Source: an uncultured Gammaproteobacteria bacterium
GTDB lineage: Bacteria > Patescibacteriota > Microgenomatia > UBA10105 > UBA927
Reading direction: 5' to 3'
Length of the DNA: 64,000 nt
Assembly: GCA_964445435.1 (NCBI GenBank)
Contig: CAYUKU010000002.1
Span: forward strand, 47,988-111,987
Part shown: positions 1 through 64,000 of the stretch, one piece after another
Numbering within the stretch: position 1 is the first letter of the stretch
Layout of the letters: the number at the start of each line of letters is the position of its first letter
Notes under the pieces: generated by a model
Databases searched by the model: none
What the model saw: the letters and a program-made list of their open reading frames with translations, nothing else
Told to the model about the DNA's origin: nothing
Program-made: the position numbers and the translations under genes

Positions 1-9212: not shown

Positions 9213-11545
9213 AAATGCGTGCGCGCTAGCCAGATGGTTACCCCTATGGCTGCAAGGGGGAAGAACAGAAGCACGATTTTCAGTGTCGAGGGCTTGTAGG
9301 TGAAGGCGACCTCATAGGTGCCGGGTTTATCCAAGAGAATCGCAGTATAGAAGGGGAATACAGTGATGGTCTCGGCAGGGTTTCCGTTTACAGTTGCCTT
9401 CCAGGATGGGTGATAGGTTTGCCGGAGAATGACGACTGAGCGCGGACAGCTTGAGGTGATCTCGACGCGTGCGGCAAATTCCATATCACCGGTCGTTGTC
9501 TGTGAGAGAATCTTCGCGCTGCCATCCGTGCATCCGTCCGGCGCAAGATACGTGGGAATTTCTGCAAGAAGCGAGTGGGTAGTTCCTCCGGGAACCCGGT
9601 AGGTTGCCTCATCCGTCATGCGGAAGTTAGGAAGACCGACTTTTTTGGGGAATGTAGGGTCAAAAACGAGCTGGGGGTAGAGACCCCGCTTGTGGTAGTC
9701 GGACTGGATCCAGAGACGGATGACGTTTATGAATGTTTCTTTTGTTGTAGAGACGATTGCCGGCGAAACACCTGTGGTGATATATCCGTCCGTGTCAACG
9801 GAATAAAGAATCCAGGAGGACGTTTCTTTCATTTTTTTCCAGAAGGGTTGGGAGGGTTGGTCGGGCGGTGCAACTACATAGCGGATGTTGTAGAGAACGT
9901 AATCTCTCGGCTGATCTTCTGAAAAGTACTGCTCGATATCGGAATTGGGGCTCCATGTCTCAGGAAGCCAAAGGACGGTCGGAATGCCATATGTGGACAG
10001 ATGCATATAGTAGGGTGTTTCTGCGACACGGAAATTGCGCCCCCAGGAGCCGCCGCGTCCCGCAAACACCCGGCCCGGGTTGGTTGATAGTTCCTGGTTA
10101 AGGGTGGATAGTAAGAGAGTAGTATCTTTTTCTGCGTTGGCAAAGTTTTCGTTTGCCTGGCGGATGAGTGTGTCGTTATGAGCCGCATAACGTACTGTTT
10201 GGGGATAGACGAAGGAAATGAGAATGACGAGTAGAGCTAATACAACAGAAAGGATGGAAAATTTTAACTTTAATGTTCGAGTTACATAAGACGTAACTCG
10301 GGACGCAAGCTGTTCTAATCCAAGCGGAAGAAGGAAAAGTCCGGCCATTTGTACACCCACGATGAAGCGGGATAGATGAAACTCGCGCATGCCGGGGATA
10401 AGGTCAATGAGTCCTCCCCAGGTTGTCCTGCCGAAATAGAAAAGGATCCAGAAGACGAAAAGGAGCGAAAATGGATAATAAGGTGTAGGAAGAGAAACGA
10501 GAGTTGCAAAAAGAATGATGTAGGTAAGAACAGGGAGTCTTCCGAAGTCGAAGAGCTCGCCATTAAGGAGCCGGATGATCGTATCTCTCGCGCCATAGGA
10601 GTCGAATTTCCACACCGGATCCCAGAAGGAGATATTGTGGTAGTCGCCGTGAAGAAGAATGGGGACGATCCAGTATGCGAGAATGAGTCCTGTGCAGCCA
10701 AACAGGAGCACAAGCCTCTTTCCGGTGGGAAGAAGGGGAGAAATAACCCCCTTCCAGTCAGCATCGAGTGCCGCGCGAAGCGAAGGGGCAAGAGCAAGCA
10801 TCGCAATCGTCAGAAAGGCCATCATGCCGATGCCCAGATGGCCTGCGGTGGTGGCGGTGAGGAAAACAATAGCTCCGAAGACGGAGCCGGTCAATAGGGA
10901 TCCTTCGGGGAGGGTGTTTTTTGATGGCGCTCGACCGAATGCTCCCAAATTCATCAGGTATCTATACGCATACGCAATGGCCAAAGGGAACCAGATCATG
11001 GCAAACAGCTGGCTAGAGAGGCCGTATCCCCGCCACAGAAAGGATGGGGGATCGATACCATAGAGTCCGTCTGTCGACAGGTGGGTCGCAAAAACGGCGC
11101 CCACGCCTGCAGGCATCCAGGAGAGCCCGATGACGCGAAGAGCAAGGAAAACGGAGAGGGGAAACAGGCTTAAGAGGAGATACGTGACGATATGATAGTA
11201 CGAAAATAAGGTAAGCGCGGGAAGAAAAAGATGAAGTACACGCCAGGAGACGACAATAGCAACCTGCGGGATATGGGAATAATAATAGGGAAGATTGTAT
11301 CCCTCGGCCCAGTTGGGAACCCAGTGGTCGACCAGATAAAATGCCATGCAAAACGGTTTGGTAATGCCTGAACATTTTTGTTGCGCAAAATCGAATATTT
11401 GATTCGTCCGGTCAACGAGAGCGAATTGAAAGGTATTATCATTCGGGTCTATCTTTGCGGACAACTCCAAGCGGTAGAGCCAGAGGTTAAAAACTACAGT
11501 CCCGATAAGCATCAAGAGCGCTATATATTTGTCTAACTGTTTCAT
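9194..11545 (-). CDS. Large polytopic membrane protein, YfhO/GT-C-like putative glycosyltransferase
   Basis: 783 aa with more than 12 predicted TM helices in the N-terminal two-thirds, followed by a soluble C-terminal domain. It sits in a glycan locus. The family assignment comes from architecture only. Confidence 0.65.
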   Translation of the reverse strand: MKQLDKYIALLMLIGTVVFNLWLYRLELSAKIDPNDNTFQFALVDRTNQIFDFAQQKCSGITKPFCMAFYLVDHWVPNWAEGYNLPYYYSHIPQVAIVVSWRVLHLFLPALTLFSYYHIVTYLLLSLFPLSVFLALRVIGLSWMPAGVGAVFATHLSTDGLYGIDPPSFLWRGYGLSSQLFAMIWFPLAIAYAYRYLMNLGAFGRAPSKNTLPEGSLLTGSVFGAIVFLTATTAGHLGIGMMAFLTIAMLALAPSLRAALDADWKGVISPLLPTGKRLVLLFGCTGLILAYWIVPILLHGDYHNISFWDPVWKFDSYGARDTIIRLLNGELFDFGRLPVLTYIILFATLVSLPTPYYPFSLLFVFWILFYFGRTTWGGLIDLIPGMREFHLSRFIVGVQMAGLFLLPLGLEQLASRVTSYVTRTLKLKFSILSVVLALLVILISFVYPQTVRYAAHNDTLIRQANENFANAEKDTTLLLSTLNQELSTNPGRVFAGRGGSWGRNFRVAETPYYMHLSTYGIPTVLWLPETWSPNSDIEQYFSEDQPRDYVLYNIRYVVAPPDQPSQPFWKKMKETSSWILYSVDTDGYITTGVSPAIVSTTKETFINVIRLWIQSDYHKRGLYPQLVFDPTFPKKVGLPNFRMTDEATYRVPGGTTHSLLAEIPTYLAPDGCTDGSAKILSQTTTGDMEFAARVEITSSCPRSVVILRQTYHPSWKATVNGNPAETITVFPFYTAILLDKPGTYEVAFTYKPSTLKIVLLFFPLAAIGVTIWLARTHFYRRMA

Positions 11546-11591
11546 ATAGTTTTTCGCGGGTCCTGCCGCAAGCCAAATAACCGCTTTTATA

Positions 11592-13418
11592 TTATGGCCA
11601 TAACATCGTGTTTAGCCAATCTGCGTGGTCGTCTGTCTTTCCGTCGCCTGCATCAGTAACGATGAGTTCCAGCATGTTTACGCCTGAAATATCGACTTCG
11701 GCGTGGCGGGGGTACTCGAACCGCTTCACCAGCTCAGACTGGAAGAGGCGTTTCCCATCTCCCCATATCTCAAAAACAACAGTTGCCTGCGGGCCGCCGT
11801 TGGTGTCCACACCGAAGTCCGTGGTGAGGCGCCGGAATTGGCGGTTGATATGGTACACCTCCCGTGCCGGGGCGTGGGTGCCGATGCCCGTCTTATAAAA
11901 CACATACTGTACCGAGAGAGGTGACCATTTGGAGAAACCAAACGACGCATTGACGGGCATGTTTACCTGCCGTCCGCCGTAGCCGGCAAGCGCGGTGATA
12001 GGAGTGATTTTCGTGATGGATACCGGCTGTTTGAAAAGCAGGGGTTTGTTTACGAGCGTGATGAGTAGAACAAACATGATAACGACAACGATTGCGGTTT
12101 TCTGAAGCGTTGCCGATCTTCGCAAAAGATACAACAGGAAGACGCCGAAGAGTGTGGTTTGGGCGAGAGAGGCCGCGATGGTAAGGAAGGGAGTGTTAAG
12201 CGCAGAGAGAAGCGGAATACCGTTGTTGGGATAATTGACGATAAGCGCGTTATGGAGGTTGAAGAAATATATGACCGTGTATATGCCATAGAGTGTCCAA
12301 AATTGGAGCATCCTTGTGCGTAGTTCTGCCGTTTTTGCGTTTGCGAGGTAAAACGGGAGCCACAAAAGCAAGAATATCGAAAGCGGGAATGCGTAACGAT
12401 CATGGGACTGTGTCTGGAACAGGAAAAACGCGCCGTTGACGAGAATAAGGGATTCGAGAAAACCTTGAAGTAATTCGGCTGGCCGTTTGCTTGCCCGCAA
12501 CTGTTTCAGTGTCGCAAACAAATAGAAAGAGCTGAAGGCAAAAAGTCCAACCGTTTTTGCGTTGGCAATGCCTACGGCCATGACTTTGTCTGACAGCCCC
12601 ATGCCCCGGGCGCCTGAGAATATCCACCATGGGTTATACGCATTGAGGGATAGCCATGGGAAGTAGTCGTAATTGCCAATAATCGAGGCCATGATCCGCC
12701 ACGAATTACCAGCCAGAATAAACTCGGCATTGAGTCCTACGAAGGAGGCAGTAGCGCCCAATAACGTCGTGATAAGTCCCGGTAGTCCGTATGCTTGCCA
12801 TGCAAACAGGAAAAATATGGGCCCGTAAATCATATTTTGGAGTTTGGTCATCATGGCAACCATATAGATGACGCCGGCAAGAGCGAGTTTGCGCTCAAGT
12901 AGAAGAAGAAGGGCGATAAGAAACAGCAATACGCCGACACTGTCTATTTGCCCCCAGAGCGCGCCGTCAAATAACCCAAGCGGCGAGAGGAGATAAACCG
13001 AGGACAGGAGTTCCCAAAACGATAAACCCCAGAATGTCTGGGAAATAACGGGAAAACCGAGTCGTTTGGCATGTCTACCAACATAGAGAAACACGGCCGC
13101 GATCCCGAAGTCGGCCATGATCGGAAACGCTTTGGCAATGGCAAGGAATAGGAGATTCGTGTTTTTCCAGAATTCATTGAAGTTGTGCGGATCGGCAAAC
13201 CAGGTATAGATCCAGACCATGAAGGCGAGAACATACGCAAAGGGAGTGGGGTAGTTGAAGTTGGTAAGGGGTAGGCCTTTTACTGCCCCCACATCCAGAA
13301 CCGCGAGGCCCCAGGATTTCCAGAAGGAAACGTCGGCTTCAAAGCCGGGATTGGGGATAAGAACGAGGCGCGCGGCGAAGGCAAGGGCGAGAAGGGTATA
13401 AAAAAGTGGTCGTTTCAT
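11592..13418 (-). CDS. GT-C-like polytopic membrane protein with a C-terminal NPCBM-like carbohydrate-binding domain
   Basis: 608 aa with a multi-TM N-terminus. The C-terminal ~130 aa (NMPVNASFGFSK...VVFEIWGDGKRLFQSE...LELIVTDAGDGKTDDHADWLNTMLW) carries the NPCBM-type signature, including the terminal DHADW. Confidence 0.7.
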   Translation of the reverse strand: MKRPLFYTLLALAFAARLVLIPNPGFEADVSFWKSWGLAVLDVGAVKGLPLTNFNYPTPFAYVLAFMVWIYTWFADPHNFNEFWKNTNLLFLAIAKAFPIMADFGIAAVFLYVGRHAKRLGFPVISQTFWGLSFWELLSSVYLLSPLGLFDGALWGQIDSVGVLLFLIALLLLLERKLALAGVIYMVAMMTKLQNMIYGPIFFLFAWQAYGLPGLITTLLGATASFVGLNAEFILAGNSWRIMASIIGNYDYFPWLSLNAYNPWWIFSGARGMGLSDKVMAVGIANAKTVGLFAFSSFYLFATLKQLRASKRPAELLQGFLESLILVNGAFFLFQTQSHDRYAFPLSIFLLLWLPFYLANAKTAELRTRMLQFWTLYGIYTVIYFFNLHNALIVNYPNNGIPLLSALNTPFLTIAASLAQTTLFGVFLLYLLRRSATLQKTAIVVVIMFVLLITLVNKPLLFKQPVSITKITPITALAGYGGRQVNMPVNASFGFSKWSPLSVQYVFYKTGIGTHAPAREVYHINRQFRRLTTDFGVDTNGGPQATVVFEIWGDGKRLFQSELVKRFEYPRHAEVDISGVNMLELIVTDAGDGKTDDHADWLNTMLWP

Positions 13419-13430
13419 ATCAATGCTTAA

Positions 13431-13470
13431 GCGGCAAATGCGCAGTTGTCTTCAAAAATTGTTTGCGCCG
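13431..13470. repeat. Partial (right-arm only) copy of the intergenic repeat element
   Basis: gcggcaaatgcgcagttgtcttcaaaaattgtttgcgccgc matches the right arm of copy 1 at about 23 of 25 positions. Confidence 0.4.
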
Positions 13471-13495
13471 CTGCGTAAATTGGTCGCTCCCTCGT

Positions 13496-14140
13496 CTATT
13501 TATTCCAGCTCACTGAATCGACAATGGCGTCAAATATGTTTTTCGGAAGCGGACCGTTGGCCATGTGGATGACGTAGCGGCCGTCGGGGGAGGAGAGGAA
13601 GATATCTTCGTTCGGTGTCTGGCCGGAGGCGTTTATGAATTTCACGCGGTAGCCGGATAATCCTTTCTTATTCGTAAAGGCACCTATCGAAGAAATACCC
13701 TTAAGACCGCTGAATTGTTTCCACCAATTCTCGACATAGGCACGTTTGTTGGCTTTTATATACCCTTTGAGGCTTTCGGTGCGATTGAGATCGTCAACGC
13801 CAATCATGACGTTTTGTTCCGGCGGCTGGTTATTGATGGAAAGAGCGTAAATGTCATATGTGTCGTCGGGGAAGGTGACGAAGGTAAGGTCAGATGGCGC
13901 CTCAAATGCGTACGGGTACAAGCGGCCTTTTATGGTGACCATGTTGCCTTTCGCCGGCTCTTTGGCTACTGTCGGTGAACTTTCAGGTTTGGGTGTTGAG
14001 CCCAGGTACGTGCCTCCCGCCGGAAGAACGATCGTACCTGTTTTTTGGAATGCGAGATTATGCTGCAGTATGACAAGAAGGACGAGAAAAGAGCTTGCGA
14101 TGACAGCGATGAGAAGTGTCCGTTTCATGGATTGGCTCAT
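13496..14140 (-). CDS. Hypothetical secreted or membrane-anchored protein
   Basis: N-terminal signal anchor MKRTLLIAVIASSFLVLLVIL followed by a soluble domain. The start may be the Met at ~14128. Confidence 0.55.
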   Translation of the reverse strand: MSQSMKRTLLIAVIASSFLVLLVILQHNLAFQKTGTIVLPAGGTYLGSTPKPESSPTVAKEPAKGNMVTIKGRLYPYAFEAPSDLTFVTFPDDTYDIYALSINNQPPEQNVMIGVDDLNRTESLKGYIKANKRAYVENWWKQFSGLKGISSIGAFTNKKGLSGYRVKFINASGQTPNEDIFLSSPDGRYVIHMANGPLPKNIFDAIVDSVSWNK

Positions 14141-14381
14141 TGTAACATAGCCGTATTTTGGCTATACTACGGCCTATTCTGTAATCCATCCCACGCGCGG
14201 GATGACGATTATAGAATTTGTAGCACATTGAAACCGGGGGATACAAGGGCAGATAAGGTGGCAGAAAAGTCATTTCAGGGGAATGGCTTTTCCGCCGCCT
14301 TATCTTCAAGGTTCCCGAAACGGGAGAGTGTACACACGCCGTGTATATCTTGGCACATCAAATCCTGACGGAGGTGTTAGA

Positions 14382-14582
14382 ATGAAGACCTTGGGAAGAA
14401 TTCTCAAGCACCCGGTGACGCGGATTATCGGGGGCCTTATGTTCCTTGGCGGAGCTGGGAGTTGCGTGTTTGCCATGGAGGCAGTCACGAATGGAGGGTC
14501 AGTTGCGACGCCCTTTGTACTGTTTGTATTGGCGCTCATCGGAGGCATGGTCGCAATCGGTGACAATTCAAATAATACGTGA
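14382..14582 (+). CDS. Small two-TM membrane protein
   Basis: ATG at 14382 is preceded by GGAGGTG. The 66-aa product has two hydrophobic helices. Confidence 0.45.
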   Translation: MKTLGRILKHPVTRIIGGLMFLGGAGSCVFAMEAVTNGGSVATPFVLFVLALIGGMVAIGDNSNNT

Positions 14583-14733
14583 GAAGCACTGCGCTTCGCT
14601 CTATTTCCGAACCCACCGATCAACACCATCTCTCACCGCCCCCGCAAGGCTCTATTTCTGTAACTGGCGAGAGCCGGTGTTTATCTCCAAACACTTGTAG
14701 CCAGTTACGTCTTTTTCGTAGTAGACTAGACGG

Positions 14734-16440
14734 ATGAGATTGACGAAAAACGGCATCGTTGGAATTCTCATTGTCTTCTTCGTTCTGTTTTCTTTCGCCC
14801 CCACACTCTACGAGTGGCATGTGCGCTTTAAGATTCATGATGACCGGTATTTCGAGCTCGTACATAATTTCCCGACGGACTACAATCTCTATCTTTCGCG
14901 CATCAGGGAAGGGAAAGAAGGCGCATGGCTGGCAACTGAAAAGTATACCTCAGAGCCGCACGCAGGAAGCCTCTCACAGATTCTTTATGTTCTTATTGGG
15001 CGGCTTGCGGATTTCTCTCATGTGCAGACGCCGTATGTGTGGTTTGCGTATCATGTGTCGCGGGCATTCTTCGCGGGACTCCTTCTTCTCATCATCTGGA
15101 AAGTCGTGGAATGGGCGCTTGCTAAGGCGCCGTTTCACTGGCAAATAATTACCTTTCTTCTGGCCGTTACTGCCTCTACCTGGCCGAAGTTTGAGATGGT
15201 AGACGGGATTCCCCGTTTTGGGGGCTACATGCCCTGGTATACGATGGCAGACAGTCTTCAGCGGACGACCTTCATGCCGCATATCACGCTTTCGCAGGGG
15301 CTCCTGGCGTTTATCGTTCTTGTCTTAAGCGGCGGATTCGTGACGAAGAAAATTCCCGGCAACTGGGTGTTTCTGGGCGTCATCGGGATCATTCTGGGAA
15401 TCGTATTTCCGCCGGGACTGCTTTTTCTTTATGGAGTGCTGGGAATAGTAACAGTTGCTGAAATAGCGCTGAGGTCGGCACGGAAAATTCTCGCAGCAGC
15501 GAAAATTTCGTATCCTCCCCGCGCTGGCAGCGCTTTCGTCACTGATGAGTTTTTTGGCAGGGTGATATTTGGGATCATGACCATCCCAACCGTTGTGTAC
15601 TGGCTTTTACTGTTTCAGGAGTATCCGTGGAAGCGGCTGGTGGAATTCGACGTTCTTCACCCCACGAAATTCTCATACAGCGAGTATTTCCTGGCAGTCG
15701 GGCCGGTGTTGCCATTGGGGGTGCTTGCGATCGTCATACTTTTTTTAACCAGGCAAAAAGAGGGAATAGCAAAACTCAAGTACTTCATCGCGTGGGTGGT
15801 AGCCTGGCTTGGGTTTATGGTGATCTTCAACCAGATTCCCCAGCAGTCGCCGACGCGGTTTACCCAGATGGCGCCGCATATACCGCTTGGCATTATCGCA
15901 GGCTGGACACTTGCGTATCTGTCCAAACGATTTGCTCATGCTGCGATCGTGCCGGTTGCCGTCATTATCCTCGCATTGGGGAGTATGGCATCTTCGTATA
16001 TGTGGCTGAAGGATTTCGTGGATCATAAATTGCGGGCGACGATCCCGATCGTGCCAAGCGGTGCACAGGTGATGTATCCCATGCGCGAGATTATCGACGG
16101 CCTGACCTGGCTTCAGATCTATACGCCGAGAAGTGCCGTCGTTCTTACCGCCATGACGACCGGAAATTATGTACCCGTATATGCAGGGAATGTGGCATTC
16201 GTGGGACACGCGAACACAGTGAAGCTCGAGGAGAAACTCGTGGCAGGGGAGCTATTTTATCGCGGTGGCATGTCGCAAACGGATGCAATCCGGTGGCTCA
16301 AGGGAAACAATATCGCATATGTGTTTTATGGATTCGAGGAGCGGGAGTGGGGCGGGACGCTGGACTTGCGAACATTCTATCCAGAGCTGGAACAGGTGTA
16401 TGAGACTGCCAATGTGAGGATATATAGAGTGAAACTCTAA
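14734..16440 (+). CDS. Polytopic membrane protein (putative GT-C-like glycosyltransferase)
   Basis: 568 aa with about 12 TM helices and a small C-terminal soluble domain. It sits in the glycan locus. Confidence 0.65.
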   Translation: MRLTKNGIVGILIVFFVLFSFAPTLYEWHVRFKIHDDRYFELVHNFPTDYNLYLSRIREGKEGAWLATEKYTSEPHAGSLSQILYVLIGRLADFSHVQTPYVWFAYHVSRAFFAGLLLLIIWKVVEWALAKAPFHWQIITFLLAVTASTWPKFEMVDGIPRFGGYMPWYTMADSLQRTTFMPHITLSQGLLAFIVLVLSGGFVTKKIPGNWVFLGVIGIILGIVFPPGLLFLYGVLGIVTVAEIALRSARKILAAAKISYPPRAGSAFVTDEFFGRVIFGIMTIPTVVYWLLLFQEYPWKRLVEFDVLHPTKFSYSEYFLAVGPVLPLGVLAIVILFLTRQKEGIAKLKYFIAWVVAWLGFMVIFNQIPQQSPTRFTQMAPHIPLGIIAGWTLAYLSKRFAHAAIVPVAVIILALGSMASSYMWLKDFVDHKLRATIPIVPSGAQVMYPMREIIDGLTWLQIYTPRSAVVLTAMTTGNYVPVYAGNVAFVGHANTVKLEEKLVAGELFYRGGMSQTDAIRWLKGNNIAYVFYGFEEREWGGTLDLRTFYPELEQVYETANVRIYRVKL

Positions 16441-16603
16441 TCTGGGTCCTGCCGCTTGAAGTATGTTCCGTCAGTGCTCCTCGTCACCGGACCCACCTTT
16501 GTTTCATCACATCTCCTGACCCCACTCACTGCGTAAAAGTTGTATTTCTTGTCTTTCGTATCATTCGTTCCGAGTCCGCGCTGCCGGGCACCCTCTTCTC
16601 GCG

Positions 16604-17323
16604 TCACCCAGATTTATCGTTATTTTTGTAAAACACTCTCTGTTCGATCCAGAGGCGCAGAAGTTCGCGGATGGTCATAAGGATCATAAAGGGATTTGCG
16701 CCTTTGGCGCGGCCGGTGGTGCGGGGGTAGTAGGGAATGGCGACTTCTGAAAATTTATAACCCTTTTGCCATGCCTTGTAGATAACCTCCGGTTCGATAA
16801 GGGCGCTTCTTGGCATGGCAGTGATGTCGATACTGTCGAGGACTTTCTTCCGCCACAGGATGCTTGTGGAAATTTCCTTCAGGCGCACGCCAAACAGTGT
16901 ACGGTAGACCGAGTGAAAGATAAACGAATTAAGTTTGCGCGACCAGGGTTCCGGATTGTTTTTCCGATATCCGACGACAACGTCCGCATGATCCAGCGTA
17001 TCCAAAAAGAGCTTGCAGTCGGAAGCTTTTATCTGACCGTCGGCGGGAAGAAGAAAGATAAGATCTTTGGATGCCGATTTATAGCAGGATTTGATGGCGC
17101 CCGAAAACCCCTGGTTTACGCGGTGACGGATGAGCCGGATGTCTTTGTGTTTTTTTGCCAGGTTTTTGAGAATTTCGTGGGTGCCGTCGGTCGAGCCGTC
17201 GTCGACAATGAGAATTTCCCTGTCACGGGCGCTTCTTTTGGCGACTGCTAATGCTTCCAGAACGACTGATTCTACTGATCCAGCCTCGTTATACGCGGGA
17301 ATGGCGATCGTGAGACTGTTCAT
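16604..17323 (-). CDS. Family 2 glycosyltransferase (polyprenol-phosphate sugar transferase, Dpm1/GtrB-like)
   Basis: N-terminus IAIPAYNEAGSVESVV...ILIVDDGSTDGT with GT-A fold DxD context and the DDGS signature. Confidence 0.85.
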   Translation of the reverse strand: MNSLTIAIPAYNEAGSVESVVLEALAVAKRSARDREILIVDDGSTDGTHEILKNLAKKHKDIRLIRHRVNQGFSGAIKSCYKSASKDLIFLLPADGQIKASDCKLFLDTLDHADVVVGYRKNNPEPWSRKLNSFIFHSVYRTLFGVRLKEISTSILWRKKVLDSIDITAMPRSALIEPEVIYKAWQKGYKFSEVAIPYYPRTTGRAKGANPFMILMTIRELLRLWIEQRVFYKNNDKSG

Positions 17324-18722
17324 ATATTCGCTCGATTATAGCATGGAGACTTTTCGCGCTCGCGAGTACTTTCGTCGGACGGGCCGCGGCAAGGAGTTTC
17401 TTCGTCCGGAGTCCCGTGGCGATGCCAATACACGCGATACCAAGCGATTGGGCCGCCTCGATATCGACCAGGGTGTCGCCCACGACGACAAATGGTTTGG
17501 GGCGGATGGTAGACAGGGCGTATGATTTGCCCTTTTTCCGCGGGGTAAGAACGTGAGAGGAGGGAAACCATCGGGAAAGACCGAGTGAAGACAATTGGCG
17601 CATGAGGCGCGCGCGGTTTTGGCGCAGAGTCACGATATAGAGGGGAAAACGGTTGAAGAGGTGTTCGATTGCCGCTTCAGCTTGAGGAAAAACGGTGTCA
17701 AGCCTGAGATACCGCGTATCTTCAATGTGCCGGCGAAAACGGGAAACATACTGCTTCGTCTGTGTGTTTGGAATCGGCGTAGCGTTTCTGCGGTTGTTCC
17801 AGTAGGCATGGGAAGAAAGGGGGCGATAGCCAAGCCCGGTCATGATGTCGCGATAGACCTGTGCATAGCGTTTGTGCGCATCGAGAATGGTGCCATCCAG
17901 GTCGAAGACAACCGGAGGCATGAATTGTTCTTCCAGCCGGTCAGGGAAAAGAAATCGCGGGGTGAAGGAAAGTGTTTTCCTGGCTTTCGCAATCGAGTAT
18001 ACGAGATTATTTCTGGGGGCTCCTGGTTTTTCCCTGACAGGGACTGTCGGAGACACGAGCCGTGAAACGGACTTTGCAACACTGCGCAGGGTTACTGCAT
18101 GCCCCGTTCCTATGCAAAACACTCCGGCAGAAAATTTCTCCACTGAGAGGAGTACCGCACGGGCGGCATCGTCAACGTGGAGGTAATCACGTTTGTTTTC
18201 TGCTCCAAAGATGACGATGGGGTTTCCGCTTTGAGCGGTGTGAATGAAATTGGGGATCGCGCGGGAAATCGTGTCGCCTGATCCGTAGATGACCGAGAAA
18301 CGAAGGACCATCGCGTCGGGGAGGAGATGTTCGCAGGCGAGTTTGCTTTTGCCATACCAAGAAATTGGATTTGCAGGCGTTTTCTCCGATATTTTTTTGG
18401 TGCCGATTATTCCATATACCTCAATTGTGCTTGCGAAGATAATGTTTCGGGTTCCGAAGACTGATATGAGATTTCTGGTCATGCGGATGTTTCTGGTAAA
18501 GAGTTCTTTCGTGTCATCTTTTTTGGTCTTCGGCACTTCGGCGGCAAGATGAATGATGAGGTCGATGGGCGGAAGTGATTTCGCAAGGCGGGCGAGGGAT
18601 GTTCGGTTGAGAAGATCATATTGCGGGCGGCGTATGGTAAATACGCGGTGACGGGTTTGCCGAAGCTGCGTGTAGACCCTGGATCCCAGAAATCCGGAGC
18701 TGCCGGTGAGAAGTATGTTCAT
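17289..18722 (-). CDS. Fusion protein: NAD-dependent epimerase/dehydratase (N-terminal) and HAD-superfamily hydrolase (C-terminal)
   Basis: N-terminal Rossmann motif MNILLTGSSGFLGSRV. C-terminal HAD motif I VVFDLDGTILD and the terminal motif VVVGDTLVDIEAA. The gene overlaps the downstream GT2 by 35 nt. Confidence 0.8.
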   Translation of the reverse strand: MNILLTGSSGFLGSRVYTQLRQTRHRVFTIRRPQYDLLNRTSLARLAKSLPPIDLIIHLAAEVPKTKKDDTKELFTRNIRMTRNLISVFGTRNIIFASTIEVYGIIGTKKISEKTPANPISWYGKSKLACEHLLPDAMVLRFSVIYGSGDTISRAIPNFIHTAQSGNPIVIFGAENKRDYLHVDDAARAVLLSVEKFSAGVFCIGTGHAVTLRSVAKSVSRLVSPTVPVREKPGAPRNNLVYSIAKARKTLSFTPRFLFPDRLEEQFMPPVVFDLDGTILDAHKRYAQVYRDIMTGLGYRPLSSHAYWNNRRNATPIPNTQTKQYVSRFRRHIEDTRYLRLDTVFPQAEAAIEHLFNRFPLYIVTLRQNRARLMRQLSSLGLSRWFPSSHVLTPRKKGKSYALSTIRPKPFVVVGDTLVDIEAAQSLGIACIGIATGLRTKKLLAAARPTKVLASAKSLHAIIERIYEQSHDRHSRV

Positions 18723-18741
18723 ACGTTTTCATAACCGGCTT

Positions 18742-18886
18742 GTGAACGAATTTGTAAAGACACGCTCAACTGATGGCTCTTTTGCCCTTATACGTTTCCC
18801 CGTTTTTCGCTAAGTGCGCGTTTGCACATAAGAGGAATTCCTCACATGAACCGAGCAAACGCGCAGTTGTCTTCAAAATTGTTCAC
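18742..18886. repeat. Copy 1 of a ~145-bp structured intergenic repeat element (imperfect terminal inverted repeats plus an internal 10-bp stem)
   Basis: gtgaacgaatttgtaaagaca...tgtcttcaaaattgttcac. Internal gcgcgtttgc / gcaaacgcgc stem. Lies between the minus-strand genes 17289-18722 and 18907-19947. Confidence 0.5.
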
Positions 18887-18906
18887 TTGCCGTTTATCAA
18901 CAACTG

Positions 18907-19947
18907 CTACTTTTTTAACTTTTTCATCGTCGTTAAAACAGGCAAAAAGTCCATGCCGCGGATCCAGACGAGACCGGTAGGCAGGGGATTAATGCGGCGC
19001 TTGGGGAGGGCAACTTTCTCGCCGAATGCGAGTTTGGTGTAGATGTACGGCATATTTAGGCCTGCCTGGGTAAAGAAGTGGTGCGTGGTAAAGAATCTCC
19101 CGATGTTGATCTCCGTCGGGTTTGGCTGGCCTTTCCGGTCATACGTTAAGTCCACGCCGTAGAGTCCGTGTGGTTTGGGGTCAATGGCGAGAATTGTTTC
19201 CTTTGCAATACGGTCGACATGCCGATCCCTGATCGTCAGTCCCGCACCCGTCACGCCCGTGATGCCGGAAGGGGAGACTTTCCCCATTTCCCAATAGAGC
19301 CGTTTTCTTCCTTGTGCGAGGATGAGATTGCCGTCCAGCCAAATAGACATCCAGGTGACGCTGTGGGGAGACAAATAGGATGCTGCAGTGAAGTGTCCCC
19401 AGCCGTCATGGAAATCGATCCATGAGGTTGCCTGTTTTACGCTCGTTGCCGGAAGTGATCCTTTGCCTGCTGCGCCGTGAATGTTGCGTAGCCAAAGAGG
19501 TGGCCCCAGCGTCGCAAACGCGTGCGCAAGGTCCGAGGGGGTGCTGATAAGCATCGTTTTGGGGACCGTTATTCCCGCCTTCTGCCACGCTACATACGAA
19601 CGGTATTTGTCCTGACAGGTGACGACAACATCGTTCGGAGGGAGAAATAAGCGTACGGGAAGTTTACCCCGATTACGGCTGAACCAGAGGATTTCCTCAT
19701 CATTCTGTACGTGAACGAAGTCGATTTTTTCTTTCTTAATAATGGTAAGAAGTTTCTTGCGAAAACTGCGGTCAGACGCTTTGGGCACCAAATAACGCGC
19801 GTCTGTCTCTGCACGGGCAAGGTAATACGGATCGGCGTCAGTGCCGACGAGATAGAATTTTTCCGGTGCACTTCGAAGCGAGCGGACGAAGTTGGTGGCG
19901 GGGGCGCCGCCCGCGCCCGCAACAAGGATACGTTTAGTCCTGTTCAT
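18907..19947 (-). CDS. ATP-grasp domain enzyme
   Basis: Start taken at MNRTKRILVAGAGGAPATNF (ATG at 19945-19947). Pre-ATP-grasp and ATP-grasp layout, with motifs such as HVQNDEE and a C-terminal E..N.GR-type signature. Confidence 0.7.
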   Translation of the reverse strand: MNRTKRILVAGAGGAPATNFVRSLRSAPEKFYLVGTDADPYYLARAETDARYLVPKASDRSFRKKLLTIIKKEKIDFVHVQNDEEILWFSRNRGKLPVRLFLPPNDVVVTCQDKYRSYVAWQKAGITVPKTMLISTPSDLAHAFATLGPPLWLRNIHGAAGKGSLPATSVKQATSWIDFHDGWGHFTAASYLSPHSVTWMSIWLDGNLILAQGRKRLYWEMGKVSPSGITGVTGAGLTIRDRHVDRIAKETILAIDPKPHGLYGVDLTYDRKGQPNPTEINIGRFFTTHHFFTQAGLNMPYIYTKLAFGEKVALPKRRINPLPTGLVWIRGMDFLPVLTTMKKLKK

Positions 19948-19989
19948 AATTTCATAGTAGATGTTTTCCGTGCGAACGATATCAGCTTC

Positions 19990-20133
19990 GCACACGAATT
20001 TGCAAAGACACGCTCACCAGATGGTTCTCTCGATTAAATAAGTAACCCCATCGTTCGCTACGTGAGCGTTCGCATATACAGTCATATTGACGAATGAAGA
20101 GCGAACGCTCAGTTGTCTTTGCACACTGTGCGC
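19990..20133. repeat. Copy 2 of the same ~145-bp structured intergenic repeat element
   Basis: gcacacgaatttgcaaagaca...tgtctttgcacactgtgcgc. Internal gagcgttcgc / gcgaacgctc stem carrying two compensatory base-pair changes relative to copy 1. Confidence 0.5.
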
Positions 20134-20195
20134 TACGCGCCGGTTCGCAGGAATTTTTCCGTGCCACCCGTCTGGCAAAGCACTGCAAAATTATA

Positions 20196-21341
20196 CTATT
20201 TCATCAATTGGGCAGTGAATGTGAGTATACGGTCGATGACAAAATCCTGCTCTTTGGGCGTAAGCCCCTTATAGATAGGAATGGTAAGCGTCTCTTTCGA
20301 GGCAAGCTCGGTGTGGGGGAGTTTGAGTTTCGGATAGAGCTTGCGGTAGGGGGCTTCCAAATGGGCAGAAGGGATGCCCCGGCGTGTGGCGATCCCAGCA
20401 TCAAGGAGTTTCTGCATGAGCCGGTCGCGGATACGAGCGCCGCCTGAGAGTCTGATCATATATGACTGATAGGTGTGGAAATACCCTTCGGGAATAAACG
20501 GGGGAATGATAACAGGATGACCCGCAAATGCCATGTTGTAGCGTTTACCAACCTCCTGTCGCGCTTCCAGAATCGAGGCTAATTTCGTAAATTGCGAGAG
20601 CCCAAGTGCCGCGTGGATATCAGACATTCTCAGGTTGTACCCGATAAGAGGATAGGATTCAAATAATACTTTGCGACTGTTATCTCTCTTCTTCACATCT
20701 ATCGACGCGCCGTGAGCCCGCAACATGGAAACGATTTTTGCGATGTTTGCATTTTTGGTCACCAGAAGACCGCCCTCCGCTGTCGTGATTGCTTTACGCG
20801 GGTGAAAGGAAAACGCGCCCCATGCCCCCCAATTTCCGACATGTTTGCCGTGTATCGTTGAGGCCAAACCACAAGCACAATCCTCAAAAAGGAGTACTTT
20901 TGCTGTTCGCGCGGTTTTCGCGAGTTTTGGCAGGTCGGCAGCCAACCCTACCTGGTGGACAGCGAGGATACCCCGTGTTTTTTTCGTAATTTTCCGTTCG
21001 ACGTCAGCGGGATCCAGATTGTAGGTTGCGGGATCTATGTCGACAAACACAGGGGTTGCTCCCGCATGAACGATACAGTTGGCGCTTGCGATAAATGAGA
21101 ATGAAGGGACCAGCACTTCATCGCCCGGGCCGATACCGCTTGCGAGAAGTCCCAGGTGCATGGCGGTGGTAGCGCTTGAAGTGGCGACGGAATAGGGACT
21201 CCCGATGTAGTCGCCGAGAAGTTTCTCCAATGCTTCTACTTTGGGGCCCTGAAGGACCCATCCGGAGCGTACGACCGAGGCAACGGCCTCTTCATCGTCT
21301 TTCGTAAAATATGGTTTGGCAACCGGAATTATTTTTTTCAT
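20196..21341 (-). CDS. DegT/DnrJ/EryC1/StrS-family PLP-dependent sugar aminotransferase
   Basis: MKKIIPVAKPYFTKDDEEAV...VATSSATTAMHLGL...GDEVLVPSFSFIASAN, typical of the family. A Lys-containing region follows downstream. Confidence 0.9.
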   Translation of the reverse strand: MKKIIPVAKPYFTKDDEEAVASVVRSGWVLQGPKVEALEKLLGDYIGSPYSVATSSATTAMHLGLLASGIGPGDEVLVPSFSFIASANCIVHAGATPVFVDIDPATYNLDPADVERKITKKTRGILAVHQVGLAADLPKLAKTARTAKVLLFEDCACGLASTIHGKHVGNWGAWGAFSFHPRKAITTAEGGLLVTKNANIAKIVSMLRAHGASIDVKKRDNSRKVLFESYPLIGYNLRMSDIHAALGLSQFTKLASILEARQEVGKRYNMAFAGHPVIIPPFIPEGYFHTYQSYMIRLSGGARIRDRLMQKLLDAGIATRRGIPSAHLEAPYRKLYPKLKLPHTELASKETLTIPIYKGLTPKEQDFVIDRILTFTAQLMK

Positions 21342-21796
21342 TTGAGATATTTTTTACTCGACCCAACCACTTTTCCCGGGACGCCCATGACGAGCGAGTA
21401 GGGAGGGATGGTTGTCCCTTCCGGAACGACGCAACCTGCTCCGATGACGCTATGATGGCCGATCGTCGATCCCATAAGAATTACCGCATTGGAGCCGATA
21501 AAGCAATAGTCGCCGATGGTCACATCACCCGTGTCGATCTTGTCGTATGCGCGCTCACTGACGCAGCGGCGGACTGTGGAGTGGCTAATGACCTGGGCAC
21601 CTGTTGCGATATTGCAGCCTTTTCCTATCGTCACGCTGGCGTGTTTGGCATCGATGAGCGTGAATGCGCCGATCCAGGTGCCTTCACCAATTACGGGATT
21701 CCCCAGAATCCAGGCGTGGGGATTGTAGGGGTTGGGCGGGAAGCCGTGACTCAGCGCGGACCCTGCCGGACTATTTGTATTCTTTTTCATTACCAA
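21338..21796 (-). CDS. Hexapeptide-repeat (left-handed beta-helix) sugar acetyltransferase
   Basis: Repeated [LIV]GxxxxI hexapeptides (IGEGTWIGAFTLI, IGDYCFIGSNAVI, IGHHSVIGAGCVV). Its ATGA start/stop overlaps the aminotransferase gene. Confidence 0.85.
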   Translation of the reverse strand: MVMKKNTNSPAGSALSHGFPPNPYNPHAWILGNPVIGEGTWIGAFTLIDAKHASVTIGKGCNIATGAQVISHSTVRRCVSERAYDKIDTGDVTIGDYCFIGSNAVILMGSTIGHHSVIGAGCVVPEGTTIPPYSLVMGVPGKVVGSSKKYLK

Positions 21797-22779
21797 TTAA
21801 CATCAGGCACTTGTGATAACAGTTTTTTCGGATCCGGATACGTTTTTTTCACCCATGCGATATATTTTTTTATCCCTTCCCGAATGTCAATCTGCGGCGA
21901 GTAAGAAAGAAATTTTTTTGCTTTCCTGATATCCGCATAGTGACGCATGACGTCGCTGGGACGGGCCGGTTTCATAACAGGTTTATCAGGAAGACCTGTT
22001 TCGGCACAGATGTATGAGGCGATATCCCGGATCGTGACTTCCTCTCCGCGGGCAATGTTCACGGCATCACCCAGAAGTACATCTGACTGCCCGGCTTGTA
22101 TGATGCCGGCCACCGTATCGGTAACGTAGGTAAAGTCGCGGGTTTGTTTGCCCGTACCAAAGATAAGGGGAGGCTTGCCGTTGAGTGCGCGAACGACGAA
22201 ACGGGGGATAACTTCGCCGTAAACTCCCTCGAAATGGCTCCGGGGGCCGTAGGTATTAAACGGCCGGATGATGAGCGTGGGCAGTCCCTGGTGATCGTTG
22301 AAATGCCTGGTATAGAGCTCGCCCATGTATTTGCTCATGCCGTACACCGTTGTAGGGTTCATAGAATGCGTTTCTGGAATTTTGGGAGTGGTAGCACTGC
22401 CGTAGACTTCGGAGGAAGAGATATAAATAAATCTCTTCACTCCTGCCTTCTTCGCGGCCAAAAGAGCCGAGAGGGCACCCGTGGCGTTGACTTCATGAAC
22501 ATACCGTTCGTCTGACAGTGAGAGGCGGACGCACGCTGCGCTGAAATGGAAAACGACATCGATGCCGCGAAGAGAGGATGTGAGAAGTTTGGTGTTCAGA
22601 ACATCACCCTTTATTACCCGTTTGACGCCGAAGGATAAGAGCTCCTTGGGGGTCACCACGGAAGAAGCGAATTTGTCATAGACCGTCACCCGCGCAGTCT
22701 TTGCCATCGTTTCGGCGAAATGCGAACCAATGAATCCGGCGCCCCCGGTGACGAGAATGGATGATCCGGCTAGTTTCAT
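21790..22779 (-). CDS. NAD-dependent epimerase/dehydratase (UDP-sugar 4-epimerase / 4,6-dehydratase family)
   Basis: Start at [20 protein letters not shown] (ATG at 22777-22779). A YxxxK catalytic context is present. Confidence 0.85.
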   Translation of the reverse strand: MKLAGSSILVTGGAGFIGSHFAETMAKTARVTVYDKFASSVVTPKELLSFGVKRVIKGDVLNTKLLTSSLRGIDVVFHFSAACVRLSLSDERYVHEVNATGALSALLAAKKAGVKRFIYISSSEVYGSATTPKIPETHSMNPTTVYGMSKYMGELYTRHFNDHQGLPTLIIRPFNTYGPRSHFEGVYGEVIPRFVVRALNGKPPLIFGTGKQTRDFTYVTDTVAGIIQAGQSDVLLGDAVNIARGEEVTIRDIASYICAETGLPDKPVMKPARPSDVMRHYADIRKAKKFLSYSPQIDIREGIKKYIAWVKKTYPDPKKLLSQVPDVNW

Positions 22780-22853
22780 GCCCACGCATAATACCACACG
22801 CATGTACGGCAGTGTATTGTATGTGGCAGGAAATAGTGTTTGAATGAAAGAGT

Positions 22854-23600
22854 ATGGCAAAAACCAAGAATGACACTTCTCTCCATATGGCACCAAGTGA
22901 AACCGTTCAATACGTCCTTGCTGTCCTGTTGGGCGCCCTCGTCCTTCTGGGAACCTGGAAATATACCATGCTCGTCGGCGAGGCCAAGGGATTAACGATT
23001 CTCAATAAAACCCTCTCGTCAGGAACGTTGTTTCTTCTCTCGTTTGTCCTTCTTATCGGCCCCATGAACAGGCTTTTTGGCGCAGTATGGCGGTCACTTT
23101 TCATTTTGCGGCGCGAGCTTGGAATGGCCGCGTTTCTTACGGGATTTACTCACGTGTATCTGTCCATGTTCCCACTAGCGCGCAGGGGACCGTTCGGGTT
23201 CTATGAAGCCCGTCCCTGGTCCGCGTATCCGGGACTCCTGGGCCTTGTTCTTATGGCGCTCCTGTTTGCGTTTTCATTCATGAAGCTGCAAAAGCTTCTT
23301 CCTGCTTCTTCCTGGTGGAAGCTTCAATACATAGGTGCGCGGGTGGCGCTTCTTGGGATTGTCGTTCACACGGTTGTTCTTCGTTGGAGCGGGTGGACAG
23401 CCTGGGCTGCAAACTGGTGGAAAGGCGCCGATGCGTATCCGCCGCTTGCGCTGCTTGGCACATTGTTTGCGCTCTATGTAGCAAAGGTGAAGCTCATCGA
23501 GCGGTTCCATGGAGGGAAAGCAAAAATCCATGTCACCGGGTTTACGTTCGCCTTCATTGTGTCGGTCGTATTCCTTTTCGTGTTTCCGGGGCTTCGGTAA
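22854..23600 (+). CDS. Ferric-reductase-like transmembrane domain protein (MsrQ/YedZ-like)
   Basis: About six TM helices with conserved His residues in helices (GFTHVYL, VVHTVVL), typical of the FRD heme-binding fold. Assignment is from architecture only. Confidence 0.5.
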   Translation: MAKTKNDTSLHMAPSETVQYVLAVLLGALVLLGTWKYTMLVGEAKGLTILNKTLSSGTLFLLSFVLLIGPMNRLFGAVWRSLFILRRELGMAAFLTGFTHVYLSMFPLARRGPFGFYEARPWSAYPGLLGLVLMALLFAFSFMKLQKLLPASSWWKLQYIGARVALLGIVVHTVVLRWSGWTAWAANWWKGADAYPPLALLGTLFALYVAKVKLIERFHGGKAKIHVTGFTFAFIVSVVFLFVFPGLR

Positions 23601-23605
23601 GCGGA

Positions 23606-24712
23606 CTATTTCGCGAAGAATTTCCTGATCTCACGGATAATGTAGGCAATTTCTTTTTGCGTTAATTCGGCGTAGATAGGAAGGGTAAGCATGGTTTTTG
23701 CGCGATCTTCGGATACCGGGAAGTCACCCTTCTTGTACCCTAAGAATTTGAGGGCCGGCGTCAGATGTAACGCAGTGGGGTAGTGGATGCCAGTGTGAAT
23801 TCCTTTTTCTTCAAGATATTTGGCTAAGGCATCGCGGCGGGCAGTGCGGACGATGAAGAGGTGATAGTTCTGATACTCGTCTTTGCCGACTTCTGAAGGA
23901 AGGATAATATCGCCGACGCCCGCGAGCATTGCTATATATTGTTTGGCAACGGCGTTTCTTTTTTCGTTCCAGGCGTCAAGATGTTTGAGTTTCACTGACA
24001 GGACGGCGGCCTGGATCGTATCCAGACGGCTGTTCGTGCCCAGGCGGATGTGGTCGTATTTCTTCTTCTGGCCGATGTTTCTAATGATGCGGATGGTTTC
24101 GGCGTATCTGGCATTGTTTGTGGTAATGGCGCCAGCATCGCCAAACGCGCCCAGGTTCTTGCCGGGATAGAAGGAAAACGCAGCCATATCGCCGAATGAT
24201 CCGGTTTTCTTCCTGCTAATGGATGCGCCGTGGGCTTGTGCGGCGTCCTCAAGAACGAGGAGTTTATGGGCGCGTGCGAGTGTTGTGAGTTTTTCCATCG
24301 GAGCAGGGCGGCCGTACAAATGAACGGGGAGAATCGCTTTTGTGCGCTTCGTGATTGCGCGTTTCACCCCCTCCACATCAATCATGCCGTCCTCGTCACA
24401 GTCGACGAAGACCGGTGTGGCACCCAGTTCGATAACCGGAAGCGCGCTTGCGATAAACGTGTTTGCCTGGAGGATAACCTCATCACCCTTGGTGATGCCA
24501 GCCGCCTGAAGCATAATCTTGATGGCGTCCGTGCCGCTTGCGACTCCCACGCAATGAGAAACGCCGATGTACCGGGCAAAGGCTTCTTCAAATTCGCCGA
24601 CTGCGTCGCCGAGAATGAAATCAGCTTTTGCGCACACGCGGGCAATGGCAGCGTCCGCTTCGCGTTTGATGGATGCATACTGGCGGGCGAGATTGACGAG
24701 GGGGATATTCAT
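23606..24712 (-). CDS. DegT-family PLP-dependent sugar aminotransferase (WbpE-like)
   Basis: The true start is the internal [16 protein letters not shown]. The Arg-rich 105-aa extension of the listed ORF is a spurious upstream read-through. Its ATGA start overlaps the stop of the acetyltransferase. Confidence 0.85.
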
Positions 24713-25170
24713 TTCTTGATTATTTTGGCAGGGTTTCCGACCACCGTTGCGCCGTCGGGAACGTCTTTCGTGACGACTGCGCCGGCCCCGACGAGTGCGT
24801 TTTTCCCGATCGTCACTCCCGGAAGAATGGTCGCGCCCGCACCGATGGCGGCACCGTCTTTCACGACTGTCCGGTCCATCTGCCAGTCGCAGGCTTCCTT
24901 GCGTGTGCCGTCCTCGTTGGTCGCCCGGGGATAGCGGTCGTTGGTGAACGTGACGTTGGGCCCTACAAAGACGCCGTCGCCGATCGTGATACCCTCGGGA
25001 ATGTAAACCATCGCCTGGAGCTTGCAATTTTTCCCAACGACTGCGCCTGCTTTTATCTCGACAAAGGAACCGATGGAGGTGCCTTCACCGATCGTGCAGC
25101 CGAAGAGGTTGACCTGATCCGGGTGGTGGATGACGACGTTTTTCCCGAGTTTGACATCGTTTTTAATCAT
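24709..25170 (-). CDS. Hexapeptide-repeat N-acetyltransferase (WbpD/PglD-like)
   Basis: Start at [17 protein letters not shown] (ATG at 25168-25170). Left-handed beta-helix repeats run throughout the protein. Confidence 0.8.
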
Positions 25171-25185
25171 ATGCTGTTTTTTGTC

Positions 25186-25251
25186 ATCCCGGCCTCCGAG
25201 CCGGGATCCAATGCCCTGAGAAGGATATGGATTCCGGGTCATGCCCGGAAT
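25186..25251. other. Two adjacent GC-rich 8-bp hairpins in the 68-bp spacer between the WbpB-like and WbpD-like genes
   Basis: atcccggc-ctccga-gccgggat (25186-25207) and attccggg-tcatg-cccggaat (25231-25251). The second hairpin encloses the stop codon of the upstream gene. Neither is followed by a U-tract on either strand. Confidence 0.35.
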
Positions 25252-26258
25252 GACAAAGAAATTGGCTTTCCTTCACGTCTTAATGACTTCGTTGCAGCCT
25301 CGATACAGCGTACCACCAACAATCCCTGATTGCCATCGGTAAGAGGGGGCTTGCCGGTATTTACTGACCGGACAAACTCAGAAACAACGCCGAAGAGCGC
25401 TTCGCCGACATCAAGCTTCGGGACGACCGCCGTGCCGCTTCGGTAACCGACTCTCAAGGCGTACGCCTGTTTGGGATCGGAGGTGACGGAGACACTTTTG
25501 TCGTAAATTTTGATTTTCTCTGATGGTTCCATATCATCATAGACTGCCATCTTTTTCGTCCCGACGAGAATCATTCGGCGTATCTTAATGGGGGACAACC
25601 AGCTGACGTGACTGTGGAGAAACAGCATGCTGTCGTATGTTGCCGCGATGTGGGCGACTGTTTCCTGGTGGAGATCTTCCTGGGCGATGCCGGTTGCGGA
25701 AATACGGGTCGGTGATTTCCCGAAGAGGTAATGCATGATGGAGAAGTCATGGACCGCAAGATCTGCAACGACGTTGCTGTCTTTCTGAAATAAACCCAGA
25801 TTAGTGCGCACGCTGTCCACGTAAAAGACCCGTCCCAGCGCGCCGCGGGTGAGAATATCTTTTAGTTTCCTCACTGCGGGAGTAAAGAGAAATGTGTGGT
25901 CGACCATGAGCGTTTTTTTCGCGCGCTGCGCCTGGGAGAGCAGAGTTCGGGCGTCTTTTTCACTTGTCGTGAGCGGTTTTTCCACGAGAACGTGCTTGCC
26001 GGCGAGAATGGCTTTCCGAGCAAGGGAAAAGTGAGTACTTGGAGGTGTAACGATAATAACCGCATGCGTCTGGGGATCAGCAAAGACATCATCGATGCGT
26101 TTCGTGGTTTTCACGGTGGGGTATTGAAGAGGTATGGACGCAAGGACTTTGGGATTGACATCACAGACCCATGAAACGGACGCGCCCGGCAGAAGAGACA
26201 GATTCCGGACGATGTTCGGTCCCCAATACCCGTATCCGATAACGGCGATTTTCACCAT
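25239..26258 (-). CDS. Gfo/Idh/MocA-family NAD(P)-dependent oxidoreductase (WbpB-like)
   Basis: [19 protein letters not shown]ossmann N-terminus and an EKPL motif ([11 protein letters not shown]). Confidence 0.85.
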
Positions 26259-26304
26259 TCTGGCCGGTACAATACATCATTTCTCCTTCTGTTACAATGG
26301 GAGG

Positions 26305-27795
26305 ATGAAGCGATACGGGGAGCGTATTATCCAGGGGATTCTCTTGGCAACATTCGCGTTGCTTCTCTATTGGCGGTGGCAGGTATCGCAGACCAGGTTC
26401 TTTGACGTAGACGAGTTTAGCTATCTCCACTGGGCGGCCAATATCGCAAAAGGAGAGCGTCCTTATACTGATTTTTTCCTCATATTCACTCCCGGGTTTC
26501 TTTTCTTTTTCGCGCCGGTTGTGAAGCTTTTTTGGATGAGTGCGCAGGTTTTCACTGCGGCCAGGGCGCTTGCATTTGTGATTTTTCTGGGTATTCTTGC
26601 ATCCTTGGGGGTGGCATTTGCATGGACACGAACGAGCCGATGGATGCTCCTGCCGCTTATCATTCTTGCATTTCTTCCCATGCCTTATGATAAATTTCTG
26701 GAAATCAGGCCGGACAATCTGGCAACGTTGTTGGCCTTCTCCAGTCTTCTGGTTCACATCCATGCGATCCGTTCGGGCAGGCGCGCCCAATGGTTTTCTG
26801 CGGGCGTGGGATACATGGTATCGCTTATCGTTTTTGTGAAAACGATACCGTTTCTTGCCGTCGGGACAGCCGTCACAATGCTTGCCTGGAAGATGGCTGA
26901 GATACGGCGCGAAGACGTGGCGGCGTTTATGTTTGGAGCTGCTGCACCACTCCTTATCCTTCTCATATATTTCATTTCTCTTGGCGATGTGGGGCATGCG
27001 CTCTATTCCGTCGGCAAACTCCCGTTTGAGACAACGCAGGTGGGGAAGATCGACATCATGGAATCGCATCTGTTTTTCTTCCCCAATGCGTCGTTTTATG
27101 GAGGATGGGGGATGACACCCGGACTTATCGCCAATCACGCATTGTGGATTATCGGACTGCTGGTTGGGGTACTAAGATTCTTCACCCCGTTTGTCACTGC
27201 GGAGGGCAACAGGAAAAAAACGCTCACGGAGCTTCTCATGGCCGGCACGTTTATCGTATCCGTCTATGGGTACGTGCAGTTTTTCCCCTTGAAACACAGT
27301 CAATACCTTATCCCCATTGCGATCTTCGTTTCATACTACGCTGCCGACGGATTGGTATGGCTTTTTGAGTTCGTCGAAAAAAGAAACACGGTATTGTTAG
27401 GGTTTCTTATTCTTGTCCTGGCGCTGTTTCTTGCCCAGACGACCGTATCCGTCAATACCCCAAAATTGGCGATGGGCAACGGGGTTCAGCTTGCGGAAAC
27501 AAAGCGGCTCATCGCGTCGGTGCCACGCGAGAGTTCTGTCGTTGATCTTGAGGGGAAGATGCTTTTCTGGAAAGACGGGTACTATATCTGCTGTGTCGCA
27601 TTTGGGAGTTTCACCAGGTTCATGACACGTCAGCCGCCCGAGTTTTCCCAAGCGCTTACCCAAGGGAATGTAGAATATATTTATCAGGGAGATAGCAACC
27701 GTTTGGGATTGTTGGCGCCTGAGGATCGTGCATACATTTCCCGGTATTATGCGCCTGTCGCCGGATGGGGAGACAGACTGTGGAAGAGGCGCTGA
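26305..27795 (+). CDS. GT-C fold membrane glycosyltransferase (ArnT/PMT-like)
   Basis: ATG at 26305 preceded by GGGAGG. A DVDEFSY (DE-type) motif lies in the first extracytoplasmic loop, followed by about 11 TM helices and a C-terminal soluble domain. Confidence 0.7.
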   Translation: MKRYGERIIQGILLATFALLLYWRWQVSQTRFFDVDEFSYLHWAANIAKGERPYTDFFLIFTPGFLFFFAPVVKLFWMSAQVFTAARALAFVIFLGILASLGVAFAWTRTSRWMLLPLIILAFLPMPYDKFLEIRPDNLATLLAFSSLLVHIHAIRSGRRAQWFSAGVGYMVSLIVFVKTIPFLAVGTAVTMLAWKMAEIRREDVAAFMFGAAAPLLILLIYFISLGDVGHALYSVGKLPFETTQVGKIDIMESHLFFFPNASFYGGWGMTPGLIANHALWIIGLLVGVLRFFTPFVTAEGNRKKTLTELLMAGTFIVSVYGYVQFFPLKHSQYLIPIAIFVSYYAADGLVWLFEFVEKRNTVLLGFLILVLALFLAQTTVSVNTPKLAMGNGVQLAETKRLIASVPRESSVVDLEGKMLFWKDGYYICCVAFGSFTRFMTRQPPEFSQALTQGNVEYIYQGDSNRLGLLAPEDRAYISRYYAPVAGWGDRLWKRR

Positions 27796-28490
27796 CTGAT
27801 GGCCCAGATATAGATACGAAGGTATCGGGGGAAACGCTGCCAGAACCGAAACTTCGAGTGCCCCTTCGTGCGGCCGAGCCACCGTGTCGGGATTTCCGTT
27901 ATTTTCGCACCGTTGTAATAAGCCTGAAGAACGATCTCCATGGATGCTTCCACGCCGCTTCGCTTATCGATCGGAATCGCACGGATGACTGATGTCCGGT
28001 ACATTTTATACGCATTGCTTATATCCCACGTAGGGATGCCGGTAATGAGGCGCATGGTCGTGCAGACAAAACGGGAAAAGAGTGACTGAAGAATCGGCCC
28101 GCCTGTTTTGCGGCCGCCGCTCATATACCGTGAAGCGCACACGATGTCCCACCCTTCTTCCATTTTCTTCACCATCCGGTCTATATCTTTCGGGTCATCG
28201 CAGAGATCCGCCATAACCGGAACCACAAGGGGAGTCTTCGTAGCGGCAATTCCCATGGCAAGGGCGGATGCAAATGAGCTTGTCTTGCCGGTTCGATGAA
28301 GAAGCGATACCTCAGGATGACGCCTGATGAATGGACGGACAGAGTCGGCAGTTTTGTCCAGTTCGTCCGTATCGTTGACGACAAGAATCCGGTGAGGAGT
28401 TTTTACGGACCTCAGGAGGGATTCAAGGACCGCAAGAATGGATTCTTCTTCGTGTTTGGCGGGGATGATGATGGTGAGTTGTGGTAGCAT
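27747..28490 (-). CDS. Family 2 glycosyltransferase (dolichyl/polyprenyl-phosphate mannose synthase-like)
   Basis: LTIIIPAKHEEESI...ILVVNDTDE...ASRYMSGG, a Dpm1-like layout. Confidence 0.85.
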   Translation of the reverse strand: MLPQLTIIIPAKHEEESILAVLESLLRSVKTPHRILVVNDTDELDKTADSVRPFIRRHPEVSLLHRTGKTSSFASALAMGIAATKTPLVVPVMADLCDDPKDIDRMVKKMEEGWDIVCASRYMSGGRKTGGPILQSLFSRFVCTTMRLITGIPTWDISNAYKMYRTSVIRAIPIDKRSGVEASMEIVLQAYYNGAKITEIPTRWLGRTKGHSKFRFWQRFPRYLRIYIWAISQRLFHSLSPHPATGA

Positions 28491-28493
28491 CGG

Positions 28494-29840
28494 CTATCTT
28501 TTATATATCCGTGAAAGGATTCGCGCAATCCACCAGAAATGGAAAAAGAAAAGGAAGGTTTGTGTGGTGATCATATGGCGGGCGAATTCCCATGCGCCCC
28601 CGAAGATGAGACTTGAGACGAGCTGATATCCCTCGATGAGAGCGATTGCGAAAAGAAATGAGTGAATGGGTGTTGGCCTTTTCAGAAATAACCATACGGA
28701 AAAAGGCGCAAGGAAAAGAAAGATGATTGTAGATTTCTGAATCGTGCGTACGATCCACTCGAAGGTATCAAATACTGCGCGTGCCAGACTCGGAGTAGCC
28801 GCACGGTACAAAACGCCGTACATTTCCGTATCCGAGAACGCTTTCGGCACATCTTCAATGACAGATGCGGCAAATGCGGGGAACTGATCCCGGATAACAA
28901 GCCGGTTGAATTCCTGAAGGCTATCGAGGCGTCCGTATATTTCATTGTTGTAATAGACGAAGAAATACCAGGGTATGCTGACATTTCCTCCCTTTTGGCG
29001 ATACTCGGTTACCTGGGTAAAGAGCGGCTGGACCCGGGCGGCTGCATCGACGGGAATGTCAAATAAGAGGATTCTCCCGAAAACAGCGAAGTCCGTGTTG
29101 TAACTGATACCCCGGAATCCATGGAGCAGTCGGTTGCCGACAAGAAGGCCCGCCGGAACCGCGCTGTAGAGGATGAGGGATGCCGCCATAAGTATAAACA
29201 CGCGTTTTGTCCGGTGTGCCCAGAAAACAATCGGTAATAGAAGAAACGGAATAAGAAGTCCTGCGGGACGGATGAGAAATTCATACCCGGCAAGGATGGT
29301 AAACAAAGCTGCGGTGGGTGCGGAAGGTCGCTGAAGAAGCTTTACAAAAAGCCAGAGAAGAACGGTAAAAAGCGAAATATACAATGATTCCGTAAGAAGC
29401 GCGCGGTCCCAGATAAACTGGTAAATGTTCAGTGCGGTGAATCCCGTGAAAGCGGCCGTATGGGAAGACGAAACACCCACGGTCATGAGCATATCGAAGA
29501 GAAATATGAGCGATACGATGCCAATAATTGTTTGTATGGGAATAAGAATGAAACTTCGTTCAATAAATTCCTGTGACTTGTAGGGCGGATACGTGTCGCC
29601 GGTTGCCCCCACAGCAAGAGACGTCAGGAGCGTATATCCGGGAGTTCTGTTGGGATTTATGAGATTGGTGAGGAAGTTTTTCCCGAAGAAGTTTTCCTCG
29701 ACGTAATACCCCTGACTGTCAGGCTTCAGAACGATCGTGTTACCACTGTAGTGTATATACCACAGTCGTATGAAGGATGCCAAAACGAGAATGCCAAAAA
29801 GAATGAAACGGTGGGAATACGTGCGTGACTGGCGCGGCAT
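28494..29840 (-). CDS. Polytopic membrane protein (putative glycosyltransferase or flippase-like)
   Basis: Start MPRQSRTY (ATG at 29838-29840), about 11 TM helices. The divergent neighbour starts 25 bp away. Confidence 0.6.
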   Translation of the reverse strand: MPRQSRTYSHRFILFGILVLASFIRLWYIHYSGNTIVLKPDSQGYYVEENFFGKNFLTNLINPNRTPGYTLLTSLAVGATGDTYPPYKSQEFIERSFILIPIQTIIGIVSLIFLFDMLMTVGVSSSHTAAFTGFTALNIYQFIWDRALLTESLYISLFTVLLWLFVKLLQRPSAPTAALFTILAGYEFLIRPAGLLIPFLLLPIVFWAHRTKRVFILMAASLILYSAVPAGLLVGNRLLHGFRGISYNTDFAVFGRILLFDIPVDAAARVQPLFTQVTEYRQKGGNVSIPWYFFVYYNNEIYGRLDSLQEFNRLVIRDQFPAFAASVIEDVPKAFSDTEMYGVLYRAATPSLARAVFDTFEWIVRTIQKSTIIFLFLAPFSVWLFLKRPTPIHSFLFAIALIEGYQLVSSLIFGGAWEFARHMITTQTFLFFFHFWWIARILSRIYKR

Positions 29841-29865
29841 AGGTACTAGTATATAATACCTCCAC

Positions 29866-30807
29866 ATGAAGACGATTCTTGTCACCGGCGGCGCAGGATT
29901 CATCGGATCACATGTCACGCGAGGATATATAAAAGCAGGGTATCGTGTTGTGGTTTTCGATGATTTGTCGACGGGAAGAAAAGACGCGATTCCCAAGAAA
30001 GCTCACTTCGCAAAAGGCGATGTGCGGGATAATAAAGCTTTGGCGCGGACATTTCTGACATATCAGCCAGATATCGTGTGTCACATCGCAGGGCGCGCCT
30101 CGAACATCGGTTCGTATATGGATCCGCGGGGTGATATCGAGGTCAATTACTTCGGATCGGTGAACGTCGTTTTGGCGAGTTTGAAATACAAGGTAAAGCG
30201 GTTTGTGTATGCTTCGAGCATGCTTGCTGCCGGACCGGACGGCCCTTCGTCGTATTACGGCGTATCCAAGTACGCGGCAGAGCGGTTTATCCATCTGACG
30301 GCAAGGCGTCCGGATATTGCTGCCCCATTTGATGTAACGTCGCTACGCATGTTTAATGTTTTCGGCCCCGGACAGAGTATAACCAATCCGTATCAGGGGG
30401 TGCTTGCGATATTTATAGGAAACGTACTGCGAGGTGAGGAAATTAAGATATTCGGTTCGGGTGACCAGTCGCGGGACTTCATATCTGTTCACGATGTCGT
30501 AGATGTATGGGTTCGCGTTGTCGATGCAAAGGAAACGTATGGAAAAGTGCTTGACGTAGGAAGTGGAAGGCCAACGTCGATTAACGTCCTGGCCCGAAGC
30601 GTCATACGAGCCGCGGGCGCTAACCCAAAAACATATCCCATCGTCCATCTGGCACCCCGGCCAGGGGATATACCGCGGTCTGCCGCGAGACTGACACAAA
30701 CGAAGCGGCTTCTGCCGGGATGGAGGCAAACGAGCTTCACGAAGGCGTTAACAGAAACCATTGCATGGGCGCGGGAAGATTTACGAAGAAACGGCAAGGG
30801 AGCATAG
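29866..30807 (+). CDS. NAD-dependent epimerase/dehydratase
   Basis: [17 protein letters not shown]ossmann motif with YxxxK (YGVSKYAAE). Confidence 0.85.
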
Positions 30808-31833
30808 CTCGTCAAGAATGCGGTTCGTGTCGTATGTCTGTTTCCAGAACGGATAATGGGAGCGGAATTTCTTCACGTTTGAGATGTACCAGATATGATC
30901 GCCCCGTCTTGGCGTTGCGTTGTAGGTAATTTTTGCTTTCTTCCCCAAGCGCGATTCGATGATAGGTATGGCTTCCAGAATTGAGACGTTGGAGAATCTG
31001 CCGCCGCCCATATTGTAGACTTCGCCCACACGCGGACGCCGGTAAAACTGCCAAAACGCCTGCACGAGATCATATGCATGGATATTGTCGCGGACCTGTT
31101 TCCCTTTGTATCCATGGATCGTGTAGGGGATGCCGCTTGCTATAGCGCGGACGAGGTATGCCAGAAATCCGTGTTGGGGCGCTCCTGCGTGCGCGGGCCC
31201 GGTGATGCACCCACAACGGAAGATGCCGGTTCTGAGTGCGAAGTACCGGCCGTATTCCTGCACGAGAATATCTGCCGATACCTTCGAGGCGCCAAACAGG
31301 CTATGAAGCGACGTATCGATACTCATCGATTCGTCGATGCCGCGATAGTGCGGATTGTTGCTGCGCAGTTCAAAGCGGGTTTTCTTCTCGATGAAGGGAA
31401 GCAGGTTGGGGCGATCGCCGTAGACTTTGTTGGTGGACGTAAACAGAAATACACCCTTGGGACAGTGGCGCCGGTACGACTCAAGAAGCGACAATGTGGC
31501 AGCTGCGTTTATAGAGAAATCCGTCATCGGATCAGAAGCCGCCCAATCATGGGATGGTTGGGCGGCGGTGTGGATGACCAGATCGAAGTGATGCTTGCTG
31601 AAGAGTTCCTCTACTTTTCTCGCGTTTCTGATGTCAAAGGAGAAATGTTGGTACGAGGGATGTATCCTGAGAAGGAGGCGCGCGTTGGCACGGGTGCTTG
31701 CCGTCGCCCCGAAGAATTGCGCGCGCATATCGTTGTCGATGCCGAATACCGCAAATCCGCGTTTGGCGAAAAAGTCTACCGCCTGACTGCCGACCAGTCC
31801 GCCGGAGCCGGTTACTAAGACCTTTTTCTTCAT
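30781..31833 (-). CDS. NAD-dependent epimerase/dehydratase (CDP-sugar 2-epimerase-like subgroup)
   Basis: [17 protein letters not shown]...[12 protein letters not shown]...YGASKVSAD. Confidence 0.8.
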
Positions 31834-31850
31834 GACGGTATTCTAGTCAG

Positions 31851-32750
31851 TTGTCTTGCTGTTGGCAACCAACGTTCTGGTATACTCCACGTATGCGTTG
31901 CGTTGTGTGTGATCACGCCCGACTCACTACCTTGTTTCCCCACAAAGCGGGACATATGGCGCGGTGCGAATCGTGCGGACTCGTCCAACTTGTCCCCATG
32001 CCGACTGCAAAAGAGATCAGGAAACTCTACCACGAAGATTTCAGCCACTTCGCGCCGTATCTGGAACAGATTGAAGTACACCGCGCGTATTTCCGCCAAA
32101 AAATGTTGGAAATAGGGAGACGCGTAGGGAGAAAAACGAATAAAGGAATGAAGCTTCTGGATATAGGTTGCGCGATGGGTGTACTTCTTGAGGAAGCAAA
32201 GCTTATAGGAATTGAGGGAGTAGGCGTGGATATATCTCGTGATGCAGCCCGATATTGCAAGGCGAAAGGGCTTAACGTGCACGCAGGGACCATCGCTAGC
32301 TTCGCAAGGCCAGGCCTTGCGAAGCGGAAATTCGATGTGATTACCGCATTCCAGATAATCGAGCATGAACGCGATCCGATAGGATTTATGTATAGGATAC
32401 ATAAATTACTCAAAAAGGGCGGTTTGGTCGTCCTCGCAACCCCTGACTCTGGGGGATTCTGGCGGAAGATCATGGGACGACGGTGGTTTGGGTTTGCTCA
32501 TCCGGAGCATGTGGTCCTTCTGTCTTCTGAAAGTATGCGGCGGCTTCTTGAGATATCCGGATTTCGGGATATAGAAATTAGAAGAGATACGCCGCGCCCC
32601 TTTCCTTTGTCTTTTGTCTTCACCAGAGGAGCAGATTACTTCCCGTCACTTGGCTGGATCCTCAAACCGATCGGAAAGCTTCTGGACCGGTTCAACATAA
32701 AGAATCCTGTAAATCCGTGGGATGACATGATAGTATTTGCACGCGTATGA
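31851..32750 (+). CDS. Class I SAM-dependent methyltransferase with an N-terminal Cys4 zinc-ribbon
   Basis: Probable start at MRCVVCDH (~31893), with CxxC...CxxC. SAM motif I LLDIGCAMG, and FDVITAFQIIEH for post-I. Confidence 0.8.
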   Translation: MSCCWQPTFWYTPRMRCVVCDHARLTTLFPHKAGHMARCESCGLVQLVPMPTAKEIRKLYHEDFSHFAPYLEQIEVHRAYFRQKMLEIGRRVGRKTNKGMKLLDIGCAMGVLLEEAKLIGIEGVGVDISRDAARYCKAKGLNVHAGTIASFARPGLAKRKFDVITAFQIIEHERDPIGFMYRIHKLLKKGGLVVLATPDSGGFWRKIMGRRWFGFAHPEHVVLLSSESMRRLLEISGFRDIEIRRDTPRPFPLSFVFTRGADYFPSLGWILKPIGKLLDRFNIKNPVNPWDDMIVFARV

Positions 32751-33796
32751 CACGCATCTGGTTGTCCGTCGTCATACCTGCCTACAATAGCTGGGAAACG
32801 GTAGAAAGACTTCTTGCCTCTCTTCAGAAGTCGTCGTTTCAGCGGTTTGAGGTGATCGTGGGCGATGATGCGTCCCATACGGAAAAACCCTTCCAGCTTC
32901 TTAAACTACTGAAGCAGAAGGTCGGTCAAAAACCGGTTCAACTTGTGAGATTGCCGGTGAACAGGGGGCCGGCGGCAGCAAGAAACGCAGCGGCGAAGAG
33001 GGCAAAAGCTCCGGTACTGCTTTTCCTGGATGCTGACGTGACGGTTTATCCGGATACGCTGGCCCGTGTCGCGAAGAAATTCCAGGATGACCCTGACTTA
33101 ACGGCGCTTACCGGCGTGTGGGATAAAAAACAGCACACGAATGCGTTCTTCCCGCAGTTTAAGGCGCTTCGGGACTGGAGTTATTGGACGAACGAACGCG
33201 GAAGCGACGGATATTATTATCTCTTCAGCACAAGAGTCGCGGCAATCAAAAGGGATGTATTTACGAGATTGGGACGGTTTAACGAAAGCTTCCGTCAGAT
33301 GGAAGACGTGGAGTTAACCTACAGAATCGCCAAGAGATATGCGATTATCTTCGCTCCGGACGTGCGGGTGCATCATGAATTCGAGTCCTTCGTGCCCGTG
33401 GCACGAAAGTACTTCTGGCGAAGTTTCTACTGGATGCGGCTCTATAACACGCGGCGCAAATTCGATCCCGTCGCAACGACAGTGTGGGAGAGCCTCGCTG
33501 CGCTGACTGCCGTAGGCGCGGTGAGCTTGTTTGCGACGGGCGCCATATTGTTTTTCCTGGTGCCGGTCCCGATGATCAAATCAATAAGCATCATAGGAGC
33601 TGGCGTACTTCTTGCGGTTCACCTCGTACTTCTGTGGAAATTCCTGCGGTTCGTATCGCGCGAGAAGGGACTCGTGTTTATGGGAAAATCACTTCTGACG
33701 GGAATTGCGCTGTACTGCGTCATCGCAGCCGGATCATTGTATTCTGTTATCGTTGCCTATATATCCACGCGAAAATCGCGTTCCCGCGCACAATGA
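32747..33796 (+). CDS. Family 2 glycosyltransferase with a C-terminal TM segment
   Basis: LSVVIPAYNSWETV...VIVGDDAS...LLFLDADV. Its ATGA start overlaps the methyltransferase stop. Confidence 0.85.
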   Translation: MTRIWLSVVIPAYNSWETVERLLASLQKSSFQRFEVIVGDDASHTEKPFQLLKLLKQKVGQKPVQLVRLPVNRGPAAARNAAAKRAKAPVLLFLDADVTVYPDTLARVAKKFQDDPDLTALTGVWDKKQHTNAFFPQFKALRDWSYWTNERGSDGYYYLFSTRVAAIKRDVFTRLGRFNESFRQMEDVELTYRIAKRYAIIFAPDVRVHHEFESFVPVARKYFWRSFYWMRLYNTRRKFDPVATTVWESLAALTAVGAVSLFATGAILFFLVPVPMIKSISIIGAGVLLAVHLVLLWKFLRFVSREKGLVFMGKSLLTGIALYCVIAAGSLYSVIVAYISTRKSRSRAQ

Positions 33797-35324
33797 CGTT
33801 GTCCAGGGCGAACTGTTTCGGGAGAGTTTCTCTAAATTCCTTCTCCCTGATGTGGGAGGATTTGTTCACCAGGATAATCGTATCCGCCTCAGTCGCGCTA
33901 TATACATACCGGTCGGCCGGGGTAAGGTAGTACCAGGAGAGGTGACCGCCGATGGGAGACCACAGCGTGATATCGCCGTATTTCCGGTGGAGATAGTCAA
34001 CGGATTCCTTCACCGACAGGGCTTCGATATCCCGGTCAAATCGTTCGTTGGGGTTATTGGCAAACATGTTGAGATACCCGGTGGAGTAGGGAAAATAGAG
34101 CATGTTGACGACAAAAAGATGAAGAAAGATAGGCGCGACGACATACCAGCGTGTTACCATGCTGATATGTCGCACGCGTTCGAGCCGGGACAGAAGGAAA
34201 CGAAGACCCAGGACGCTTGTGAGCAGTAATGGCGGGAGAATCTCCATGAAGTGACGCATACCGTCATAAAATGCGGCGTTGGGGAGGAAAGCCCGAAGAA
34301 GGGGAATAGCAATCCAGACAAACAAGAGAAACACTTTTTCCCATGAGGAGTGACGCGAAATGATCGTTCGCATTGCCGACCAGACGCCAGCTACTATCAG
34401 GACTAGAAGCAGCGGAGGGGTTCCGAGAAGTATATTTGCAAACGGATACCACCAGAGAATTTGACCGACTCCGACCTGATAGAGAGTTCCGTTCCAGAAT
34501 AGGCGGTATCCCTGGCCCACAGTCGTGAAATACGCGATAACTTCACCAATCCGATTGACAGGATCAAACCAAAGATAAGGCCACAGCAACACTGTTGTGA
34601 CAAGACCTATCACGAGAACAGTCAGCATCGGAAGTGTATACGATGCTAATTTCCCCCTTTTGGTTAGAAGAATCCAAACGATGTAGATAACCGGGATATA
34701 GACAGCGTTGAATTTGGAGGCAAGCCCAAGTCCCCAGATGAGAGCTCCGGCGATAAGGGCACTCCTATGTTTCAGAAGGGTAAATTTGGCGAGGAAATAT
34801 AACGATAGGGTAAACAATGCAACCTGTGAGGTGTCTTTCAGGTTTGAAAGTCCGTGACCGAAGAGCGTGGGGTACGAAAATGTGAAAAGTGCTGCCAACG
34901 CGCTCTCCCAATACGAAAATCCAAGAAGTTTTCCAAACGGAAAGACTGTTGCAACAAGCAGGGCAAAAAAGAGCGCTGTCGCCAGGTGAAACGAGACGAT
35001 AATATCCTTGCCCGTGGTGGTACGGTTGGGCAGCGCACTGAGTTTTGCGATGAGCGTGCCGATGTAGTTTGGGAACGGGGGATAGCGCGCAATGGCCGGC
35101 TCCTGGGTAAATATCCTGTCGCCGAACTCTGAGGCATCTGGATCGCGGCGGGTAAGAATCCTGGGATTCATGCCGTTTCCGAAAAACGTCGCGTACTGGC
35201 CGCCGGCGAAGATATTATCCGGCTCATCCCAGGCAGGCCCGATCCGGGGGGCGAGGAATAAGCCGATGACAAAAACGATGATAAAGATACATGGCGCCGT
35301 CAAGCGCTCATGGTGTAATTTCAT
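33747..35324 (-). CDS. GT-C fold glycosyltransferase, family 39/83-like (ArnT/PMT-like)
   Basis: PAWDEPDN loop-1 DE motif after TM1, then about 12 TM helices. Confidence 0.75.
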   Translation of the reverse strand: MKLHHERLTAPCIFIIVFVIGLFLAPRIGPAWDEPDNIFAGGQYATFFGNGMNPRILTRRDPDASEFGDRIFTQEPAIARYPPFPNYIGTLIAKLSALPNRTTTGKDIIVSFHLATALFFALLVATVFPFGKLLGFSYWESALAALFTFSYPTLFGHGLSNLKDTSQVALFTLSLYFLAKFTLLKHRSALIAGALIWGLGLASKFNAVYIPVIYIVWILLTKRGKLASYTLPMLTVLVIGLVTTVLLWPYLWFDPVNRIGEVIAYFTTVGQGYRLFWNGTLYQVGVGQILWWYPFANILLGTPPLLLVLIVAGVWSAMRTIISRHSSWEKVFLLFVWIAIPLLRAFLPNAAFYDGMRHFMEILPPLLLTSVLGLRFLLSRLERVRHISMVTRWYVVAPIFLHLFVVNMLYFPYSTGYLNMFANNPNERFDRDIEALSVKESVDYLHRKYGDITLWSPIGGHLSWYYLTPADRYVYSATEADTIILVNKSSHIREKEFRETLPKQFALDNVIVRGNAIFAWIYRQR

Positions 35325-35426
35325 AGTGATCCGACCGAACGGTCTTGGAAATTGTCCGCGTACCGCTTATGTATTCTATTCGCGTTACCCGTTGGCTACG
35401 CCTATCTGCTTGGATAATGTTCTCAT

Positions 35427-37319
35427 TTACTGATTCGGTATATCAAGCGGCGGACTGAGAACCGGCGTCGGAGTAGGGGTGGCGGTTGGTGCAGGGAGTG
35501 ATGGGTTTCTCAGGGCATCGAGTTCTTGGGCAACAATGCGCGCGTCGTCGCTTCCCGGTGTGACGAATTTCTGCGCCTGCTCAAGCGCTGAAAGCGCCTG
35601 TATATCATCGCCGTTTATGCGGTATGCGTTTCCGAGATTGTACCAGGCGTTCGCGTAGTTAGGTTTAAGCTTGGTGGCCCGGTCAAACTGGGCGATTGCT
35701 TTGGGATAGTCTTTCATCCGAAGATAGATACTTCCTAGCTCAAGAGGAAGGACAGGATTGACAGGATCGCGTTTGATGGCTTCACCAAGCGTCGTTATCG
35801 CCCACGAATCGGCGCCCTGGGCCACACCGATGAGTTGCTCGTAAATGCGTGCGAGATTTTCCCATGCAAGGATATTGAGGGGATTGAGGGAAACTGCGGC
35901 TTTGGCTTCACGAATGGACTGTGAGACAAGCTGGGTCACGAGATTCCGATCCTGTAAGATGGCCTCGCTTGAGGCTTCGTTTCGCTCGGCGAGACTCCCG
36001 GCAAGCGACGTGGCCAGGGCGAGATTCGTCTGGCTATAGATGATGCGGTACCGGCTGACTCCCGGATTGGTCTTTATGGCGGCTACCTGAAGGTTATATG
36101 TTTGGGTGCCGTTGTTGTCTTGCGCGGCTTTCAAAGAGCGGTAGAAAAGCCGCTCTGCCACGAGAGCCCGGCTGGTGCCATAGAATCCGGAAATAAGAAT
36201 TACTCCTGCAAAAACAAGAAAAATTATGCGCGGTGCGTTTTTCATCGTATGACTATGGATAGGATGCGAAGCGGATTCGGAATAAATGAGAAGTCCCGCA
36301 AGGACGATGAGAACGGAGACATTCGGCGGGGTAATAAGAAGGGCAATTGCCCCCAAAACAAGGGCTAGGGATATACCCGGTTCTGAGGAGGCATGCCGGT
36401 GTTTCCCAAGTAGATTTTTCAGAAGCAGTCCCATTCCCAGAAGTCCGGGGAGCCCCCAGACGGTAATGAAGTGGAAGACCCATGATGAGCTTAATGTGAA
36501 ACGGACGCTCCAGAGCGGGGTCACATTAAAGCTTGCCGGTCGTGCCGCAGAAAACGCAGCGAGGAAGTTTTCCGTTCCCACCCCAACCATAGCCTGTTTG
36601 GGACTTTTGAGAATATCAAGCATCATTGCCCAGCCCTGCGAAAGGGGCAGAAGCGTTCCCGTGATTCTTGGAACAAGCTGCCACAAGGTGACAGCGAGTC
36701 CCGCCAATACGACGATGCTCATCAGGCTAAACACGACGAGCCGGGATTCATGTTTGTGCTTCCAGGCCGCTTTCGCCTGCAGGATAAAGAGAGGAAGCGT
36801 CATGCCTAAAAGCGTGGCCGTCGCAACGGTCGATCCTGTGGGTGTCCAAAGAGAGTCGGTAAGAAACGGTACCGAGGGAAACATCACGCGCCCCATCCCT
36901 AAAAATTGATACACGGCAAGAATTCCGAGGAACGATACGCCGCCGCCCAGAATCCACAGAAATGATTTGCGCGCGCCCTCATGCCAATACGTCGGCGCGA
37001 TAAACGAAAGAATCGCAAGGGCGGCAAACGTCACCGGGCCCAGGGGGTGGGTGAGTGCTTCTATTTTATTGGGAGACGCCGTAAAAAGACTGATAAACCC
37101 CGCCAGGGAGAGGACGGCAAGCGTTATCGCTGACGGCGAGAGGGAAGTTGAGGCCCGGGGTGATTTGCAAATCGTCATCCAAGCCCATCCGGCAACCGTG
37201 ATAAGACAGACATATACAAGAAGAAACCATTTGGCGGAATCGTAGAAATCCGAGATGACGGGAGCAAAAAAGATAGGCGCAAGCGCGAAAAAGAGAACAG
37301 GGATCATACCGTCCATCAT
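35427..37319 (-). CDS. Polytopic membrane protein (O-antigen ligase/polymerase-like) fused to C-terminal TPR repeats
   Basis: About 12 TM helices followed by about 4 TPR units (AWENLARIY..., ANAWYNLGNAYRINGD...). A Pro/Thr-rich tail follows. Confidence 0.65.
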   Translation of the reverse strand: MMDGMIPVLFFALAPIFFAPVISDFYDSAKWFLLVYVCLITVAGWAWMTICKSPRASTSLSPSAITLAVLSLAGFISLFTASPNKIEALTHPLGPVTFAALAILSFIAPTYWHEGARKSFLWILGGGVSFLGILAVYQFLGMGRVMFPSVPFLTDSLWTPTGSTVATATLLGMTLPLFILQAKAAWKHKHESRLVVFSLMSIVVLAGLAVTLWQLVPRITGTLLPLSQGWAMMLDILKSPKQAMVGVGTENFLAAFSAARPASFNVTPLWSVRFTLSSSWVFHFITVWGLPGLLGMGLLLKNLLGKHRHASSEPGISLALVLGAIALLITPPNVSVLIVLAGLLIYSESASHPIHSHTMKNAPRIIFLVFAGVILISGFYGTSRALVAERLFYRSLKAAQDNNGTQTYNLQVAAIKTNPGVSRYRIIYSQTNLALATSLAGSLAERNEASSEAILQDRNLVTQLVSQSIREAKAAVSLNPLNILAWENLARIYEQLIGVAQGADSWAITTLGEAIKRDPVNPVLPLELGSIYLRMKDYPKAIAQFDRATKLKPNYANAWYNLGNAYRINGDDIQALSALEQAQKFVTPGSDDARIVAQELDALRNPSLPAPTATPTPTPVLSPPLDIPNQ

Positions 37320-37335
37320 ACGGTATACGACCCCT

Positions 37336-39969
37336 TTACTGCAATTGATTGAGGCGCTCGGAAGCCTCGGGATTGCCCGGATCTAACTCCTGGAATTTGA
37401 GGTACGCGGCTTTTGCATCGCCCTTCCGTCCCATCATAAGATAGAGATCGCCAAGCGTTGCGTAGGCATGGGGGCGCATTTCCTCGTCAAGAGCGGCAAG
37501 CTTGAGGAATATTTCCGATTCTTCATACCGTTTCGTCGTCATGTAGAGACTGCCGAGGGCAAACTGCGCCTGGGCTTTGAAGGGTGTAGCAAGGGCGCGT
37601 TTGAAGGTTTCTTCGGCCTCTGCAATTTTTCCCTGATTTTGGTATACGCTTCCCAGACCGATATATCCATTTCCGTGGGGGTTCATCTCAATCACTTTTT
37701 GAAAGAGTGGAATTGCTTCCGTCAGGTTTCCTACCTGGTAATAATAAAATCCGAGACCTTGATACCGGTCGGCTTTGGGATTTACTTCTATGCTTTTTTT
37801 CAGAAGCGCTTCCGCTTCCTTTTGTCTTCCGGTTTGCATGTAGAGCTCAGACAGTCCGATGTAAAGGTCGCTTCCCGGGTTCACCTCGCGGGCCTTGGTA
37901 TACATCGCTTCCGCCTCCTCGTACCGTCGCGTCCGAAGGTACACGTCTCCTAAAGCCACATACAACCCGTCATAGGTCGGATCAATCGCAATTGCCTTCT
38001 TGAGCGTTTCTTCGGCTTTGTCAAACTCCCGGTACTGCATATAAAGATAGGAGAGCCCAAACATCATGCCGATGTCTTTGGGGTTTATGGCAAGCGCCCG
38101 GGAAAATGCCCGTTCAGAGTCATCGTGTCTCCTTGTGATCCGGTAGAGTTTGCCCAGGTCAAAGTATGCTGCCGTATCATCCGGATGATGACGGATAGCC
38201 CTGAGAAACAGCTGTTCGGCTCTGGAGTATTCACCTTTTGTATATGCGATACGGCCGGACCCCACGAAATATGAGGCGTTGGTGGGATCGAAAGCTGCAA
38301 TCCTGGCAAACTCATTTTCTGCTTCATCAAGTCTGTCCTGCTTAATAAGCGCGTTGCCGAGTCCGGCAAGCAGGGTCGCGTTCTTCGGCGCGGATTCAAG
38401 TCCCTTGCGGTAGGCCTTTTCTGAATCGGAAAAGCGCTGGAGCTGGAAATACTTGTCACCCAACACGGTAAATCTGCTTTCGGAGGAGGCGCGCTTAAAG
38501 AGCGTAACGGTGAAGTATTCTGTTGTGATGATTGTCCGAAGGGGTATGTAGGGCAGGCGTTCCATGAGATAGGGAATGCAGTCATCGAATGCGACCGTGC
38601 TTGCTGTCTCTGATGGGCCGACACACCTCAAGAATAGATATTCCGTATCATGGGGGGTTATGGGAATGCCGCGATGCGGATATGTGCCAACGATTTTGCG
38701 TCCGGTTTTTTCCTCGATGAGATGGTAGAAAAGATAGTCGTCATTGAGGTTGTAGACAATGTTCCCGGCTTCTTTCCCTGCTTTTATCTGGAAAAACGAT
38801 ACATCCTGCGGGAGTTCATTCGCTATCACGTTGGTTGCTTTTTGCGCAGTTTGATAAAGAAGCGGGACGCGATATCGGAAATTGTGTGAAAACGACTGGA
38901 CAAAAAATAAGGAAACACCTACGCCAACGATGGCCAGATATCGGTTCACAAAGACGGTTTTGGCAAGAATGACGGCAAGATACAGAAGACTAAATAGTCC
39001 AGCAATGTGAAGGTAATGTTCAACCGGCGGTACGCCCAAAAGTGGCAGAACGAAGACGGGAAAACAGGAAAGCAGAAGCAATGCCAGTGCCCATGGCTTC
39101 TGCACGCTGCTCTCTTTCCCGGCAAAAAACCAGACGCTCAGGACGAAGACTATGGTGAGTAGCCAGGGTACATTCGTAGAGAAGAGTATGGAAAAAAAGA
39201 GGCTGAGATACGGCTCCAGTCTGCTGGCGTAGCCGTCAAGAGCGGGAGCGAACGCAGCATAGATTTGCGTCCGGGTGACTGTTGACTGGGATACCATTGA
39301 ATAGGCAACACTGCCAAATGCCACGATTACCGAGATAACGAAGGTGATGCCGAGCCGAAACGCCAGGCGAAAGCGGCGCGCGATACGCCTGGCTACAAAC
39401 CAAACGGCCAGAAGATAGGCGGGCGCATAGAGAAGGGGGGAGAGTTGGAACGATAGGGATAGAATATAGACAATAATGCTGGCATAAATCAGACGGGCGT
39501 TTTTCGTACGGTAACTCTGAAAAAGCAGATACGCGCTTAGAAGAAAAAACGGGAGCATCAGATACGGTTGGAAGAAGAATCGGGAAGCACGCATGCCCCA
39601 GGCACTCAGACTGAGAAACACGACGGCAAGAAGTCCCGCCCGGGATCCGAAGAGAGCCCGTGTCATTTTCCATGCAATAAAAGCCATGCCGGTTTGGAGC
39701 AGTATGTTTACTGCGTTGAGTGTGAAGATACTCCTAAAGAAAAGAAGAAAGAAAGAGAGGAAGTAATAATACAAGGGGCTATTGATCGAGAGCGTTCCCT
39801 GTGCCGCGGTTGTCCCGACCAGGGGGAATTCTCGGTACTTCATGATGTGTGAGCTCACCAGATATTCAAGTGAGGGATCAAGGGAATTCAAGTCGGGATA
39901 GTTAAAGAGATACAGGACAAGCCGCAGGATGAGCGTGCCAGTGAGTATAAGAATTATGGGAAGTTTCAT
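37336..39969 (-). CDS. GT-C-like membrane domain fused to a ~12-unit TPR array (TMTC-like architecture)
   Basis: Start MKLPIILILTG (ATG at 39967-39969). The N-terminal ~480 aa are polytopic with an SPLYYY motif. The C-terminal ~450 aa form a continuous run of 34-aa TPRs (W-LG-Y-A-F-P consensus). Confidence 0.75.
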   Translation of the reverse strand: MKLPIILILTGTLILRLVLYLFNYPDLNSLDPSLEYLVSSHIMKYREFPLVGTTAAQGTLSINSPLYYYFLSFFLLFFRSIFTLNAVNILLQTGMAFIAWKMTRALFGSRAGLLAVVFLSLSAWGMRASRFFFQPYLMLPFFLLSAYLLFQSYRTKNARLIYASIIVYILSLSFQLSPLLYAPAYLLAVWFVARRIARRFRLAFRLGITFVISVIVAFGSVAYSMVSQSTVTRTQIYAAFAPALDGYASRLEPYLSLFFSILFSTNVPWLLTIVFVLSVWFFAGKESSVQKPWALALLLLSCFPVFVLPLLGVPPVEHYLHIAGLFSLLYLAVILAKTVFVNRYLAIVGVGVSLFFVQSFSHNFRYRVPLLYQTAQKATNVIANELPQDVSFFQIKAGKEAGNIVYNLNDDYLFYHLIEEKTGRKIVGTYPHRGIPITPHDTEYLFLRCVGPSETASTVAFDDCIPYLMERLPYIPLRTIITTEYFTVTLFKRASSESRFTVLGDKYFQLQRFSDSEKAYRKGLESAPKNATLLAGLGNALIKQDRLDEAENEFARIAAFDPTNASYFVGSGRIAYTKGEYSRAEQLFLRAIRHHPDDTAAYFDLGKLYRITRRHDDSERAFSRALAINPKDIGMMFGLSYLYMQYREFDKAEETLKKAIAIDPTYDGLYVALGDVYLRTRRYEEAEAMYTKAREVNPGSDLYIGLSELYMQTGRQKEAEALLKKSIEVNPKADRYQGLGFYYYQVGNLTEAIPLFQKVIEMNPHGNGYIGLGSVYQNQGKIAEAEETFKRALATPFKAQAQFALGSLYMTTKRYEESEIFLKLAALDEEMRPHAYATLGDLYLMMGRKGDAKAAYLKFQELDPGNPEASERLNQLQ

Positions 39970-40008
39970 TGACAGTCCGCAGAACGGATGACAGTATGAT
40001 AATACATT

Positions 40009-41622
40009 ATGCGCAGGTTGCCTATTTGGGACATTCTTGCAATCATCATCATCGTGATCGGTATCGGTATCCGCCTGAGCCGTCTTGATATTCCCTTTGA
40101 CCCTGAAGATGTCCACCTGGATTATCTGGCTGCCCATCATATGGTCCGGTATGGCGAGATTCCATGGAGCGGATCGGGGAATCCGATCCTCATTGACAGC
40201 CCGCTGTACTACTACATCGTCGCGTTTTTCGTACGAATCTACGATTCACTGTTTTTCCTGGCAGTTGCCAATATCACGGTTATTCAGGGTATAACGTTTG
40301 CGCTTATGTACCGCATCGCAAGTGTTCTTTTTAACCGCAGGTCAGGCGTACTGACGCTTCTTTTTGCGGTCTTCAGCCACGAATACATCGCACAGGGAGC
40401 ATACTTCTTCCAGACGCACGTGATGCAGGTGTTTGCAAACGGGGCACTGTTATTTCTCCTTCTTTTTCATGAACGGAAACATATCCGGTTTGCGTATGCA
40501 AGCATTCTCTCGTTTGTCGCGGCTTTGACGATTCATCATTCACTCCTCGCGCTTGCGCCGCTATATGCAGTGTTTCTGTTTGCAGGCATCAGGAGTAAGA
40601 ACAAAGGGCGTACTGCGGCGGCTCTTATAGGTGTGGCGCTTGGGGTGTTCGTGTTTTTCCATATACCTATTGCCATGCTCATCTGGAAGGATCCTTCAGT
40701 CGGAGAGCGTATCGCGGGAACATTTGCCGCCGGATTCGTCGGATCGTTCGCCGAGTTTGGGGAGAAACTTGCACGAAACGCGGCACAGTTTGTGTACGCA
40801 TTTTCTCTTCGTTGGGTGAAGGAAGCAGCTACGGTAAACGGGATTCTCGCAGGAACTCTTGTGGGAAGCTTCGTATTGTTTCTCCGGCACAATAAGCATG
40901 ATAAGCGGATGATGCGGCTGGTTGCGGCTGTCTTTGCACTCATCATTCAACTTGTCGTGATTGCATCACTTCTTCGCACGGGTGTATGGAATTTTACCTT
41001 CTCGTCACTCTTTGGCCTCTATCTCGCGGTCGTTTCGGCCGCAATCGTCCGGTGGCTTGAGGGATCGAGAACCGAACGGGCGATAGGATGGGGCATAGTG
41101 CTTCTCACTTTGTATGCGTTTTCCAACGGATTTTCCTTCATGATCCCTTCTCAGTATCCCCCGTTCTACCGGTGGAATATCACGAAGGATTCGTTGGCCG
41201 CAGTGGCCCGGACGGTACAGGAAGTGAGGGTGGCGGAAAAAAGAAGCGATGTTTCGTTTTTCCGGATCGAGCGGGTACACAAAAAGCCGGAAGGCGGGTT
41301 CTATGTCGATGTCTATTCAAAAAACCGCATTCAGGTGATAGAAGATATCCTGTATTGGCCCCAGTTGGAGAATATGTTCGCCACCCGTTTCGTCCGCATG
41401 GAGAAGGACGGCACGTTCCCCACGATTCTCAACGGGGATGATTTCGTCTTCGTCATCTGCGACTCGACGCGCGCCCCATTTGCCGGTGTGAACGACTGTA
41501 TAACACGGTATCTGACTGAAAAACCGCAGTATTCGTACGAACGGATTATTTATGAACGGTATCCGATAACGATTTTCCTCGTGCGGCGCAACGGGAAAGA
41601 TTTAGCGGCCGTAAAAATTTGA
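40009..41622 (+). CDS. Polytopic membrane protein, paralog of the membrane domain of the TPR fusion gene
   Basis: It shares D.E.....L..H.M.(Y)gEiPw.G....L.SPLYYY and downstream helices with the N-terminal domain of 37336-39969. The two genes are divergently transcribed with a 39-bp spacer. Confidence 0.7.
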   Translation: MRRLPIWDILAIIIIVIGIGIRLSRLDIPFDPEDVHLDYLAAHHMVRYGEIPWSGSGNPILIDSPLYYYIVAFFVRIYDSLFFLAVANITVIQGITFALMYRIASVLFNRRSGVLTLLFAVFSHEYIAQGAYFFQTHVMQVFANGALLFLLLFHERKHIRFAYASILSFVAALTIHHSLLALAPLYAVFLFAGIRSKNKGRTAAALIGVALGVFVFFHIPIAMLIWKDPSVGERIAGTFAAGFVGSFAEFGEKLARNAAQFVYAFSLRWVKEAATVNGILAGTLVGSFVLFLRHNKHDKRMMRLVAAVFALIIQLVVIASLLRTGVWNFTFSSLFGLYLAVVSAAIVRWLEGSRTERAIGWGIVLLTLYAFSNGFSFMIPSQYPPFYRWNITKDSLAAVARTVQEVRVAEKRSDVSFFRIERVHKKPEGGFYVDVYSKNRIQVIEDILYWPQLENMFATRFVRMEKDGTFPTILNGDDFVFVICDSTRAPFAGVNDCITRYLTEKPQYSYERIIYERYPITIFLVRRNGKDLAAVKI

Positions 41623-43101
41623 GGTCAGCTGTTCAACCGGCGCGTGGTCATCCGTGAGAATAGATGCTCTCTCAAGCGGTCCCGTATATCGGTTTGAGAG
41701 ATAGGCGCCCAGTTCTCTGTCATCGGTTGACCAGTCCGGACGAACAGTCGATTTGAGCGCCACCAGAATGACGTTCTGAATCTTTTCCGGTTGATCAGGG
41801 AATGAAACGGGAAAGACATACACCTGGGGGAATACGCGGGCAAGCGTTTCCGCCTCTGCCGCAAGAAACCTGCTGTGTGGACCGGTGACAGACGAGATGA
41901 TATTTATAAGGACGCTACCGTCATAATTCAGCCGGTCATAGGCTGCCCGCGCCATTTCGATGGTCGTCAGATGAAATGGGATGGTGTACTGGGGATCAAA
42001 CGCGTCGATAAATATGACGTCATACCGCGAGGTGTTTGATGTGAGGAAAAGGCGGGCGTCTTCATCTATGATTCTAAGTGTCGGGTAGTCGTTAAGACGA
42101 AAATAGGTATTGGCGATATCGGTAAGCTCTGAATCTATCTCTACGACGTCAATCTGCTTGTCGGGGTTTCTGCGCACAAAATCCTTGGGAAATGAATATC
42201 CGCCGCCGCCGATCATAAGCGTGCGGTTTGCCGCCGGGGTGAAATATAAAGCAAGGCGGAAAAATTTGAGGTACGTTGCCACAAGATCATCATCGCGGTC
42301 CAGAAACATGCTTGACTGTGATCCGTACGGACTTGAGCGCAGGTACCGGGTCGGCCGTCCTGAAAGCCTGTCTGTCGAATCCACAATCCAGTAACGGCCA
42401 TACACTGTGTCCCAGTCGCCGACACTTCCCGGCCAGGAAAGGATGGATGTGCCTTGGGTGAGAGTGAGTGCGAAGGCGGCAGTCAGAAACAACGCGAGCA
42501 TCTGAAAGAAGTTGCTTTTTTCCCACGGAATCCAAAACGCTGCAAGTGCACTAAGCGTGCCTGAGAGAAGAAGGAGAGTTCTGGCATTCCCAAAGGCAGA
42601 AATGAGGTAAAATCCCGAGAGGAATGTCCCTACAATACTCCCGATGGTTGAAATAGCATAAATGCGGGCTACCGTTCTACCTGCGTGGGTAAGCGTTTTC
42701 ATCGCCCGGCCGGTGCAGTAGGGGAGAATTGTCCCCAAGGCCACCGTTGTCGGCCCGAAGAGAATAAGGGTCGCCAATATAGACCGCAGCCTCAAATCAG
42801 GCACGGAAAAAAGTGCCGCAAGAACCTGATGGGTGATAGCCACCGTCAAGCCGAGAAACAGGCCAGCCGCAAGAAGGAGCCACCCGAGGACGTTGGCTCT
42901 TGCCCCATCGGCGAGCCTGCCGCCTATGATATAGCCCAGCGAGAGCATGGCCATAATGCAGCCGATGATGCCTGTCCAGGCCACGAGGGAGGTGCCTATC
43001 GCAGGAGCAAGAACGCGGCTGGCAGTCAGCTCCAGGATCATAACCACCGCGCCGCTTATGCCTGCAGTGATCTCAAGTTTCAACGCGGGCGAGACCTTCA
43101 T
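41602..43101 (-). CDS. Membrane-anchored spermidine-synthase-like aminopropyltransferase (polytopic N-terminus fused to an SpeE-like domain)
   Basis: Start MKVSPALKL (ATG at 43099-43101), about 7 TM helices. The C-terminal domain has LMIGGGGYS...VDVVEIDSEL...DVIFIDAFDP, the SpeE Rossmann and substrate motifs. Confidence 0.8.
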   Translation of the reverse strand: MKVSPALKLEITAGISGAVVMILELTASRVLAPAIGTSLVAWTGIIGCIMAMLSLGYIIGGRLADGARANVLGWLLLAAGLFLGLTVAITHQVLAALFSVPDLRLRSILATLILFGPTTVALGTILPYCTGRAMKTLTHAGRTVARIYAISTIGSIVGTFLSGFYLISAFGNARTLLLLSGTLSALAAFWIPWEKSNFFQMLALFLTAAFALTLTQGTSILSWPGSVGDWDTVYGRYWIVDSTDRLSGRPTRYLRSSPYGSQSSMFLDRDDDLVATYLKFFRLALYFTPAANRTLMIGGGGYSFPKDFVRRNPDKQIDVVEIDSELTDIANTYFRLNDYPTLRIIDEDARLFLTSNTSRYDVIFIDAFDPQYTIPFHLTTIEMARAAYDRLNYDGSVLINIISSVTGPHSRFLAAEAETLARVFPQVYVFPVSFPDQPEKIQNVILVALKSTVRPDWSTDDRELGAYLSNRYTGPLERASILTDDHAPVEQLTSNFYGR

Positions 43102-43156
43102 ACGCGTATCATAGCACGGAGAAAGCGCGTTCTGAGGCGAAATAAGCCTATAGCAT

Positions 43157-43186
43157 TTGACTTTGGCGTGTATGTTAGCGTACAAT
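43157..43186 (+). promoter_or_regulatory. Sigma70-like promoter (TTGACT, 18 bp, TACAAT)
   Basis: TTGACT at 43157-43162 and TACAAT at 43181-43186 with an 18-nt spacer. A G-rich start follows about 7 nt downstream. Confidence 0.4.
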
Positions 43187-43192
43187 GGGCTG

Positions 43193-43276
43193 GTCGTTTT
43201 AGCACATTAACTTGTTGCACGACAGGCGCAGTGCCCACGCGCAAAGGTCCCCCGTGAAGCACGGGGGTTTCTTTTG
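43193..43276 (+). ncRNA. Candidate ~84-nt small RNA or terminated leader transcript
   Basis: It is delimited by the promoter above and an intrinsic terminator (8-bp GC-rich stem CCCCCGTG/CACGGGGG with an AAG loop, followed by TTTCTTTTG). No ORF lies between them. The next plus-strand start codon is about 200 nt further downstream. Confidence 0.3.
43249..43276 (+). terminator. Rho-independent terminator hairpin followed by a U-tract
   Basis: cccccgtg-aag-cacggggg followed by tttcttttg. Confidence 0.5.
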
Positions 43277-43470
43277 CCGTGACGGCATGTGTGCCTATCG
43301 GTTATTACGAAGAACAGATATCGGTGAGTGGCTTCGAGTTTCTTTTCGGAGACTGGGAGCCACTCATCGTGAGGGTGGTCATCACACGTAAGGAGCAATG
43401 GGGGAAAGGAATTGAATCGGTTAAGAGTAACAACAAGCGGGACAAACGTCCCGGGAAGGAAGAAGACACA

Positions 43471-44502
43471 ATGGCTACAACAACCAAGAAAAGCCACCCG
43501 AATGCGCTGTTTATCGTCCAACGGTTCGCGCTGTTTGCTGTCGCGGTGTTAGCGGTCGGTTCAATCTTTCTGGCTACCGTGCAGGCACAGGTTCCCAACC
43601 TCCCGCCCGCCGGTCCGGTGAGTGAGACCACGGCAACGCCCAGCGCGACGCCAACCGAGACGGTGACGCCAACGTTCACACCAACCGTCACGCGCACGCC
43701 CGCGCCCACGCTCATCCCGTGTCCGCCCGTAGGACAGCCGACCAGCTTTGGAGAAATCCAGGTGGTCTTCCATGAGGCTGTCCCCTCAAAGGCTTGCCAC
43801 TACGTCTTGCTCTATGCCGAGCTGACGAGCGACGAGTTTGCCGAGATGGGAATTGCGACCGGACCGGTTGAAATCGCCGTTTTCGCGACGGTCGATGCCA
43901 TCACGGAGTACGTCTACGAGACAGCCCGTCTCGCAGGCTGCAATCCTGATGACAAAGAGATCATCCGGTCTCAATGGATTCGCGGAGGCGCAATGGTCAC
44001 CAAGGGTGCCGTGTTCCTGCGTGAGGGCAAAGTTGAAGCGTCATTTGACATCGCGAGCCACATCGCGGGCGAAGTCACTCAGGCGACCATGATCAACATT
44101 CTTGGCTCTTGCCAGCTCAAGTGGCAGGTGCCGGATTGGTACGCGCATGGATTGTCGGAGTACCACATGGAGGTCTTCACCAACGAGTGGGGATTGAAAC
44201 CCTGGGAGGAGGATCTCTATAAGTGTCGCTATCGCCTTGAGCAGCTCAAGCCAGGAGAAGAATGTATCTATATGGAGGCTCAGATGGCTTTCCATCTCCT
44301 GAGAGAGTTGTCAGGCGCTGATCGCGGCATGGACGTGATTATTCAAATGAGCAAAGGAAAAAGTTTCAACACGGCGTTTTACGACGTGTACGGCTTATCC
44401 GTTTCGGACTTTTCCAATGCTTTTGATGAATACCGCGCCCACGGGTACAGACTGGCGCCTACGTCCACACCATCGACGCCACCGTCGGGAGACGGAGGTT
44501 AA
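43471..44502 (+). CDS. Secreted or anchored hypothetical protein with a Thr/Pro-rich linker
   Basis: ATG at 43471 preceded by GGAAGG. N-terminal hydrophobic anchor, a TPTxT-rich segment, then a ~250-aa globular domain with several Cys. Confidence 0.6.
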   Translation: MATTTKKSHPNALFIVQRFALFAVAVLAVGSIFLATVQAQVPNLPPAGPVSETTATPSATPTETVTPTFTPTVTRTPAPTLIPCPPVGQPTSFGEIQVVFHEAVPSKACHYVLLYAELTSDEFAEMGIATGPVEIAVFATVDAITEYVYETARLAGCNPDDKEIIRSQWIRGGAMVTKGAVFLREGKVEASFDIASHIAGEVTQATMINILGSCQLKWQVPDWYAHGLSEYHMEVFTNEWGLKPWEEDLYKCRYRLEQLKPGEECIYMEAQMAFHLLRELSGADRGMDVIIQMSKGKSFNTAFYDVYGLSVSDFSNAFDEYRAHGYRLAPTSTPSTPPSGDGG

Positions 44503-44598
44503 CATTCGTGATGACCGATATGTAACCCGGGGAGCGAGGTCGCTCCACTTCACTCCCTGGGTTCGTATCATCTTTTGAAGATGTGATACCATATCTTT

Positions 44599-45153
44599 AT
44601 GGACGTGCAACAGTCTCAAGCGATACCATCCACTCCCGTTCAACCCGTGGCTGCCCAGCCGACCTCGGTTTCTGTTCAGGCACAGCCTCTGAATCCCTCC
44701 CAACCTGTCCAACCGACAACTACCGTTCAGCCTCCGAAGCGCAAAAAGGGTCCGTGGTGGATCTTCGTTCTGGCAATTTTCATCCTCGCGGGAGTCGGAG
44801 GGTATTTCTTATTGCCAAGTAGCAGTATCGTCATCCCGAGTCAGCCTGCCGGAAGTACATCGATCCATGTGACGAAGCTCGATCTTGCCAAGCCGGGGTG
44901 GCTTCTTATTTCCCGCGTGTCTGTCACCGAAGGAGTTGAGGAAATTGCTGTATCTGCGTACCTTGAGCCGGAGGAGTATACGGAATTTGACCTACCCCTC
45001 ATGGATGACTCAGAACCGCTCCAAACTGGATATTTCCTCTACGGGACGCTGTATGAAGATACCGACGGAGGCGAGTATTTCGATAGCAAAGTGGATCAGC
45101 CGATGAAGGATTGGCTCGGCCGGAAGATTCGGACGACATTCCGCGTACTGTGA
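44599..45153 (+). CDS. Small membrane-anchored protein, member of a 4-copy local paralog family
   Basis: Pro/Gln-rich N-terminus, one TM helix (WWIFVLAIFILAGVGGYFLL) and a ~100-aa C-terminal domain. That domain is homologous to the C-termini of 45907-46323 and 47598-48008 (shared D.P..D.FGRkI...F.v ending). Confidence 0.6.
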   Translation: MDVQQSQAIPSTPVQPVAAQPTSVSVQAQPLNPSQPVQPTTTVQPPKRKKGPWWIFVLAIFILAGVGGYFLLPSSSIVIPSQPAGSTSIHVTKLDLAKPGWLLISRVSVTEGVEEIAVSAYLEPEEYTEFDLPLMDDSEPLQTGYFLYGTLYEDTDGGEYFDSKVDQPMKDWLGRKIRTTFRVL

Positions 45154-45157
45154 TACT

Positions 45158-45862
45158 TCAATAAATGGTAGCCTCGGGGAGCATCTCTTTTAGTGTCGCG
45201 TAATAAGATGGTTCTATGGGATTCCCACCCAGGAAAAGAAATTGGAGTTTCGTGAGGTTGCGTAGTGTATCCGGCAGTCGGGAAATTTTATTGTTGCGAA
45301 GATCCAGAGATGTGAGGTTGGTGAGATTGCCTATGGATGGAGGAATTTCAGTCAGCATATTATTGCTGAGCGTAAGCTTCGTAAGCGCAGTGAGATTTCC
45401 CATTTCGTCAGGCAAGATGGCAATAGCATTATTTGATGCATCCAAAAGTTCGAGATCCCGAAGATTAGCTATCGAAGGGGGAAGTGTCGTTATGGGCGTT
45501 CCGCGGATGGTAACGGAGGTAAGTGCCGTAAGTTGACCGATTTCTTCAGGGAGCATCGAGAGTTGTGTTCCGTCGATAGTCAATTTCCTGAGGTTGGTAA
45601 GTGTCGCTATTTCGGGAGGGAGTGTCGCAAGGTTATCTTCTTGGGAGATAAACAGATCCGTCAGAGACGGGTTGCTTGTAACAAACGCCACAAAATCATC
45701 TGCGGCTTTCGTCGGGGGTGCATGTTTCGCGATAGCCACAGGAGCGCCTGAATTCGTCCGTGTCATAGCAAGCAGGTGAGGAATAAGCTGTACCACGCTT
45801 AGGGCAGCAACAAGGACAGAGAGCACGAGAAAGGCAGTAAGAATGAGGCGTTGCTGTGTCAT
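45158..45862 (-). CDS. Leucine-rich repeat protein with an N-terminal signal anchor
   Basis: About seven 23-24-aa LRRs (LxxLxxLxLxxNxLxxLPxxIGNLTxL). The C-terminus ends ...PSYYATLKEMLPEATIY. Confidence 0.85.
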   Translation of the reverse strand: MTQQRLILTAFLVLSVLVAALSVVQLIPHLLAMTRTNSGAPVAIAKHAPPTKAADDFVAFVTSNPSLTDLFISQEDNLATLPPEIATLTNLRKLTIDGTQLSMLPEEIGQLTALTSVTIRGTPITTLPPSIANLRDLELLDASNNAIAILPDEMGNLTALTKLTLSNNMLTEIPPSIGNLTNLTSLDLRNNKISRLPDTLRNLTKLQFLFLGGNPIEPSYYATLKEMLPEATIY

Positions 45863-45906
45863 TTGACGTATCTAGTATAGCATGTCACACTGGAAGGGAA
45901 ATTCGT

Positions 45907-46323
45907 ATGTGGATTGCCATCATGGCCGCATGGTTTGTTACATTAGCCTCACAGGGCGGGAGGTGGTACCTGGAGCATAATTCCATTGCAGTGCATGATC
46001 AGTTGATTGGCGAATCAGTCGAGATAGACACGATCCGTGTTCCGGGGCCTGCGCTCCTGGTCATTTCAGGATCAGTGTACGGAAAGCCGCTTCTCTCCCA
46101 GCATTTGGGAACAGTGGAGTTTTTCAAAGGCGGGACCTACCGGGCGGTTCGGGTTCCTATTTCCACGAGCTCGATGGCAAAAGAACAAGCGAAACTTGAA
46201 GGCAGTATTTCACAGGGCAATCTTGTCTATGCTGTGCTATATAGGAAAAATGCACGAAATGAAGAAAAAGAGAAACGAGATATATTCGGAAAACTTATCG
46301 CAAAGCCGTTTCGCCTCAATTAA
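45907..46323 (+). CDS. Small membrane-anchored protein, paralog of 44599-45153
   Basis: TM helix MWIAIMAAWFVTLA and a C-terminal domain homologous to the other small family members. Confidence 0.5.
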   Translation: MWIAIMAAWFVTLASQGGRWYLEHNSIAVHDQLIGESVEIDTIRVPGPALLVISGSVYGKPLLSQHLGTVEFFKGGTYRAVRVPISTSSMAKEQAKLEGSISQGNLVYAVLYRKNARNEEKEKRDIFGKLIAKPFRLN

Positions 46324-47052
46324 CTAAAAATACACTTCAGTTTGCGGAAGCATGGTTCGGATGCGCGACTGTTCTTCCGGGGAAATTTGGTTTGCACCCA
46401 GATACACTTTTTTGAGCGTCCCAGCGAGTCTGGTCATCGTCGAAGGAAGGCTCTTGAGACTATTTTTGCGCGCGTCGAGGACGGTGAGCGAGGAGAGATT
46501 GCCAATTGTTTCTGGAAGCGCAGTCAGACGGTTATCGTAGATATGCAGTGTCGTGAGAGCAGTAAGGTTGCCGATCGCATCAGGAAGCCGTGTTATATCG
46601 TTGCCCCCTAATTTCAGAATCTGCAAATGCACCAGATTTCCGATGCTCTCAGGAACGGAGGTTAAGCGCTGGTCCTGTACCTGAAATCTCGTAAGCGAGG
46701 TTAATTTTCCTACATCTTCGGGAATATCTGTTACGTTTCCATGAATAACGCCAACGCGCGTGATGCGGGGGAACGACAAGAGGGCGTCGACCGGAAGATT
46801 ATTTATGTTACAAACCGACGAGTAATCGATTGTGGTGACAAGGGGGAGTTTTTGGGCAACTGATCGCGTTGATCTGTCCACATTACGATCAAATTTGCCT
46901 CCGTCTTCACAGTATTGTGTCGGATCAAATGCCATCTGCCGTGCGACCGGCTGGGAAAGGAGCGCTCTTCCCAGAAGTATCCCGGACAGGATAGATATGC
47001 CATAGATAAAAAGCCGGTATTTGAGGCTGGAGGCTCTTGTATGTGGACGCAT
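46324..47052 (-). CDS. Leucine-rich repeat protein, paralog of 45158-45862
   Basis: LRR units IGNLTALTTL..., IGNLSSLTVL.... The C-terminal tail PEEQSRIRTMLPQTEVYF resembles the other LRR protein. Its stop codon abuts the convergent gene with no spacer. Confidence 0.85.
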   Translation of the reverse strand: MRPHTRASSLKYRLFIYGISILSGILLGRALLSQPVARQMAFDPTQYCEDGGKFDRNVDRSTRSVAQKLPLVTTIDYSSVCNINNLPVDALLSFPRITRVGVIHGNVTDIPEDVGKLTSLTRFQVQDQRLTSVPESIGNLVHLQILKLGGNDITRLPDAIGNLTALTTLHIYDNRLTALPETIGNLSSLTVLDARKNSLKSLPSTMTRLAGTLKKVYLGANQISPEEQSRIRTMLPQTEVYF

Positions 47053-47063
47053 AAGTACCTGCT

Positions 47064-47594
47064 ATGATTATAGCAGTGAACAGGATTGCACAGTATCAAT
47101 GGACGAGGCTGGAAACGATGGGAATATTTCTGATCCCGCTCATAATCGTGGGAATAGTATGGTTTATCAGATACATGGATAAGCCGTCCCAACGAATATT
47201 TGGCTACGGCGGTTTCCGGCCCGAATTAAACCATGTGACGAAGCGTTGGGAGGTGCCTGTTGGTCAAGTGGGGAATCCAGGCATACCGGCAGGAGTGATA
47301 CGCTTCATGGAGATAAACGGATTTCTTGTTATGGATGCGCAATTTTCGAAAACGATATCTTCCGCGCCGCTTGCCGTATGGGTGCATGAAGGGACGTGTA
47401 AGATGCAAGGTAAGCTCCGTTATACTCTGGCTTCTGTCGTGCCTGGTTCTTCGGTCTGGTGGACGAGTTTATATGAGTTTCCCTGGTCACGGCTGATTGC
47501 GCAGCAACCCCTCGCGCTAACATTCCGGGAAGCGCAGCAGCCGGAGCGTATACTCTATTGTGGTGATGTACAGATGAATGAGGACTCCGAGTAG
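47064..47594 (+). CDS. Small membrane-anchored hypothetical protein
   Basis: Hydrophobic helix MGIFLIPLIIVGIVWF near the N-terminus. The ORF lies between the LRR gene and the next small paralog. Confidence 0.45.
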   Translation: MIIAVNRIAQYQWTRLETMGIFLIPLIIVGIVWFIRYMDKPSQRIFGYGGFRPELNHVTKRWEVPVGQVGNPGIPAGVIRFMEINGFLVMDAQFSKTISSAPLAVWVHEGTCKMQGKLRYTLASVVPGSSVWWTSLYEFPWSRLIAQQPLALTFREAQQPERILYCGDVQMNEDSE

Positions 47595-47597
47595 ATT

Positions 47598-48008
47598 ATG
47601 AAAATGTGGATACTTGCATCCATGCTGTTTTTGGCGAGTGCCATACTGTCTTCGTATATAACGATACGACGGTCTCAATTCGAGTTAGTGGTCAACGATC
47701 AACCCGTCGGCACAACGATTTTTATACAGAGACTTGTGCTTTCGCGCGCAGGGTATATCGTAATCACCCCTCAGACCGGCAGACCGGATCGCGACGTACC
47801 ATCAGTGTCTGACTACATGCCCGCAGGTGTCTACACGGATTTCAACGCAGATATTTACTGGGGCGATGAGCTTGATGTGCCTGCTTCTACACTGGTCACC
47901 GTCCGGATTCACTCGGATAACGGAGATGTATACTATGATCCTGCATTTGATCTGCCGGTTCGCGATAAATTCGGACGTATATATGAAAAAACGATTACAC
48001 TTCAGTAA
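47598..48008 (+). CDS. Small membrane-anchored protein, paralog of 44599-45153
   Basis: Signal anchor MKMWILASMLFLASAIL. The C-terminal domain ...DFNADIYWGDELDVPASTLVTVRIH...DPAFDLPVRDKFGRIYEKTITL aligns with the other family members. Confidence 0.55.
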   Translation: MKMWILASMLFLASAILSSYITIRRSQFELVVNDQPVGTTIFIQRLVLSRAGYIVITPQTGRPDRDVPSVSDYMPAGVYTDFNADIYWGDELDVPASTLVTVRIHSDNGDVYYDPAFDLPVRDKFGRIYEKTITLQ

Positions 48009-49137
48009 CGTACTGGCCCTTTTTTTGTGCGCTGTGGGAGCAGGATTTGTCTTCAGGTTGGTGTTGCATCACCAGGCAGCGTCAAGTACAGGAAGCGCCG
48101 TGCGGAGTTTGTTTGCCTTATGCGCGCGGGCAGAGGTACCGTTTGACTACGATTGCCTGCGTCGGGGAATGCTTCCGTTAGTCACGGAAGATACGCTCAT
48201 GGATGTGTTGGGAGTCCTTCAGGATGTGTTTGCCCAACCCAACGTTTCCCTCAAGACGCACGGCGCGCTGACGTGTCATCCATCCGGTCACGTTGCAGGG
48301 GAGATTGCGGTTGAGAAGGGGATTGAGTTCTCACGCGTGTCCACGCTGTGCGGTGCCATCTGCGACTACGGATGTGTGCATGGAGCGCTTGTAGCGACGC
48401 TACGGCATGACCATGAGTTTTTGGCGAAGGTCGGATCGTTGTGTGATGCGTTTCGGGCATCAGAAACCGTGCGGCAGATGTCAGCCTGTGGTCACGCCGT
48501 CGGCCATGGTCTTGCTGAGGTATTCGCTTCTGATTTTCCAAACGCCCTTGCGTACTGCGACAAATTTCAGAACGAATCTGTCCGCTCTGCATGCGGACAG
48601 GGGAGCATGATGGAGCACTTGATCGGGTTGCCGGACAGGCCAAAAAATATGAACCTCCTGTTGGATGACATACTGTCCTTTTGTGGCGGGCTTGCCGGCC
48701 GGTACAAAGAAGAATGCTTCGATAACGTCGGAACATATGCCGGACACGTGACTCAGGATGTTTTTGAAGCAAAAAACATATGCACACGAGTTCCGTCCTC
48801 CTCACGTATGAAATGCGTTCAGTCGTTGGGCGGTGTCGTTTATTACCAATTTCAGCATTCACCGCTGGCATTGAGCGCCTACTGCACATCGATGGGAGAT
48901 GCAGCAAGTCTTGCATGTATACTCGGGGCCATAGATACGAGCGTCGGCGAGTCCCGCAGCATGGAGTATGGGCGTATCCTCTGCGAGCAAATGAGGGGTA
49001 CAACGCAAAAGCGTTGTTTTGCGTATTACGGCACTCAAGTTGCTTCATCATGGGGAAGCGCAGTGCAAAAAGAAAAGTGCAGCCAGCTCAATAATGAGAA
49101 TGCCAGTGCGTGCAATTCCGGAAAGGATTCGTTATGA
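47983..49137 (+). CDS. Cys/His-rich repeat protein family, member 1 (secreted or anchored)
   Basis: Start MKKRLHFSNVLALFLCAVGAGFV overlaps the upstream ORF by 26 nt. It contains successive ~35-aa units, each with a Cys followed by aromatic/His-Gly: CHPSGHVAG, CGAICDYGCVHG, CGHAVGHG, CGQGSMMEH. Confidence 0.75.
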   Translation: MKKRLHFSNVLALFLCAVGAGFVFRLVLHHQAASSTGSAVRSLFALCARAEVPFDYDCLRRGMLPLVTEDTLMDVLGVLQDVFAQPNVSLKTHGALTCHPSGHVAGEIAVEKGIEFSRVSTLCGAICDYGCVHGALVATLRHDHEFLAKVGSLCDAFRASETVRQMSACGHAVGHGLAEVFASDFPNALAYCDKFQNESVRSACGQGSMMEHLIGLPDRPKNMNLLLDDILSFCGGLAGRYKEECFDNVGTYAGHVTQDVFEAKNICTRVPSSSRMKCVQSLGGVVYYQFQHSPLALSAYCTSMGDAASLACILGAIDTSVGESRSMEYGRILCEQMRGTTQKRCFAYYGTQVASSWGSAVQKEKCSQLNNENASACNSGKDSL

Positions 49138-50036
49138 GGAAGCGGCTGTTGCTTTTGGTTGCGCTTGTCGGAATCATGGGTTTTTCCGCATTAGAAATGG
49201 AACGGCGCAACGAGCATAAGCCGATCATTATGACGAATCGGGACGCAAAACGTGTCCGGGTGCAGATAGACAGAATTATGCGAAACAAAGGTCCAAAGGA
49301 TGCGTACACATATGCGAAAACTCTTTTTCCGTATGACAGATCCTTCGTGTCTCAACATCTGGTGCTCCACATATTTTCGGAACTTGCATATGCCAGATAC
49401 GGGAGACACGGCTTGAATTTTTGCGATAACGATTTCGCGTATGGCTGTCTTCATGGGTTTCTTGCGCAGATTATTGTGCACGAAGGGCTGGATAATGCAA
49501 AAGAGCTCTTCGCAGAATGTCGCAACCAGGCAAATGAGATTGCCTGTCAGCATGGAATCGGCCATGGAATCATGCAGTATCTGGGTGGGCGAAACATCCG
49601 CAGTGGACTTGATACCTGCGTGCGGATCGGTGCTGAAATTTCGGCAAAGGGGTGTTTCGGAGGGGCGTATATGGAGTATCATTTTCCGACGCTCACAACT
49701 GGGGGGGTGGAATCGGCTGTTCCGTTCGATCCGGATAATCCGTATGATATTTGCCCAGGACTCCCGGATTCCTATAAACCGTCCTGCTATTTCCGACTTG
49801 CCGAGTGGTGGGAAGAGATTCTCAGGAAAGATTACAAAAAGATGGGGAATTTATGTTCAAAGATCGGGAACACGGAGTATATGGCACAGTGTCTCCGTGC
49901 CATAGGTGCAACAGCTACGACAACGAGTGGGCATGACAAGAGTTTGGTCGCGTACATATGCAGCCAGGCGACACAATCACCAAACTATCGAGATATATGC
50001 CTTGAGGGATTCGATATGGAGGATCCGGGGAAGTGA
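49134..50036 (+). CDS. Cys/His-rich repeat protein family, member 2
   Basis: ATGA overlap with member 1. Signal anchor MRKRLLLLVALVGIMG. Motifs FCDNDFAYGCLHGF, CQHGIGHG, CFGGAYMEY. Confidence 0.75.
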   Translation: MRKRLLLLVALVGIMGFSALEMERRNEHKPIIMTNRDAKRVRVQIDRIMRNKGPKDAYTYAKTLFPYDRSFVSQHLVLHIFSELAYARYGRHGLNFCDNDFAYGCLHGFLAQIIVHEGLDNAKELFAECRNQANEIACQHGIGHGIMQYLGGRNIRSGLDTCVRIGAEISAKGCFGGAYMEYHFPTLTTGGVESAVPFDPDNPYDICPGLPDSYKPSCYFRLAEWWEEILRKDYKKMGNLCSKIGNTEYMAQCLRAIGATATTTSGHDKSLVAYICSQATQSPNYRDICLEGFDMEDPGK

Positions 50037-50037
50037 A

Positions 50038-51177
50038 TTACGACTTCCAGATGTTGTGGACAAGGACGCCCTCAACGAAATAGTTGTGTTCTGCTCCAGG
50101 GAGGCTCAGGTTGTAAACCGGCGGATTTTCGTCGACCGCGACTACAGATTCTACTGTCACTGCGTTTCCGTCCGGTCCCAGAAGCGTATCGCCCGCTCTA
50201 ACTGCGTCTGCACGAAGCCACAGGCCGCGGTTTGCGACCCAGAGGTTATGGCCTTTCGTGACTCTCAGTGTACCGTTAATAACCAAGTATCCTGCTTCCT
50301 GCGACTCAGGATCTGCAGATGGACTCGGGTGGGCAAGAAGTGCTGTCACTGTGTTGGGAACCAATTTGCCCGTAGAAAGATTGTAGGATAAAACGACGTC
50401 TCCCGGACGGATATCCTGAATTTCCTTCATCGTGCCGTCGGCCATGAGCACCCTAGAACCGGCGAGGAAGCATCCGCCGTAGCTGCCATATGATGCCTGG
50501 CCGTAGCCGTAATAGCCAGCCTGACCGTAACCGTAGCTGTATGAGTAGTAGGCGCTTTGCGCGTAGCCGTAATATGCAGCCTGACCGTAGGCGTAGCTAT
50601 ACGCATAATAATTGCTTTGGCTGTAGGTGTAATAATTGGCCTGACCGTAGGCGTAGTATGTGGACTGAGCGTAGGAGTAGCAGTTGTTGGTCAGTGTTCC
50701 ATCACTCGGATCACAATCAGCCGTCGTTGTTTTCATGAGTCCCATGCGTCGGTAGCCGGATGCAGTGGATGAGCGTCGTGGGTAGTTCGTATCGTCCGTC
50801 CAGTCGTTGACCCAGCCGTCTGCGTCGTTATCATAGATCCAAATGCCGCCGCCGGGGAGAAGCTGTCCGCTTCCGATGGCGATTCCGCCGGAACCGTTGA
50901 TGATAAATTGTCCAGCGACGATCTTCTGACCGGACGAAAGTGTCAGATTATAATTACCTAGCGTGATGGAGCCGGTGTTTGACGTACCCGTTTCAGAGTT
51001 TTGCGGATTATCGACACCATCCACGGTATAGGCAAACGTGCATGATGCGGTAAGCGTGATATTACCATATGTCGTTGTCGGGCGGGCACAGTCAGCCAAA
51101 ACACGCTCCTGTGGCATAAGCACGAAAAGGAAAAGAAGAGCGAGAAACGAGCCGATCGTTGAGAGACCTTTTTTCAT
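50038..51177 (-). CDS. Secreted protein with a Tyr/Gly/Gln-rich repeat tract and a C-terminal Hint (Hedgehog/intein-like, BIL-type) domain
   Basis: Start MKKGLSTIGSFLALLFLFVL (ATG at 51175-51177). Hint block A CFLAGSRVLMADGTMKEIQDIRPGDVV, block B TKGH (TxxH), and a C-terminal ...VEGVLVHN followed by only IWKS. A Tyr-rich low-complexity region lies upstream of the Hint domain. Confidence 0.8.
   Translation of the reverse strand: MKKGLSTIGSFLALLFLFVLMPQERVLADCARPTTTYGNITLTASCTFAYTVDGVDNPQNSETGTSNTGSITLGNYNLTLSSGQKIVAGQFIINGSGGIAIGSGQLLPGGGIWIYDNDADGWVNDWTDDTNYPRRSSTASGYRRMGLMKTTTADCDPSDGTLTNNCYSYAQSTYYAYGQANYYTYSQSNYYAYSYAYGQAAYYGYAQSAYYSYSYGYGQAGYYGYGQASYGSYGGCFLAGSRVLMADGTMKEIQDIRPGDVVLSYNLSTGKLVPNTVTALLAHPSPSADPESQEAGYLVINGTLRVTKGHNLWVANRGLWLRADAVRAGDTLLGPDGNAVTVESVVAVDENPPVYNLSLPGAEHNYFVEGVLVHNIWKS
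50470..50700. repeat. Tandem ~45-nt degenerate direct repeats that encode the Tyr-rich tract (YAYGQA-YY-Y-QS)n
   Basis: Recurring gcctgaccgta(g/a)(g/c)cgtag(c/t)t and gtagccgtaata blocks are visible on the plus strand. Confidence 0.5.
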
Positions 51178-51178
51178 A

Positions 51179-51709
51179 TTATCTGAACGCGAATCCCCCG
51201 TTATATGTGGCGTCCTGCCCGACGAGCGTAAAGTCAAGGTAATACGTCTCCTCATGGGTGTCATCCGCAGTCAGGGTTGCCTGCCAGGTTCCATTCGTAT
51301 CCGTTCCCGCCGTGCGGGTGAAGGTAAGCGGTGTTTTTTTCGTATCGGTATCGAGCCTTGCTGTTACGGAGGTTATGGGAGTAGTGTAGGTTGCCTTAAC
51401 CGTAATGGTTTGTTTGGCTCCGACTTTCACATCCAAAGGATCGAGTGCGAATTCATAGATTTTCGGTCCCACTGCCTTGGGTCCGGGGGCGAAGGTAAAC
51501 GTTTCCTTCCCAGGATTGAGCTTGCGGGGTTTCGGTTTCGGAGTAGGGGTGCCTGATGCCATGGCGATTTCTTTTTCCTCTTTCGGCGTCCCCATGAACC
51601 AATTAGTTCCCTTCTGGGAGACGATATACCATCCGAGCAAAACGACGACAACGATTCCGACAAGGAGAGCAGTATTAGAAGATTGCTTCGTGGACTTGGA
51701 CTTTTTCAC
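51179..51709 (-). CDS. Membrane-anchored hypothetical protein (beta-sandwich-like), co-transcribed upstream of the Hint protein
   Basis: GTG start, TM helix ALLVGIVVVVLLGWYIV, a Pro/Lys-rich linker and a Thr-rich beta-strand domain. Its stop lies 1 nt before the Hint gene start. Confidence 0.55.
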   Translation of the reverse strand: MKKSKSTKQSSNTALLVGIVVVVLLGWYIVSQKGTNWFMGTPKEEKEIAMASGTPTPKPKPRKLNPGKETFTFAPGPKAVGPKIYEFALDPLDVKVGAKQTITVKATYTTPITSVTARLDTDTKKTPLTFTRTAGTDTNGTWQATLTADDTHEETYYLDFTLVGQDATYNGGFAFR

Positions 51710-51841
51710 AATATAAAACCAAAAAGATAGCTTATCCTCATCCTAGAAAGACGGTACATGTTTGTCAATAGGCAATGTAATGTAGGTTACATTCATTTCT
51801 GCGTGGATATAGGAATAAAAAAAATGTAAGATGGTGAGGAC

Positions 51842-53032
51842 ATGAAGTGGAAACGAATGTATTCCGTAGCACTCGTTATTTCTCTCCTGCTTATCGGTAT
51901 TGCAAGGTACGCTCTTTTTCCTCGTGATTCCTATCCCGAAGTGCGGGAGCTTGCCGGAAAATCCCTCGATTTCGGAGAGCTAAGCGTTTTTTTCACCCGT
52001 CTTGCACAGGCGAAGGGCGCTTCATACGCATTTGAGGTTCTCCGTATTGCGACACTCCCGCCCAATACGGACATGCATCTTCTGGGGCACGTGGTGGGCG
52101 ATGAGCTCTATAAACAGCAGGGGATAAACGGCATGAGCGCCTGTACGCAGGATTTCCGCAACGCGTGCTCCCATTCCATCGTTGTCGGATATTTTCTTGC
52201 AAAGGGTGAAGAGGGGTTAGGAGATATTGCCAACGCCTGCAGACGCGCGCCGGGAGGCGCAGGCGCCTACACGATGTGTTTCCACGGTCTTGGTCACGGG
52301 ATACTGGCGGCGGTAGACTATGACCTGCCGCGGGCCGTGTCTCTTTGCCAAAAGACCGGGACGATTCAATACGGATACCGTGAGTCGTCCGAATGCACGA
52401 GCGGTACCGTCATGGAAATTATCTCCGGCGGGTTTCATAACAAGACGCTCTGGGAGAAACAGTCCGCGAAATATCTATCCCTAAGCGAGCCGCTTCTGCC
52501 GTGCACTGCCAGTTACGTGCCAGCAGGATCCAAGCCCCAATGTTTCGAGTATTTGACGCCGCATCTGGTGAAGGCGGCAGGCGGATCGCTGGATGACGGC
52601 GTGCCGGCAGATGAAATCCTTAAAAAGGCATTTGCATATTGCGAACTGCTCGATATCGATATCCAGCGCGCATTCTGCTACCAGGGATTCGGCAAGGAGT
52701 TCATCGTTCTGGTTCATAATCGCGATACGCGGACGCTCGCCAACATGGATGAACGGGAAATGAAAGAAACGTTTCGCCTGTGCGCGCTTGCGGGGCGTGC
52801 GCAGGGGGAGCGGGAGTGTCTGCTTCATGCGATGGATTCGCTTTTCTGGGGAGGAGAGAATGACCCGACAGGCGCAGTCCGGTTTTGCGCGCTTATGGAA
52901 TCAGAGACGCTTGCCAAGGCATGTTACGAGCATCTTGTGGGGGCGACCAGATTTTTCCTGAAAGATCCTCACGCCCGCGATCCCGTGTGTAAGATAATCC
53001 CAGGTGCGTACCAAAGAGACTGTTATGAATAG
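51842..53032 (+). CDS. Cys/His-rich repeat protein family, member 3
   Basis: Signal anchor MKWKRMYSVALVISLLLIG. Motifs HLLGHVVG, CTQDFRNACSHS, CFHGLGHG, CTSGTVME, CFEYL. Confidence 0.75.
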   Translation: MKWKRMYSVALVISLLLIGIARYALFPRDSYPEVRELAGKSLDFGELSVFFTRLAQAKGASYAFEVLRIATLPPNTDMHLLGHVVGDELYKQQGINGMSACTQDFRNACSHSIVVGYFLAKGEEGLGDIANACRRAPGGAGAYTMCFHGLGHGILAAVDYDLPRAVSLCQKTGTIQYGYRESSECTSGTVMEIISGGFHNKTLWEKQSAKYLSLSEPLLPCTASYVPAGSKPQCFEYLTPHLVKAAGGSLDDGVPADEILKKAFAYCELLDIDIQRAFCYQGFGKEFIVLVHNRDTRTLANMDEREMKETFRLCALAGRAQGERECLLHAMDSLFWGGENDPTGAVRFCALMESETLAKACYEHLVGATRFFLKDPHARDPVCKIIPGAYQRDCYE

Positions 53033-54503
53033 AAAAGCCTTCATAAGTATAGTCATGGCAGTGTTGGTTTCGGCGGCGTGGGTGTTTTTGTTCAAGGGTA
53101 TGGTGATGGGCGCAAGACGCGTCATCGAATTGAGGAAAAACGGATATTACCCCAAGAGTCTCACGATTCGGGTCGGGGAGACCGTGACGTTTGTCTCGCA
53201 GACCGGAAAACCGTTCTGGCCCGCCTCAAACGTGCACCCGAGCCATGGATTGTACCCCCAATTCGATCCGCTCAAACCCGTTTCTCCCGATACGCCCTGG
53301 CAGTTTACCTTCGACCGGCCGGGCAAGTGGCGGTTCCATGACCATATTGCGCCTGAGTTTACGGGGACGATTTTCGTTCTGCCCCAGGGGAAAACGACAA
53401 TTGATGCGCTTCCGTGTCAGGAGAAAAATATTGACCTTACCGTCAAGGAGCAGTGCTGGGAGGATGAGCTTGGCGATGCGCTGGAAACGAAAGGGATAAA
53501 AGCGGCCTTCACTGAATTCGTCCGTCTGTATCAGACAGATGCGGATTTCGTAACCACGGGATGTCACGTCCACGCGCACAGAATAGGCGACAAATTTTAT
53601 GAGACCTACGCGTCGGGGTTACAAACGCTTGCCGGTATCGAGCTTCCGCCTGAGACGATGTCGTGCGGGTACGGATTTTTCCATGGATTGTTTGAACACT
53701 TCTTCCGAAAACACCCCAATATCGCGCTTGCCCGGTCCGTTTGCGAAGATTTGGATAAACGCTACAGCAAAACGATCCCTCTTATCCGCATCAACTGTTT
53801 CCATGGAGCCGGTCATGGATTGATCGCCGATCCGCCCGACCCTGCATCATGGGGCAAGCCGCAGGATCTCGTGGGGAAGCCATTGTCGCTGTGTGAGAGC
53901 ATATCTCCTGTTGAGTCTGAAGCATACGCCTGTATGGACGGCGTATTTAACGTCGTTTCAAGCTGGATGGGAGATGCGAAGTACGGTATGTCCATCGACA
54001 TGAAAAATCCGTTTTGGCTTTGCAAGACGCTCAAGTCCACGCAGCAGGAGTCCTGCTATTATGAGCAGATTATGGTGATGAGCGAGTTTGATAACCGCAA
54101 CATGACGACGATTACGAACAAATACATCACACCCATCGTCAACAAGGATATAGCCAATCGGGTGATGTTTTCTCTGGCCGCCTCCCTCATGCAGAAGGAC
54201 GTTGTCCTGCCGGATCAGACGCACATGATCCGTGCATGCCGCAGTGTGCCAGGGTATCTACAAAAGAGTTGCCTGGAGGGAGTGGTCAACGGATTTAAGG
54301 GTCACGGTGAACCGGGGAAAGAATACGTGAAAATGCTTGCGTTTTGCCAGAATTCGCTTCTCACCCGCGTCGAGCGTGATACGTGTTACCTCTCGCTTAT
54401 TGATGCGATATGGGATTTGAATCCACAGCAGGAAGCGCTTGGGGTCTGCCAAAAGATACCGGATCAGTATAGAGCGCAGTGCGAGCAATGGGAGAAACGG
54501 TGA
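53004..54503 (+). CDS. Cys/His-rich repeat protein family, member 4, with an N-terminal cupredoxin-like domain
   Basis: TM helix followed by LTIRVGETVTFVSQTGKPFWPASNVHPSH...WQFTFDRPGKWRFHDHIAPEFTGTIFV, an amicyanin/plastocyanin-like strand pattern in which the ligand Cys is replaced by Asp. The family repeats follow: CHVHAHRIG, CGYGFFHG, CFHGAGHG. Confidence 0.75.
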   Translation: MRTKETVMNRKAFISIVMAVLVSAAWVFLFKGMVMGARRVIELRKNGYYPKSLTIRVGETVTFVSQTGKPFWPASNVHPSHGLYPQFDPLKPVSPDTPWQFTFDRPGKWRFHDHIAPEFTGTIFVLPQGKTTIDALPCQEKNIDLTVKEQCWEDELGDALETKGIKAAFTEFVRLYQTDADFVTTGCHVHAHRIGDKFYETYASGLQTLAGIELPPETMSCGYGFFHGLFEHFFRKHPNIALARSVCEDLDKRYSKTIPLIRINCFHGAGHGLIADPPDPASWGKPQDLVGKPLSLCESISPVESEAYACMDGVFNVVSSWMGDAKYGMSIDMKNPFWLCKTLKSTQQESCYYEQIMVMSEFDNRNMTTITNKYITPIVNKDIANRVMFSLAASLMQKDVVLPDQTHMIRACRSVPGYLQKSCLEGVVNGFKGHGEPGKEYVKMLAFCQNSLLTRVERDTCYLSLIDAIWDLNPQQEALGVCQKIPDQYRAQCEQWEKR

Positions 54504-55675
54504 TTATGGAAAAAAACGTGTTTCCGTTTAAGACAATCAGCATTTTCATTATCGGGGTTATCGTTCTTGTGGAAGTCGGACTGATCGTCTCTGAAAGGCT
54601 TGCGAAATCACCCTGCGCGGGGAAAGAAGGAACGGAGCTGAAAAACTGCTGGGAGACTGTTGTAACCGGTCACCTCAAAAAAGGAGACATATCCGGGGCA
54701 TTCGAGTCGCTTGCAACTCTTTATGAAACGACGCCGGCTTTGGGTGAAACATGCCATAGTCTGACCCATGAAATCGGACGGTCGGCGTATGAACTTTTCT
54801 CACGCGGGGTCGAATTTGATATTACCGCCAAAACTGCATACTGTTCTTACGGCTTCTACCATGGGTTCATGGAGGAGCTTGTCATACGACGTGCGGACAT
54901 GAAGCTTGCGCGGGAGTTTTGCGCGTACGTCGACAAGCAACTGGCAAACGTAAGTCCTGACGTGACGCTTCAGTGTTATCACGGTATCGGGCACGGGACG
55001 GTCAATAATCACGATCCGCGAACATGGGGGGAGCCGCAGCGTCTCATCGATCCCGCGTTGGCTCTGTGTGAACAGGTGGCAACCAATCAGGAGGAGCTCT
55101 CCCGGTGTGCGACCGGTGTGTACAACGGGTTGTCTATTTTTTATGCAACAGGGGAGTATGGACTTCTCCTCGATACGAAGGATCCGGTGGGTGTGTGCAG
55201 GCGGCAGAAGGTAGAGTATCAGGATGCCTGTTATGTGAGCATGAATACGCTTCTTTTACAGGTTGCCAATTATGATCTACGCAAAGCAGTCTCGTATATC
55301 GAGAACATACCGGATGACGCCATCGCCCAGCATACGATGATAAATCTCGCGTCCCCCATAGGGACGAGAAATCTGGGTACATTGGATCACAGCGAGACCA
55401 TCGGAGTCTGCAGGGCACTGCCAAGCCGCCTGAAACTGGCGTGCATCCAGGGGTATGCGTTCGGGTTTCTCGAACATGGGGAACCGGAGAAAGAATACAG
55501 AAAACCTCTCGCATTCTGCGGATCCCAACAGCTTGTCAAAGAAGAGCAAAAAGCATGTTTTGAGTATATTTTGTCGTATCTGCCAAGATGGTACGCCAAA
55601 GAGAAAGTTTCGGGGATTTGCCAAACGGTTTCATCAGAGTGGCGTGATTATTGTGAAAAACAAATACAAAATTAG
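54479..55675 (+). CDS. Cys/His-rich repeat protein family, member 5
   Basis: Motifs CHSLTHEIG, CSYGFYHGF, CYHGIGHG, CATGVYNG. Confidence 0.75.
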   Translation: MRAMGETVIMEKNVFPFKTISIFIIGVIVLVEVGLIVSERLAKSPCAGKEGTELKNCWETVVTGHLKKGDISGAFESLATLYETTPALGETCHSLTHEIGRSAYELFSRGVEFDITAKTAYCSYGFYHGFMEELVIRRADMKLAREFCAYVDKQLANVSPDVTLQCYHGIGHGTVNNHDPRTWGEPQRLIDPALALCEQVATNQEELSRCATGVYNGLSIFYATGEYGLLLDTKDPVGVCRRQKVEYQDACYVSMNTLLLQVANYDLRKAVSYIENIPDDAIAQHTMINLASPIGTRNLGTLDHSETIGVCRALPSRLKLACIQGYAFGFLEHGEPEKEYRKPLAFCGSQQLVKEEQKACFEYILSYLPRWYAKEKVSGICQTVSSEWRDYCEKQIQN

Positions 55676-57062
55676 CGGGATCGTCGGTATAATTCTGTTT
55701 CTTTTGGGAATCGGGGGATTAAGCATCCGACATGCGTATACCAAAACCATTACGCTTGATGATACCGGGTTCCATCCGAAAGTCGCTCTCGTTGTCAGGG
55801 GTGAAAGCATCACATTTCGAACTTCGCGGGGGAAATACTTCTGGCCAGCGAGCGACCCGCATCCGATTCATGCGACATATCCTGAATTTGACCCAAAAGA
55901 GGCCCTGAAAAAAGACGCCGTATGGACGTTTACATTCGACCGTGTCGGGATATGGAGCTATCATGACCACTTGGCTCCGCAGTTTGGCGGACGGATTATC
56001 AGTCTGGGATGGGACGCCAGGGAGTTCGCGCAACTGGTGCAGTCGGCCCGGAAAAAAATCTCCGGTTTCATCCCGCTGACTGTCACAGAGATGGAGGCGT
56101 ATTTCGGACAGTGCGGGGGACTCAATAAGGATTGCTGGGATCCCGTCTTTACTTCCATCGTAGAAACCAAAGGAACCAAACAAGCCCTGGAGACGGTTTC
56201 ATACTTGAGACAGAAATATCCGGAGTTTGCCAATTACTGCCATCAGTATACTGACTTCATCGGTGAGATATCGTATTGGAATATCCTCCCCAAAAAGCGA
56301 CTCCCGCAGTTTAACGCTGCTCTTGCAGGTCAATGCAGCAGCGGGTATATGCACGGATATATGGGTGAATTTGTTTCGCACGGGAGCATCGGACAGGGGA
56401 TTGCGTTTTGTGATGCGTTATTCAGACTCGCCCCTGACCACGAAGTGACTGCCGAGTGTTATCGCGGGGTCGGAAACGGCCTTGCCTTCCGGTTCGGACT
56501 CACGTCATGGAACGACGAGGATGCGATTATCAACGAGGCGCTTGGGGTGTGTGAATCGGTACGGGAGAAAAAACTTTGCGAACAGGGAGTCATCATCGGT
56601 CTTGATCATATGTACTTCGGCGTGCACGGGTTTCAATTGCGGATGGATCCCAAAGACCCGTTTGCAGTATGCCGTCGGGTAAAAACGGAACTTACTGATG
56701 ATTGTTACGAGCAGTTGTCCGACGGATTTTTCGCGTTTGTGGAATCTGATTTGGATAAAGCGATGCCGTATGTAAAAAAACTTCCACCCAAACAGGCAGC
56801 AATCGTCATCGCAAAGATCATACAAATTCCGTATGAACTTGAGTCGTTTGGCGCGAATGGATACGCGAGGATTGTCGCATGGTGTCGCAGCGTGCCGTAT
56901 GGTCTTGGCCAGACGTGTTTACGAGGGTTTATCGGAAAATTGAAAACAATCGATGTGGATTATAATGGGCATACGACAATAGCAGAGAATTTTTGCCGCA
57001 TGCCGATACTTACCGCGGAAGAAGAGTGGTTTTGCCGTAGGGTCGTCTATGAACAAATATAA
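55644..57062 (+). CDS. Cys/His-rich repeat protein family, member 6, with an N-terminal cupredoxin-like domain
   Basis: Probable GTG start at 55644 or 55653, overlapping the upstream stop. Cupredoxin-like segment ITFRTSRGKYFWPASDPHPIH...WTFTFDRVGIWSYHDHLAPQFGGRII. Family repeats follow: CHQYTDFIG, CSSGYMHGY, CYRGVGNG. Confidence 0.7.
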   Translation: MIIVKNKYKISGIVGIILFLLGIGGLSIRHAYTKTITLDDTGFHPKVALVVRGESITFRTSRGKYFWPASDPHPIHATYPEFDPKEALKKDAVWTFTFDRVGIWSYHDHLAPQFGGRIISLGWDAREFAQLVQSARKKISGFIPLTVTEMEAYFGQCGGLNKDCWDPVFTSIVETKGTKQALETVSYLRQKYPEFANYCHQYTDFIGEISYWNILPKKRLPQFNAALAGQCSSGYMHGYMGEFVSHGSIGQGIAFCDALFRLAPDHEVTAECYRGVGNGLAFRFGLTSWNDEDAIINEALGVCESVREKKLCEQGVIIGLDHMYFGVHGFQLRMDPKDPFAVCRRVKTELTDDCYEQLSDGFFAFVESDLDKAMPYVKKLPPKQAAIVIAKIIQIPYELESFGANGYARIVAWCRSVPYGLGQTCLRGFIGKLKTIDVDYNGHTTIAENFCRMPILTAEEEWFCRRVVYEQI

Positions 57063-58254
57063 TTCGTATCGCAGCATTTTCTGGTGGCTTGTTTTTGCCA
57101 TAGGCATTGCGCTTGCCGTTCTCTATCGGATGAATTGGTACGTGCCTACGCCCGGAAGATCTCCGACAGGGGAGGCTGAGAACGTACTGGAGCAGTGCAA
57201 AGGAGCGCAATATCGCCCTGCCTGTTACGAAGCAGAGATTCCGAAGCTCATGGCATATATGTCTATGGAGGATGCGTTCGCCGTAACAAAACTGGTGAGC
57301 GACAAGGATCCGCAGTTTGCCAACTGTCATGTGGTGGCACACAAATTGACCAGTCTTGAGACGCGGAAAGACCCGTCGCGCTGGAAAGATGTGCTTCTTC
57401 GGTGCCCTTCTTCCGTGTGTAATTACGGATGTCTCCATGGGTCAATGATTGAGCGGTTCCGAAGTGAAACGCTTACCGATGAGCAAGTGGAGAAAGTGTT
57501 GCCCGATATAATGGATTTGTGTGAGCCACGGGAGGGCTTCGTTCCATCAGCAATCGACAAAACCATGTGTTATCACGGCATCGGGCATCTTGCTATGTAT
57601 ATGACCGGCGGCGATCCGGCGCGCGCTATACCCGTGTGCGAGAAAACAGCGGTGCGCAGTGATGGGGCAAACTATCTTTCAACATGCATTGAAGGCGTAT
57701 TTATGACGGTATTTCAGAGCGTGGATTCTGAGGATTTTGCACTTGTGCGGTGGATACGGCCGGAGAAAGGGGACGTGCGGAGTTTCTGCTCCCGATACGG
57801 GCAATATTGGCAAATGTGCCGTCGCGAGTCGTTTCCGCTTTTTGACGATGAGTCGATGAAAAAGGCCAGCGGACTTGAGAAATTCTGTTCCTATGCCACG
57901 ACCCCGCAGGATATGAGAAGCTGTTATTGGGGCGGGATCAATGTCATCAGCACCCGGTTTTTCGAGTTGGGCGGCGGCATTTCTGATGTCGATTCGTACT
58001 GCAAAGGTTTTAGGGTTGAGACACAGGGATTATGCTATGGAGGTGTCGCAATGCGCCTTGTCCAGATAGATCCGATAAGAAATGTACAAATTGCAGACAC
58101 CATTTGTGCTCTGGCAAGAGATGCTGCCCGATTGGAGTGTTACAACAACTTGTTGTATTACGCGACGTTTAGCTTCAACACAGGAAGCCAGGAGTTTCGG
58201 ACGTATTGTGCACAGTTATCGGGTGACTGGAAAGAAGCATGCCTAAACCAATGA
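57049..58254 (+). CDS. Cys/His-rich repeat protein family, member 7
   Basis: Motifs CHVVAHKL, CNYGCLHG, CYHGIGHL, CIEGVFM. It overlaps the previous gene by 14 nt. Confidence 0.75.
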   Translation: MNKYNSYRSIFWWLVFAIGIALAVLYRMNWYVPTPGRSPTGEAENVLEQCKGAQYRPACYEAEIPKLMAYMSMEDAFAVTKLVSDKDPQFANCHVVAHKLTSLETRKDPSRWKDVLLRCPSSVCNYGCLHGSMIERFRSETLTDEQVEKVLPDIMDLCEPREGFVPSAIDKTMCYHGIGHLAMYMTGGDPARAIPVCEKTAVRSDGANYLSTCIEGVFMTVFQSVDSEDFALVRWIRPEKGDVRSFCSRYGQYWQMCRRESFPLFDDESMKKASGLEKFCSYATTPQDMRSCYWGGINVISTRFFELGGGISDVDSYCKGFRVETQGLCYGGVAMRLVQIDPIRNVQIADTICALARDAARLECYNNLLYYATFSFNTGSQEFRTYCAQLSGDWKEACLNQ

Positions 58255-59432
58255 AATCAACAAAAATATTCGTTACGCTCGGCTTGTTTGGCGTGGTTGC
58301 CGTCGGACTTGGGATATTTTTTTTCGTTTCGAAGGAAAAGGCGCCGAGCCCATCGCAGCTTTCGTCGTGGGGGAAAAAGTGCGAGGGTACATCTGATACC
58401 GGAAAGGTGGCGTGCTGGGAGGATCTGACACGGGAGGTCGTCAAAAAAGAGGGAATTGCCCCAGCGTTTGATCTTATTTCCTATTTATATGAGAAGAATC
58501 CTGAGTTTGCCGAACCATGTCATGCGATGGTTCATATCATCGGTCAGGTGGCCTACAGTCAGTTTCGCGCAACCGGGAATGTCGATTTATCCGAGAAAAA
58601 CGCGTTTTGTGCATTCGGGTTCTACCACGGGTTTATGGAAATGCTTGTCGCCAGAAAAGGAACAATTGCCGAGGCCCGGGAGTTTTGCCGGTACGTCGAT
58701 ACCAAACTGGGGGATATAACGCCGGGGGCGAAGTTGGGCTGTTACCATGGGATCGGGCACGGATCGACAGATATCCACAATCCGCAATATTTCGGCAATG
58801 AACGCGCAGTCATTGCGCCTGCGCTTGCCAACTGCGAGGCGTTTGCGACGGATGATGAGATGCGCAAGCTCTGCGTGACGGGGATATTTGACTCAGTCGC
58901 GCTTGCGTACTACAACAACGGGGAAAACGGATTCGTTATGAAAAAAGATGACCCGCTCTGGCTTTGCCGTGAACAGCCCGAGAGGTACAAGGAGTCGTGC
59001 TACTTGGATATGATGCCTGCGATGATCTGGCTGGGAGACCATGACCTGACCCGAGCGGGGCCGATGGTACTGGCGCATGCAGAGCGCAGCTATCGAAAGA
59101 TTGCGCTTCGGGCGCTTGCCGAAAACAGCGTGCGGTTTGTCATCCACAAAAGGCCGGTCGAAGACTATCTGCCTTATTGCAGATCGCTTGAGGCAGGGGA
59201 GAGTCTGGCCTGTGTCAGCGGTCTAGGGGTGGGGATTATGCAGTTTGGGCGGCCGGGTGAGGAATATAAAGATGCCATTGCGTTTTGTGTGTCGGATAGG
59301 CTTAATACTAATGAGCAGGACAGCTGTATGAAAGATGTACTTCAGTACGTCAGTCAGCGCTATGACCGAAAGAAATCCGCATCCATTTGTCGTACGGTTG
59401 ATGCACAATTTGAGGGATATTGCCGTGAATAG
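58239..59432 (+). CDS. Cys/His-rich repeat protein family, member 8
   Basis: Motifs CHAMVHIIG, CAFGFYHGF, CYHGIGHG, CVTGIFD. Confidence 0.75.
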   Translation: MPKPMKSTKIFVTLGLFGVVAVGLGIFFFVSKEKAPSPSQLSSWGKKCEGTSDTGKVACWEDLTREVVKKEGIAPAFDLISYLYEKNPEFAEPCHAMVHIIGQVAYSQFRATGNVDLSEKNAFCAFGFYHGFMEMLVARKGTIAEAREFCRYVDTKLGDITPGAKLGCYHGIGHGSTDIHNPQYFGNERAVIAPALANCEAFATDDEMRKLCVTGIFDSVALAYYNNGENGFVMKKDDPLWLCREQPERYKESCYLDMMPAMIWLGDHDLTRAGPMVLAHAERSYRKIALRALAENSVRFVIHKRPVEDYLPYCRSLEAGESLACVSGLGVGIMQFGRPGEEYKDAIAFCVSDRLNTNEQDSCMKDVLQYVSQRYDRKKSASICRTVDAQFEGYCRE

Positions 59433-60615
59433 GACGAAACTTTTGGTCGGAATTATTCTCGTTATCCTTTTGGAGATAGGAGTCCTTTTCGTGCGCAGTC
59501 TGGGCGGTTTTATGAGGCCGCAACAGGTCGCTTCCGCGGTATCGCGTGTTCTTGCCGCGTGCGACAAGGAGGAATATCACCCTGCCTGTTATGATCGGGA
59601 AATCCCAAAACTCATGGACCGTTTCTCCATGGAAGAAACGTTTGCCATTACCAAAGAGATCCAACTGAAAGATCCGACCTATACCTATTGTCATGTATTG
59701 GGTCACGCGCTTTCCTCGCAAGAGACGAAGAAGGATTCATCCAAATGGCAGGATGTGATAACCCGTTGCCCGAGCGGCGTATGTTCAAACGGGTGTGTCC
59801 ATGGGGCATTCCAGGAGCGGTTCAGAACCGACGTGTTATCCCAAGAGCAGATTGCCGAGATCAAGCCGCAGCTTCTCACCGTATGCAAGCCGCGCGGATT
59901 GTGGAATCCGACCGGCATGGAGCAGGCAACCTGTTACCACGCGATGGGACATCTTCTTATGTATATAACGGGTGCAGAGATAAACCAGTCGCTTGCGCTG
60001 TGCGATGAGCTTGCGAAACCCAAAGAGGAAAACGGGTATGATTTCCACCCTATCTGCTACGACGGCGTTTTCATGCAGATGTTTCAGCCGCTTGAGCCGG
60101 AAGATATTGCACTGGTACAGGGCAAACAACCGACGCGAGCGACGGTCCGTACCTTTTGCGACCGGTTTTCCGGGCAGGCAAAAGTATCCTGCGTGACGGA
60201 ATCCTGGCCGCTTTTCATTGCCGAACTTGAGAATCCAGAGTTTCTCACGTCCTTCTGCGGTCAACTTGCGCCGGATATGAGACACAGGTGTTTTACGGGC
60301 ATGTTTTATATCCTCGTCGTGCAGAATCGCTTCGATCTCACAAGAATGCGCAATTATTGTGATCAATTACCGGAAAATACAGCAGCATTATGCTATGCAA
60401 GCACTGCATCACGGCTTGTAGAGACAGATTGGAACAACATCACGAAGGCGGCTAACTGGTGCACCGAAACCGGGAGCGAGTCGGGAAAAAAGGCGTGTTT
60501 CGAGGAGCTTGTTTACTACGCTTCATATAACTTCCACAGAAAATCGTCTGAATTTTTTGCCTTATGTAACGCGCTTCCCGACCCATGGAAGCAGTCTTGT
60601 CTCGATGGTGAGTAA
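59401..60615 (+). CDS. Cys/His-rich repeat protein family, member 9
   Basis: Motifs CHVLGHAL, CSNGCVHG, CYHAMGHL. The start (ATG 59401 or GTG 59425) overlaps the previous stop. Confidence 0.7.
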   Translation: MHNLRDIAVNRTKLLVGIILVILLEIGVLFVRSLGGFMRPQQVASAVSRVLAACDKEEYHPACYDREIPKLMDRFSMEETFAITKEIQLKDPTYTYCHVLGHALSSQETKKDSSKWQDVITRCPSGVCSNGCVHGAFQERFRTDVLSQEQIAEIKPQLLTVCKPRGLWNPTGMEQATCYHAMGHLLMYITGAEINQSLALCDELAKPKEENGYDFHPICYDGVFMQMFQPLEPEDIALVQGKQPTRATVRTFCDRFSGQAKVSCVTESWPLFIAELENPEFLTSFCGQLAPDMRHRCFTGMFYILVVQNRFDLTRMRNYCDQLPENTAALCYASTASRLVETDWNNITKAANWCTETGSESGKKACFEELVYYASYNFHRKSSEFFALCNALPDPWKQSCLDGE

Positions 60616-61597
60616 GCCAATGCCTATGAAAACATCTTTACGAAAAATTCTTCTTTTAGGCGCGGCGGTGATCATTGTGGCCGCTATCATGACCCGTATG
60701 AGCAGTAAGCCAGAACCCCTGGAGACCGATCCGCACAAGGCAGTGACGCAACTGTCGGGAATCATGAAAAAGCAAGGGATTCTCGCAGCGCAGAAGTTTT
60801 TCCTGTCAAATTTCTTTTCCTATTCGGATAATAACCGGCATTATCTGGGGCATTTCATCGGGGAGCATATCTATAAGTCGTTCGGGCTTGCGGGTCTCAA
60901 AAACTGCTATTCCCATATAGAATTTGGGTGTATCCACGGTTTTCTCTTAAGCGGGTATCTCAAAGAGGGGAAACAGTTTCTCTGGGATGTCGTGGAGGAG
61001 TGTAAGAAGGATCTGCCCGAAGGGTGTATGCACGGACTGGGGCACGCGTTTCTTCTCACGCGCGGATACGATGTGCCAAGTTTGCGCTCCAGCCTGTCTG
61101 ATTGCAGCAGTCTGGATGTGCCGGAAGGCATGAAAGAGCAGTGCATCCAGGGGGTGTATATGGAATATAATGACCGGTTTCTCATCGACGGATCATCGTC
61201 TGTCAATTCCTTCGTCCCGCGCGATTTCAACCCCAAAAAACCTCTCGCCCCATGTGATACGGAACCGATCGACCTGCAACCGATCTGCTACCGCGAACTG
61301 GTACTGTATTGGGCAAACGTTTCCGGAATAACGAGAGGTCAGATGACCGACTACTGTCGCAGCATACCCAATCCGAAAGGGAAGTACGAATGTTTCTGGA
61401 GTTTCGGCGGGTATGTGGCGGGAGACGACAGCATCGTGGAGCCCTCAGTTGCCGTATGTCAGGAGCTTGCCGCAGACAATCTCAGTCCGTGTGTTCGCGG
61501 CGCGCTTATGTCGGCTGCGTTCCAGAGCCAGAAATCCAGGCAGGCATTTTGCAGTCAGATCCCGCAATCCCTACAAAAGGAGTGTGAGACATGGTAA
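60605..61597 (+). CDS. Cys/His-rich repeat protein family, member 10
   Basis: Motifs YLGHFIG, CYSHIEFGCIHG, CMHGLGHA. It overlaps the previous gene by 11 nt. Confidence 0.7.
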   Translation: MVSKPMPMKTSLRKILLLGAAVIIVAAIMTRMSSKPEPLETDPHKAVTQLSGIMKKQGILAAQKFFLSNFFSYSDNNRHYLGHFIGEHIYKSFGLAGLKNCYSHIEFGCIHGFLLSGYLKEGKQFLWDVVEECKKDLPEGCMHGLGHAFLLTRGYDVPSLRSSLSDCSSLDVPEGMKEQCIQGVYMEYNDRFLIDGSSSVNSFVPRDFNPKKPLAPCDTEPIDLQPICYRELVLYWANVSGITRGQMTDYCRSIPNPKGKYECFWSFGGYVAGDDSIVEPSVAVCQELAADNLSPCVRGALMSAAFQSQKSRQAFCSQIPQSLQKECETW

Positions 61598-62604
61598 AGC
61601 ATGCGCATTTGGGAGCGCTCGTCATCGTTGGCTTGGTCGCCGCAGTTTGGCTCGCGGCCCCGCAGGTTGACCGACTCAAGGCGTCACTTGTGAGTACGCC
61701 GTTTCAGCTGAGTCTTGCGCGAAAAGAAATAGACGCCTCCATAAAAATTCATGGAGCCCAAAAAACGTATGACCGGATAAAGGAGATCTTACAAGAGAAA
61801 GACAGCATACGGCAGCATACCGTGGCTCATATATTTGGGGAACTTCTGTACCGCGAAAATGGGCTGAGCGGGATCACCGTGTGTGATAGCAGTTTCGGCT
61901 TCGGCTGTTACCATAGCTTCTTCGGGAAAGCGGTAAGCGAGGGAGGGGAGGGGATCGTCCCTGAGCTTGACCGTCTGTGCGTCGCGTCATTTGGCGTTAT
62001 GGGATTGGGCTGCGCCCACGGCATCGGACACGGGCTTGGTGAATACTTCGGCCCGTCCCGGGTGGACGAACAGCTTCGCCTGTGTGAGGGGCTTTCATGG
62101 AAAGGGAAGTATATGGGGTGCCAAAGCGGTGTATTTATGGAATACAACACACCGGTTTCCACTGACGGTGAAACGGCAATGAGCAAGCCCAGACCCTGGG
62201 ATGAGCGCGCTCCCTATGGGAGTTGCTTGAGCGTTGCTGAAAAATTCCGCCCTTCGTGTTTCCTGGAAATTGCCGGTTGGTGGGAGCAGGTTATCCCACG
62301 CCAATACCCGAAGATGGGGGATTTGTGCGCGAGGCTCAGAAGCGTATCTGATCGGGAGAGTTGTTTTCTGGGGATTGGGTACAATGTCGTGCAGTCCCAT
62401 GAGTACGATACCGCGAGCGTAAAGGAAATTTGCGCAACGTTTCCTTCAGATGGCGAGCTTTTGTGCCGGGCCGGCGCATCATGGAGCTTCTTTGCGAATC
62501 CGGATTACCGCCAAGCCGCGTCCGAGTTTTGCCGCATGGATACCCAGGAGAAAACAGCGTTGTGTCAAAAGAAATCCGATTTACTCGGAAACGGATCGTT
62601 ATGA
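61591..62604 (+). CDS. Cys/His-rich repeat protein family, member 11
   Basis: ATGGTAA overlap with the upstream gene. Motifs HTVAHIFG, CDSSFGFGCYHSF, CAHGIGHG. Confidence 0.75.
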   Translation: MVKHAHLGALVIVGLVAAVWLAAPQVDRLKASLVSTPFQLSLARKEIDASIKIHGAQKTYDRIKEILQEKDSIRQHTVAHIFGELLYRENGLSGITVCDSSFGFGCYHSFFGKAVSEGGEGIVPELDRLCVASFGVMGLGCAHGIGHGLGEYFGPSRVDEQLRLCEGLSWKGKYMGCQSGVFMEYNTPVSTDGETAMSKPRPWDERAPYGSCLSVAEKFRPSCFLEIAGWWEQVIPRQYPKMGDLCARLRSVSDRESCFLGIGYNVVQSHEYDTASVKEICATFPSDGELLCRAGASWSFFANPDYRQAASEFCRMDTQEKTALCQKKSDLLGNGSL

Positions 62605-64000
62605 AGAGAAAACAGCGTCTCATGAGTGTCTTCCTTGTGCTTCTGGGGTGTGCGGGAGCGCTTTTTTGGGCCCTCTGGTGGCCAAAAACGTACACGATAA
62701 CGGTGCGCACAAACGGATTTACCCCAGATGCCCTGACCATCCCGGCAGGCAGTACGGTCCGGTTTGCGGGGAAAGGGGATCGGGCATTCTGGCCGGCCTC
62801 AAACTTCCACCCGTCTCACAAACTGTATCCCGAGTTCGATGCGCGGACGCCTATCGCTGCGACCGCAAGCTGGAGTTTCACCTTCGATACGCCCGGCATA
62901 TGGCGATTCCACGACCATCTCAACAGCCGTAGCGTCGGGACTATCACCGTGCGTCAAACGCCATTCGTGAAAACGAAAAACCTCTGCCAGGGCGACATTG
63001 CGTTACTTCCGGTGAAAGTGCAGGAAGGCTGCTGGATACAGGAGATTGAGTCGATTCTTGCCGCACAAGGGCTTGACCGGGCGTTTGAACGGTTTGGGCA
63101 GCTGTATGAAACGAAGCCGGCGTTCTCCTCGGACTGTCACGACGTGACGCACCTTCTGGGAGAAGCTGCATACCGCGCATACGTACAAGACGGCGCCATC
63201 GTGACGTCTCAAAAAACGTCGTTTTGCGGGTATGGATTCTATCACGGGTTTATCGAGGCGCTCCTGTTTACAACCGGGAATTTCAATCAGGCCAAATCGT
63301 ATTGCCGGGACGTCCAAAAGGAGCTTGCAAAAACCATCGTTTCTCCTAATGCAATTTATGCGTGTTACCACGGATTGGGACACGGAACGTTTGATACCCA
63401 AAATTTTTCCCAGTGGGGGAATGATGAAAAAATGCTTACCGGTGCGATCAACGTATGTGAAGAGGTAACCCGAGGGGAGGAAGAAGAGCTTGTGAAACAA
63501 TGCGCAAGTGGTGTTTTCAATGCTCTTGCCAACGCGTACGGGAACAAGTCGTATAACCTTTCGTATGACGATCGGCGGCCGTTTCGGTCCTGCGAAATAC
63601 AGACGAATATCCGCTATAAGGAAGCCTGTTATCGCGAGGTGGCCTCAGCGTACATACGCACGACATTCCCTCGCAGGGAAGAAGCGCTTCTGACCATCTC
63701 TCATATACCCGATGCCGTAGGTGCCGATGCCACGATGTTTGCATATATGTCTGATGAGGCCCGCCTTGGTATAGATACCATGACATCGGAAAAATTTGCG
63801 GATGTCTGTCGGCGCTTGCCGTCTGACCATTTGCGACGGTCATGCGTGGAAGGTGTCGTTGCCGGGTTGTTTCTCTGGGGGAAGCCGGGCGCCGAGGAGG
63901 AAAAGGCAATCGCTTTTTGTCGGCAGCCTGCAATCTCCAGGCTCCACAAAGAGGCGTGTTACAGCTATGTCCTGCCCCGGCTGCGAACGATTTATCCCTC
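62601..64000 (+). CDS. Cys/His-rich repeat protein family, member 12, with an N-terminal cupredoxin-like domain (3' partial, runs off the window)
   Basis: This ORF is absent from the supplied track because it has no stop codon in the window. It was read manually in the frame of the ATG at 62601 (ATGA overlap with the upstream gene). Cupredoxin-like segment VRFAGKGDRAFWPASNFHPSH...WSFTFDTPGIWRFHDHLNSRSVGTITV. Family repeats follow: CHDVTHLLG, CGYGFYHGF, CYHGLGHG. Confidence 0.65.
   Translation, partial: MKRKQRLMSVFLVLLGCAGALFWALWWPKTYTITVRTNGFTPDALTIPAGSTVRFAGKGDRAFWPASNFHPSHKLYPEFDARTPIAATASWSFTFDTPGIWRFHDHLNSRSVGTITVRQTPFVKTKNLCQGDIALLPVKVQEGCWIQEIESILAAQGLDRAFERFGQLYETKPAFSSDCHDVTHLLGEAAYRAYVQDGAIVTSQKTSFCGYGFYHGFIEALLFTTGNFNQAKSYCRDVQKELAKTIVSPNAIYACYHGLGHGTFDTQNFSQWGNDEKMLTGAINVCEEVTRGEEEELVKQCASGVFNALANAYGNKSYNLSYDDRRPFRSCEIQTNIRYKEACYREVASAYIRTTFPRREEALLTISHIPDAVGADATMFAYMSDEARLGIDTMTSEKFADVCRRLPSDHLRRSCVEGVVAGLFLWGKPGAEEEKAIAFCRQPAISRLHKEACYSYVLPRLRTIYP

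Follow-up and report, generated by a model that had tools for sequence, protein, structure and literature searches.

The window, by which we mean the whole 64,000-nt stretch of DNA that was analysed, holds two full copies and one half copy of a nested palindrome in the spacers of a surface-glycan operon (Table 1). As the first-pass annotation had described, the copies are flanked by co-directional minus-strand glycan genes, here encoding a DegT aminotransferase, an ATP-grasp ligase, an epimerase-HAD protein, a 214-aa protein, and, after it, an NPCBM protein. The hairpin element measures 145 nt with a GC content of ~47%, and the full insertion unit around copy 2 measures 242 nt; the intergenic copies stop 12-45 nt before a start codon, and no reading frame is open throughout all copies. 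The half copy, which is truncated exactly behind the 5' arm of stem P2, is preceded by an abbreviated upstream module (13471-13493), ends 12 nt upstream of the NPCBM gene ATG (13418), and is identical in a 94% relative (L035).

Table 1. Positions of the palindromic copies, their internal stems, the copy-2 unit, and the flanking direct repeats within the window.
Feature	Positions	Strand	Basis or context
Copy 1, subtype I, short form, Y-shaped nested palindrome	18742-18886	(-)	Covariance-model match 18738-18894, 143 bits; ATP-grasp stop at 18907, epimerase-HAD start at 18722
Copy 1, P2 arms	18816-18825 and 18855-18864		
Copy 2, subtype II, Y-shaped nested palindrome	19990-20133	(-)	Covariance-model match 19986-20140, 165.6 bits; DegT stop at 20196, ATP-grasp start at 19947
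Copy 2, P2 arms	20064-20073 and 20101-20110		
5' half copy (5' terminal repeat and P2 5' arm)	13431-13470	(-)	
Inserted unit holding copy 2, 242 nt	19956-20197	(-)	Comparison of filled and empty sites
ATGAAAT, upstream direct repeat, putative target-site duplication	20198-20204	(-)	
ATGAAAT, downstream direct repeat	19949-19955	(-)	Empty-site junctions in L001, L030, and L031
TGATAAACG, imperfect direct repeat, upstream flank of copy 1	18891-18899	(-)	
TGAAAACG, downstream partner around copy 1	18724-18731	(-)	

The homology of the two full copies, proposed earlier from their colinear sequence, is borne out by blastn (72.9% identity over 129 nt, E 1e-13), with a global identity of 70%. A 22-nt block near the 3' end, GAGCGTGTCTTTRCAAATTCGT, occurs exactly twice in the 64 kb against an expectation of 0, while a 19-nt block near the 5' end, AAGACAACTGMGCRTTYGC, occurs three times against 0.05 expected, the third occurrence (13434-13452) confirming the half copy that had been annotated there. 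The covariance-model search that the first-pass annotation had proposed was run on both the window and its relatives; with filters off, it recovered only two full copies in the whole window, which brings the copy number to 2.5 in 64 kb, all inside 6.7 kb. Six-frame peptides of all copies matched nothing at E 1 or better among 5.8 billion proteins, and the element was not matched in viral contigs or in phage and plasmid records. A genome-collection scan for the 3' block GCGTGTCTTTNCAAATTCG returned 15 matches, all in unrelated phyla and covering only 19-22 nt of the pattern, against an estimate of ~17 chance matches, and of the seven loci from a metagenome scan, L023 alone proved to be a true copy; the complementary arm is missing from the rest.

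Each full copy is predicted to adopt a Y shape, in which the terminal inverted repeats pair as an outer stem (P1), found in every full copy, around two inner hairpins, P2 (11 bp) and P3. On the gene-sense strand, the pairing of the terminal repeats is upheld by folds of -51.1 kcal/mol (z -4.3) for copy 1 and -56.5 kcal/mol (z -4.5) for copy 2; z-scores on the opposite strand are similar, and Y-shaped folding is possible on both strands. The internal stem reads GCGCGTTTGC/GCAAACGCGC on the plus strand in copy 1 and GAGCGTTCGC/GCGAACGCTC in copy 2, and the two differences between these versions are both exactly compensatory, as had been noticed before; a third compensatory variant, GCGCATTTGC/GCAAATGCGC, is present in the relative L001. 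In an alignment of seven copies, drawn from four organisms, pairing holds in 90.9% of pair cells at pairwise identities of 58-70%, compared with only 22-51% in slid controls, and both-side changes affect 12 of the 32 pairs, figures matched by none of 500 shuffles. G-U mismatches occupy five cells and A-C mismatches four, making the pairing essentially Watson-Crick, and because both mismatches are equally rare, neither RNA strand is favoured. The sequences AAGACAACUG, CAYUUAGCGAA, and GAGCGNGUCU are conserved in the three-way junction and the loops are variable; the outermost ends are the least conserved part of the terminal repeats, and the apical parts of P2 are non-homologous among copies, each being nevertheless self-complementary. 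The covariation among copies reflects selection for the fold, and the earlier argument to that effect, made from two copies, is strengthened.

A stable predicted fold would also suit small-RNA genes that stood alone, each under a promoter and terminator of its own, and a sigma-70-like match, TTCACT-18-TATAAT, lies at 20219-20190 with the -10 hexamer where the copy-2 unit has its 5' end. Promoter-like matches in the region are nevertheless at chance level (6 found, 6.4 expected), the element has no terminator behind it, and its sense orientation inside an operon, its variable positions, and the existence of half copies and of a copy inside a reading frame all count against such genes, which we regard as scarcely credible here.

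The DegT, ATP-grasp, and epimerase genes of L030, L031, and L041 overlap by ATGA with no spacer, and in L001 (80-89% protein identity to the window) both window junctions are empty, one being a 4-nt overlap and the other a 17-nt spacer; over the same junctions, the element is missing from L001, L030, L031, L034, and L041. L001 instead has a full copy between its hexapeptide-transferase and DegT genes, where the corresponding window junction (21338-21341) has no spacer, together with a half copy behind its GT2 gene. One half copy is located between convergent genes. In the more distant L023/L038 (GCA_035510735.1), with proteins 49-57% identical to the window orthologues, one copy separates the NPCBM gene from the gene after it, and another, of 153 nt or 51 codons, lies in frame inside this second gene, which encodes a membrane protein, in a segment that is missing from four orthologues; these are two copies in 22 kb. 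At the copy-1 junction, L021, with a DegT protein 98% identical to that of the window, has another subtype, in which the 5' module is longer. The orthologous copy 2 of L021 and the window share 97.2% identity, and third codon positions of DegT share 96.6%, a comparison uninformative about constraint after insertion.

The same junctions are occupied in relatives by at least three unrelated palindromic families. Family C (L005 and L034) has no relationship to the present family A detectable by either covariance model; L005 itself is without the element by both models. As other lineages carry unrelated palindromic inserts there, the ATGA junctions of this surface-glycan operon are insertion hot spots, visited recurrently by the element family and by these others. 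All 7-8 insertion sites are in sense orientation, and all known copies, including the one retrieved by the context-blind metagenome scan, belong to one syntenic glycan cluster.

Several of these observations would be compatible with a structured RNA that acts in cis and is particular to this lineage, whether as a leader, as a site of intercistronic processing or stabilisation, or as a sensor of the riboswitch type; acquired by the glycan operon, it would control the genes downstream of each copy. A three-way junction with conserved junction sequences, variable loops, and covarying stems is what such an RNA might look like, as is a sense orientation throughout with intergenic copies a short distance before a start codon; the known copies are restricted to one syntenic cluster, and the element retains 58-70% nucleotide identity among organisms that share only 49-57% identity in orthologous proteins. 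Its position, however, varies: ancestral ATGA overlaps are free of spacers, and close relatives differ in the junction occupied or are without the element. A leader would be pointless for the in-frame copy in a coding sequence and for the half copy between convergent genes, G-U pairs are not in excess over A-C on the sense strand, and neither a terminator nor an evident platform for sequestering a Shine-Dalgarno sequence was found. Searches of Rfam with the window, L001, and L023 gave no match at the gathering score, nor at E values up to 10. On balance, a cis-acting RNA of this kind is unlikely, and a conserved cis-regulatory leader or processing site in particular is not supported, given the varying position among orthologous operons and the absent Rfam match.

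The clearest view of the insertion itself comes from copy 2, where filled and empty sites can be compared. In the 242-nt unit, the hairpin is preceded by a 5' extension that carries the 'ACGGGTGGCACGG' module and is followed by a 3' tail; the unit ends, AGTA...TACT, pair with each other in the predicted fold of 19935-20210 (-89.6 kcal/mol, z -3.6). The last T of the upstream ATGAAAT opens the DegT stop codon TAG, and the downstream ATGAAAT with the bases that follow it reads ATGAAATTATGA, which is the ancestral DegT terminus (M K L stop) in its overlap with the ATP-grasp ATG. Target-site duplications are uneven among copies: copy 2 has a clean 7-bp duplication, copy 1 an imperfect one, and L001a none that is evident. 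At copy 1, TGAAAACG agrees with the empty-site sequence of L001, TGAAAAC; the TGATAAACG/TGAAAACG repeat constitutes weak evidence because it overlaps an outward extension of the palindrome.

Judged from sequence comparison, the elements are probably a previously undescribed family of small, non-autonomous, nested-palindrome, MITE-like mobile repeats in what the names of homologues indicate to be a Patescibacteria/CPR lineage. This reading is supported by the empty ancestral junctions, the differing positions, the copy within an open reading frame, and the one 7-bp target-site duplication. Of the three candidates listed in the first-pass annotation, the MITE-like repeat is therefore the one favoured by these same observations; the cis-regulatory leader or processing site lost ground through its unconserved position and the lack of an Rfam match, and the small RNA gained no support. 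In the mechanism proposed, an ancestral operon tightly packed through ATGA stop/start overlaps would have received units of ~150-240 nt secondarily, at or beside those overlaps, and in the cleanest case the short target ATGAAAT would have been duplicated, by virtue of which the upstream gene would keep its stop and the downstream gene its start. Selection on the fold could act on transposition-competent source lineages via structure-specific DNA recognition; alternatively, only compactly folding inserts may be tolerated inside a polycistronic mRNA. The transposition machinery would be supplied from outside the window, which contains none. Sense orientation inside the operon suggests that the element is co-transcribed with the flanking mRNA, on whose stability or translation coupling it may have an effect.

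Not every property is what a MITE would lead one to expect. The copy number is low, both in the window and in GCA_035510735.1; copies within the same genome are ~70% identical, unlike those of a recently active MITE; conservation is lowest at the outermost ends of the terminal repeats, whereas a repeat bound by a transposase should be the best conserved part; the target-site duplication is clear in one copy only; and the window is without a transposase, no transposase domain having been found among the window ORFs scanned.

The weak conservation of the termini, with selection apparently on the hairpins rather than on terminal sequence, might point instead to a DNA element that is recognised by its structure and moved or copied in single-stranded or cruciform form. 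The agent would then be no classical transposase binding the terminal repeats; it could be an HUH/Y1 enzyme (IS200/IS605, REP-RAYT) or a site-specific recombinase of folded DNA (attC). Pairing that is nearly pure Watson-Crick and without strand asymmetry would suit such an element, as would the strict orientation bias, which is expected of strand-specific single-stranded-DNA mechanisms, and the termini common to several internal families (AGTATAA...TACT in copy 2, AGATAA...TACT in family C of L005). Y1, RAYT, and integrase genes are nonetheless absent from the window, no conserved GTAG-type guide stands 5' of the hairpin (the flanks are GTAG, GCAG, CAAG, GGCG, and GGTT), the attC core GTTRRRY is absent, and copy 2 has a target duplication where IS200/IS605 elements make none, which leaves this route quite improbable.

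The variable length of the apparent duplications, all of which contain TGAA, and the TGAAA-like sequence at all junctions raise a further alternative, namely local recombination in the cluster with no transposition at all: a palindromic spacer would be copied from junction to junction by template switching or illegitimate recombination at ATGAAA microhomology, with hairpin-templated repair keeping the arms complementary. Confinement of the copies to one cluster would follow naturally, as would P2 apices that are non-homologous among copies yet each self-complementary. Against this stands the occurrence of the same family at different junctions in organisms with proteins only ~50% identical, which requires either that it persisted for long and moved repeatedly or that it passed from genome to genome; moreover, two distinct old subtypes occur together in one genome, and the in-ORF copy lies away from any ATGA junction. 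We consider purely local copying very improbable.

Neither the confinement to a single cluster nor the sense-only orientation is predicted by plain random transposition, and both would be accommodated by a mobile self-folding RNA module tied to one CPR surface-glycan cluster, in which a three-way junction with conserved nucleotides, inserted at ATGA overlaps, uncouples or re-couples neighbouring cistrons; the element would then be more than selfish DNA. Possible roles for such a module include a new processing site, a self-cleaving motif, or a closing stem that joins the upstream stop and the downstream start. If it were true, the cluster restriction, the sense orientation, and the conservation at ~50% protein identity would reflect a function at the level of the host. 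We hold this to be distinctly unlikely, although the element would become a candidate domesticated intercistronic RNA module if the cluster restriction and orientation bias held genome-wide.

A number of more specific identities were tried and rejected. Known self-cleaving ribozymes (hammerhead, twister, pistol, hatchet, and HDV-like) gave no Rfam-model match on any copy, a novel class being possible, and the hammerhead-like core suggested by CUGA in copy 2 is paired within P2 and not conserved in copy 1. REP/BIME-RAYT was set aside on account of the 145-nt length, the ~47% GC content, the heterogeneous 5' flanks given above, and the absence of a RAYT gene from the window; integron attC was set aside as core sites (RYYYAAC and GTTRRRY) are absent at the ends and the genes on either side belong to the syntenic operon and are no cassettes. 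A sigma-54 promoter in the upstream module TGGCACGG would have a GG-to-GC spacing of 17 nt, not 12, and a template/variable repeat pair of a diversity-generating retroelement is at odds with differences beyond adenines and with the absence of a reverse transcriptase nearby.

CPR genomes, at ~1 Mb, are usually regarded as poor in mobile DNA. Small structured mobile repeats in the candidate phyla radiation are apparently undescribed, a full-text literature search having found no description. A target duplication across an ATGA overlap can regenerate both stop and start, and a tightly coupled operon can therefore tolerate insertion. There are also practical consequences for annotation and assembly. 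A 362-aa database version of the protein begins at GTG 19995, inside the element, and is probably a start-codon mis-call caused by it, and the element breaks short-read assemblies, the contigs of L021 terminating inside the repeat.

Among known systems, ERIC/IRU (YPAL) elements are regarded as RNA hairpins that influence mRNA decay. These enterobacterial sequences are likewise imperfect palindromes, of ~127 nt, and occur in transcribed intergenic regions of operons; ERIC, however, forms one long hairpin and numbers tens to hundreds of copies, whereas the present element, in a CPR host, is three-stemmed and has few copies. Correia/NEMIS elements of Neisseria are 100-155 bp long, with terminal inverted repeats and a target duplication, and are adjacent to genes and co-transcribed, with promoter-like hexamers possible at their ends. 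They resemble the present family in size range, terminal inverted repeats, insertion beside genes, and, as far as copy 2 goes, target duplication, but duplicate TA and have well-conserved 26-bp terminal repeats and hundreds of copies; in the present family, conservation is lowest at the outer ends, and the duplication at copy 2 spans 7 bp. REP/BIME sequences are likewise intergenic operon palindromes arranged in module mosaics, much as families A and B and the upstream module combine here; REPs, in contrast, are GC-rich sequences of 20-40 nt with a conserved 5' GTAG, hundreds of copies, and a RAYT gene, none of which applies to the present elements. For Correia/NEMIS elements, the reviews by Delihas may be compared (PMC2229807; PMC3184786). 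Rickettsia palindromic elements (RPE) can sit in frame in coding genes, where they add a peptide segment (PMC3184786), and the 51-codon in-frame copy of L023/L038 is like them in behaviour, although the copies here are mostly intergenic.

The bcr1 repeat of the Bacillus cereus group is ~155 bp long, with 5-bp direct repeats, positions that vary among strains, and compensatory changes that keep a cruciform fold (Delihas, 2011, PMC3184786). Covariation and target-site duplication had been posed as alternatives by the first-pass annotation, a dichotomy that does not hold, since both are present here, the duplication most clearly at copy 2, and their combination has precedent among structured bacterial MITEs, bcr1 being one (PMC3184786). 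The present element shares with bcr1 a length of ~150 nt, a non-coding nature, a location between genes at variable positions, compensatory changes, and, most clearly at copy 2, flanking short direct repeats; it differs in being Y-shaped with two inner hairpins, in its host phylum, in its low and cluster-restricted copy number, and in having one clear target duplication, the comparison being one of description in which no sequence kinship is expected. The elements are best read as a new family of an already known kind, whose nearest known representatives are bcr1 and ERIC.

As the first-pass annotation had reported, two minus-strand spacers of the glycan operon carry colinear, homologous elements of about 145 bp (family A), which align with 72.9% identity over 129 nt (E 1e-13; 70% globally). 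One element lies inside the 184-nt ATP-grasp/epimerase spacer (copy 1) and one inside the 248-nt DegT/ATP-grasp spacer (copy 2). Within the 64 kb, the conserved end blocks recur outside these copies only in the half copy proposed earlier, which holds the 5' end block and precedes the NPCBM start codon by 12 nt (chance expectation 0 and 0.05); the Infernal-type search called for at that stage, run over the whole window as a covariance-model scan with filters off, found the two full copies only. Folding energies reach -51.1 kcal/mol for copy 1 (z ~-4.3) and -56.5 kcal/mol for copy 2 (z ~-4.5) relative to shuffled sequence, with similar z-scores on the complementary strand of both, and the two inner-stem positions that differ between the copies are both compensatory, exactly as noted. 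The initial observation is thus confirmed and its interpretation partly supported: the covariation is real, and a MITE-like element (a small non-autonomous mobile repeat) fits; a conserved regulatory leader is contradicted by the comparative data.

Coordinates of genes, elements and other repeats in the window and in loci of its relatives
Feature	Sequence	Positions	Strand	Remark
Hexapeptide transferase	window	21338-21796	-	first in transcription order of the region
DegT-type aminotransferase	window	20196-21341	-	second
ATP-grasp ligase	window	18907-19947	-	third
Epimerase-HAD fusion	window	17289-18722	-	fourth
GT2 glycosyltransferase	window	16604-17323	-	fifth
214-aa protein	window	13496-14140	-	farther along than GT2
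608-aa membrane protein with NPCBM domain	window	11592-13418	-	farther along than GT2
783-aa membrane protein	window	9194-11545	-	farther along than GT2
Copy 1	window	18742-18886	-	
Copy 2	window	19990-20133	-	
Half copy	window	13431-13470	-	
Half copy	L001	5142-5174		
Family B	window	16441-16603	-	
Family B remnant	window	11546-11591	-	
Family B	L001	1-125, 740-806, 8095-8127		
Family B	L036	1-140, 2050-2085		
Family C	L005	8514-8679, 9826-10000, 11048-11145		three junctions
Family C	L034	1893-1952		one junction
Palindrome, ~120 nt	L031	13970-14089		NPCBM/next-gene junction
GIY-YIG nuclease gene	L005	18230-18598		NPCBM/next-gene junction
Giant ORF	window	3-8051	+	>2682 aa
Giant-ORF called products	L030; L038	20707-21047; 15637-21905		13,956 and 17,282 aa
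ORF with imperfect tandem repeats	window	50038-51264	-	repeats at 50474-50680
Run of co-directional ORFs	window	51842-62604	+	at least 8, ~340-535 aa each

The consensus fold, predicted with RNAalifold from five copies, is Y-shaped, comprising an outer stem formed by the terminal inverted repeats (P1), an 11-bp hairpin (P2) and an interrupted hairpin (P3). Sequence is conserved at the junctions (AAGACAACUG, CAYUUAGCGAA and GAGCGNGUCU) but not in the loops. In seven copies aligned to the model, standard pairs account for 90.9% of pair cells despite pairwise identities of 58-70%, and both sides have changed in 12 of the 32 pairs (four such positions, and one mismatch, in P2 alone); none of 500 column shuffles reached the observed values, and slid-partner controls gave 22-51% pairing. 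The support for covariation is solid but not overwhelming, as the alignment is model-fitted and the sequences are few. Two subtypes, both old, can be distinguished by P2, which reads GCGCRTTTGC in subtype I (copy 1, the half copy, and L001a and L023a from relatives L001 and L023) and GAGCRTTCGC in subtype II (copy 2 and both copies of relative L021); some of the covariation thus goes back to a small number of events passed down within subfamilies. In a typical RNA, G-U pairs are clearly in excess on the strand of the RNA itself. Here, five sense-strand G-U cells stand against four A-C cells (G-U on the other strand), with 174 Watson-Crick cells, a symmetry that selection on a DNA-level palindrome, or on both strands, would explain no less well than selection on RNA.

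Via homologues of the ATP-grasp and NPCBM proteins, syntenic loci were retrieved at a range of distances: L021, L022 and L035 (DegT 98% identical), from the window's own species-level group; L001 and L036 (80-89% identical); L005, L030 and L034 (~65-85%); L041 (ATP-grasp 75%); L031 (60-75%); and L023, from the organism of L037-L040 and GCA_035510735.1 (49-57%). From the names on homologous proteins, which point to Patescibacteria (CPR) near Gottesmanbacteria, we infer the window's phylum to be Patescibacteria (CPR); one L023 protein is 100% identical to one labelled 'Patescibacteria group bacterium'. Over the first 1034 nt of the ATP-grasp gene, the window and L021 share 96.8% identity, which is then lost completely (compared at window 18907-18940, -, and L021 2500-2570); the C-termini, both Lys-rich, differ, and so do the element subtypes beyond. 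This suggests that the gene's 3' end is a breakpoint of recombination or replacement.

In L030, L031 and L041, the hexapeptide transferase, DegT, ATP-grasp and epimerase genes, as well as the 214-aa, NPCBM and 783-aa genes, overlap by ATGA or lie a few bases apart, which is the ancestral packing. L001, the relative nearest to the window outside the L021/L022/L035 group, has no element at either window junction, where a 4-nt overlap and a 17-nt spacer are found instead; a full copy occupies its hexapeptide transferase/DegT junction, where the window has no spacer (21338-21341), and a 5' half copy follows GT2. Copy 2 is common to the window, L021 and L022 (97% identical); at the copy-1 junction, the subtype in L021 and L022 is another one, with a long 5' module, and the two contigs end at the same base within it, as they would if assembly had broken at a repeat. 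A context-blind scan of a metagenome collection, with variable stem positions left free, gave one true match, L023, whose copy again falls in this syntenic cluster and separates the NPCBM gene from the membrane-protein gene that follows. A second, decayed L023 copy 640 nt downstream (153 nt, or 51 codons; 39 bits with covariance model R1) sits in frame inside that membrane-protein gene, and the segment is absent between two conserved blocks in four orthologues. The family was not detected in L005, L030, L031, L034 or L041 with models R1 and R2. Since it occurs in some relatives only, and at different junctions, its patchy distribution and variable positions are the signature of mobility.

Comparison of filled and empty junctions delimits a copy-2 insert of 242 nt (20197 to 19956) between the DegT end ...CAATTGATGAAAT/AG and the downstream flank ATGAAAT/TATGAAC. 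There, ATGAAATTATGA encodes M-K-L-stop over the ATP-grasp ATG, the ancestral ATGA layout found in L001, L030 and L031, and because the flank keeps this overlap, ATGAAAT can be read as a 7-bp target-site duplication around the copy-2 unit. DegT would have gained a new stop, TAG, of which the element provides part, and the downstream gene would have kept its original start. The whole 242-nt unit folds with its extreme ends paired (AGTA...TACT). At copy 1, the flanks TGATAAACG and TGAAAACG match as an imperfect repeat, which coincides in part with the palindrome where it extends outward, and no duplication is evident flanking L001a; target duplication is therefore well supported in one copy and weakly in the rest. 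The database ATP-grasp protein P0001 (362 aa) starts at GTG 19995, within the element (19948-19995, -); because orthologues start at the position of ATG 19947 (MNRTKRILV vs MMKRILV or MKRILV), its first 16 residues are probably a gene-calling artefact due to the insert. A sigma-70-like match (TTCACT-18 nt-TATAAT, 10/12) at 20190-20219 (-) has its -10 hexamer at the 5' terminus of the copy-2 unit, and an internal promoter may have arisen with the insert, as happens with Correia elements; promoter-like and terminator-like matches are at chance level in the region.

Other repeats occupy the same kind of junction. Family B starts with ACGGGTGGCACGC.AAGAGGG directly after stop codons and ends in a hairpin, GGGTCC...ACGAGGAGCACTG...GCGGCAGGACCCGC, just ahead of start codons; its junctions differ between the window and L001/L036, and the L001 and L036 contigs break at it. 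Because its 5' module is also found in the long form of the studied element (copy 2 and the relatives' copies L021dn and L001b), the spacers appear to be mosaics of modules. Family C, palindromic, apparently unrelated and not detected by R1 and R2, fills junctions of the same operon in L005 and L034; its 3' module, CTTTCTTT..ATTTCTTTG-N6-CAAAGAAATG, lies just 5' of ATG and can form two alternative hairpins, and its termini at the L005 DegT/ATP-grasp junction (AGATAA...TACT) resemble those of the copy-2 unit (AGTATAA...TACT). The NPCBM/next-gene junction holds a palindrome in L031 (TGCGTGTGTGTGCGAAC...) and, in L005, a nuclease gene between inverted repeats (GTCATTCCGG...CTGGAATGAC). The ATGA junctions of the glycan operon appear to be general insertion hot spots.

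For the window copies, L001 and L023, no Rfam family passed the gathering score, and relaxing the threshold to E 10 brought up no relevant hit. The element matched nothing in phage, plasmid and viral collections, and transposase, integrase and reverse-transcriptase domains were not found in the scanned window ORFs. An attC site (core sites absent, flanking genes syntenic), a REP (wrong size, no GTAG) and a diversity-generating retroelement repeat pair were rejected. Elsewhere, giant ORFs flank the glycan cluster; the tandem repeats (24/60-nt periodicity, GCCGTAGCCGTAATA...) fall in an ORF with a C-terminal PT-HINT/Hint domain and probably make up a low-complexity, repetitive stretch of a polymorphic-toxin-like protein; and the run of co-directional ORFs, five of five scanned without a Pfam match, may be a tandem array of paralogues of unassigned function because they have short conserved DNA blocks in common (GTGTTATCACGG..., TTCTACCACGGGTT...).

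The most economical reading of the element is a non-autonomous nested-palindrome mobile repeat, which the covariation does not contradict: copies would stem from source lineages needing competence for a structure-specific moving step, and inserts in a polycistronic mRNA would likely be tolerated only if compactly folded. Two alternatives, a host-level role of the fold in the operon mRNA and local or strand-specific spread, are both kept alive by the same five oddities. All eight known insertion sites, from three lineages and including the context-blind one, lie in one syntenic glycan cluster, in a sample biased by retrieval of most loci through cluster proteins; no copies occur in the other 57 kb of the window or the other ~20 kb of L038, and the chance of all three window copies falling in the 12-kb core is approximately (12/64)^3 = 0.007. 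Every site has the sense orientation (p about 0.01 if 7-8 sites are counted as independent). Copies from one genome differ as much (70% identity) as copies from different genomes do, so there was no recent burst of copying. Conservation is lowest in the outermost bases of the terminal repeats. Finally, the half copies of the window and L001, which are independent (one precedes a start codon, the other separates convergent genes), are both cut off precisely behind the P2 5' arm, and this common truncation point could reflect a discrete 5' module or hairpin-mediated deletion. Interest in the element would rise if the cluster restriction and orientation bias hold genome-wide, or if RNA processing were shown.

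As a mobile repeat, the element is filed as a new family of an already known repeat type and is not assigned to any named family. Palindromic repeats inserted in frame into genes are already known (PMC3184786; also PMC2229807). The structured repeat bcr1 of the Bacillus cereus group, of ~155 bp with short direct repeats, occupies positions not conserved between strains and keeps a cruciform-like fold through compensatory changes (PMC3184786); the element resembles it in size, non-conserved positions and compensatory changes, and copy 2 also in its flanking direct repeat.

Follow-up and report, generated by a model that had tools for sequence, protein, structure and literature searches.

The window analysed here, a stretch of 64,000 nucleotides of DNA from an uncultured bacterium, contains a group of genes for polytopic membrane proteins (Table 1). 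The three open reading frames on which the original prediction was built, here named P1, P2 and P3, were recovered in full. A fourth GT-C gene directly downstream, P4, and three Dpm1/ArnC-like GT2 genes had been overlooked. The reading frame of P2 is open up to position 40140; its start was taken at 39969 (MKLP...) because this start is common to the homologs P0001, P0002 and P0004. Neither tRNA genes nor Rfam matches were found in the window.

Table 1 Genes, protein domains and other features in the analysed window, in order of position
Feature	Position	Strand	Description
Third small GT2	16604..17323	minus	239 aa; ArnC / AglJ / dolichyl-phosphate hexose transferase type
X553	26134-27795	plus	Polytopic, 553 aa; FFDVDEFSYLHW after TM helix
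Dpm1/DPMS-like GT2	27747..28490	minus	247 aa, without TM helix
X500	28494-29996	minus	Polytopic, 500 aa
NAD-dependent sugar epimerase/dehydratase	29866-30807	plus	Pfam Epimerase E=5.7e-48
NAD-dependent sugar epimerase/dehydratase	30781-31833	minus	Pfam Epimerase E=3.2e-38
SAM-dependent methyltransferase	31851..32750	plus	299 aa; Methyltransf_23 E=2e-25; syntenic, conserved cluster member
GT2 with C-terminal TM helices	32747..33796	plus	349 aa; Glycos_transf_2 E=4.6e-29
P4	33747..35324	minus	525 aa, fourth GT-C (PMT_2); third gene of the P2-P1-P4 run
P1	35427..37319	minus	630 aa; WaaL-like polytopic domain, TPR-like hairpins and tail
P1, WaaL/O-antigen-ligase-like polytopic domain	aa 1-~400, nt 36120-37319	minus	
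P1, TPR-like hairpins	aa ~404-604	minus	~5 hairpins
P1, tail	aa 606-630	minus	Conserved, Pro/Thr-rich
P2	37336..39969	minus	877 aa; PMT_2-type GT-C membrane domain, alpha/beta domain and TPR array
P2, GT-C (PMT_2-type) membrane domain	aa ~1-370, nt ~38860-39969	minus	
P2, alpha/beta domain	aa ~371-497, nt ~38479-38859	minus	Predicted extracytoplasmic; two conserved Cys
P2, TPR array	aa ~500-877, nt 37339-38472	minus	~10-11 TPRs
Divergent P2/P3 spacer	39970..40008		39 bp; TATGATAAT at 39995-40003
P3	40009..41622	plus	537 aa; TPR-less GT-C paralog of P2
P3, membrane part	aa 1-372	plus	11 predicted TM helices
P3, alpha/beta domain	aa ~387-537	plus	C-terminal
Fused MFS/spermidine-synthase-like membrane protein	41602..43185	minus	NF037959 E=1.6e-69
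X407	43279..44502	plus	Membrane-anchored protein, 407 aa, Thr/Pro-rich linkers; PVSETTATPSATPTETVTPTFTPTVTRTPAPT

The C-terminal TPR array of P2 was confirmed, with a repeat count closer to 10-11 than to the ~12 first proposed; the Pfam model TPR_2 matched ten stretches (E=5e-55). The polytopic domain, thought to span ~480 aa, is really composed of ~370 aa of membrane helices and a soluble alpha/beta domain of ~120 aa. P3 aligns over 507 aa with P2 outside the TPR array (26% identity, E=1e-24) and is a paralog of P2 as predicted, but not of the membrane domain alone, since the soluble domain is shared. The structure model of P3 has a GT-C(A) fold with 11 TM helices, and Pmt4 was its top structural match. 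In comparisons with the Pfam family PMT_2 (PF13231, gathering score 26.1 bits) P2 stayed under the cut-off (22.8 bits, E=1.2e-4), P3 lay exactly on it (26.1 bits), and 37 of 52 relatives matched at E<=0.01, the best with E=1.4e-12. Searches of the PDB sequences with P1 to P4 and with the P2/P3 family profile yielded no relevant match and linked none of them to a solved GT-C, and a comparison with NCBIfam assigned the membrane domains to no family. Judged by the fold modelled for P3, the proposal that P2 combines a GT-C membrane glycosyltransferase with a long TPR array at the C-terminus is supported. Helix parity and K/R-rich loops suggest that the C-terminal part of P2 is extracytoplasmic; an external C-terminus would also accord with the two invariant cysteines in this part and with the enrichment of K/R in alternate loops.

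Invariant positions in the alignment of P2 homologs are D31, E47, S64-Y69, Q92, F132-Q134, C449 and C464. The SPLYYY motif, correctly noticed at the outset, is invariant throughout the P2/P3 clade and forms the start of the second helix of the first external loop (EL1). At the N-terminus of the first EL1 helix lies an invariant aspartate (D31 in P2, D34 in P3), followed four positions on by an acidic residue and further on by a conserved glutamate (E47/E50); the context is L-D31-P...E35 in P2 and E-D34-V...D38 in P3. The search for a DD/DE catalytic loop ended with a single invariant EL1 aspartate and its more distant acidic partner, not with an adjacent DD. A conserved aspartate in the first external loop is a hallmark of the PMT_2 superfamily (ArnT D55, Pmt1 D77). 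The P3 model shares the GT-C(A) fold of this superfamily, which includes ArnT (GT83) and the protein O-mannosyltransferases (GT39), whereas the P2/P3 family has no detectable sequence similarity to solved members, no MIR domain, and a SPLYYY/FFQ signature and a two-Cys C-terminal domain of its own.

A word-indexed search with 4-13 matches per family had made the P2/P3 family appear extremely rare. This was overturned by an exhaustive HMM search, which retrieved 2343 clusters at E<=1e-3 and 299 at E<=1e-30. Among the best 150 cluster representatives only about four carry a TPR fusion. Most of the family lacks TPRs, like P3, and this form is probably ancestral; the TPR fusion is a rare derivative. 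These results define a conserved GT-C subfamily of ~300 clusters (50% identity) with the SPLYYY/FFQ signature and a two-Cys external domain, which current Pfam and NCBIfam models barely detect.

P1 had been credited with a layout similar to that of P2. By BLASTP, their similarity is confined to the TPR region, the comparison of the P1 family with the P2/P3 family by hhalign gave a probability of 0.3% (no relation), and the structure model of P1 shows a WaaL-like O-antigen-ligase fold in the membrane domain. A match to O-antigen ligase or polymerase families only, without GT-C features, had been named beforehand as the finding that would count against the original prediction, and for P1 this is the fold obtained. 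At E<=10 no Pfam model matched P1, Wzy_C (PF04932) included; within its family only the distant member P0016 matched Wzy_C (E=0.014, 15.6 bits against a cut-off of 31.7). In the external loop G246, G248, N251, R260, N265 and W270 are invariant among homologs down to 27% identity and R273 is near-invariant, but the loop has no invariant histidine; H282 is present in 10 of 13 members. In CmWaaL, R191 and R265 bind the diphosphate, and the long external loop holds the catalytic H313 (PMC10920833). The P1 model shares the polytopic fold of WaaL and PglL/TfpO (Wzy_C, GT121, GT-C(B)); apart from the missing Wzy_C match and histidine, P1 differs from them in having ~11 instead of 12 TM helices and a C-terminus predicted to lie outside, where it bears the TPR domain and the Pro/Thr tail. 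P1 and P2 fall into two distinct, already known enzyme classes despite their common membrane-plus-TPR layout. Two look-alike proteins are thereby sorted into GT-C subclasses with presumably different donors, and P1, which matches no family model, is shown by its structure model to have an O-antigen-ligase fold. WaaL-type enzymes use lipid-PP-oligosaccharides as donors, GT39/GT83-type enzymes lipid-P-monosaccharides (PMC10920833).

P4 scored over the gathering score of PMT_2 (E=9.6e-8, 32.8 bits), carries WDEPDN after TM1 and is syntenic in the related loci L001, L005 and L007 with 53-58% identity. The hhalign comparison between P4 and the P2/P3 family was weak (8.8%); with this value and the 0.3% obtained for P1, the idea that P1 to P4 are all close paralogs was rejected. 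The divergent spacer between P2 and P3 has the proposed length and includes TATGATAAT, and the tight divergent layout is kept in L005 (46 bp) and L007. A promoter/terminator scan round the spacer gave 2 promoter-like matches against 1.4 +/- 1.2 in shuffled sequences and did not call the plus-strand TATGATAAT; since the scan remained at chance level, this element was rejected as evidence of a promoter.

The expected co-occurrence with a Dpm1-like GT2 was found. The PDB entry most similar to the GT2 at 27747-28490 was the Pyrococcus dolichol-phosphate mannose synthase 5mlz (E=1.7e-14 over residues 5-225), with GtrB and ArnC next; the GT2 is syntenic in L005 (67% identity), and L006 has the same gene order and Pfam content as L005. 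This GT2 is flanked by X553 and X500, which are polytopic by hydropathy, lack a Pfam match and are syntenic in L005 (58-62% identity); they are candidates for additional GT-Cs or flippases. The GT2 at 32747-33796, with hydrophobic segments at aa 249-340, is a candidate polyprenyl-phosphate sugar synthase. Its PDB matches include DPMS, GtrB and ArnC, its 3' end overlaps P4 convergently, and it is syntenic in L001, L005 and L007 (66-77% identity). The third GT2, at 16604-17323, matched NCBIfam models below threshold (ArnC 5.5e-15, AglJ 3e-13, dolichyl-P hexose transferase 8e-11). Both epimerase/dehydratase genes are syntenic (66-77% identity). On the other side of the locus, the gene of the MFS/spermidine-synthase-like protein is convergent with P3 (21 bp overlap) and syntenic in L005 and L007, as is that of X407 (46% identity). 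X407 has a single TM helix at aa 74-106 and is a candidate glycosylation acceptor.

About 20 kb of gene order are conserved in two uncultured genomes (L005/L006 and L007), and the core also in L001. The shared order reads GFO, X553, GT2, X500, two epimerases, MT, GT2, P4, P1, P2, P3, SpdSyn, X407, DUF7282; L005 is colinear over the whole length and L007 from the epimerases onward (46-78% identity). The run P2-P1-P4-GT2 is kept in L001 too, and P1 adjoins P2 in every related locus. Among the longer ORFs scanned, no flippase was recognised, GtrA-type included.

The likely reading of these observations is that the genes described here form the centre of a conserved island of ~20-25 kb for cell-surface glycosylation. 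In it, surface acceptors would be glycosylated outside the cytoplasm with sugars delivered on polyprenyl carriers, and the TPRs would dock the acceptor. The window encodes a 4,6-dehydratase, two DegT aminotransferases, epimerases/reductases, a GFO oxidoreductase and a methyltransferase, which would produce modified nucleotide sugars in the cytoplasm. The three Dpm1/ArnC/GtrB-type GT2 enzymes would transfer single sugars to polyprenyl phosphate for the PMT_2/ArnT-like GT-Cs, with their 11 predicted TM helices and a putative catalytic aspartate in the first external loop. As a WaaL-like GT-C(B), P1 may transfer or ligate a polyprenyl-diphosphate-linked glycan. The predicted extracytoplasmic TPR arrays at the ends of P1 and P2 would most likely serve acceptor docking, possibly also mutual docking. 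By analogy with TfpW, TMTC and OGT, Ser/Thr/Pro-rich surface proteins are the favoured acceptors. Should the organism prove to be an episymbiont of the Patescibacteria type, this locus would be a candidate determinant of its surface glycans.

As TPR domains are also found in polysaccharide-export scaffolds, the data agree equally well with a glycan and with a protein as acceptor. The GT-Cs could decorate a glycopolymer or lipid-linked glycan in a three-component side-chain modification of the Gtr type (like ArnT, GtrC or GacL). P1 would then either polymerise glycans in the manner of Wzy or ligate them to a lipid or cell-wall anchor, and the TPRs would serve as scaffolds of an assembly or export machinery. 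In the three-component Gtr, Arn and Gac systems (GtrA/GtrB/GtrC; ArnC/ArnT; GacI/GacL) the polyprenyl-phosphate GT2 and the GT-C transferase are encoded together, as they are here; the present locus differs by combining several GT-C paralogs with a WaaL-like enzyme and by the lack of a GtrA-type flippase among the ORFs scanned. We regard such a glycopolymer pathway as possible but doubtful: Pmt4 was the top structural match of the P3 model, TPR-bearing GT-Cs of known function (TfpW, TMTC) modify proteins, the syntenic block also encodes X407, a conserved membrane-anchored protein whose linkers are rich in Thr and Pro, and Wzx, Wzz and an initiating phosphoglycosyltransferase were not recognised among the ORFs scanned. 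It is very unlikely that P1 and P2 are non-catalytic scaffolds or chaperones with a GT-C-like membrane anchor, leaving only the TPR-less P3 and P4 active. The PMT_2 score of P2 under the gathering value and the lack of any family model for P1 would agree with such a role, but P2 keeps all invariant residues of the P2/P3 clade, including the EL1 aspartate, SPLYYY and FFQ, and the strong conservation of the P1 loop across distant homologs resembles a pattern typical of active sites.

The comparison with eukaryotic TMTC proteins, central to the original prediction, held for the overall organisation of P2. TMTC1-4 (GT105, DUF1736) likewise consist of an 11-TM GT-C(A) domain and 8-12 lumenal or external TPRs, an arrangement that P2 matches with ~11 TM helices (from the P3 model) and a long C-terminal array predicted on the non-cytoplasmic side, and prokaryotic TMTC-like homologs have been reported (PMC7801869). 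Membership of P2, and by extension P1, in this protein O-mannosyltransferase family is nevertheless extremely unlikely. DUF1736 (PF08409) did not match P2 or P3 at E<=10 and is absent from the families listed for the 52 relatives. TMTCs have a strictly conserved adjacent DD in EL1, and their second EL1 helix opens with SHKSYRP (PMC7801869), whereas P2 and P3 lack the DD and carry SPLYYY instead; P2 also lacks the DW motif. An alpha/beta domain intervenes between the membrane part of P2 and its TPRs, the gene is part of a bacterial operon, and P1 is folded differently. Given that the TPR-less form is common and probably ancestral, the TPR fusion of P2 probably arose independently of TMTC.

Nor is the organisation as rare in bacteria as assumed, considering these homologs and the precedent of TfpW from Pseudomonas, a characterised GT-C that joins 11 TM helices to a periplasmic TPR domain, glycosylates proteins from a polyprenyl-phosphate monosaccharide and has homologs in several genera (bioRxiv 10.1101/2020.04.19.049825). 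By its description TfpW, the pilin D-arabinofuranosyl transferase of P. aeruginosa, is the best functional analog of P2. It adjoins pilA and has a DDX motif, whereas P2 shows D-x3-[DE], has the additional alpha/beta domain in front of its TPRs, is encoded beside a WaaL-like gene and has no recognised pilin family among the longer neighbouring ORFs scanned. A literature search on LIC11990, a Leptospira membrane protein with a TPR domain, yielded nothing usable. Within the glycosylation island proposed above, P2 and P1 might even constitute an undescribed two-enzyme protein O-glycosylation machine, in which both TPR arrays co-recognise one Ser/Thr/Pro-rich surface protein (e.g. X407), one enzyme adding a lipid-PP-linked glycan and the other a lipid-P-linked sugar. 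This is an unlikely, speculative extension; were it true, P1 would found a new family of the Wzy_C clan without the canonical catalytic histidine. The locus represents a known kind in divergent form, for which TfpW, PMT/ArnT and WaaL/PglL offer comparisons; it does not encode a bacterial version of the animal TMTC enzymes. The main use of the finding lies in annotation, and no new mechanistic class is opened.

The nearest GTDB representative is labelled Gammaproteobacteria, and more distant relatives occur in Patescibacteria MAGs.

The three ORFs P1, P2 and P3 are part of a bacterial surface-glycosylation cluster that is divergent yet recognisably of known kinds. The sequence observations of the original prediction largely stood: all three ORFs are present at the coordinates claimed (Table), the P2 start at 39969 (MKLP...) is correct because it is the one that the homologs P0001, P0002 and P0004 share, and the divergent P2/P3 spacer measures 39 bp, with TATGATAAT at 39995-40003. 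In a consensus scan, promoter-like sites around this spacer occurred at chance frequency (2 vs 1.4 ± 1.2). Ahead of its true start codon the P2 frame runs on for another 57 codons (39970-40140), a stretch that crosses the P3 start on the opposite strand, making over-extension of P2 by gene callers possible.

Table. Features of the glycosylation cluster and its surroundings
Feature	Position	Strand	Remarks
Giant ORF	3-8051	+	at least 2682 aa; open at 5' end of window
Polytopic protein	26134-27795	+	no Pfam family; FFDVDEFSYLHW after TM helix, resembling GT-C first-loop motif
Polytopic protein	28494-29996	-	no Pfam family
P4, fourth GT-C	33747-35324	-	525 aa; directly downstream of P1; PMT_2 32.8 bits; WDEPDN after TM1
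P1	35427-37319	-	630 aa
P1 Pro/Thr-rich tail	35430-35504	-	residues 606-630; conserved, consensus TPxPTPxxxPPLxLP; P623 near-invariant
P2	37336-39969	-	877 aa
P3	40009-41622	+	537 aa; without TPR
Fused MFS/spermidine-synthase-like protein	41602-43185	-	NF037959, E=1.6e-69; convergent 21-bp overlap with P3 3' end
Membrane-anchored protein	43279-44502	+	407 aa; Thr/Pro-rich linkers PVSETTATPSATPTETVTPTFTPTVTRTPAPT; tail TSTPSTPPSG
DUF7282 protein and two small LRR proteins	44599-47052
Eleven tandem paralogous ORFs	47827-62604	+	308-535 aa
PT-HINT/Hint protein	50038-51264	-	408 aa; C-terminal domain, E=4e-13; inside paralog array

Pfam searches located ten TPR_2 stretches in P2 (approximately residues 500-877) and a weak PMT_2 match in its N-terminal 510 residues (22.8 bits vs a cut-off of 26.1), while P3 scored exactly at this cut-off (26.1 bits). 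P3 and the N-terminal part of P2 are 26% identical in an alignment of about 500 residues (E=1e-24). The alignment takes in roughly the final 120 residues, a stretch that folds in the P3 model into a soluble alpha/beta domain and carries two invariant Cys. This AlphaFold model, built from 14 input sequences (pLDDT 87.3, pTM 0.87), has 11 TM helices, and the K/R-rich alternate loops are consistent with a predicted N-in/C-out topology. The first external loop of P2/P3 contains the invariant residues D31/D34 and E47/E50, a D/E four positions after the Asp, and an invariant SPLYYY that opens the second helix of the loop; a further invariant site is FFQ. With these features, P2 and P3 are best assigned to the PMT_2/ArnT type of GT-C(A) enzyme.

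Word-indexed searches recovered just a handful of P2/P3 homologs; an exhaustive profile search returned far more, namely 2343 cluster representatives at E<=1e-3 and 299 at E<=1e-30. Almost all of the 150 top-ranking representatives share the P3 architecture (470-580 aa, end-to-end profile match), and thus the TPR fusion is a minority, probably derived form in this family. Only P0001, P0004, P0030 and P0031 are long members among these 150, and the latter two carry TPRs.

The assignment of P2 and P3 to the eukaryotic TMTC O-mannosyltransferases was rejected: DUF1736 matched neither protein at E<=10 and is not among the families listed for 52 relatives, and P2 and P3 lack the motifs DD, SHKSYRP and DW that mark TMTC proteins (PMC7801869). 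The supposed rarity of the architecture in bacteria fails as well. The characterised GT-C TfpW of P. aeruginosa joins 11 TM helices to TPRs in a periplasmic domain (10.1101/2020.04.19.049825), and TMTC-like homologs have been noted in prokaryotes (PMC7801869). The GT-C/TPR architecture thus has bacterial precedent.

The similarity claimed for P1 and P2 was not confirmed, as BLASTP likeness is confined to the TPR part and profile-profile comparison found the P1 and P2/P3 families unrelated. No Pfam or NCBIfam model matched the first 430 or so residues of P1; a distant family member gave a full-length, sub-threshold match to Wzy_C. An external loop is strongly conserved throughout the P1 family (GVGxENFLAAFSxxRP...N.TPLW.VRF), with an invariant R260 and a near-invariant R273, and no invariant His in this loop. 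The membrane domain of P1 is of the O-antigen-ligase type, which for this protein is the outcome that the original prediction had set as its refutation, although WaaL itself is nowadays grouped with the GT-Cs in a wide sense. Enzymes of the WaaL type make up the GT-C(B) subclass, whose donors are lipid-diphosphate oligosaccharides, and GT39 and GT83 enzymes take lipid-phosphate monosaccharides (PMC10920833). In the P1 model the Pro/Thr-rich tail is predicted with pLDDT below 50 and is disordered.

P4 is convergent with a GT2 bearing C-terminal TM helices, beyond which lie a methyltransferase and two epimerases. The next genes to the left encode a DPMS-like GT2 (top PDB match 5mlz, E=1.7e-14) and the two polytopic proteins, which are syntenic in the 494-kb metagenome contig L005 (58-62% identity). 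Leftward of this pair follow a GFO oxidoreductase, two DegT aminotransferases, a 4,6-dehydratase, an ATP-grasp protein, an epimerase-HAD fusion and a third GT2 (ArnC/AglJ-like).

These genes suggest a pathway in which cytoplasmic enzymes would modify nucleotide sugars and the GT2 enzymes would charge polyprenyl phosphate with them; the lipid-linked sugars would then be flipped, and no flippase was identified. P2, P3 and P4 would transfer single sugars outside the membrane via the first-loop Asp, P1 may ligate or polymerise a polyprenyl-diphosphate-linked glycan, and the TPR arrays of P2 and P1, predicted to be external, would hold the acceptor. The analogy with TfpW, TMTC and OGT favours Ser/Thr/Pro-rich surface proteins as acceptors; a glycopolymer is a less likely but serious alternative. 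The 43279-44502 product is a possible glycosylation substrate. It is conserved in synteny with the cluster, at 46% identity, in L005 and in the 73-kb MAG contig L007.

The gene order from GFO to DUF7282 in L005 is colinear with the window (46-78% identity), the called genes of the related locus L006 follow the same order, and L007 is colinear from the epimerases through DUF7282. L001 retains P2-P1-P4-GT2 without P3, and P1 immediately follows P2 in all loci seen (L001-L007). The DUF7282 and LRR genes recur beside the GT-C cluster in L001, L005 and L006, the MFS/spermidine-synthase gene in L005, L006 and L007. The window yielded no tRNA or Rfam matches. Among GTDB representatives, the nearest locus carries the label "uncultured Gammaproteobacteria", and more distant family members occur in Patescibacteria MAGs, among them Saccharibacteria and Gottesmanbacteria. 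The CAZKLT01 MAG (L007, L010), in which the cluster has its closest syntenic copy, is labelled 'uncultured Gammaproteobacteria'; its label or lineage assignment deserves checking.

Four of the tandem paralogs were searched against Pfam, all without a match. The paralogs are mutually similar in BLASTP, for example 57049-58254 and 59335-60615 (37% identity, E=1.5e-91).

Follow-up and report, generated by a model that had tools for sequence, protein, structure and literature searches.

The gap between a spermidine-synthase-like gene and the secreted-protein gene that diverges from it contains a near-consensus promoter followed closely by an intrinsic terminator, and the question raised by this locus is what the two serve. 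The gap lies in a 64,000-nucleotide stretch of DNA, all of which was analysed and which is called the window below. It extends over about 369 bp, from the ATG of the minus-strand gene at 43101 to a plus-strand ATG at 43471. A first, sequence-only reading had seen here an orphan promoter that could drive either an independent small RNA (sRNA) or a riboswitch-like leader with conditional termination. The distances given in that reading agree with those found here, both for the gap (370 bp) and for the interval from the terminator to the start codon at 43471 (about 200 nt, measured as about 195 nt).

The promoter is of the sigma-70 type and occupies 43157-43186 on the plus strand, with TTGACT (43157-43162) and TACAAT (43181-43186) separated by an 18-nt spacer, as had been described. 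It matches the consensus at 10 of 12 positions in a motif scan of the window. Sites with 9-10 such matches are no more frequent in the whole 64-kb window than in shuffled sequence, and the promoter match by itself is no better than chance. About 60 nt past the promoter, where the earlier reading had placed it, lies the terminator (43249-43275, plus strand), consisting of an 8-bp stem, CCCCCGTG/CACGGGGG (43249-43267), an AAG loop, and the tract TTTCTTTT (43268-43275). The hairpin has a folding energy of -14.5 kcal/mol, and with seven G-C pairs among its eight it ranks first among the terminator-like sites of the 64-kb window. The G+C-rich stem and short loop are accompanied by a U-rich tract on the transcribed strand only, and the minus-strand reading has a poor T-tail, for example ACCTTTGC. 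Terminator-like sites overall are near chance in the window (29 vs 21, 28 vs 22 and 20 vs 19 in comparisons with shuffles), a point that weakens the leader reading preferred below.

Related loci show that both motifs are under constraint. A search with the downstream protein finds only 19 relatives among 5.8 billion proteins, and the contigs encoding the closest of these reveal four further lineages with the same upstream gap of about 360-370 bp. They are represented by loci L001 (84% protein identity to the window; leader identical to that of L002), L005 (62%; leader identical to that of L006), L007 (50%; leader identical to that of L008) and L009 (47%). The comparison set consists of five distinct sequences, roughly four independent lineages. 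At four-fold sites of the adjacent gene, identity to the window is 70% for L001, 51% for L005, 27% for L007 and 32% for L009, the last two being saturated. The first ~35 nt of the predicted RNA are 81-100% identical to the window, the terminator is 85-100% identical, and the block GAGGGTGGTCATC is 75-95% identical, with 25-50% identity in the linker at 43303-43321. Promoter and terminator together are more than chance, since both are kept in the four other lineages although the promoter spacer varies, as do the 6 nt after the -10 hexamer.

In L005, L007 and L009 the hexamers read TTGACT or TTGACG and TACAAT with a spacing of 17-18 nt, so the 17 +/- 1 arrangement of sigma-70 promoters is kept and only the spacer sequence drifts. 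Directly 5' of the -35 hexamer is the block CCTATAGCA (43147-43155, plus strand), which is identical in all five lineages, including L007, where the divergent gene is missing from this position. It has no second copy elsewhere in the window with up to 3 mismatches allowed, and it is a possible UP-like, promoter-proximal element or activator site. Between TACAAT and an invariant GTCG all lineages have exactly 6 nt, which vary, so that conservation sets in 7 nt after the -10 hexamer. Because conservation begins at the expected +1 in every lineage, the transcription start is placed at about 43193 (+/-1 nt, plus strand). Conservation runs from this predicted start to beyond the terminator, and includes a 27-nt block, GCACATTAACTTGTTGCACGACAGGCG (43202-43228, plus strand), that is invariant but for two positions (R and W). 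Of the parts whose conservation the earlier reading proposed to check, the promoter hexamers, the first ~35 nt and the terminator are conserved, and the promoter spacer and the 6 nt behind the -10 hexamer are not. The terminator stem has 7-8 bp in all lineages scanned, with 7 of its 8 pairs invariant across the five lineages, and the U-tract 3' of it reads UUUCUUUU, AUUUUUUU or AUUUUUUUU. Transcription from 43193 would be expected to terminate at 43249-43275 and release an RNA of about 80 nt (about 83 nt in the window), and the predicted length is conserved at 79-83 nt.

The element stays with one gene. It lies directly upstream of the same peptidase-like gene in every leader-bearing locus. 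In L007 and L008 the spermidine-synthase-like gene has been relocated downstream and the upstream neighbour is a same-strand PMT_2 gene, and the gap and its content are retained; since the leader is kept after this change of neighbour, the element travels with the peptidase-like gene. In the four lineages where the upstream gene is divergent, that gene has a conserved extended -10 (TGYTATGAT) 5-6 nt from its ATG, and therefore neither shares nor needs the promoter at 43157-43186. In the four lineages scanned (the window, L005, L007 and L009) the gap contains a single promoter-like site and a single plus-strand terminator, and the stretch from the terminator to the ATG yielded no further promoter-like site. 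A promoter that lacks the sigma-70 consensus is conceivable in the terminator-to-ATG stretch. The promoter does not appear to be an orphan, as had been proposed, since the constant gene linkage, the lack of a second promoter-like site and the covarying helices that extend up to the Shine-Dalgarno sequence (see below) indicate that it opens the leader of the downstream gene.

The distribution of the element is narrow. A 23-nt pattern from the conserved block has one match in 185,579 species genomes, which is the L009 contig, labelled 'uncultured Gammaproteobacteria bacterium', and a 21-nt version of the pattern has no match in a metagenome DNA collection. A protein-based metagenome scan found two distant loci, both without the leader. 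More distant homologues (up to 48% identity) occupy other contexts, in some cases about 20 nt after a cupin gene, and have neither a leader nor an early terminator. The upstream region of the L003/L004 copy, which is 77% identical, is unrelated and also lacks an early terminator. The covariance model R1 has no match at the distant-homologue or L003/L004 loci. In 180 kb of sequence it finds orthologous leaders only, and the element is single-copy. A repeat or mobile element (REP, MITE) was considered and rejected, there being no repeat in the window, no extra copy and no plasmid or phage similarity.

These observations bear on the possibility that the unit is an independent gene for a trans-acting sRNA of about 80 nt, in which case an unrecognised promoter would serve the downstream gene, and the conserved 195 nt past the terminator would be a separate 5' UTR of that gene. 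The unit does have a near-consensus promoter and the strongest terminator in the window as its own, the length of the short RNA is kept, and the sequence constraint on the first ~35 nt and the terminator exceeds the need of a simple attenuator. The lack of an antiterminator (see below) would make termination the default, and in E. coli terminated fragments of 5' UTRs, such as ChiZ and IspZ, are known to serve as sponges for sRNAs (PMC7815308). An sRNA gene of this kind would not be expected to occur once only, never apart from the peptidase-like gene, and to stay with that gene where its upstream neighbour is replaced. That no promoter-like site lies past the terminator in the four lineages scanned also argues against it. 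No trans target stands out in the window either. Among 96 initiation regions in the 64 kb the best duplex scores -50.4 against -49.8 +/- 3.7 for shuffled sequence, and the top matches of the duplex scan are ORFs overlapping the element itself or lie within the shuffle range. The flanks of the terminator are moreover complementary to each other, which matters only if a read-through RNA exists. An independent sRNA gene is thus unlikely, although it keeps some credit.

The gene downstream encodes a Peptidase_MA-like protein of 343 aa that is secreted or membrane-anchored and Cys-rich (43471-44502, plus strand). The public gene call starts this gene at GTG 43279 (P0001, 407 aa), inside the gap. 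ATG 43471 is the real start, because the homologues are 312-346 aa long and the frame of the GTG 43279 extension is closed in L001, and the public start is corrected here from GTG 43279 to ATG 43471. The relatives of this protein have a weak PF13485 Peptidase_MA_2 match on record, and the alignment places GEVTQ in the window's protein where HExxH is expected; no relative with a solved structure was found. The start codon is preceded by a purine-rich Shine-Dalgarno region, GGAAGGAAG (43454-43462, plus strand), that is unpaired in the folds. The DUF7282 gene (44599-45153, plus strand) lies 3' of the peptidase-like gene in all leader-bearing loci and is probably its operon partner; no literature on DUF7282 was found. 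The earlier statement that there is no ORF between promoter and terminator has to be qualified, as mechanical ORFs overlap the unit (a 59-aa TTG ORF at 43212-43391 and the GTG 43279 call); what stands is that no frame is conserved. The window also encodes sugar-modifying enzymes, PMT_2 and GT2 glycosyltransferases, TPR, LRR and HINT proteins and many unknowns, and Pfam and NCBIfam scans of about 45 ORFs in the 64-kb window found no regulator gene near the leader. The operon to which the promoter can now be assigned has no known function and lies among genes for cell-envelope glycosylation.

The region folds far better than shuffled sequence (86-nt unit, z = -3.4; 289 nt, z = -5.6). Four helical elements were recognised with RNAalifold and by hand inspection, which are the 5' hairpin P1, the terminator with a long hairpin around it, and the hairpins P3 and P4. 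P1 (43193-43223, plus strand) has a closing helix GUCG/CGAC and an inner helix GCACA/UG-UGC, and all 9 of its pairs are invariant, so that covariation speaks neither for nor against it. P3 (43322-43369, plus strand) has 14 + 6 bp, with double-sided changes at 9 of the 20 pairs and many G-U pairs, and it folds better on the plus strand in three of the four lineages tested (-29 to -35 kcal/mol). P4 (43438-43453, plus strand) reads CGGGAC-AAAC-GUCCCG and is directly 5' of the Shine-Dalgarno region. The L007 version is CUCCGG/CCGGAG, where five of six pairs are changed on both sides and all are Watson-Crick, and L009 has one double change. Across the five sequences there are 13 double-changed pairs against 5.3 +/- 1.6 in shuffles (none of 500 reaches 13) and 1-4 in slid controls, a comparison that rests on related sequences and may overstate the support. 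The frequent G-U pairs indicate that the helices are those of the plus-strand RNA.

Other parts of the leader are conserved without being paired. The single-stranded block GAGGGTGGTCATC (43371-43383, plus strand) is conserved beside the poorly conserved linker, and in the block GGGGGA (43400-43405, plus strand) four of six positions are strictly invariant. An alternative pairing of GGGUGG (43373-43378) with the 3' arm of P3 (CCACUC, 43360-43365) is compatible with the sequences and no better than in shuffles. A small hairpin at 43231-43242 has one double change, which is also not above shuffles.

The terminator itself forms the tip of a long imperfect hairpin (43220-43300, plus strand), the lower stem of which pairs AGGCGCA (43224-43230) with UGUGCCU (43290-43296). 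The 3' side of this stem is past the U-tract, and the stem can form only in read-through RNA. The hairpin is kept in all lineages at 81-83 nt and -34 to -52 kcal/mol despite a differing middle sequence, and its pairs show G-U to G-C changes and three double changes. Its base (AGGCGCA with UGYGCCU) is conserved and carries G-U to G-C changes, and the 3' side of the base is the invariant block GCCTATCGGT (43293-43302, plus strand). One could suppose that the long hairpin and P3 are sites of RNase III-type processing, with the read-through duplex being cleaved and the new mRNA 5' end shielded by P3 or P4, whereas terminated RNA would finish in a stable hairpin that is short. A lower stem that appears only after read-through, the constant length of the hairpin around a diverged middle, and the covarying 20-bp duplex of P3 would all suit such sites. 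This is a purely structural idea, L007 and L009 have mismatches in the lower stem, and the sequence invariance of P1 and of the terminator would be left unexplained. Processing of this type is very unlikely to be what the element is for.

P1 never varies in sequence, nor do seven of the eight terminator pairs, their structure being a prediction, and the constraint on them could act on the DNA level. In that case CCTATAGCA, the +10 to +36 block and GCCTATCGGT would be transcription-factor sites, and the hairpin would be a constitutive terminator or an insulator. The blocks are indeed invariant and not covarying, and three octamers resembling GCCT(A/G)T(A/C)G, placed around the promoter and the transcribed region, can be picked out by eye at 43146-43153, 43221-43228 (reverse) and 43293-43300. 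The 5' block is, however, a poor DNA palindrome, and its hairpin needs a bulge, which suits RNA and would not suit a dimer site with its symmetry. The AGGCG/YGCCU helix also varies from G-U to G-C in a way that fits pairing in RNA, and the 64-kb window has no regulator gene that could supply the factor. A constraint that acts mainly on the DNA is accordingly very unlikely.

A plain attenuator would not usually keep both arms of its terminator unchanged in sequence. The contrast of the frozen P1 and terminator arms with the freely covarying P3 and P4 suggests that a protein, a ligand or a trans target may specifically recognise the sequence of the first ~85 nt. The search for a described control device gave no candidate. 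Rfam 15 (4227 models) has no match at the gathering score in the whole window; at E<=10 the region 43050-43550 yields only miRNA/lncRNA noise on hairpin P3, and at E<=1 there is no match in L001, L005, L007 or L009. The Rfam check that had been suggested for the element thus returned no family, and ARAGORN found no tRNA or tmRNA. A leader peptide was rejected, since the ORFs that begin within the invariant block stop after 14-65 aa, differ in frame and have no upstream Shine-Dalgarno sequence, and none is conserved.

An antiterminator was also sought, with dinucleotide shuffles as controls. The consensus fold of the nascent RNA leaves the 5' arm of the terminator unpaired. The best partner for this arm is CACG-ACA-GG, the same invariant segment in all lineages, and it is at the level of shuffles (shuffles equal to or below the observed value at 0.29-0.89 in the five lineages), so it was not accepted. 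Since no RNA-intrinsic antiterminator was found, termination is taken as the default. A boxA sequence, the consensus of which is GYTCTTTAANA (PMC5725501), was considered as well. The sequences in the leader are GCACATTAACT in the window and GCACATTAACA in L005, which match at 8-9 of 11 positions with mismatches at positions 3 and 5, and they were rejected, with the reservation that the consensus of the host lineage may differ. Sequences within 3 mismatches of boxA number 568 in the window, fewer than chance would give (673 +/- 29). Read-through would then be either basal, as in a fixed attenuator, or driven by a trans-acting factor that reads the invariant 5' domain and the terminator.

A new riboswitch or ligand-sensing attenuator would place a small-molecule binding domain of about 56 nt at 43193-43248, possibly together with the terminator stem, and binding would alter termination. 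An invariant, structured domain immediately 5' of a terminator in a leader is where an aptamer would be looked for, unvarying terminator arms would be consistent with an aptamer that extends over the terminator, and neither a leader peptide nor a nearby regulator gene competes for the role. The absence of an Rfam match for the element or its orthologues, the lack of a conserved alternative partner for the terminator 5' arm (CACG-ACA-GG being no better than shuffles) and the lack of covariation in the putative aptamer speak against it. With one copy per genome, before one gene of unknown function, there is also no regulon or ligand clue. A riboswitch is therefore quite unlikely, and the labels "riboswitch-like" and "conditional" of the sequence-only reading find no backing in an RNA family, in an antiterminator above shuffles or in covariation within the invariant pre-terminator domain. 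A related idea, which would amount to a new attenuator class, makes the terminator itself the recognised element. A small molecule or protein bound to the 5' hairpin and the terminator stem would choose, with no antiterminator helix involved, between an ~80-nt trans-acting RNA and a read-through mRNA with the long hairpin as processing site; we regard this too as a rather distant prospect.

The reading that we prefer, and hold to be probable by a modest measure, is that 43157-43186 is the promoter of the operon of the Peptidase_MA-like and DUF7282 genes, and that 43193-43470 is a structured 5' leader of about 278 nt in which expression is set by read-through. Between an sRNA and a terminated leader, the two options named at the outset, the leader is favoured because the element precedes the same gene, no second promoter-like site exists in the gaps scanned, and the ~195 nt past the terminator carry covarying helices; the ~80-nt RNA would still be expected as the main product. 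Transcription would start at about 43193, and the nascent RNA would form the invariant 5' hairpin. The intrinsic terminator at 43249-43275 would halt most polymerases and free the ~80-nt RNA. Polymerases that read through would make the full leader, in which the flanks of the terminator could zip into the long hairpin of 81-83 nt. The hairpins at 43322-43369 and 43438-43453 would form next, with the Shine-Dalgarno region left open for translation, and operon expression would depend on the fraction of polymerases that read through. Observed in the loci compared are the motifs and their conservation, the linkage to the gene, the helices that covary past the terminator and the single promoter-like site. 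The start, the termination, the dependence on read-through and any regulation are predictions from them.

The element matches no described RNA family, but structured 5' leaders that contain a terminator are familiar. Promoter-proximal attenuators likewise have a strong promoter, a canonical hairpin with a U-tract within about 60 nt and an ORF further downstream, as well as a conserved structured leader and a gene without another recognisable promoter. They differ in that no antiterminator helix, leader peptide, T-box or riboswitch family or adjacent regulator gene was detected here, and in that the terminator is early, about 195 nt before the ATG, and not beside the gene.

Small RNAs derived from 5' UTRs offer a second comparison. 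The Listeria RNAs SreA and SreB are 5'-UTR-derived small RNAs that arise by premature termination. At the present locus, as for ChiZ and IspZ of E. coli, one promoter would yield both a short terminated RNA and a full-length mRNA (PMC7815308), and the length and sequence of the short RNA are conserved. The known leaders of this type have a known cis signal (riboswitch, sRNA or Rho), and for the present one no trans target was found in the window.

The long hairpin has a structural counterpart in phage. In the tI/sib retroregulation of phage lambda a terminator lies inside a longer hairpin that forms only on read-through. Here too the terminator is at the tip of a longer inverted repeat, and the outer stem needs sequence past the U-tract. 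The element differs in lying at the 5' and not the 3' end of its operon and among chromosomal envelope genes, and no similarity to phage or plasmid sequences was found.

A further parallel is with the orphan cis-regulatory 'motif' families of Rfam, which comparative genomics has catalogued. The element is likewise defined by conservation and covariation in front of a single gene family within a narrow clade, with no known ligand or factor. The element differs from these in matching none of the 4227 models and in being represented by five distinct sequences. It would add a delimited candidate structured leader from an uncultured lineage where canonical terminators seem scarce, with defined boundaries, four helices and conserved single-stranded blocks. 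The contrast between its frozen 5' hairpin and terminator and its covarying downstream helices would make it a test case for factor- or ligand-dependent read-through that proceeds without an antiterminator.

The public record for the downstream gene of the leader (P0001, 407 aa) places its start at GTG 43279 and so reads window positions 43279-43470 as coding. The reading frame from this GTG crosses the leader hairpin P3 (43322-43369, plus strand) and the conserved leader blocks. The homologues, together with breaks of this frame in L001, another lineage with the same element, indicate that ATG 43471 is the true start.

On the minus strand, a conserved extended -10, TGCTATGAT (43116 down to 43108, within 43099-43116), precedes the divergent spermidine-synthase-like gene; the ATG of this gene (43101) lies just 6 nt past the motif. 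The extended -10 is placed likewise before the spermidine-synthase-like gene in the lineages L001, L005 and L009, and the mRNA of this gene is probably leaderless.

Canonical intrinsic terminators occur in the window (1-64000) at about the frequency expected by chance. Besides the terminator of the element at 43249, the sole plausible gene-end terminator is at 62637-62661 on the plus strand, 3' of the ORF ending at 62604. The region 51842-63382 contains about nine ORFs in series on one strand, encoding roughly 340-535 aa each. Six copies of a GTGTTATCACGGTATCGGGCA-like 21-nt motif are shared among them, as are further short repeats, and this sharing suggests a tandem paralogous gene family; a Pfam scan of seven of the ORFs gave no match for any of them (0/7).

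Other repeats and a long ORF lie elsewhere in the window. An 85-nt direct repeat (18746-18830 and 19994-20078, 75% identity between copies) is found in a sugar-modification cluster on the minus strand, with its copies in two consecutive intergenic regions on either side of a PylC-like ATP-grasp gene and next to a PseC-like aminotransferase gene, and may be a shared regulatory region. The minus-strand gene 50038-51264, encoding a PT-HINT/Hint domain protein, contains a 60-nt tandem duplication (50502-50621, 77% identity). At 3-8051, a very large ORF (at least 2682 aa) extends from the window edge.

Contig CAZKLT010000004.1 (L011/L009) belongs to the only species-representative genome with the element, deposited under the label 'uncultured Gammaproteobacteria bacterium'. 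No rRNA or other marker gene is present in the window or in the related loci.

Members of the Peptidase_MA-like family are rich in Cys and have a Pro/Thr linker and an N-terminus of signal or lipoprotein type. The protein encoded in the window (43471-44502) has GEVTQ at the position of the HExxH or HExxQ of its relatives, and therefore may be catalytically inactive.

Follow-up and report, generated by a model that had tools for sequence, protein, structure and literature searches.

Six adjacent genes at positions 44599 to 48008 of the window (the whole stretch of 64,000 nucleotides that was analysed) are predicted to encode a set of membrane-tethered, outward-facing proteins lying inside a larger conserved cell-envelope island. 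The building block would be a tail-to-tail pair, in which an N-anchored LRR protein of ~235 aa is matched with a small protein, likewise N-anchored, that has one DUF7282 domain. Two such pairs, A/L1 and B/L2, appear in the window as anciently diverged subtypes, and a third DUF7282 protein, D, would belong to an operon with C, CH1 and CH2. The explanation preferred here, to which about an even chance is given, is that the pairs form a membrane-tethered LRR/beta-sandwich binding module, the mechanism, the partnership and the binding being read from gene context. On present evidence this would be a real surface module of an ordinary kind, a set of anchored, paralogous surface proteins encoded within a conserved envelope island, and not a new type of system.

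The ORFs were computed and matched the positions given in a preliminary description of the region, and the public gene calls on the 147,622-bp NCBI contig yielded the same six products. Gene A (44599..45153, plus strand, 184 aa) is followed by L1 (45158..45862, minus strand, 234 aa), B (45907..46323, plus strand, 138 aa), L2 (46324..47052, minus strand, 242 aa), C (47064..47594, plus strand, 176 aa) and D (47598..48008, plus strand, 136 aa). The start of B is most likely the ATG at 45907, rather than the GTG at 45856. Downstream on the plus strand are two genes for Cys/His-rich proteins, CH1 (47983..49137, 384 aa, with its start placed according to a 384-aa orthologue in L008) and CH2 (49134..50036, 300 aa).

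The convergent genes were found to be separated, stop to stop, by 4 nt (A/L1) and 0 nt (B/L2), in agreement with the 0–4 nt spacing claimed in the preliminary description. This abutment is real, yet it is no hallmark of a cassette because convergent genes in this window as a rule abut or overlap, with gaps of −50, −27, −21, 0, +1 and +4 nt and just two wider ones of 163 and 595 nt. CH2 and the gene for a Hint-domain protein (PT-HINT-type domain) are likewise convergent, with 1 nt from stop to stop. A scan for promoters and terminators returned background levels, and neither the A/L1 nor the B/L2 junction carried a terminator. Convergent genes cannot be co-transcribed, which counts against a joint module. 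D starts 3 nt past the stop codon of C and its end overlaps the start of CH1 by 26 nt, which suggests that C-D-CH1-CH2 is one operon, CH1 apparently being co-transcribed with C and D; the start of CH2 overlaps the stop of CH1 by 4 nt. Given the translational coupling of C and D to the Cys/His genes, the cassette does not stand as a self-contained unit.

Three of the four small proteins (A, B and D) were assigned one common DUF7282 domain (PF23951) each, as had been proposed for their C-terminal regions. Against the Pfam gathering score of 27, A scored 29.3 bits (residues 76–174) and D 30.2 bits; B scored 20.2 bits (E 7e-4), which is under it. A and D were matched by BLASTP (24% identity over 125 aa, E 3e-9), and B gave no BLASTP match to either. 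The profile of B and its orthologues was matched to the A/D profile by hhalign with 99% probability (E 2.7e-18, 126 columns), and the same B-type proteins ranked near the top in an exhaustive DUF7282 profile search. All three were counted as DUF7282 proteins because A and D pass the Pfam threshold and the B-group profile matches that of A and D. Formal alignment therefore bore out the similarity among the small proteins, as it did for the LRR proteins (below). The domain of B is divergent: it contains an insertion, and the acidic D-x-D/N-G loop seen in A and D is missing. Calcium binding through this loop was considered and rejected, since only 15 of the 50 small members of the family have the strict motif and the B group lacks it. 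The structure model of D was a confident but generic Ig/FN3-like beta-sandwich, resembling CBM, Bap and FN3 domains, which answers the call for a structure prediction of the small-protein domain. A PDB sequence search with DUF7282 produced a sialyltransferase match at chance level only.

One strong N-terminal hydrophobic segment was found in each of A, C, D, L1 and L2 (Kyte-Doolittle 19-mer mean 1.9–2.9). In A, a Pro/Gln-rich N-terminal tail of ~50 aa ends in KRKK, four basic residues directly before the transmembrane segment (~51–79), and the anchor is followed by a Ser/Thr/Pro-rich linker and the DUF7282 beta-sandwich ectodomain. D consists of an N-terminal transmembrane helix and a DUF7282 ectodomain, and C similarly of an N-terminal transmembrane helix and an ectodomain. 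The four small proteins had all been described as single-TM; this holds for A, C and D and is weaker for B, in which the hydrophobic stretch spans ~15 residues (MWIAIMAAWFVTLA) and is rather signal-peptide-like. Orientation was judged by hydropathy and charge rules, by which the ectodomains are predicted to face outwards, and a surface location of the anchored proteins is well supported. Conserved Cys pairs in the L2-type caps and in C would fit an oxidising extracytoplasmic location. The 'surface interaction' label previously attached to the region thus seems a reasonable one, given the topology and the domain types.

The wider family points to the same location. An exhaustive HMMER search (E ≤1e-3) gave 1,939 DUF7282 cluster representatives; among the best 145 of these, 50 were small, and 47 of the 50 had an N-terminal hydrophobic segment. 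Archaeal and bacterial multi-repeat members share with A, B and D the ~110-aa beta-sandwich domain and the extracytoplasmic context, and differ in having the domain in tandem and in their PGF-CTERM or T9SS sorting signals, whereas the proteins described here have a single domain, an N-terminal membrane anchor and often a Pro/Gln-rich cytoplasmic tail. The multi-repeat proteins carry PGF-CTERM, T9SS Por_Secre_tail, PPC, CARDB and NosD/beta-helix regions, all cell-surface contexts. A literature search returned no paper mentioning DUF7282.

L1 and L2 were confirmed as two minus-strand LRR proteins with similar C-terminal tails, being 33% identical over 207 aa (E 1.6e-33) and sharing a C-terminal cap, L..L.LGGN.I....Y/E....ML P..T.IY(F), which ends in LPEATIY in L1 and LPQTEVYF in L2. 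The Pfam scores were 89.4 bits for LRR_14 (cut-off 40; E 2.6e-25), 81.3 for LRR_4 and 72.4 for LRR_8 in L1, and 70.1 (E 1.9e-19), 48.0 and 57.1 bits, respectively, in L2. In L1, an N-terminal signal anchor is followed by at least five regular 23-residue LRRs (LxxLxxLxLxxNxLxxLPxxIGxL) and the cap. In L2, a Cys-containing N-terminal cap (QPVARQ.A.DP..YCE ... VCNIN), whose two Cys are kept in all L2-type orthologues, lies between the signal anchor and the LRRs. A pattern search for strictly regular 23-residue units found five in L1 and three in L2. Neither protein has a fused Ig-like domain or a C-terminal sorting signal, and both end in the LRR cap. Assignment to type III effectors (XopAC, XopAE, XopL, SlrP/SspH2) was rejected, since the best score was 83 bits against an NCBIfam cut-off of 450 and covered the LRR part only; at 234–242 aa, L1 and L2 are N-terminally anchored and have no additional effector domain (Fic or E3 ligase). 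Assignment to the internalins was rejected as well, L1 scoring 42 bits against the NCBIfam internalin_A cut-off of 1600 and L2 not being listed.

The six-gene block was found to be syntenic in six other contigs (L001, L002, L005, L008, L011 and L016), and DUF7282/LRR pairs also occur outside it, in L012 (beside a GT2 gene), in L015 and in L002 at 966–1973, where the pair adjoins an epimerase and a YfhO-type gene. The LRR/DUF7282 unit is therefore not confined to this genome. In total, 12 tail-to-tail DUF7282/LRR junctions were located in eight distinct contigs, the distance from stop to stop ranging from −27 to +12 nt. Orthologues of A were present in L001, L005, L008, L012 and L016, those of L1 (42–50% identity) in L001, L005 and L016, and those of L2 (43–63%) in L001, L002, L005, L011 and L016. 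The layout varies in places: L001 has an additional tandem A-type copy, L016 has another gene between the A-type gene and the L1-type LRR gene, the B-type gene of L002 is divergent, not convergent, relative to its LRR partner, and L014, a 2.7-kb contig, has a small DUF7282 gene without an LRR neighbour. The cases of L016, L002 and L014 weigh against the joint module.

Pairing follows subtype: L1-type LRR proteins are matched with A-type and L2-type ones with B-type DUF7282 proteins, a third LRR type has its own third DUF7282 type, and the partners have co-diversified. The divergence of DUF7282 and LRR proteins across pairs was correlated (Mantel r 0.69, p 4e-4), a value that orthology plus synteny alone would be expected to give, and the examples are not independent, as the pair loci come mostly from one syntenic clade. 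The lineage is thinly sampled in the collections searched. Word-indexed homologue searches returned four proteins for D, nine for the DUF7282 alignment and only four for the C alignment; the sole match of the D-group alignment in a genome-collection scan was the L001 contig, and of two metagenome scans one was empty and the other gave only the L002 contig. A search of the window for tRNAs, Rfam families and marker genes found none.

In the proposed mechanism, the LRR solenoid and its cognate beta-sandwich protein would be neighbours on the outer surface of the cytoplasmic membrane and form a joint binding module. The sandwich might dock on the LRR protein as a co-receptor or stabiliser, or a single external ligand or envelope polymer might be contacted by both. 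The outcome would be akin to an LRR-plus-Ig-like architecture split over two chains. In internalins, the LRRs are followed by an Ig-like inter-repeat domain, and the LRR works together with this beta-sandwich. The Listeria internalins and the Leptospira LIC_11051 family are also surface LRR solenoids that serve in binding, to which L1 and L2 gave weak, LRR-only matches far under the family cut-offs (for LIC_11051, 76 bits against 1000). Unlike the 22-residue LRRs of internalins, those of L1 and L2 are 23 residues long and follow the LPxxIGxL pattern. The two proteins are anchored through a hydrophobic N-terminal segment instead of LPXTG or GW modules, and the beta-sandwich is a distinct chain encoded by its own convergent gene. 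TLR4/MD-2 and RP105/MD-1 each comprise a membrane-anchored LRR protein and a small, separately encoded beta-sandwich partner. The likeness to the LRR/DUF7282 pairs is a functional analogy only, with no sequence or specific fold relationship: the model of D matches just generic Ig/FN3/CBM sandwiches, and both partners here would be membrane-tethered. DUF7282 is a sizeable orphan family, and its subtype-matched pairing with a defined LRR family provides a testable lead to its function and points to proteins of an uncultured lineage that are candidates for recognition at the cell surface.

The strongest alternative, considered possible but doubtful, is that LRR and DUF7282 proteins are independent components of a conserved envelope island, and that their pairing and abutment result from slow gene-order decay and genome compaction rather than from a joint function. 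The tight convergent junctions throughout the window, the concentration of pair examples in one syntenic block and the lack of co-transcription between convergent genes are all consistent with this, as is the absence of LRR-DUF7282 fusions among the best 145 of the 1,939 DUF7282 representatives. However, the pair persists without the surrounding block in L012, L015 and L002 (966–1973), three distinct subtype pairs have been kept, and the rearrangements in L002 and L016 indicate that gene order is not frozen, yet the LRR and DUF7282 genes remain adjacent.

It is also conceivable, if rather unlikely, that the anchored proteins are substrates or accessories of the adjacent glycosylation and envelope machinery, acting as surface-layer glycoproteins or organisers and not as ligand-binding receptors. 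The ~30 kb immediately upstream contains sugar-nucleotide enzymes, GT2 and PMT_2/TPR genes, and the neighbourhood also includes a membrane spermine-synthase-like protein; the order PMT_2, spermine-synthase-like, 340-aa protein, DUF7282 is kept in L001, L005, L008 and L016. These neighbours, together with the Hint-domain protein and the anchored Cys/His proteins, equally speak for the preferred explanation. The Ser/Thr/Pro-rich linker of A would suit a role as glycoprotein, and PGF-CTERM, which is an anchor signal of surface glycoproteins, is found on a multi-repeat DUF7282 protein of haloarchaeal type. Against this, the stand-alone pairs of L015 and L002 have no directly adjoining PMT_2 genes, and LRR domains are typically binding modules.

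A bolder version of the joint binding module, and an improbable one, is that each DUF7282/LRR pair is a cognate two-chain receptor for adhesion or recognition on the surface of an uncultured bacterium with a probably small genome, the pairs having diversified by whole-pair duplication into at least three specificity types. If so, the pairs would be a split, prokaryotic counterpart of LRR-plus-Ig receptors, and DUF7282 (about 1,900 sequence clusters) would gain its first function, as an LRR co-receptor.

Protein C, the fourth small protein, is more than an odd member of the set: modelling placed it in a separate SOD-fold family without metal ligands. The model, of moderate confidence (pLDDT 72, five sequences), was a Cu/Zn-SOD-like Greek-key beta-barrel similar to SOD and CCS domain 2. 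C showed no Pfam match to Sod_Cu (PF00080) even at E ≤1, no PDB sequence match and no Pfam DUF7282 match, and its hhalign probability against the DUF7282 profile was 1.5%. Across six orthologues, the invariant residue types were G, C, Y, W, R, P, L, A and D, including two Cys and no His, and the Cys pair is probably a structural disulfide. The nearest known proteins are Bacillus subtilis YojM and other SOD-like proteins without full metal sites, together with CCS domain 2; C differs in having no detectable sequence similarity to Sod_Cu and no conserved His at all. CH1, which had no Pfam or NCBIfam match, is paralogous to CH2 and to ORFs in 51842–62604, forming an anchored Cys/His family of 11 members. 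Handling of copper or zinc on the cell surface, by C-D-CH1-CH2 at the least, with the SOD/CCS-like fold and the Cys/His proteins binding or trafficking metal and DUF7282 as an accessory, is given very little weight. The fold of C, the repeated C...C and GHG motifs of CH1 and CH2 and a weak Cupredoxin_1 match in one downstream L001 orthologue point towards it; C has neither a conserved His nor a Sod_Cu match, its two invariant Cys are probably structural, Cys or His is conserved nowhere in the DUF7282 alignment, and the LRR partners would be left unexplained.

The preliminary description had also proposed expansion by tandem duplication. The region is almost certainly neither a hypervariable or recently expanding cassette nor a mobile element, defence system or toxin module: adjacent paralogous units, a nearby PT-HINT-type domain and the extra A-type copy in L001 speak for such a reading, but it is largely refuted by the identities, the same layout occurs in genomes with ~40–60% protein identity, and the defence and mobile-element readings were rejected because PADLOC-DB (ten proteins in or beside the cassette), phage and plasmid searches gave no match, as was also the case for a viral-contig scan. 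The paralogy itself is real. Paralogues within the window are 18–36% identical and orthologues in other genomes 42–78% (94–95% in the near-identical L008), and DNA-level repeats in the window were limited to the 69-nt LRR period; the duplication is therefore judged from the sequences to be ancient, neither recent nor active, predating the divergence of all sampled genomes, with an essentially fixed layout. The tracking of subtypes between partners fits inheritance of the DUF7282/LRR pairs as units, and they were probably duplicated as units.

The region at 44599-48008 of the window carries six genes, arranged as A(+) L1(-) B(+) L2(-) C(+) D(+). A (44599-45153), B (45907-46323) and D (47598-48008) were assigned to DUF7282 (PF23951), L1 (45158-45862) and L2 (46324-47052) to leucine-rich repeat (LRR) proteins, and C lies at 47064-47594. 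Their products of 184 (A), 234 (L1), 138 (B), 242 (L2), 176 (C) and 136 aa (D) were identical in the public gene calls, as found by exact look-up of the 147,622-bp NCBI contig; the public length of 138 aa places the start of B at the ATG at 45907. Measured from stop to stop, the convergent junctions were 4 nt (A/L1) and 0 nt (B/L2), in agreement with the abutment of 0-4 nt in the preliminary description. The divergent spacers were 44 nt (L1-B) and 11 nt (L2-C). C and D are separated by 3 nt, D overlaps the Cys/His-rich protein gene CH1 (47983-49137, +; start taken from the orthologue in the related contig L008) by 26 nt, and CH1 in turn overlaps CH2 (49134-50036, +) by 4 nt. Based on this spacing, C-D-CH1-CH2 looks like a single translationally coupled operon.

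Across the window, six of the eight convergent junctions were tight or overlapping (-50, -27, -21, 0, +1 and +4 nt; for example 30781-30807, 33747-33796, 41602-41622 and 50036-50038), the other two being wide (163 and 595 nt). Tight packing is thus a trait of the whole genome, and the abutment within the cassette is nothing special. A promoter and terminator scan revealed no terminator-like sites at the A/L1 or B/L2 junction, with promoter and terminator counts at background level; convergent genes that abut or overlap leave no space for intergenic terminators. GC skew was above 0 in every 2-kb bin of the window (1-64000) regardless of gene orientation, and the cumulative skew climbed steadily to 3.1.

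L1 and L2 matched LRR_14 in Pfam (E = 2.6e-25 and 1.9e-19) and shared 33% identity over 207 aa (E = 1.6e-33). Both consist of regular 23-residue units (LxxLxxLxLxxNxLxxLPxxIGxL) and have a common C-terminal cap, ...LGGN.I....ML P..T.IY(F), which bears out the earlier reading of two minus-strand LRR proteins with similar C-terminal tails. By family comparison both are assigned to the LRR proteins; internalins and type III LRR effectors were ruled out, the scores being 42-83 bits against cut-offs of 450-1600.

Three of the four small proteins had been described as sharing a C-terminal domain, and formal alignment gave significant similarity among A, B and D. A (29.3 bits) and D (30.2 bits) passed the Pfam cut-off for DUF7282 of 27 bits and matched each other directly (E = 3e-9). 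B remained under the threshold (20.2 bits) and matched neither A nor D by BLASTP; a profile of B with two orthologues gave a 126-column alignment with that of A/D (probability 99%, E = 2.7e-18). In the B group there is an insertion, and the acidic D-x-D/N-G loop seen in A and D is missing. By these comparisons, all three are DUF7282 members. C was unrelated to DUF7282 (hhalign probability 1.5%) and had no match in Pfam, NCBIfam or PDB sequences. It is predicted to have a SOD fold, agreeing with SOD in fold but not in sequence or metal ligands. No His is invariant among its six orthologues, so the catalytic metal site would be absent; two Cys are invariant (motifs G.C and C[AG]D), and a disulfide probably stabilises the protein.

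Topology was judged by simple rules of hydropathy and charge. A single strong hydrophobic segment lies at the N-terminus of each of A, C, D, L1 and L2; in A it comes after a Pro/Gln-rich tail of ~50 aa that closes with KRKK, consistent with an N-in, C-out orientation. The hydrophobic stretch of B is only ~15 residues and looks like a signal peptide.

An exhaustive profile search for DUF7282 returned 1,939 cluster representatives at E <=1e-3, including 314 at <=1e-10. Among the best 145, 50 were no longer than 230 aa; an N-terminal hydrophobic segment was present in 47 of these 50, and many had a Pro/Gln-rich tail like that of A. The remainder of the best 145 were multi-repeat proteins of as many as 18 domains, bearing PGF-CTERM, Por_Secre_tail, PPC, CARDB or NosD/beta-helix modules, all of which are extracytoplasmic contexts. 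No LRRs were found among the best 145 representatives, and the literature search found no mention of DUF7282 or PF23951.

Five other contigs of this thinly sampled lineage share the entire block: L001 (MAG contig CAZKLT010000004.1, GCA_964553825.1; listed as L004 / L001), L005, L008 (almost identical to the window), L016 (a site on a 494-kb JGI contig) and, in part, L002. The genes follow one another as PMT_2/TPR, PMT_2, spermine-synthase-like membrane protein, ~340-aa protein, DUF7282, LRR, DUF7282, LRR, C, D, CH1, CH2 and Hint, followed by a run of ~400-aa genes. L011 retains LRR(-), C, D and one Cys/His gene. The preliminary description had proposed a search for the LRR-plus-partner unit at other sites, and three convergent DUF7282/LRR pairs were located in other contexts: in L012 (followed by a 340-aa gene, then GT2), in L015 and in L002 at 966-1973 (adjoining a gene for an epimerase and one of the YfhO type). 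When the contigs were re-annotated uniformly with profiles made for this analysis, 12 convergent DUF7282/LRR junctions were counted in 8 contigs, with gaps of 4, 0, 2, 0, -27, 12, -4, 4, 0, 1, -4 and -26 nt. The exceptions were a DUF7282 gene without an adjacent LRR gene in L014 (a 2.7-kb contig), a spermine-synthase-like gene between the A-type gene and the L1-type LRR in L016, and a B-type gene divergent from its L2-type LRR in L002. The recurrent unit is an LRR protein with a DUF7282 protein. As far as the literature and a limited set of more distant DUF7282 neighbourhoods were searched, no earlier description of this conserved two-gene arrangement was found; its parts and its general type are familiar. 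In L001, two tandem A-type genes (6630-7562; 132 and 153 aa) stand in place of the single gene of the window; here the small gene was duplicated by itself, with no LRR gene, in a lineage-specific event.

Identity among orthologues was 42-50% for the L1 type and 43-63% for the L2 type, compared with ~29% between the two. For the DUF7282 ectodomains it was 41-78% (A type) and 31-60% (B type), compared with 15-28% between types. A third DUF7282 type (L002 and L015, 38% identity) is paired with a third LRR type (50%). No DNA similarity is left between paralogues except the 69-nt LRR period. Over ten pairs, DUF7282 and LRR identities were correlated (Mantel r 0.69, permutation p 4e-4), although orthology and synteny alone would yield the same correlation, which is therefore no proof of partner contact. 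Taken together, these identities suggest that pairs were passed down as units and, plausibly, that whole pairs were duplicated as units long before these genomes diverged. Of the earlier proposal of expansion by tandem duplication, unit duplication thus remains plausible; an actively expanding cassette was rejected, the between-type identities lying below those within types.

By the best-supported reading, the locus encodes a group of ectodomain proteins tethered to the membrane, within a conserved envelope island. From gene context, the LRR and DUF7282 proteins would jointly form a binding module at the membrane surface, which may be likened to the LRR-plus-Ig-like architecture of internalins and would be analogous to LRR/beta-sandwich co-receptor pairs. 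Synteny without joint function, for which the pair correlation is equally expected, is the less likely account of the recurrent pairing, although a serious one. Sugar-nucleotide, GT2 and PMT_2/TPR genes occupy ~30 kb upstream of the locus, and it is conceivable, if rather unlikely, that the anchored proteins are substrates or organisers of this glycosylation machinery. On the downstream side are a Hint-domain protein and a family of 11 N-anchored Cys/His proteins, which have repeated C...C and GHG motifs and match nothing in Pfam or NCBIfam. The family comprises CH1 and CH2 (47983-50036) and their paralogues, nine consecutive ORFs past the Hint gene (51842-62604, +; BLASTP E as low as 3e-46); synteny of the run extends to L001, L008 and L016. 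Metal handling by the C-D-CH operon is improbable, C itself being predicted to lack a catalytic metal site. The identities among paralogues and orthologues, together with PADLOC, phage, plasmid and viral searches that were all negative, essentially exclude a recent or mobile cassette.

The gene content of the locus, with PMT_2/TPR fusions, many orphan anchored proteins and tight packing, does not obviously fit 'uncultured Gammaproteobacteria bacterium', the label under which the related L001 MAG is deposited. Directly upstream of A, the conserved gene at 43279-44502 (+; orthologues ~320-346 aa) encodes an N-anchored protein with a Thr/Pro-rich linker. Its orthologue in L001 has a weak Peptidase_MA_2 match and the window protein only a sub-threshold BTRD1 match. 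A giant ORF (3-8051, +) of at least 2,682 aa matched Fic/DOC (E = 2.5e-7), with a borderline YkoP match, and is otherwise unannotated; as it is open from window position 3, its 5' end may fall outside the window. The Hint/PT-HINT protein (50038-51264, -), kept in L001, L008 and L016, contains a long low-complexity stretch rich in Tyr, Gly, Ala and Ser (YYAYGQANYYTYSQ...) and stops where its Hint domain does; no toxin domain follows.

Follow-up and report, generated by a model that had tools for sequence, protein, structure and literature searches.

The window (the whole stretch of DNA analysed, 64,000 nt; all positions refer to it) contains about 12 Cys/His-rich paralogs at 47.8–64 kb on the plus strand and, between them, a pair of genes on the minus strand. 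The pair encodes a predicted secreted protein ending in a Hint domain and, upstream of it, a single-pass membrane protein, here called the partner. The sequence-only reading had placed the pair antisense within the paralog array, and plus-strand paralogs do flank it. The features of the locus are as follows.

47827..50036, plus strand: two Cys/His-rich membrane-anchored alpha-solenoid paralogs, convergent on the Hint gene (context).
50038..51177, minus strand: gene of the Hint-terminated, predicted secreted protein, 379 aa, stop codon included.
50041..50052, minus strand: vestigial C-extein, I376-W-K-S379.
50053..50472, minus strand: Hint domain, residues 236–375, mini-sized, no endonuclease insert.
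50053-50058, minus strand: H374-N375 (end of VHN), with Asn375 at 50053-50055.
50248-50259, minus strand: T307-K-G-H310 (TxxH, block B).
50470-50472, minus strand: Cys236, start of block A CFLAGSRVLMADG.
50473..50682, minus strand: Tyr-rich low-complexity tract, residues 166–235, predicted disordered.
50683..51093, minus strand: N-domain, residues 29–165.
50815-50832, minus strand: DxDxDG-type motif D116-N-D-A-D-G121 in the N-domain.
51094..51177, minus strand: predicted cleavable Sec signal peptide, residues 1–28, MKKG...VLA|DC.
51179..51709, minus strand: partner gene, 176 aa, single TM, upstream of the Hint gene.
51182-51499, minus strand: partner ectodomain, about 105 aa, beta-rich.
about 51617-51673, minus strand: partner TM helix, residues 13–31.
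51740..51768, minus strand: sigma-70-like promoter candidate TTGACA-17-TAGGAT, 31 nt upstream of the partner start.
51842..63998, plus strand: about ten more paralogs in tandem, transcribed divergently from the partner gene (profile matches).

The partner stop codon lies 1 nt before the ATG of the Hint gene, and the stop codons of the Hint gene and the convergent paralog are likewise 1 nt apart. The promoter is a candidate by consensus match only (10/12 positions). Terminator-like sites are not found in 49800-52000.

The 379-aa protein consists of an export signal, a beta-rich N-domain, the Tyr-rich tract and a 140-aa Hint domain with the tail IWKS. About 20 full-length homologs (34–95% identity) are found in Patescibacteria metagenome bins. 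The start MKKG at 51177 agrees with the N-termini of 20 homologs in the alignment. A longer ORF of 408 aa, beginning at an ATG at 51264, is rejected because it overlaps the partner gene and the homolog N-termini fit MKKG instead. Regions n, h and c and an AxA ahead of the conserved Cys30 are present in all aligned homologs, and AF2 places a helix at residues 2–20. The N-terminus had been read as a signal anchor. With its conserved AxA just ahead of a Cys, and given the junction of a fusion protein described below, it looks like a cleaved signal peptide instead. Lipoprotein anchoring is rejected, as the residues before Cys30 (VLAD|C, AKAA|C and similar) appear to misfit a lipobox. NCBIfam search gives no useful match. 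The protein carrying the Hint domain is a lineage-specific surface protein.

The N-domain has the conserved pairs Cys30/Cys46 and Cys155/Cys166, R143-R144 and short beta strands; the strands are also modelled by AF2, at low confidence (pLDDT 40–60), so that the beta-helical segment proposed from the letters stays a candidate and is not confirmed. It occurs in 125 representative proteins with diverse C-termini. Profile and sequence searches of the PDB with the N-domain find no sequence relative. The Tyr-rich tract is composed of 37% Tyr, versus 3% in the remainder of the protein, and of 93% Y+A+G+S+Q. It comprises seven YYxY(xYxY)xQxx units, with periods of 24 nt and 60 nt in the DNA (TRF), and has an AF2 pLDDT of about 22. 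A repeat tract had thus been recognised correctly from the letters, but its length is 70 aa and not about 80. Its Tyr and Gln positions are invariant among homologs and its copy number is variable: P0001 (95% identical) is short of exactly one 8-aa unit. Literature searches on Patescibacteria turned up nothing specific about either Hint domains or surface proteins rich in tyrosine.

The partner is composed of a basic N-tail, one TM helix, a Pro/Lys-rich linker TPTPKPKPRKLNP, the ectodomain and an invariant C-terminal Arg. Lys95 is nearly invariant in the homolog alignment. Partner homologs lie directly 5' of the N-domain gene in 12/12 Hint-bearing loci. Four loci without the Hint have the same arrangement: L091-L093, found by profile search, and L095, shown by its gene table and by protein P0190 from a contig of equal length. 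The partner is therefore obligate, being directly upstream in 16/16 related loci examined; with the 1-nt gap, this bears out the tight linkage claimed earlier. In two fusions (L089, P0292) the partner is joined to the N-domain with the order partner, then N-domain, kept; in L089 the partner domain meets the N-domain exactly at the equivalent 'AC'. These fusions suggest that the N-domain docks on the partner. The likely role of the partner is that of an anchor or dock in the membrane rather than of a processing factor, so that the term surface-processing module, used in the sequence-only reading, was an overstatement. The beta-sandwich once assigned to it is not confirmed either: Pfam gives only sub-threshold Ig-like matches for the partner (Big_7 0.0055, Invasin_D3 0.0036) and scattered ones, all sub-threshold, for 14 partner homologs. 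Profile and sequence searches of the PDB find no relative of the partner.

The C-terminal domain is a genuine Hint domain. PF07591 (PT-HINT) matches at E 3.5e-13 with 50.4 bits (cutoff 27.7), and PF01079 (Hint) at 31.7 bits (cutoff 29.7). PF13403 (Hint_2), the third Pfam family proposed at the outset, reaches 15 bits and stays below its cutoff of 28.4. Residues 236–376 are modelled with an AF2 pLDDT of about 90, and Foldseek matches the model to BIL domains at E 2.6e-12 to 1.4e-11. The PDB search gives 63 matches at E <= 0.001, and among the 50 listed all are inteins, BIL or Hedgehog domains. Block A, TKGH, VHN and the tail IWKS followed by the stop are present exactly as first quoted. The BIL kinship proposed from the letters stands, the closest solved structures being BIL domains; a place nearer to BIL-A blocks than to other Hint types is tentative, the best Pfam model being PT-HINT. 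A B-type BIL is rejected (Hint_2 score below cutoff, His-Asn present).

C236, T307, H310, H374 and N375 do not vary across the 21 aligned sequences, whose identity is 34–95%; loss of the catalytic Cys, His or Asn in orthologs, which would have told against the domain, is not observed. The residue preceding Cys1 is Gly, Ser, Ala or Tyr among homologs (Gly235 in the window protein). Family tails extend 1–8 aa beyond the Asn and always carry a Lys at +4 or nearer. The window protein has Ile at +1; across the family this position holds I, A, V, W, E, K, T, H or G. A survey of 77 related Hint loci finds Lys at +1 in 42 of them and somewhere in +1..+4 in 66, and a +1 Cys, Ser or Thr in only 6. Variable C-terminal extensions, raised earlier as something that homologs might carry, are absent within the family and occur only in the wider Hint clade, where C-exteins measure 0–1760 aa.

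Judged from these sequences, canonical protein splicing is excluded for the family because there is no C-extein to ligate and a splicing nucleophile is wanting after the Asn; it had been called unlikely from the Ile alone. A true intein is rejected on the same grounds (no C-extein, +1 Ile in the window protein, no endonuclease) and by insertion site, as Hint-less orthologs stop at the junction and are not colinear across it. An active polymorphic toxin is rejected: four residues and a stop follow the domain, tails in the family are 1–8 aa, and no immunity gene lies downstream.

P0192, P0193, P0204 and P0211 are complete Hint-less orthologs inside long contigs with the same gene neighbourhood. 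Hint-coding DNA is not found in the loci of these four. The N-domain of P0192 is 67% identical to that of the window protein; P0192 ends ...YGYGQSQYGAS, where the window protein reads ...YGYGQASYGSYGG|C. Hint-less orthologs thus end almost exactly at the predicted self-cleavage site. The Hint domain is facultative and not core to the module, being repeatedly absent from same-neighbourhood orthologs. In neighbour-joining trees without support values, Hint-bearing and Hint-less members are interleaved by N-domain and the family's Hint domains group together, which suggests that the domain was acquired once and then lost repeatedly, with the losses tolerated. A domain that takes itself off in any case would be expected to behave in this way.

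A cut at the C-terminal junction, which the sequence-only reading had favoured, along with attachment, over splicing, would free just 1–8 residues, and Hint-less orthologs end at the N-terminal junction. The consequential junction would therefore be the N-terminal Gly235|Cys236. Cleavage at the N-terminal junction only would leave the invariant His-Asn and the tail Lys, neither of which Hedgehog Hint domains have, unexplained, which points to chemistry at the C-terminal junction too.

A somewhat probable reading, and the preferred one, is that a secreted Tyr-tailed protein docks on the partner and that its terminal Hint is an A-type-BIL-like, facultative, self-removing appendage. The protein would be exported by way of its cleavable signal peptide and dock through its N-domain on the partner, whose small beta-rich ectodomain would stand on a proline-rich stalk above a single membrane pass. 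The disordered tyrosine-rich tail would be 'sticky', with a presumed role in self-association or adhesion. The Hint domain, probably a member of the A-type-BIL/pretoxin-HINT clade, would use Cys236, aided by Thr307 and His310, to turn the Gly235-Cys236 peptide bond into a thioester. In the simplest case the thioester would be resolved by water, giving a 22.3-kDa N-extein (residues 29–235) and a 15-kDa Hint, and cyclisation of Asn375 could clip the four-residue tail. The mature product would then have the architecture of the Hint-less orthologs.

A Hint that performs no catalysis and stays attached, either capping the C-terminus as a folded unit or giving the aggregation-prone Tyr tract a module for binding or adhesion, is highly improbable. 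In a side branch (P0199, P0209, P0258) the domain and its Cys1 are still present although both TxxH (changed to N-x-G-Y) and Asn (HN changed to LQH or HP(K/R)) have been lost. Full catalysis is therefore not needed for the fold to persist, and the fold may be of value by itself. In the family of the window protein, however, all five catalytic positions are invariant, and Hint-less orthologs do without any cap.

An evolutionary leftover, that is, a pretoxin-HINT/BIL that lost its C-terminal domain and is now a nearly neutral or selfish passenger, is quite unlikely. PT-HINT being the best Pfam model, a best PDB sequence match that precedes a toxin in a 1368-aa Streptomyces protein, clade relatives with C-exteins up to 1760 aa, repeated loss of the domain and a retained Lys that is the usual +1 residue of the clade would all fit such an origin. 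Against it, more than 30 proteins, as little as 34% identical, keep the terminal architecture and every catalytic residue, which indicates purifying selection on activity. Moreover, no immunity-like gene follows downstream, the next gene being the convergent paralog 1 nt away, and terminal Hints recur independently in proteins of Bacteroidota, Aenigmatarchaeota and Myxococcota.

A one-shot, ATP-free ligase, by which the thioester of the Tyr-rich C-terminus is passed to a lysine amine, is conceivable and on the doubtful side; the acceptor could be the protein's own tail Lys, the membrane-anchored partner, or a cell-wall or host-surface molecule. The best structural match of the Hint domain is BIL2 of Tetrahymena thermophila BUBL1 (6Y75/6TMM; E 2.6e-12, 23% sequence identity), which according to PMC8616854 (section 2.4) resolves its thioester with a lysine amine and so makes a Lys(epsilon-NH2)-C-terminal isopeptide without ATP. 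The window family keeps a Lys beside its C-terminal junction. BIL2 differs in being eukaryotic and flanked by ubiquitin-like domains, whereas the N-extein of the window protein is a tyrosine-rich tail, a C-terminal domain is absent and ligation is only a candidate.

Lysine-directed mini-splicing, an unlikely course, would have the tail Lys amine, or the alpha-amine freed by Asn375 cyclisation, attack the Gly235 thioester, so that the Hint is excised and the tyrosine tail is left capped by a 1–8-residue peptide through an isopeptide or peptide bond. Besides the BIL2 precedent, it would account for an invariant His-Asn, for a Lys kept within four residues in every member though tail length and sequence vary, and for Lys as the commonest +1 residue of the wider clade; BIL splicing without a +1 nucleophile is also on record (Dassa 2004, as cited in PMC5874633). 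The gain from adding 1–8 residues is, however, not obvious, Hint-less orthologs end without a comparable Lys-bearing tail, and the Lys may have a structural role, in or next to the last strand.

Trans-ligation of the Hedgehog or BUBL kind, in which an external nucleophile (a Lys in the ectodomain of the partner, a cell-wall amine, a host-surface molecule) resolves the thioester and tethers the tyrosine-rich protein covalently, is very unlikely. Hog proteins likewise have a secreted cargo followed by a terminal Hint; Gly precedes Cys at the junction of the window protein, which lacks an anchor of its own; the partner offers the nearly invariant Lys95; and the conjugation to other proteins described for BIL2 (PMC8616854) is a precedent. 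Hint-less orthologs nevertheless keep the same partner and neighbourhood, and tethering therefore cannot depend on the Hint. An adduct-recognition region is absent after the Hint, and the residue ahead of Cys1 varies.

Besides BIL2, four known systems come closest. In A-type BILs the C-terminal His-Asn is conserved, a +1 nucleophile is commonly absent and cleavage occurs at either end, according to PMC7765530 and PMC5874633, which cite Amitai 2003 and Dassa 2004. The BIL of Clostridium thermocellum (2LWY) has the same fold (Foldseek E 1.4e-11, 30% identity; phmmer E 5.7e-07). Shared with A-type BILs are the N-terminal Cys, TxxH, C-terminal His-Asn, a wanting +1 nucleophile, mini size, the lack of an endonuclease, and a variable, secreted, non-housekeeping host protein. 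The variability shows in the presence or absence of the domain among orthologs and in the many different C-termini joined to the N-domain. Described BILs lie between two host segments, in contrast to the window family with only 1–8 residues behind the Hint, so that there is nothing to splice or release on the C-terminal side.

Pretoxin HINT (PF07591; 8W20, Streptomyces) is the best Pfam match (50.4 bits) and the best PDB sequence match (E 5.3e-13). Unlike it, the window protein has no toxin domain, no downstream immunity gene and no RHS, filamentous or ALF scaffold; its N-part is a small surface module. The 1368-aa Streptomyces protein of 8W20 is presumably UmbC1. The HINT plus toxin arrangement of UmbC1 has been described (10.1101/2023.12.09.570830).

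With Hedgehog/Hog proteins the window protein shares a signal peptide, a secreted cargo and a terminal Hint predicted to cut Gly-Cys via a thioester. Hog structures (6TYY and 1AT0, E about 1e-6) are lower-ranked fold matches. The window protein differs by having no sterol- or adduct-recognition region, by a His-Asn absent from Hog, and by a Gly at −1 that is not conserved in the family.

Secreted bacterial proteins with a C-terminal Hint-like domain (Myxococcus, Photorhabdus, Serratia, Yersinia) were reported by Burglin 2008 (PMC2362128). Both groups begin with a signal peptide, have conserved cysteines further on and finish with a Hint-like domain, and the architecture thus has precedent. Compared by description only, that group is divergent, with only motifs A and B recognisable, whereas the window family has the full A, B, F, G set and probably falls in the PT-HINT/BIL-A clade.

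The familiar forms of the Hint domain are inteins, Hedgehog processors, and the pretoxin or BIL modules that lie between two protein segments. The present family is a natural comparison: in one and the same neighbourhood the secreted protein either has a fully conserved Hint at its end or lacks it. Whether a terminal Hint with no cargo behind it serves maturation, capping or covalent attachment thereby becomes directly testable, with the conserved junction lysine as a candidate acceptor. If the ligase reading is true, prokaryotes would have their own equivalent of Hedgehog cholesteroylation and of BUBL conjugation in Tetrahymena, used for covalent surface attachment. If cleavage is clean and fast, small Hints with 1–8-residue tails could serve as protein-engineering tags. 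For Patescibacteria, whose cell-surface biology is little understood, the analysis defines a predicted, hitherto uncharacterised two-protein surface module, anchor plus tyrosine-tailed protein. Its neighbour is a Cys/His-rich paralog family that is very large and lacks annotation.

That paralog family has >1125 homologs and an invariant His/Cys pattern. Its AF2 model is all-alpha (pLDDT 91), and structural search with it gives no informative relative. Paralog arrays are widespread without the Hint/partner pair. Some paralogs have an extra N-terminal domain, with a weak Cupredoxin_1 match in homologs; the window's own copies have no Pfam cupredoxin match at E <= 0.001. Speculatively, cupredoxin-like paralogs might oxidise or cross-link the Tyr tract.

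The minus-strand Hint protein is a putative surface protein with a tyrosine-rich tail, and the cargo-less domain at its C-terminus appears to be of the A-type-BIL/PT-HINT kind. The protein is encoded directly downstream of a membrane-anchored partner:

51179-51709, minus strand, partner gene: basic N-tail, one TM helix, TPTPKPxPRPL linker, ~105-aa beta-rich domain
50038-51177, minus strand, Hint gene: signal, N-domain, Tyr tract, terminal Hint

The ORF ending at 50038 has two possible starts, 51264 or 51177. The latter (MKKG) gives 379 aa, agrees in the alignment with the N-termini of 20 of 20 full-length homologs and lies 1 nt past the stop codon of the partner gene. A Hint domain occupies residues ~236-375 (Pfam), with PT-HINT (PF07591; E 3.5e-13, 50.4 bits, cutoff 27.7) and Hint (PF01079; 31.7 bits, cutoff 29.7) both above cutoff, as a sequence-only reading of this DNA had predicted; Intein_splicing, Hom_end_hint, Vint and Hint_2 remain below threshold. 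Motifs quoted in that reading match exactly: block A (CFLAGSRVLMADG, first residue Cys236), block B (T307-K-G-H310) and the C-terminal V-H374-N375, after which only I-W-K-S remains before the stop codon. The domain is mini-sized, and an endonuclease insert is absent. The Tyr-rich repeat tract is present at residues 166-235, with a length of 70 aa instead of the ~80 first given; it contains 37% Tyr (3% in the remainder of the protein), 93% Y+A+G+S+Q, and seven units YYxY(xYxY)xQxx with DNA periods of 24 nt and 60 nt. In an AlphaFold2 model built from a 21-sequence alignment, the Hint domain reaches a pLDDT of ~90, whereas the Tyr tract has ~22 and is accordingly predicted to be disordered. The N-terminal region shows short beta strands, but its pLDDT of only 40-60 is too low to confirm the beta-helical segment first proposed.

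The top Foldseek match in PDB is 6Y75 (E 2.6e-12), the bacterial-intein-like (BIL) domain BIL2 encoded at the BUBL1 locus in Tetrahymena. The BIL domain from Clostridium thermocellum (2LWY) matches at 30% identity (E 1.4e-11), and mini-inteins and then Hedgehog HhC (E ~1e-6) rank after the BIL domains. Among solved structures, sequence comparison ranks 8W20_A first (residues 1083-1220 of a 1368-aa chain, Streptomyces UmbC1; E 5.3e-13), followed by 2LWY and 6Y75. A HINT plus C-terminal toxin domains are described for UmbC1 in a preprint (10.1101/2023.12.09.570830). A-type BILs conserve the C-terminal His-Asn, often lack the +1 nucleophile, occur in variable regions of non-conserved bacterial proteins, and cleave at either end with occasional splicing (PMC7765530; PMC5874633). 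Burglin had earlier noted secreted proteins of bacteria in which a Hint-like domain stands at the C-terminus, preceded by conserved cysteines (PMC2362128). Like A-type BILs, the window Hint has the His-Asn and no +1 nucleophile; it matches the PT-HINT profile and seems to fit the A-type BIL description. The proposed BIL-like assignment thus stands, BIL domains being top by structure and among the best by sequence.

About 20 full-length homologs (300-401 aa, 34-95% identity) were recovered when 5.8 billion proteins were searched by word index. All lack a functional name, and one bears the label 'Microgenomates group bacterium'. The source organism belongs to the Patescibacteria (CPR). Invariant in the family alignment are C236, T307, H310, H374 and N375, which bears out the expected catalytic Cys, His and Asn in orthologs, together with the repeat Tyr and Gln positions, a DxDxDG-type motif (D116/D118/D120), R144, D154-C155 and C166; C30 and C46 are kept in at least 90% of sequences. 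Beside these invariant residues, persistence of the Hint as a neutral remnant of a pretoxin module is judged quite unlikely, and a role as a non-catalytic cap highly improbable. In a side branch (P0199, P0209, P0258) Hint and Cys1 are kept, N-x-G-Y replaces TxxH, and LQH or HP(K/R) replaces HN. P0209 has a ~230-aa insertion within the N-domain; Laminin_G_3 occurs in four members of set A4 as a whole, which includes this degenerate-Hint branch (Pfam). Repeat copy number differs between homologs, the 95% identical P0001 being short by exactly one unit of 8 residues. A conserved AxA closes the signal region, with Cys30 1-3 residues further on; the region reads as a cleaved Sec signal, not the signal anchor first proposed. 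Lipoprotein anchoring was rejected, as the aligned residues around AxA/Cys30 do not fit a lipobox.

Family tails past Asn are 1-8 residues long, for example K, KI, EKI, WK[MIL], [IAV]WK[SN], GKQ or EKVGxxxK. Position +1 is never C, S or T, in line with the earlier view that splicing is unlikely, and canonical splicing is excluded; Lys stands at most four residues past Asn in every member. Variable C-terminal extensions, for which a check was proposed earlier, are not found in the family. They occur in the wider set of 77 related Hint loci that a scan across 185,579 species genomes yielded, where the C-extein is 0-1760 aa. In these loci Lys is at +1 in 42 and within +1 to +4 in 66; six have Cys, Ser or Thr at +1. 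Tails of at most three residues (~20 of the 77) occur in unrelated proteins, including a surface beta-helix protein from an Aenigmatarchaeota bin, large proteins of Bacteroidota, and ~190-aa proteins with a short Cys-rich segment followed by Hint; the terminal Hint is thus a recurrent architecture. The ~190-aa proteins at L025, L028 and L037 (match ends 10417, 10399 and 3369) show no obvious signal peptide. Their N-terminus is leader-like, and the Cys-rich segment (e.g. CSCTAVPGGHCIGDTCPSGCSCS) immediately precedes a terminal Hint whose last residues are HNWK or HNQR. These proteins resemble peptide precursors that a Hint releases, and their Hints are the closest outgroup to the family Hints in a rough tree.

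Exhaustive phmmer search of 1.84 billion representatives with the N-extein (residues 29-235) matched 125 proteins. Hint is present in only ~12 of the 119 N-domain proteins scanned with Pfam; the remainder carry Gly_rich_2, Laminin_G_3, DUF1554, Cys-rich ends or nothing recognisable, and the N-domain thus behaves as a common head joined to variable C-terminal modules. Several proteins combine N-domain and aromatic repeats (YYxYxQ or FYPxFYP) without Hint. Most N-domain proteins, many of them among P0221-P0309, end in a Cys-rich module with the recurring C-terminus G(T/V)Q(G/A)C(Q/R), and others in Gly_rich_2, Laminin_G_3, DUF1554 or DUF2341. FYP[SAG]FYP repeats replace YYxYxQ in L021, L022, L023, P0210, P0197, P0211, P0218, P0254 and P0262, both with and without terminal Hint. 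Contig checks found four complete Hint-less orthologs with the order paralog array, partner gene, ortholog:

P0193, in L091
P0204, in L092
P0211, in L093 and L094
P0192, in L095

No Hint-coding DNA was found in these loci by tblastn. The P0192 N-domain is 67% identical to that of the window protein, and its end YGYGQSQYGAS aligns with YGYGQASYGSYGG, which precedes CFLAG in the window protein. Two rough neighbour-joining trees were built, both without support values: in the N-domain tree, members with and without Hint interleave, and in the Hint tree, family Hints cluster separately from 32 outgroup Hints. The simplest history would be a single acquisition followed by several losses. The Hint is facultative, an optional add-on and not an integral part of the module first envisaged, with four Hint-less orthologs in the same neighbourhood.

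By its distribution, the upstream gene is an obligate partner of the Hint gene. Its homolog lies directly upstream in 12 of 12 loci, and also upstream of the Hint-less orthologs in L091 (E 1e-62), L092 (4e-37) and L093 (6e-39) by profile search, and likewise in L095. Ahead of the partner gene stands a sigma-70-like site, TTGACA-17-TAGGAT, and the two genes have no terminator-like site between them; co-transcription is likely. The claimed anchoring agrees with the single TM helix; for the claimed beta-sandwich there are only sub-threshold Ig-like Pfam matches (Big_7 0.0055, Invasin_D3 0.0036), and no PDB relatives were found. The last residue of the beta-rich domain is an invariant Arg. Two fusions join partner domain and N-domain:

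L089 7831-9048, minus strand, 405 aa: TM, partner domain (7-165, E 7e-24), N-domain (169-281, E 3e-27), Cys-rich end
P0292, 749 aa: partner domain 425-550, N-domain 557-682, Tyr-rich tail

The P0292 tail is Tyr/Asp-rich (YSYDYTYSYDY). In L089 the partner C-terminus (ITIAWSD) meets the mature N-terminus position of the N-domain (ACGIP), which supports the predicted signal-peptide cleavage site and direct partner-to-N-domain association. TM helix and fusions point to an anchor or dock, not to part of a processing machine as the term surface-processing module had implied.

The best-supported reading, held with slightly better than even confidence, is an exported, partner-docked, self-detaching Hint protein. 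After export, the N-domain would dock onto the anchored partner, and the Hint would perform an N-S acyl shift at Gly235-Cys236 and detach. What remains would be a 22.3-kDa protein whose Tyr-rich tail is disordered. This product would have the architecture encoded directly by Hint-less orthologs, because of which Hint loss would be tolerated and Hint-less end-points would coincide with the junction. The important junction would then be the N-terminal one, where those orthologs end, and not the C-terminal one emphasised earlier. Simple N-terminal cleavage leaves unaccounted the invariant His-Asn and the universal Lys in an otherwise variable tail, which suggests that C-terminal chemistry also matters. 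The BIL2 thioester is resolved by a lysine amine to an isopeptide (PMC8616854). With these three observations, lysine-directed mini-splicing is retained as a rather unlikely rival, and trans-ligation of the thioester to an external amine as a very unlikely one; lysine-directed ligation, if true, would be the finding of greater interest.

The gene pair sits between plus-strand, Cys/His-rich paralogs (~12 copies across 47.8-64 kb), as described earlier, and each of the first six homolog loci inspected has the same layout. More than 1125 homologs of the paralog family were found (Sungbacteria, Parcubacteria and Patescibacteria named), all unnamed in function and without Pfam domains; the family has an invariant His/Cys pattern. 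AlphaFold2 models it with confidence (pLDDT 91) as an all-alpha solenoid anchored in the membrane, with no informative structural relatives. Arrays are also found without the gene pair; the association is therefore positional and recurrent, not obligate. Two longer paralogs have an extra N-terminal domain:

53004-54503, plus strand, 499 aa
55455-57062, plus strand, 535 aa

The homologous domain elsewhere gives a weak Cupredoxin_1 score (Pfam); the window's own copies have no Pfam cupredoxin match at E <= 0.001, and their segment contains His and no Cys of the type-1 copper kind.

LRR and DUF7282 proteins, PMT_2 glycosyltransferases, TPR proteins and sugar-modifying enzymes nearby together indicate a cell-envelope region. 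GC skew is positive (0.04-0.17) in every 2-kb bin, so cumulative skew climbs steadily, with no switch in the 64-kb window. Other features are:

3-8051, plus strand, giant ORF of at least 2682 aa running off the window start; sole Pfam matches to Fic/DOC (residues 706-761, E 2.5e-07) and to a YkoP-like stretch
17289-41622, cell-envelope glycan region: two DegT-type aminotransferases, two NAD-dependent epimerases (one fused to HAD phosphatase), one GT2 and two PMT_2-type membrane glycosyltransferases, two large TPR proteins
41602-43185, spermine-synthase-like membrane protein, just outside the glycan region
44599-45153, 45856-46323 and 47598-48008, DUF7282 proteins, part of duplicated gene sets in 44599-48008
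45158-45862 and 46324-47052, LRR proteins of the same sets

In most related loci, too, an LRR and DUF7282 pairing adjoins the Hint module.
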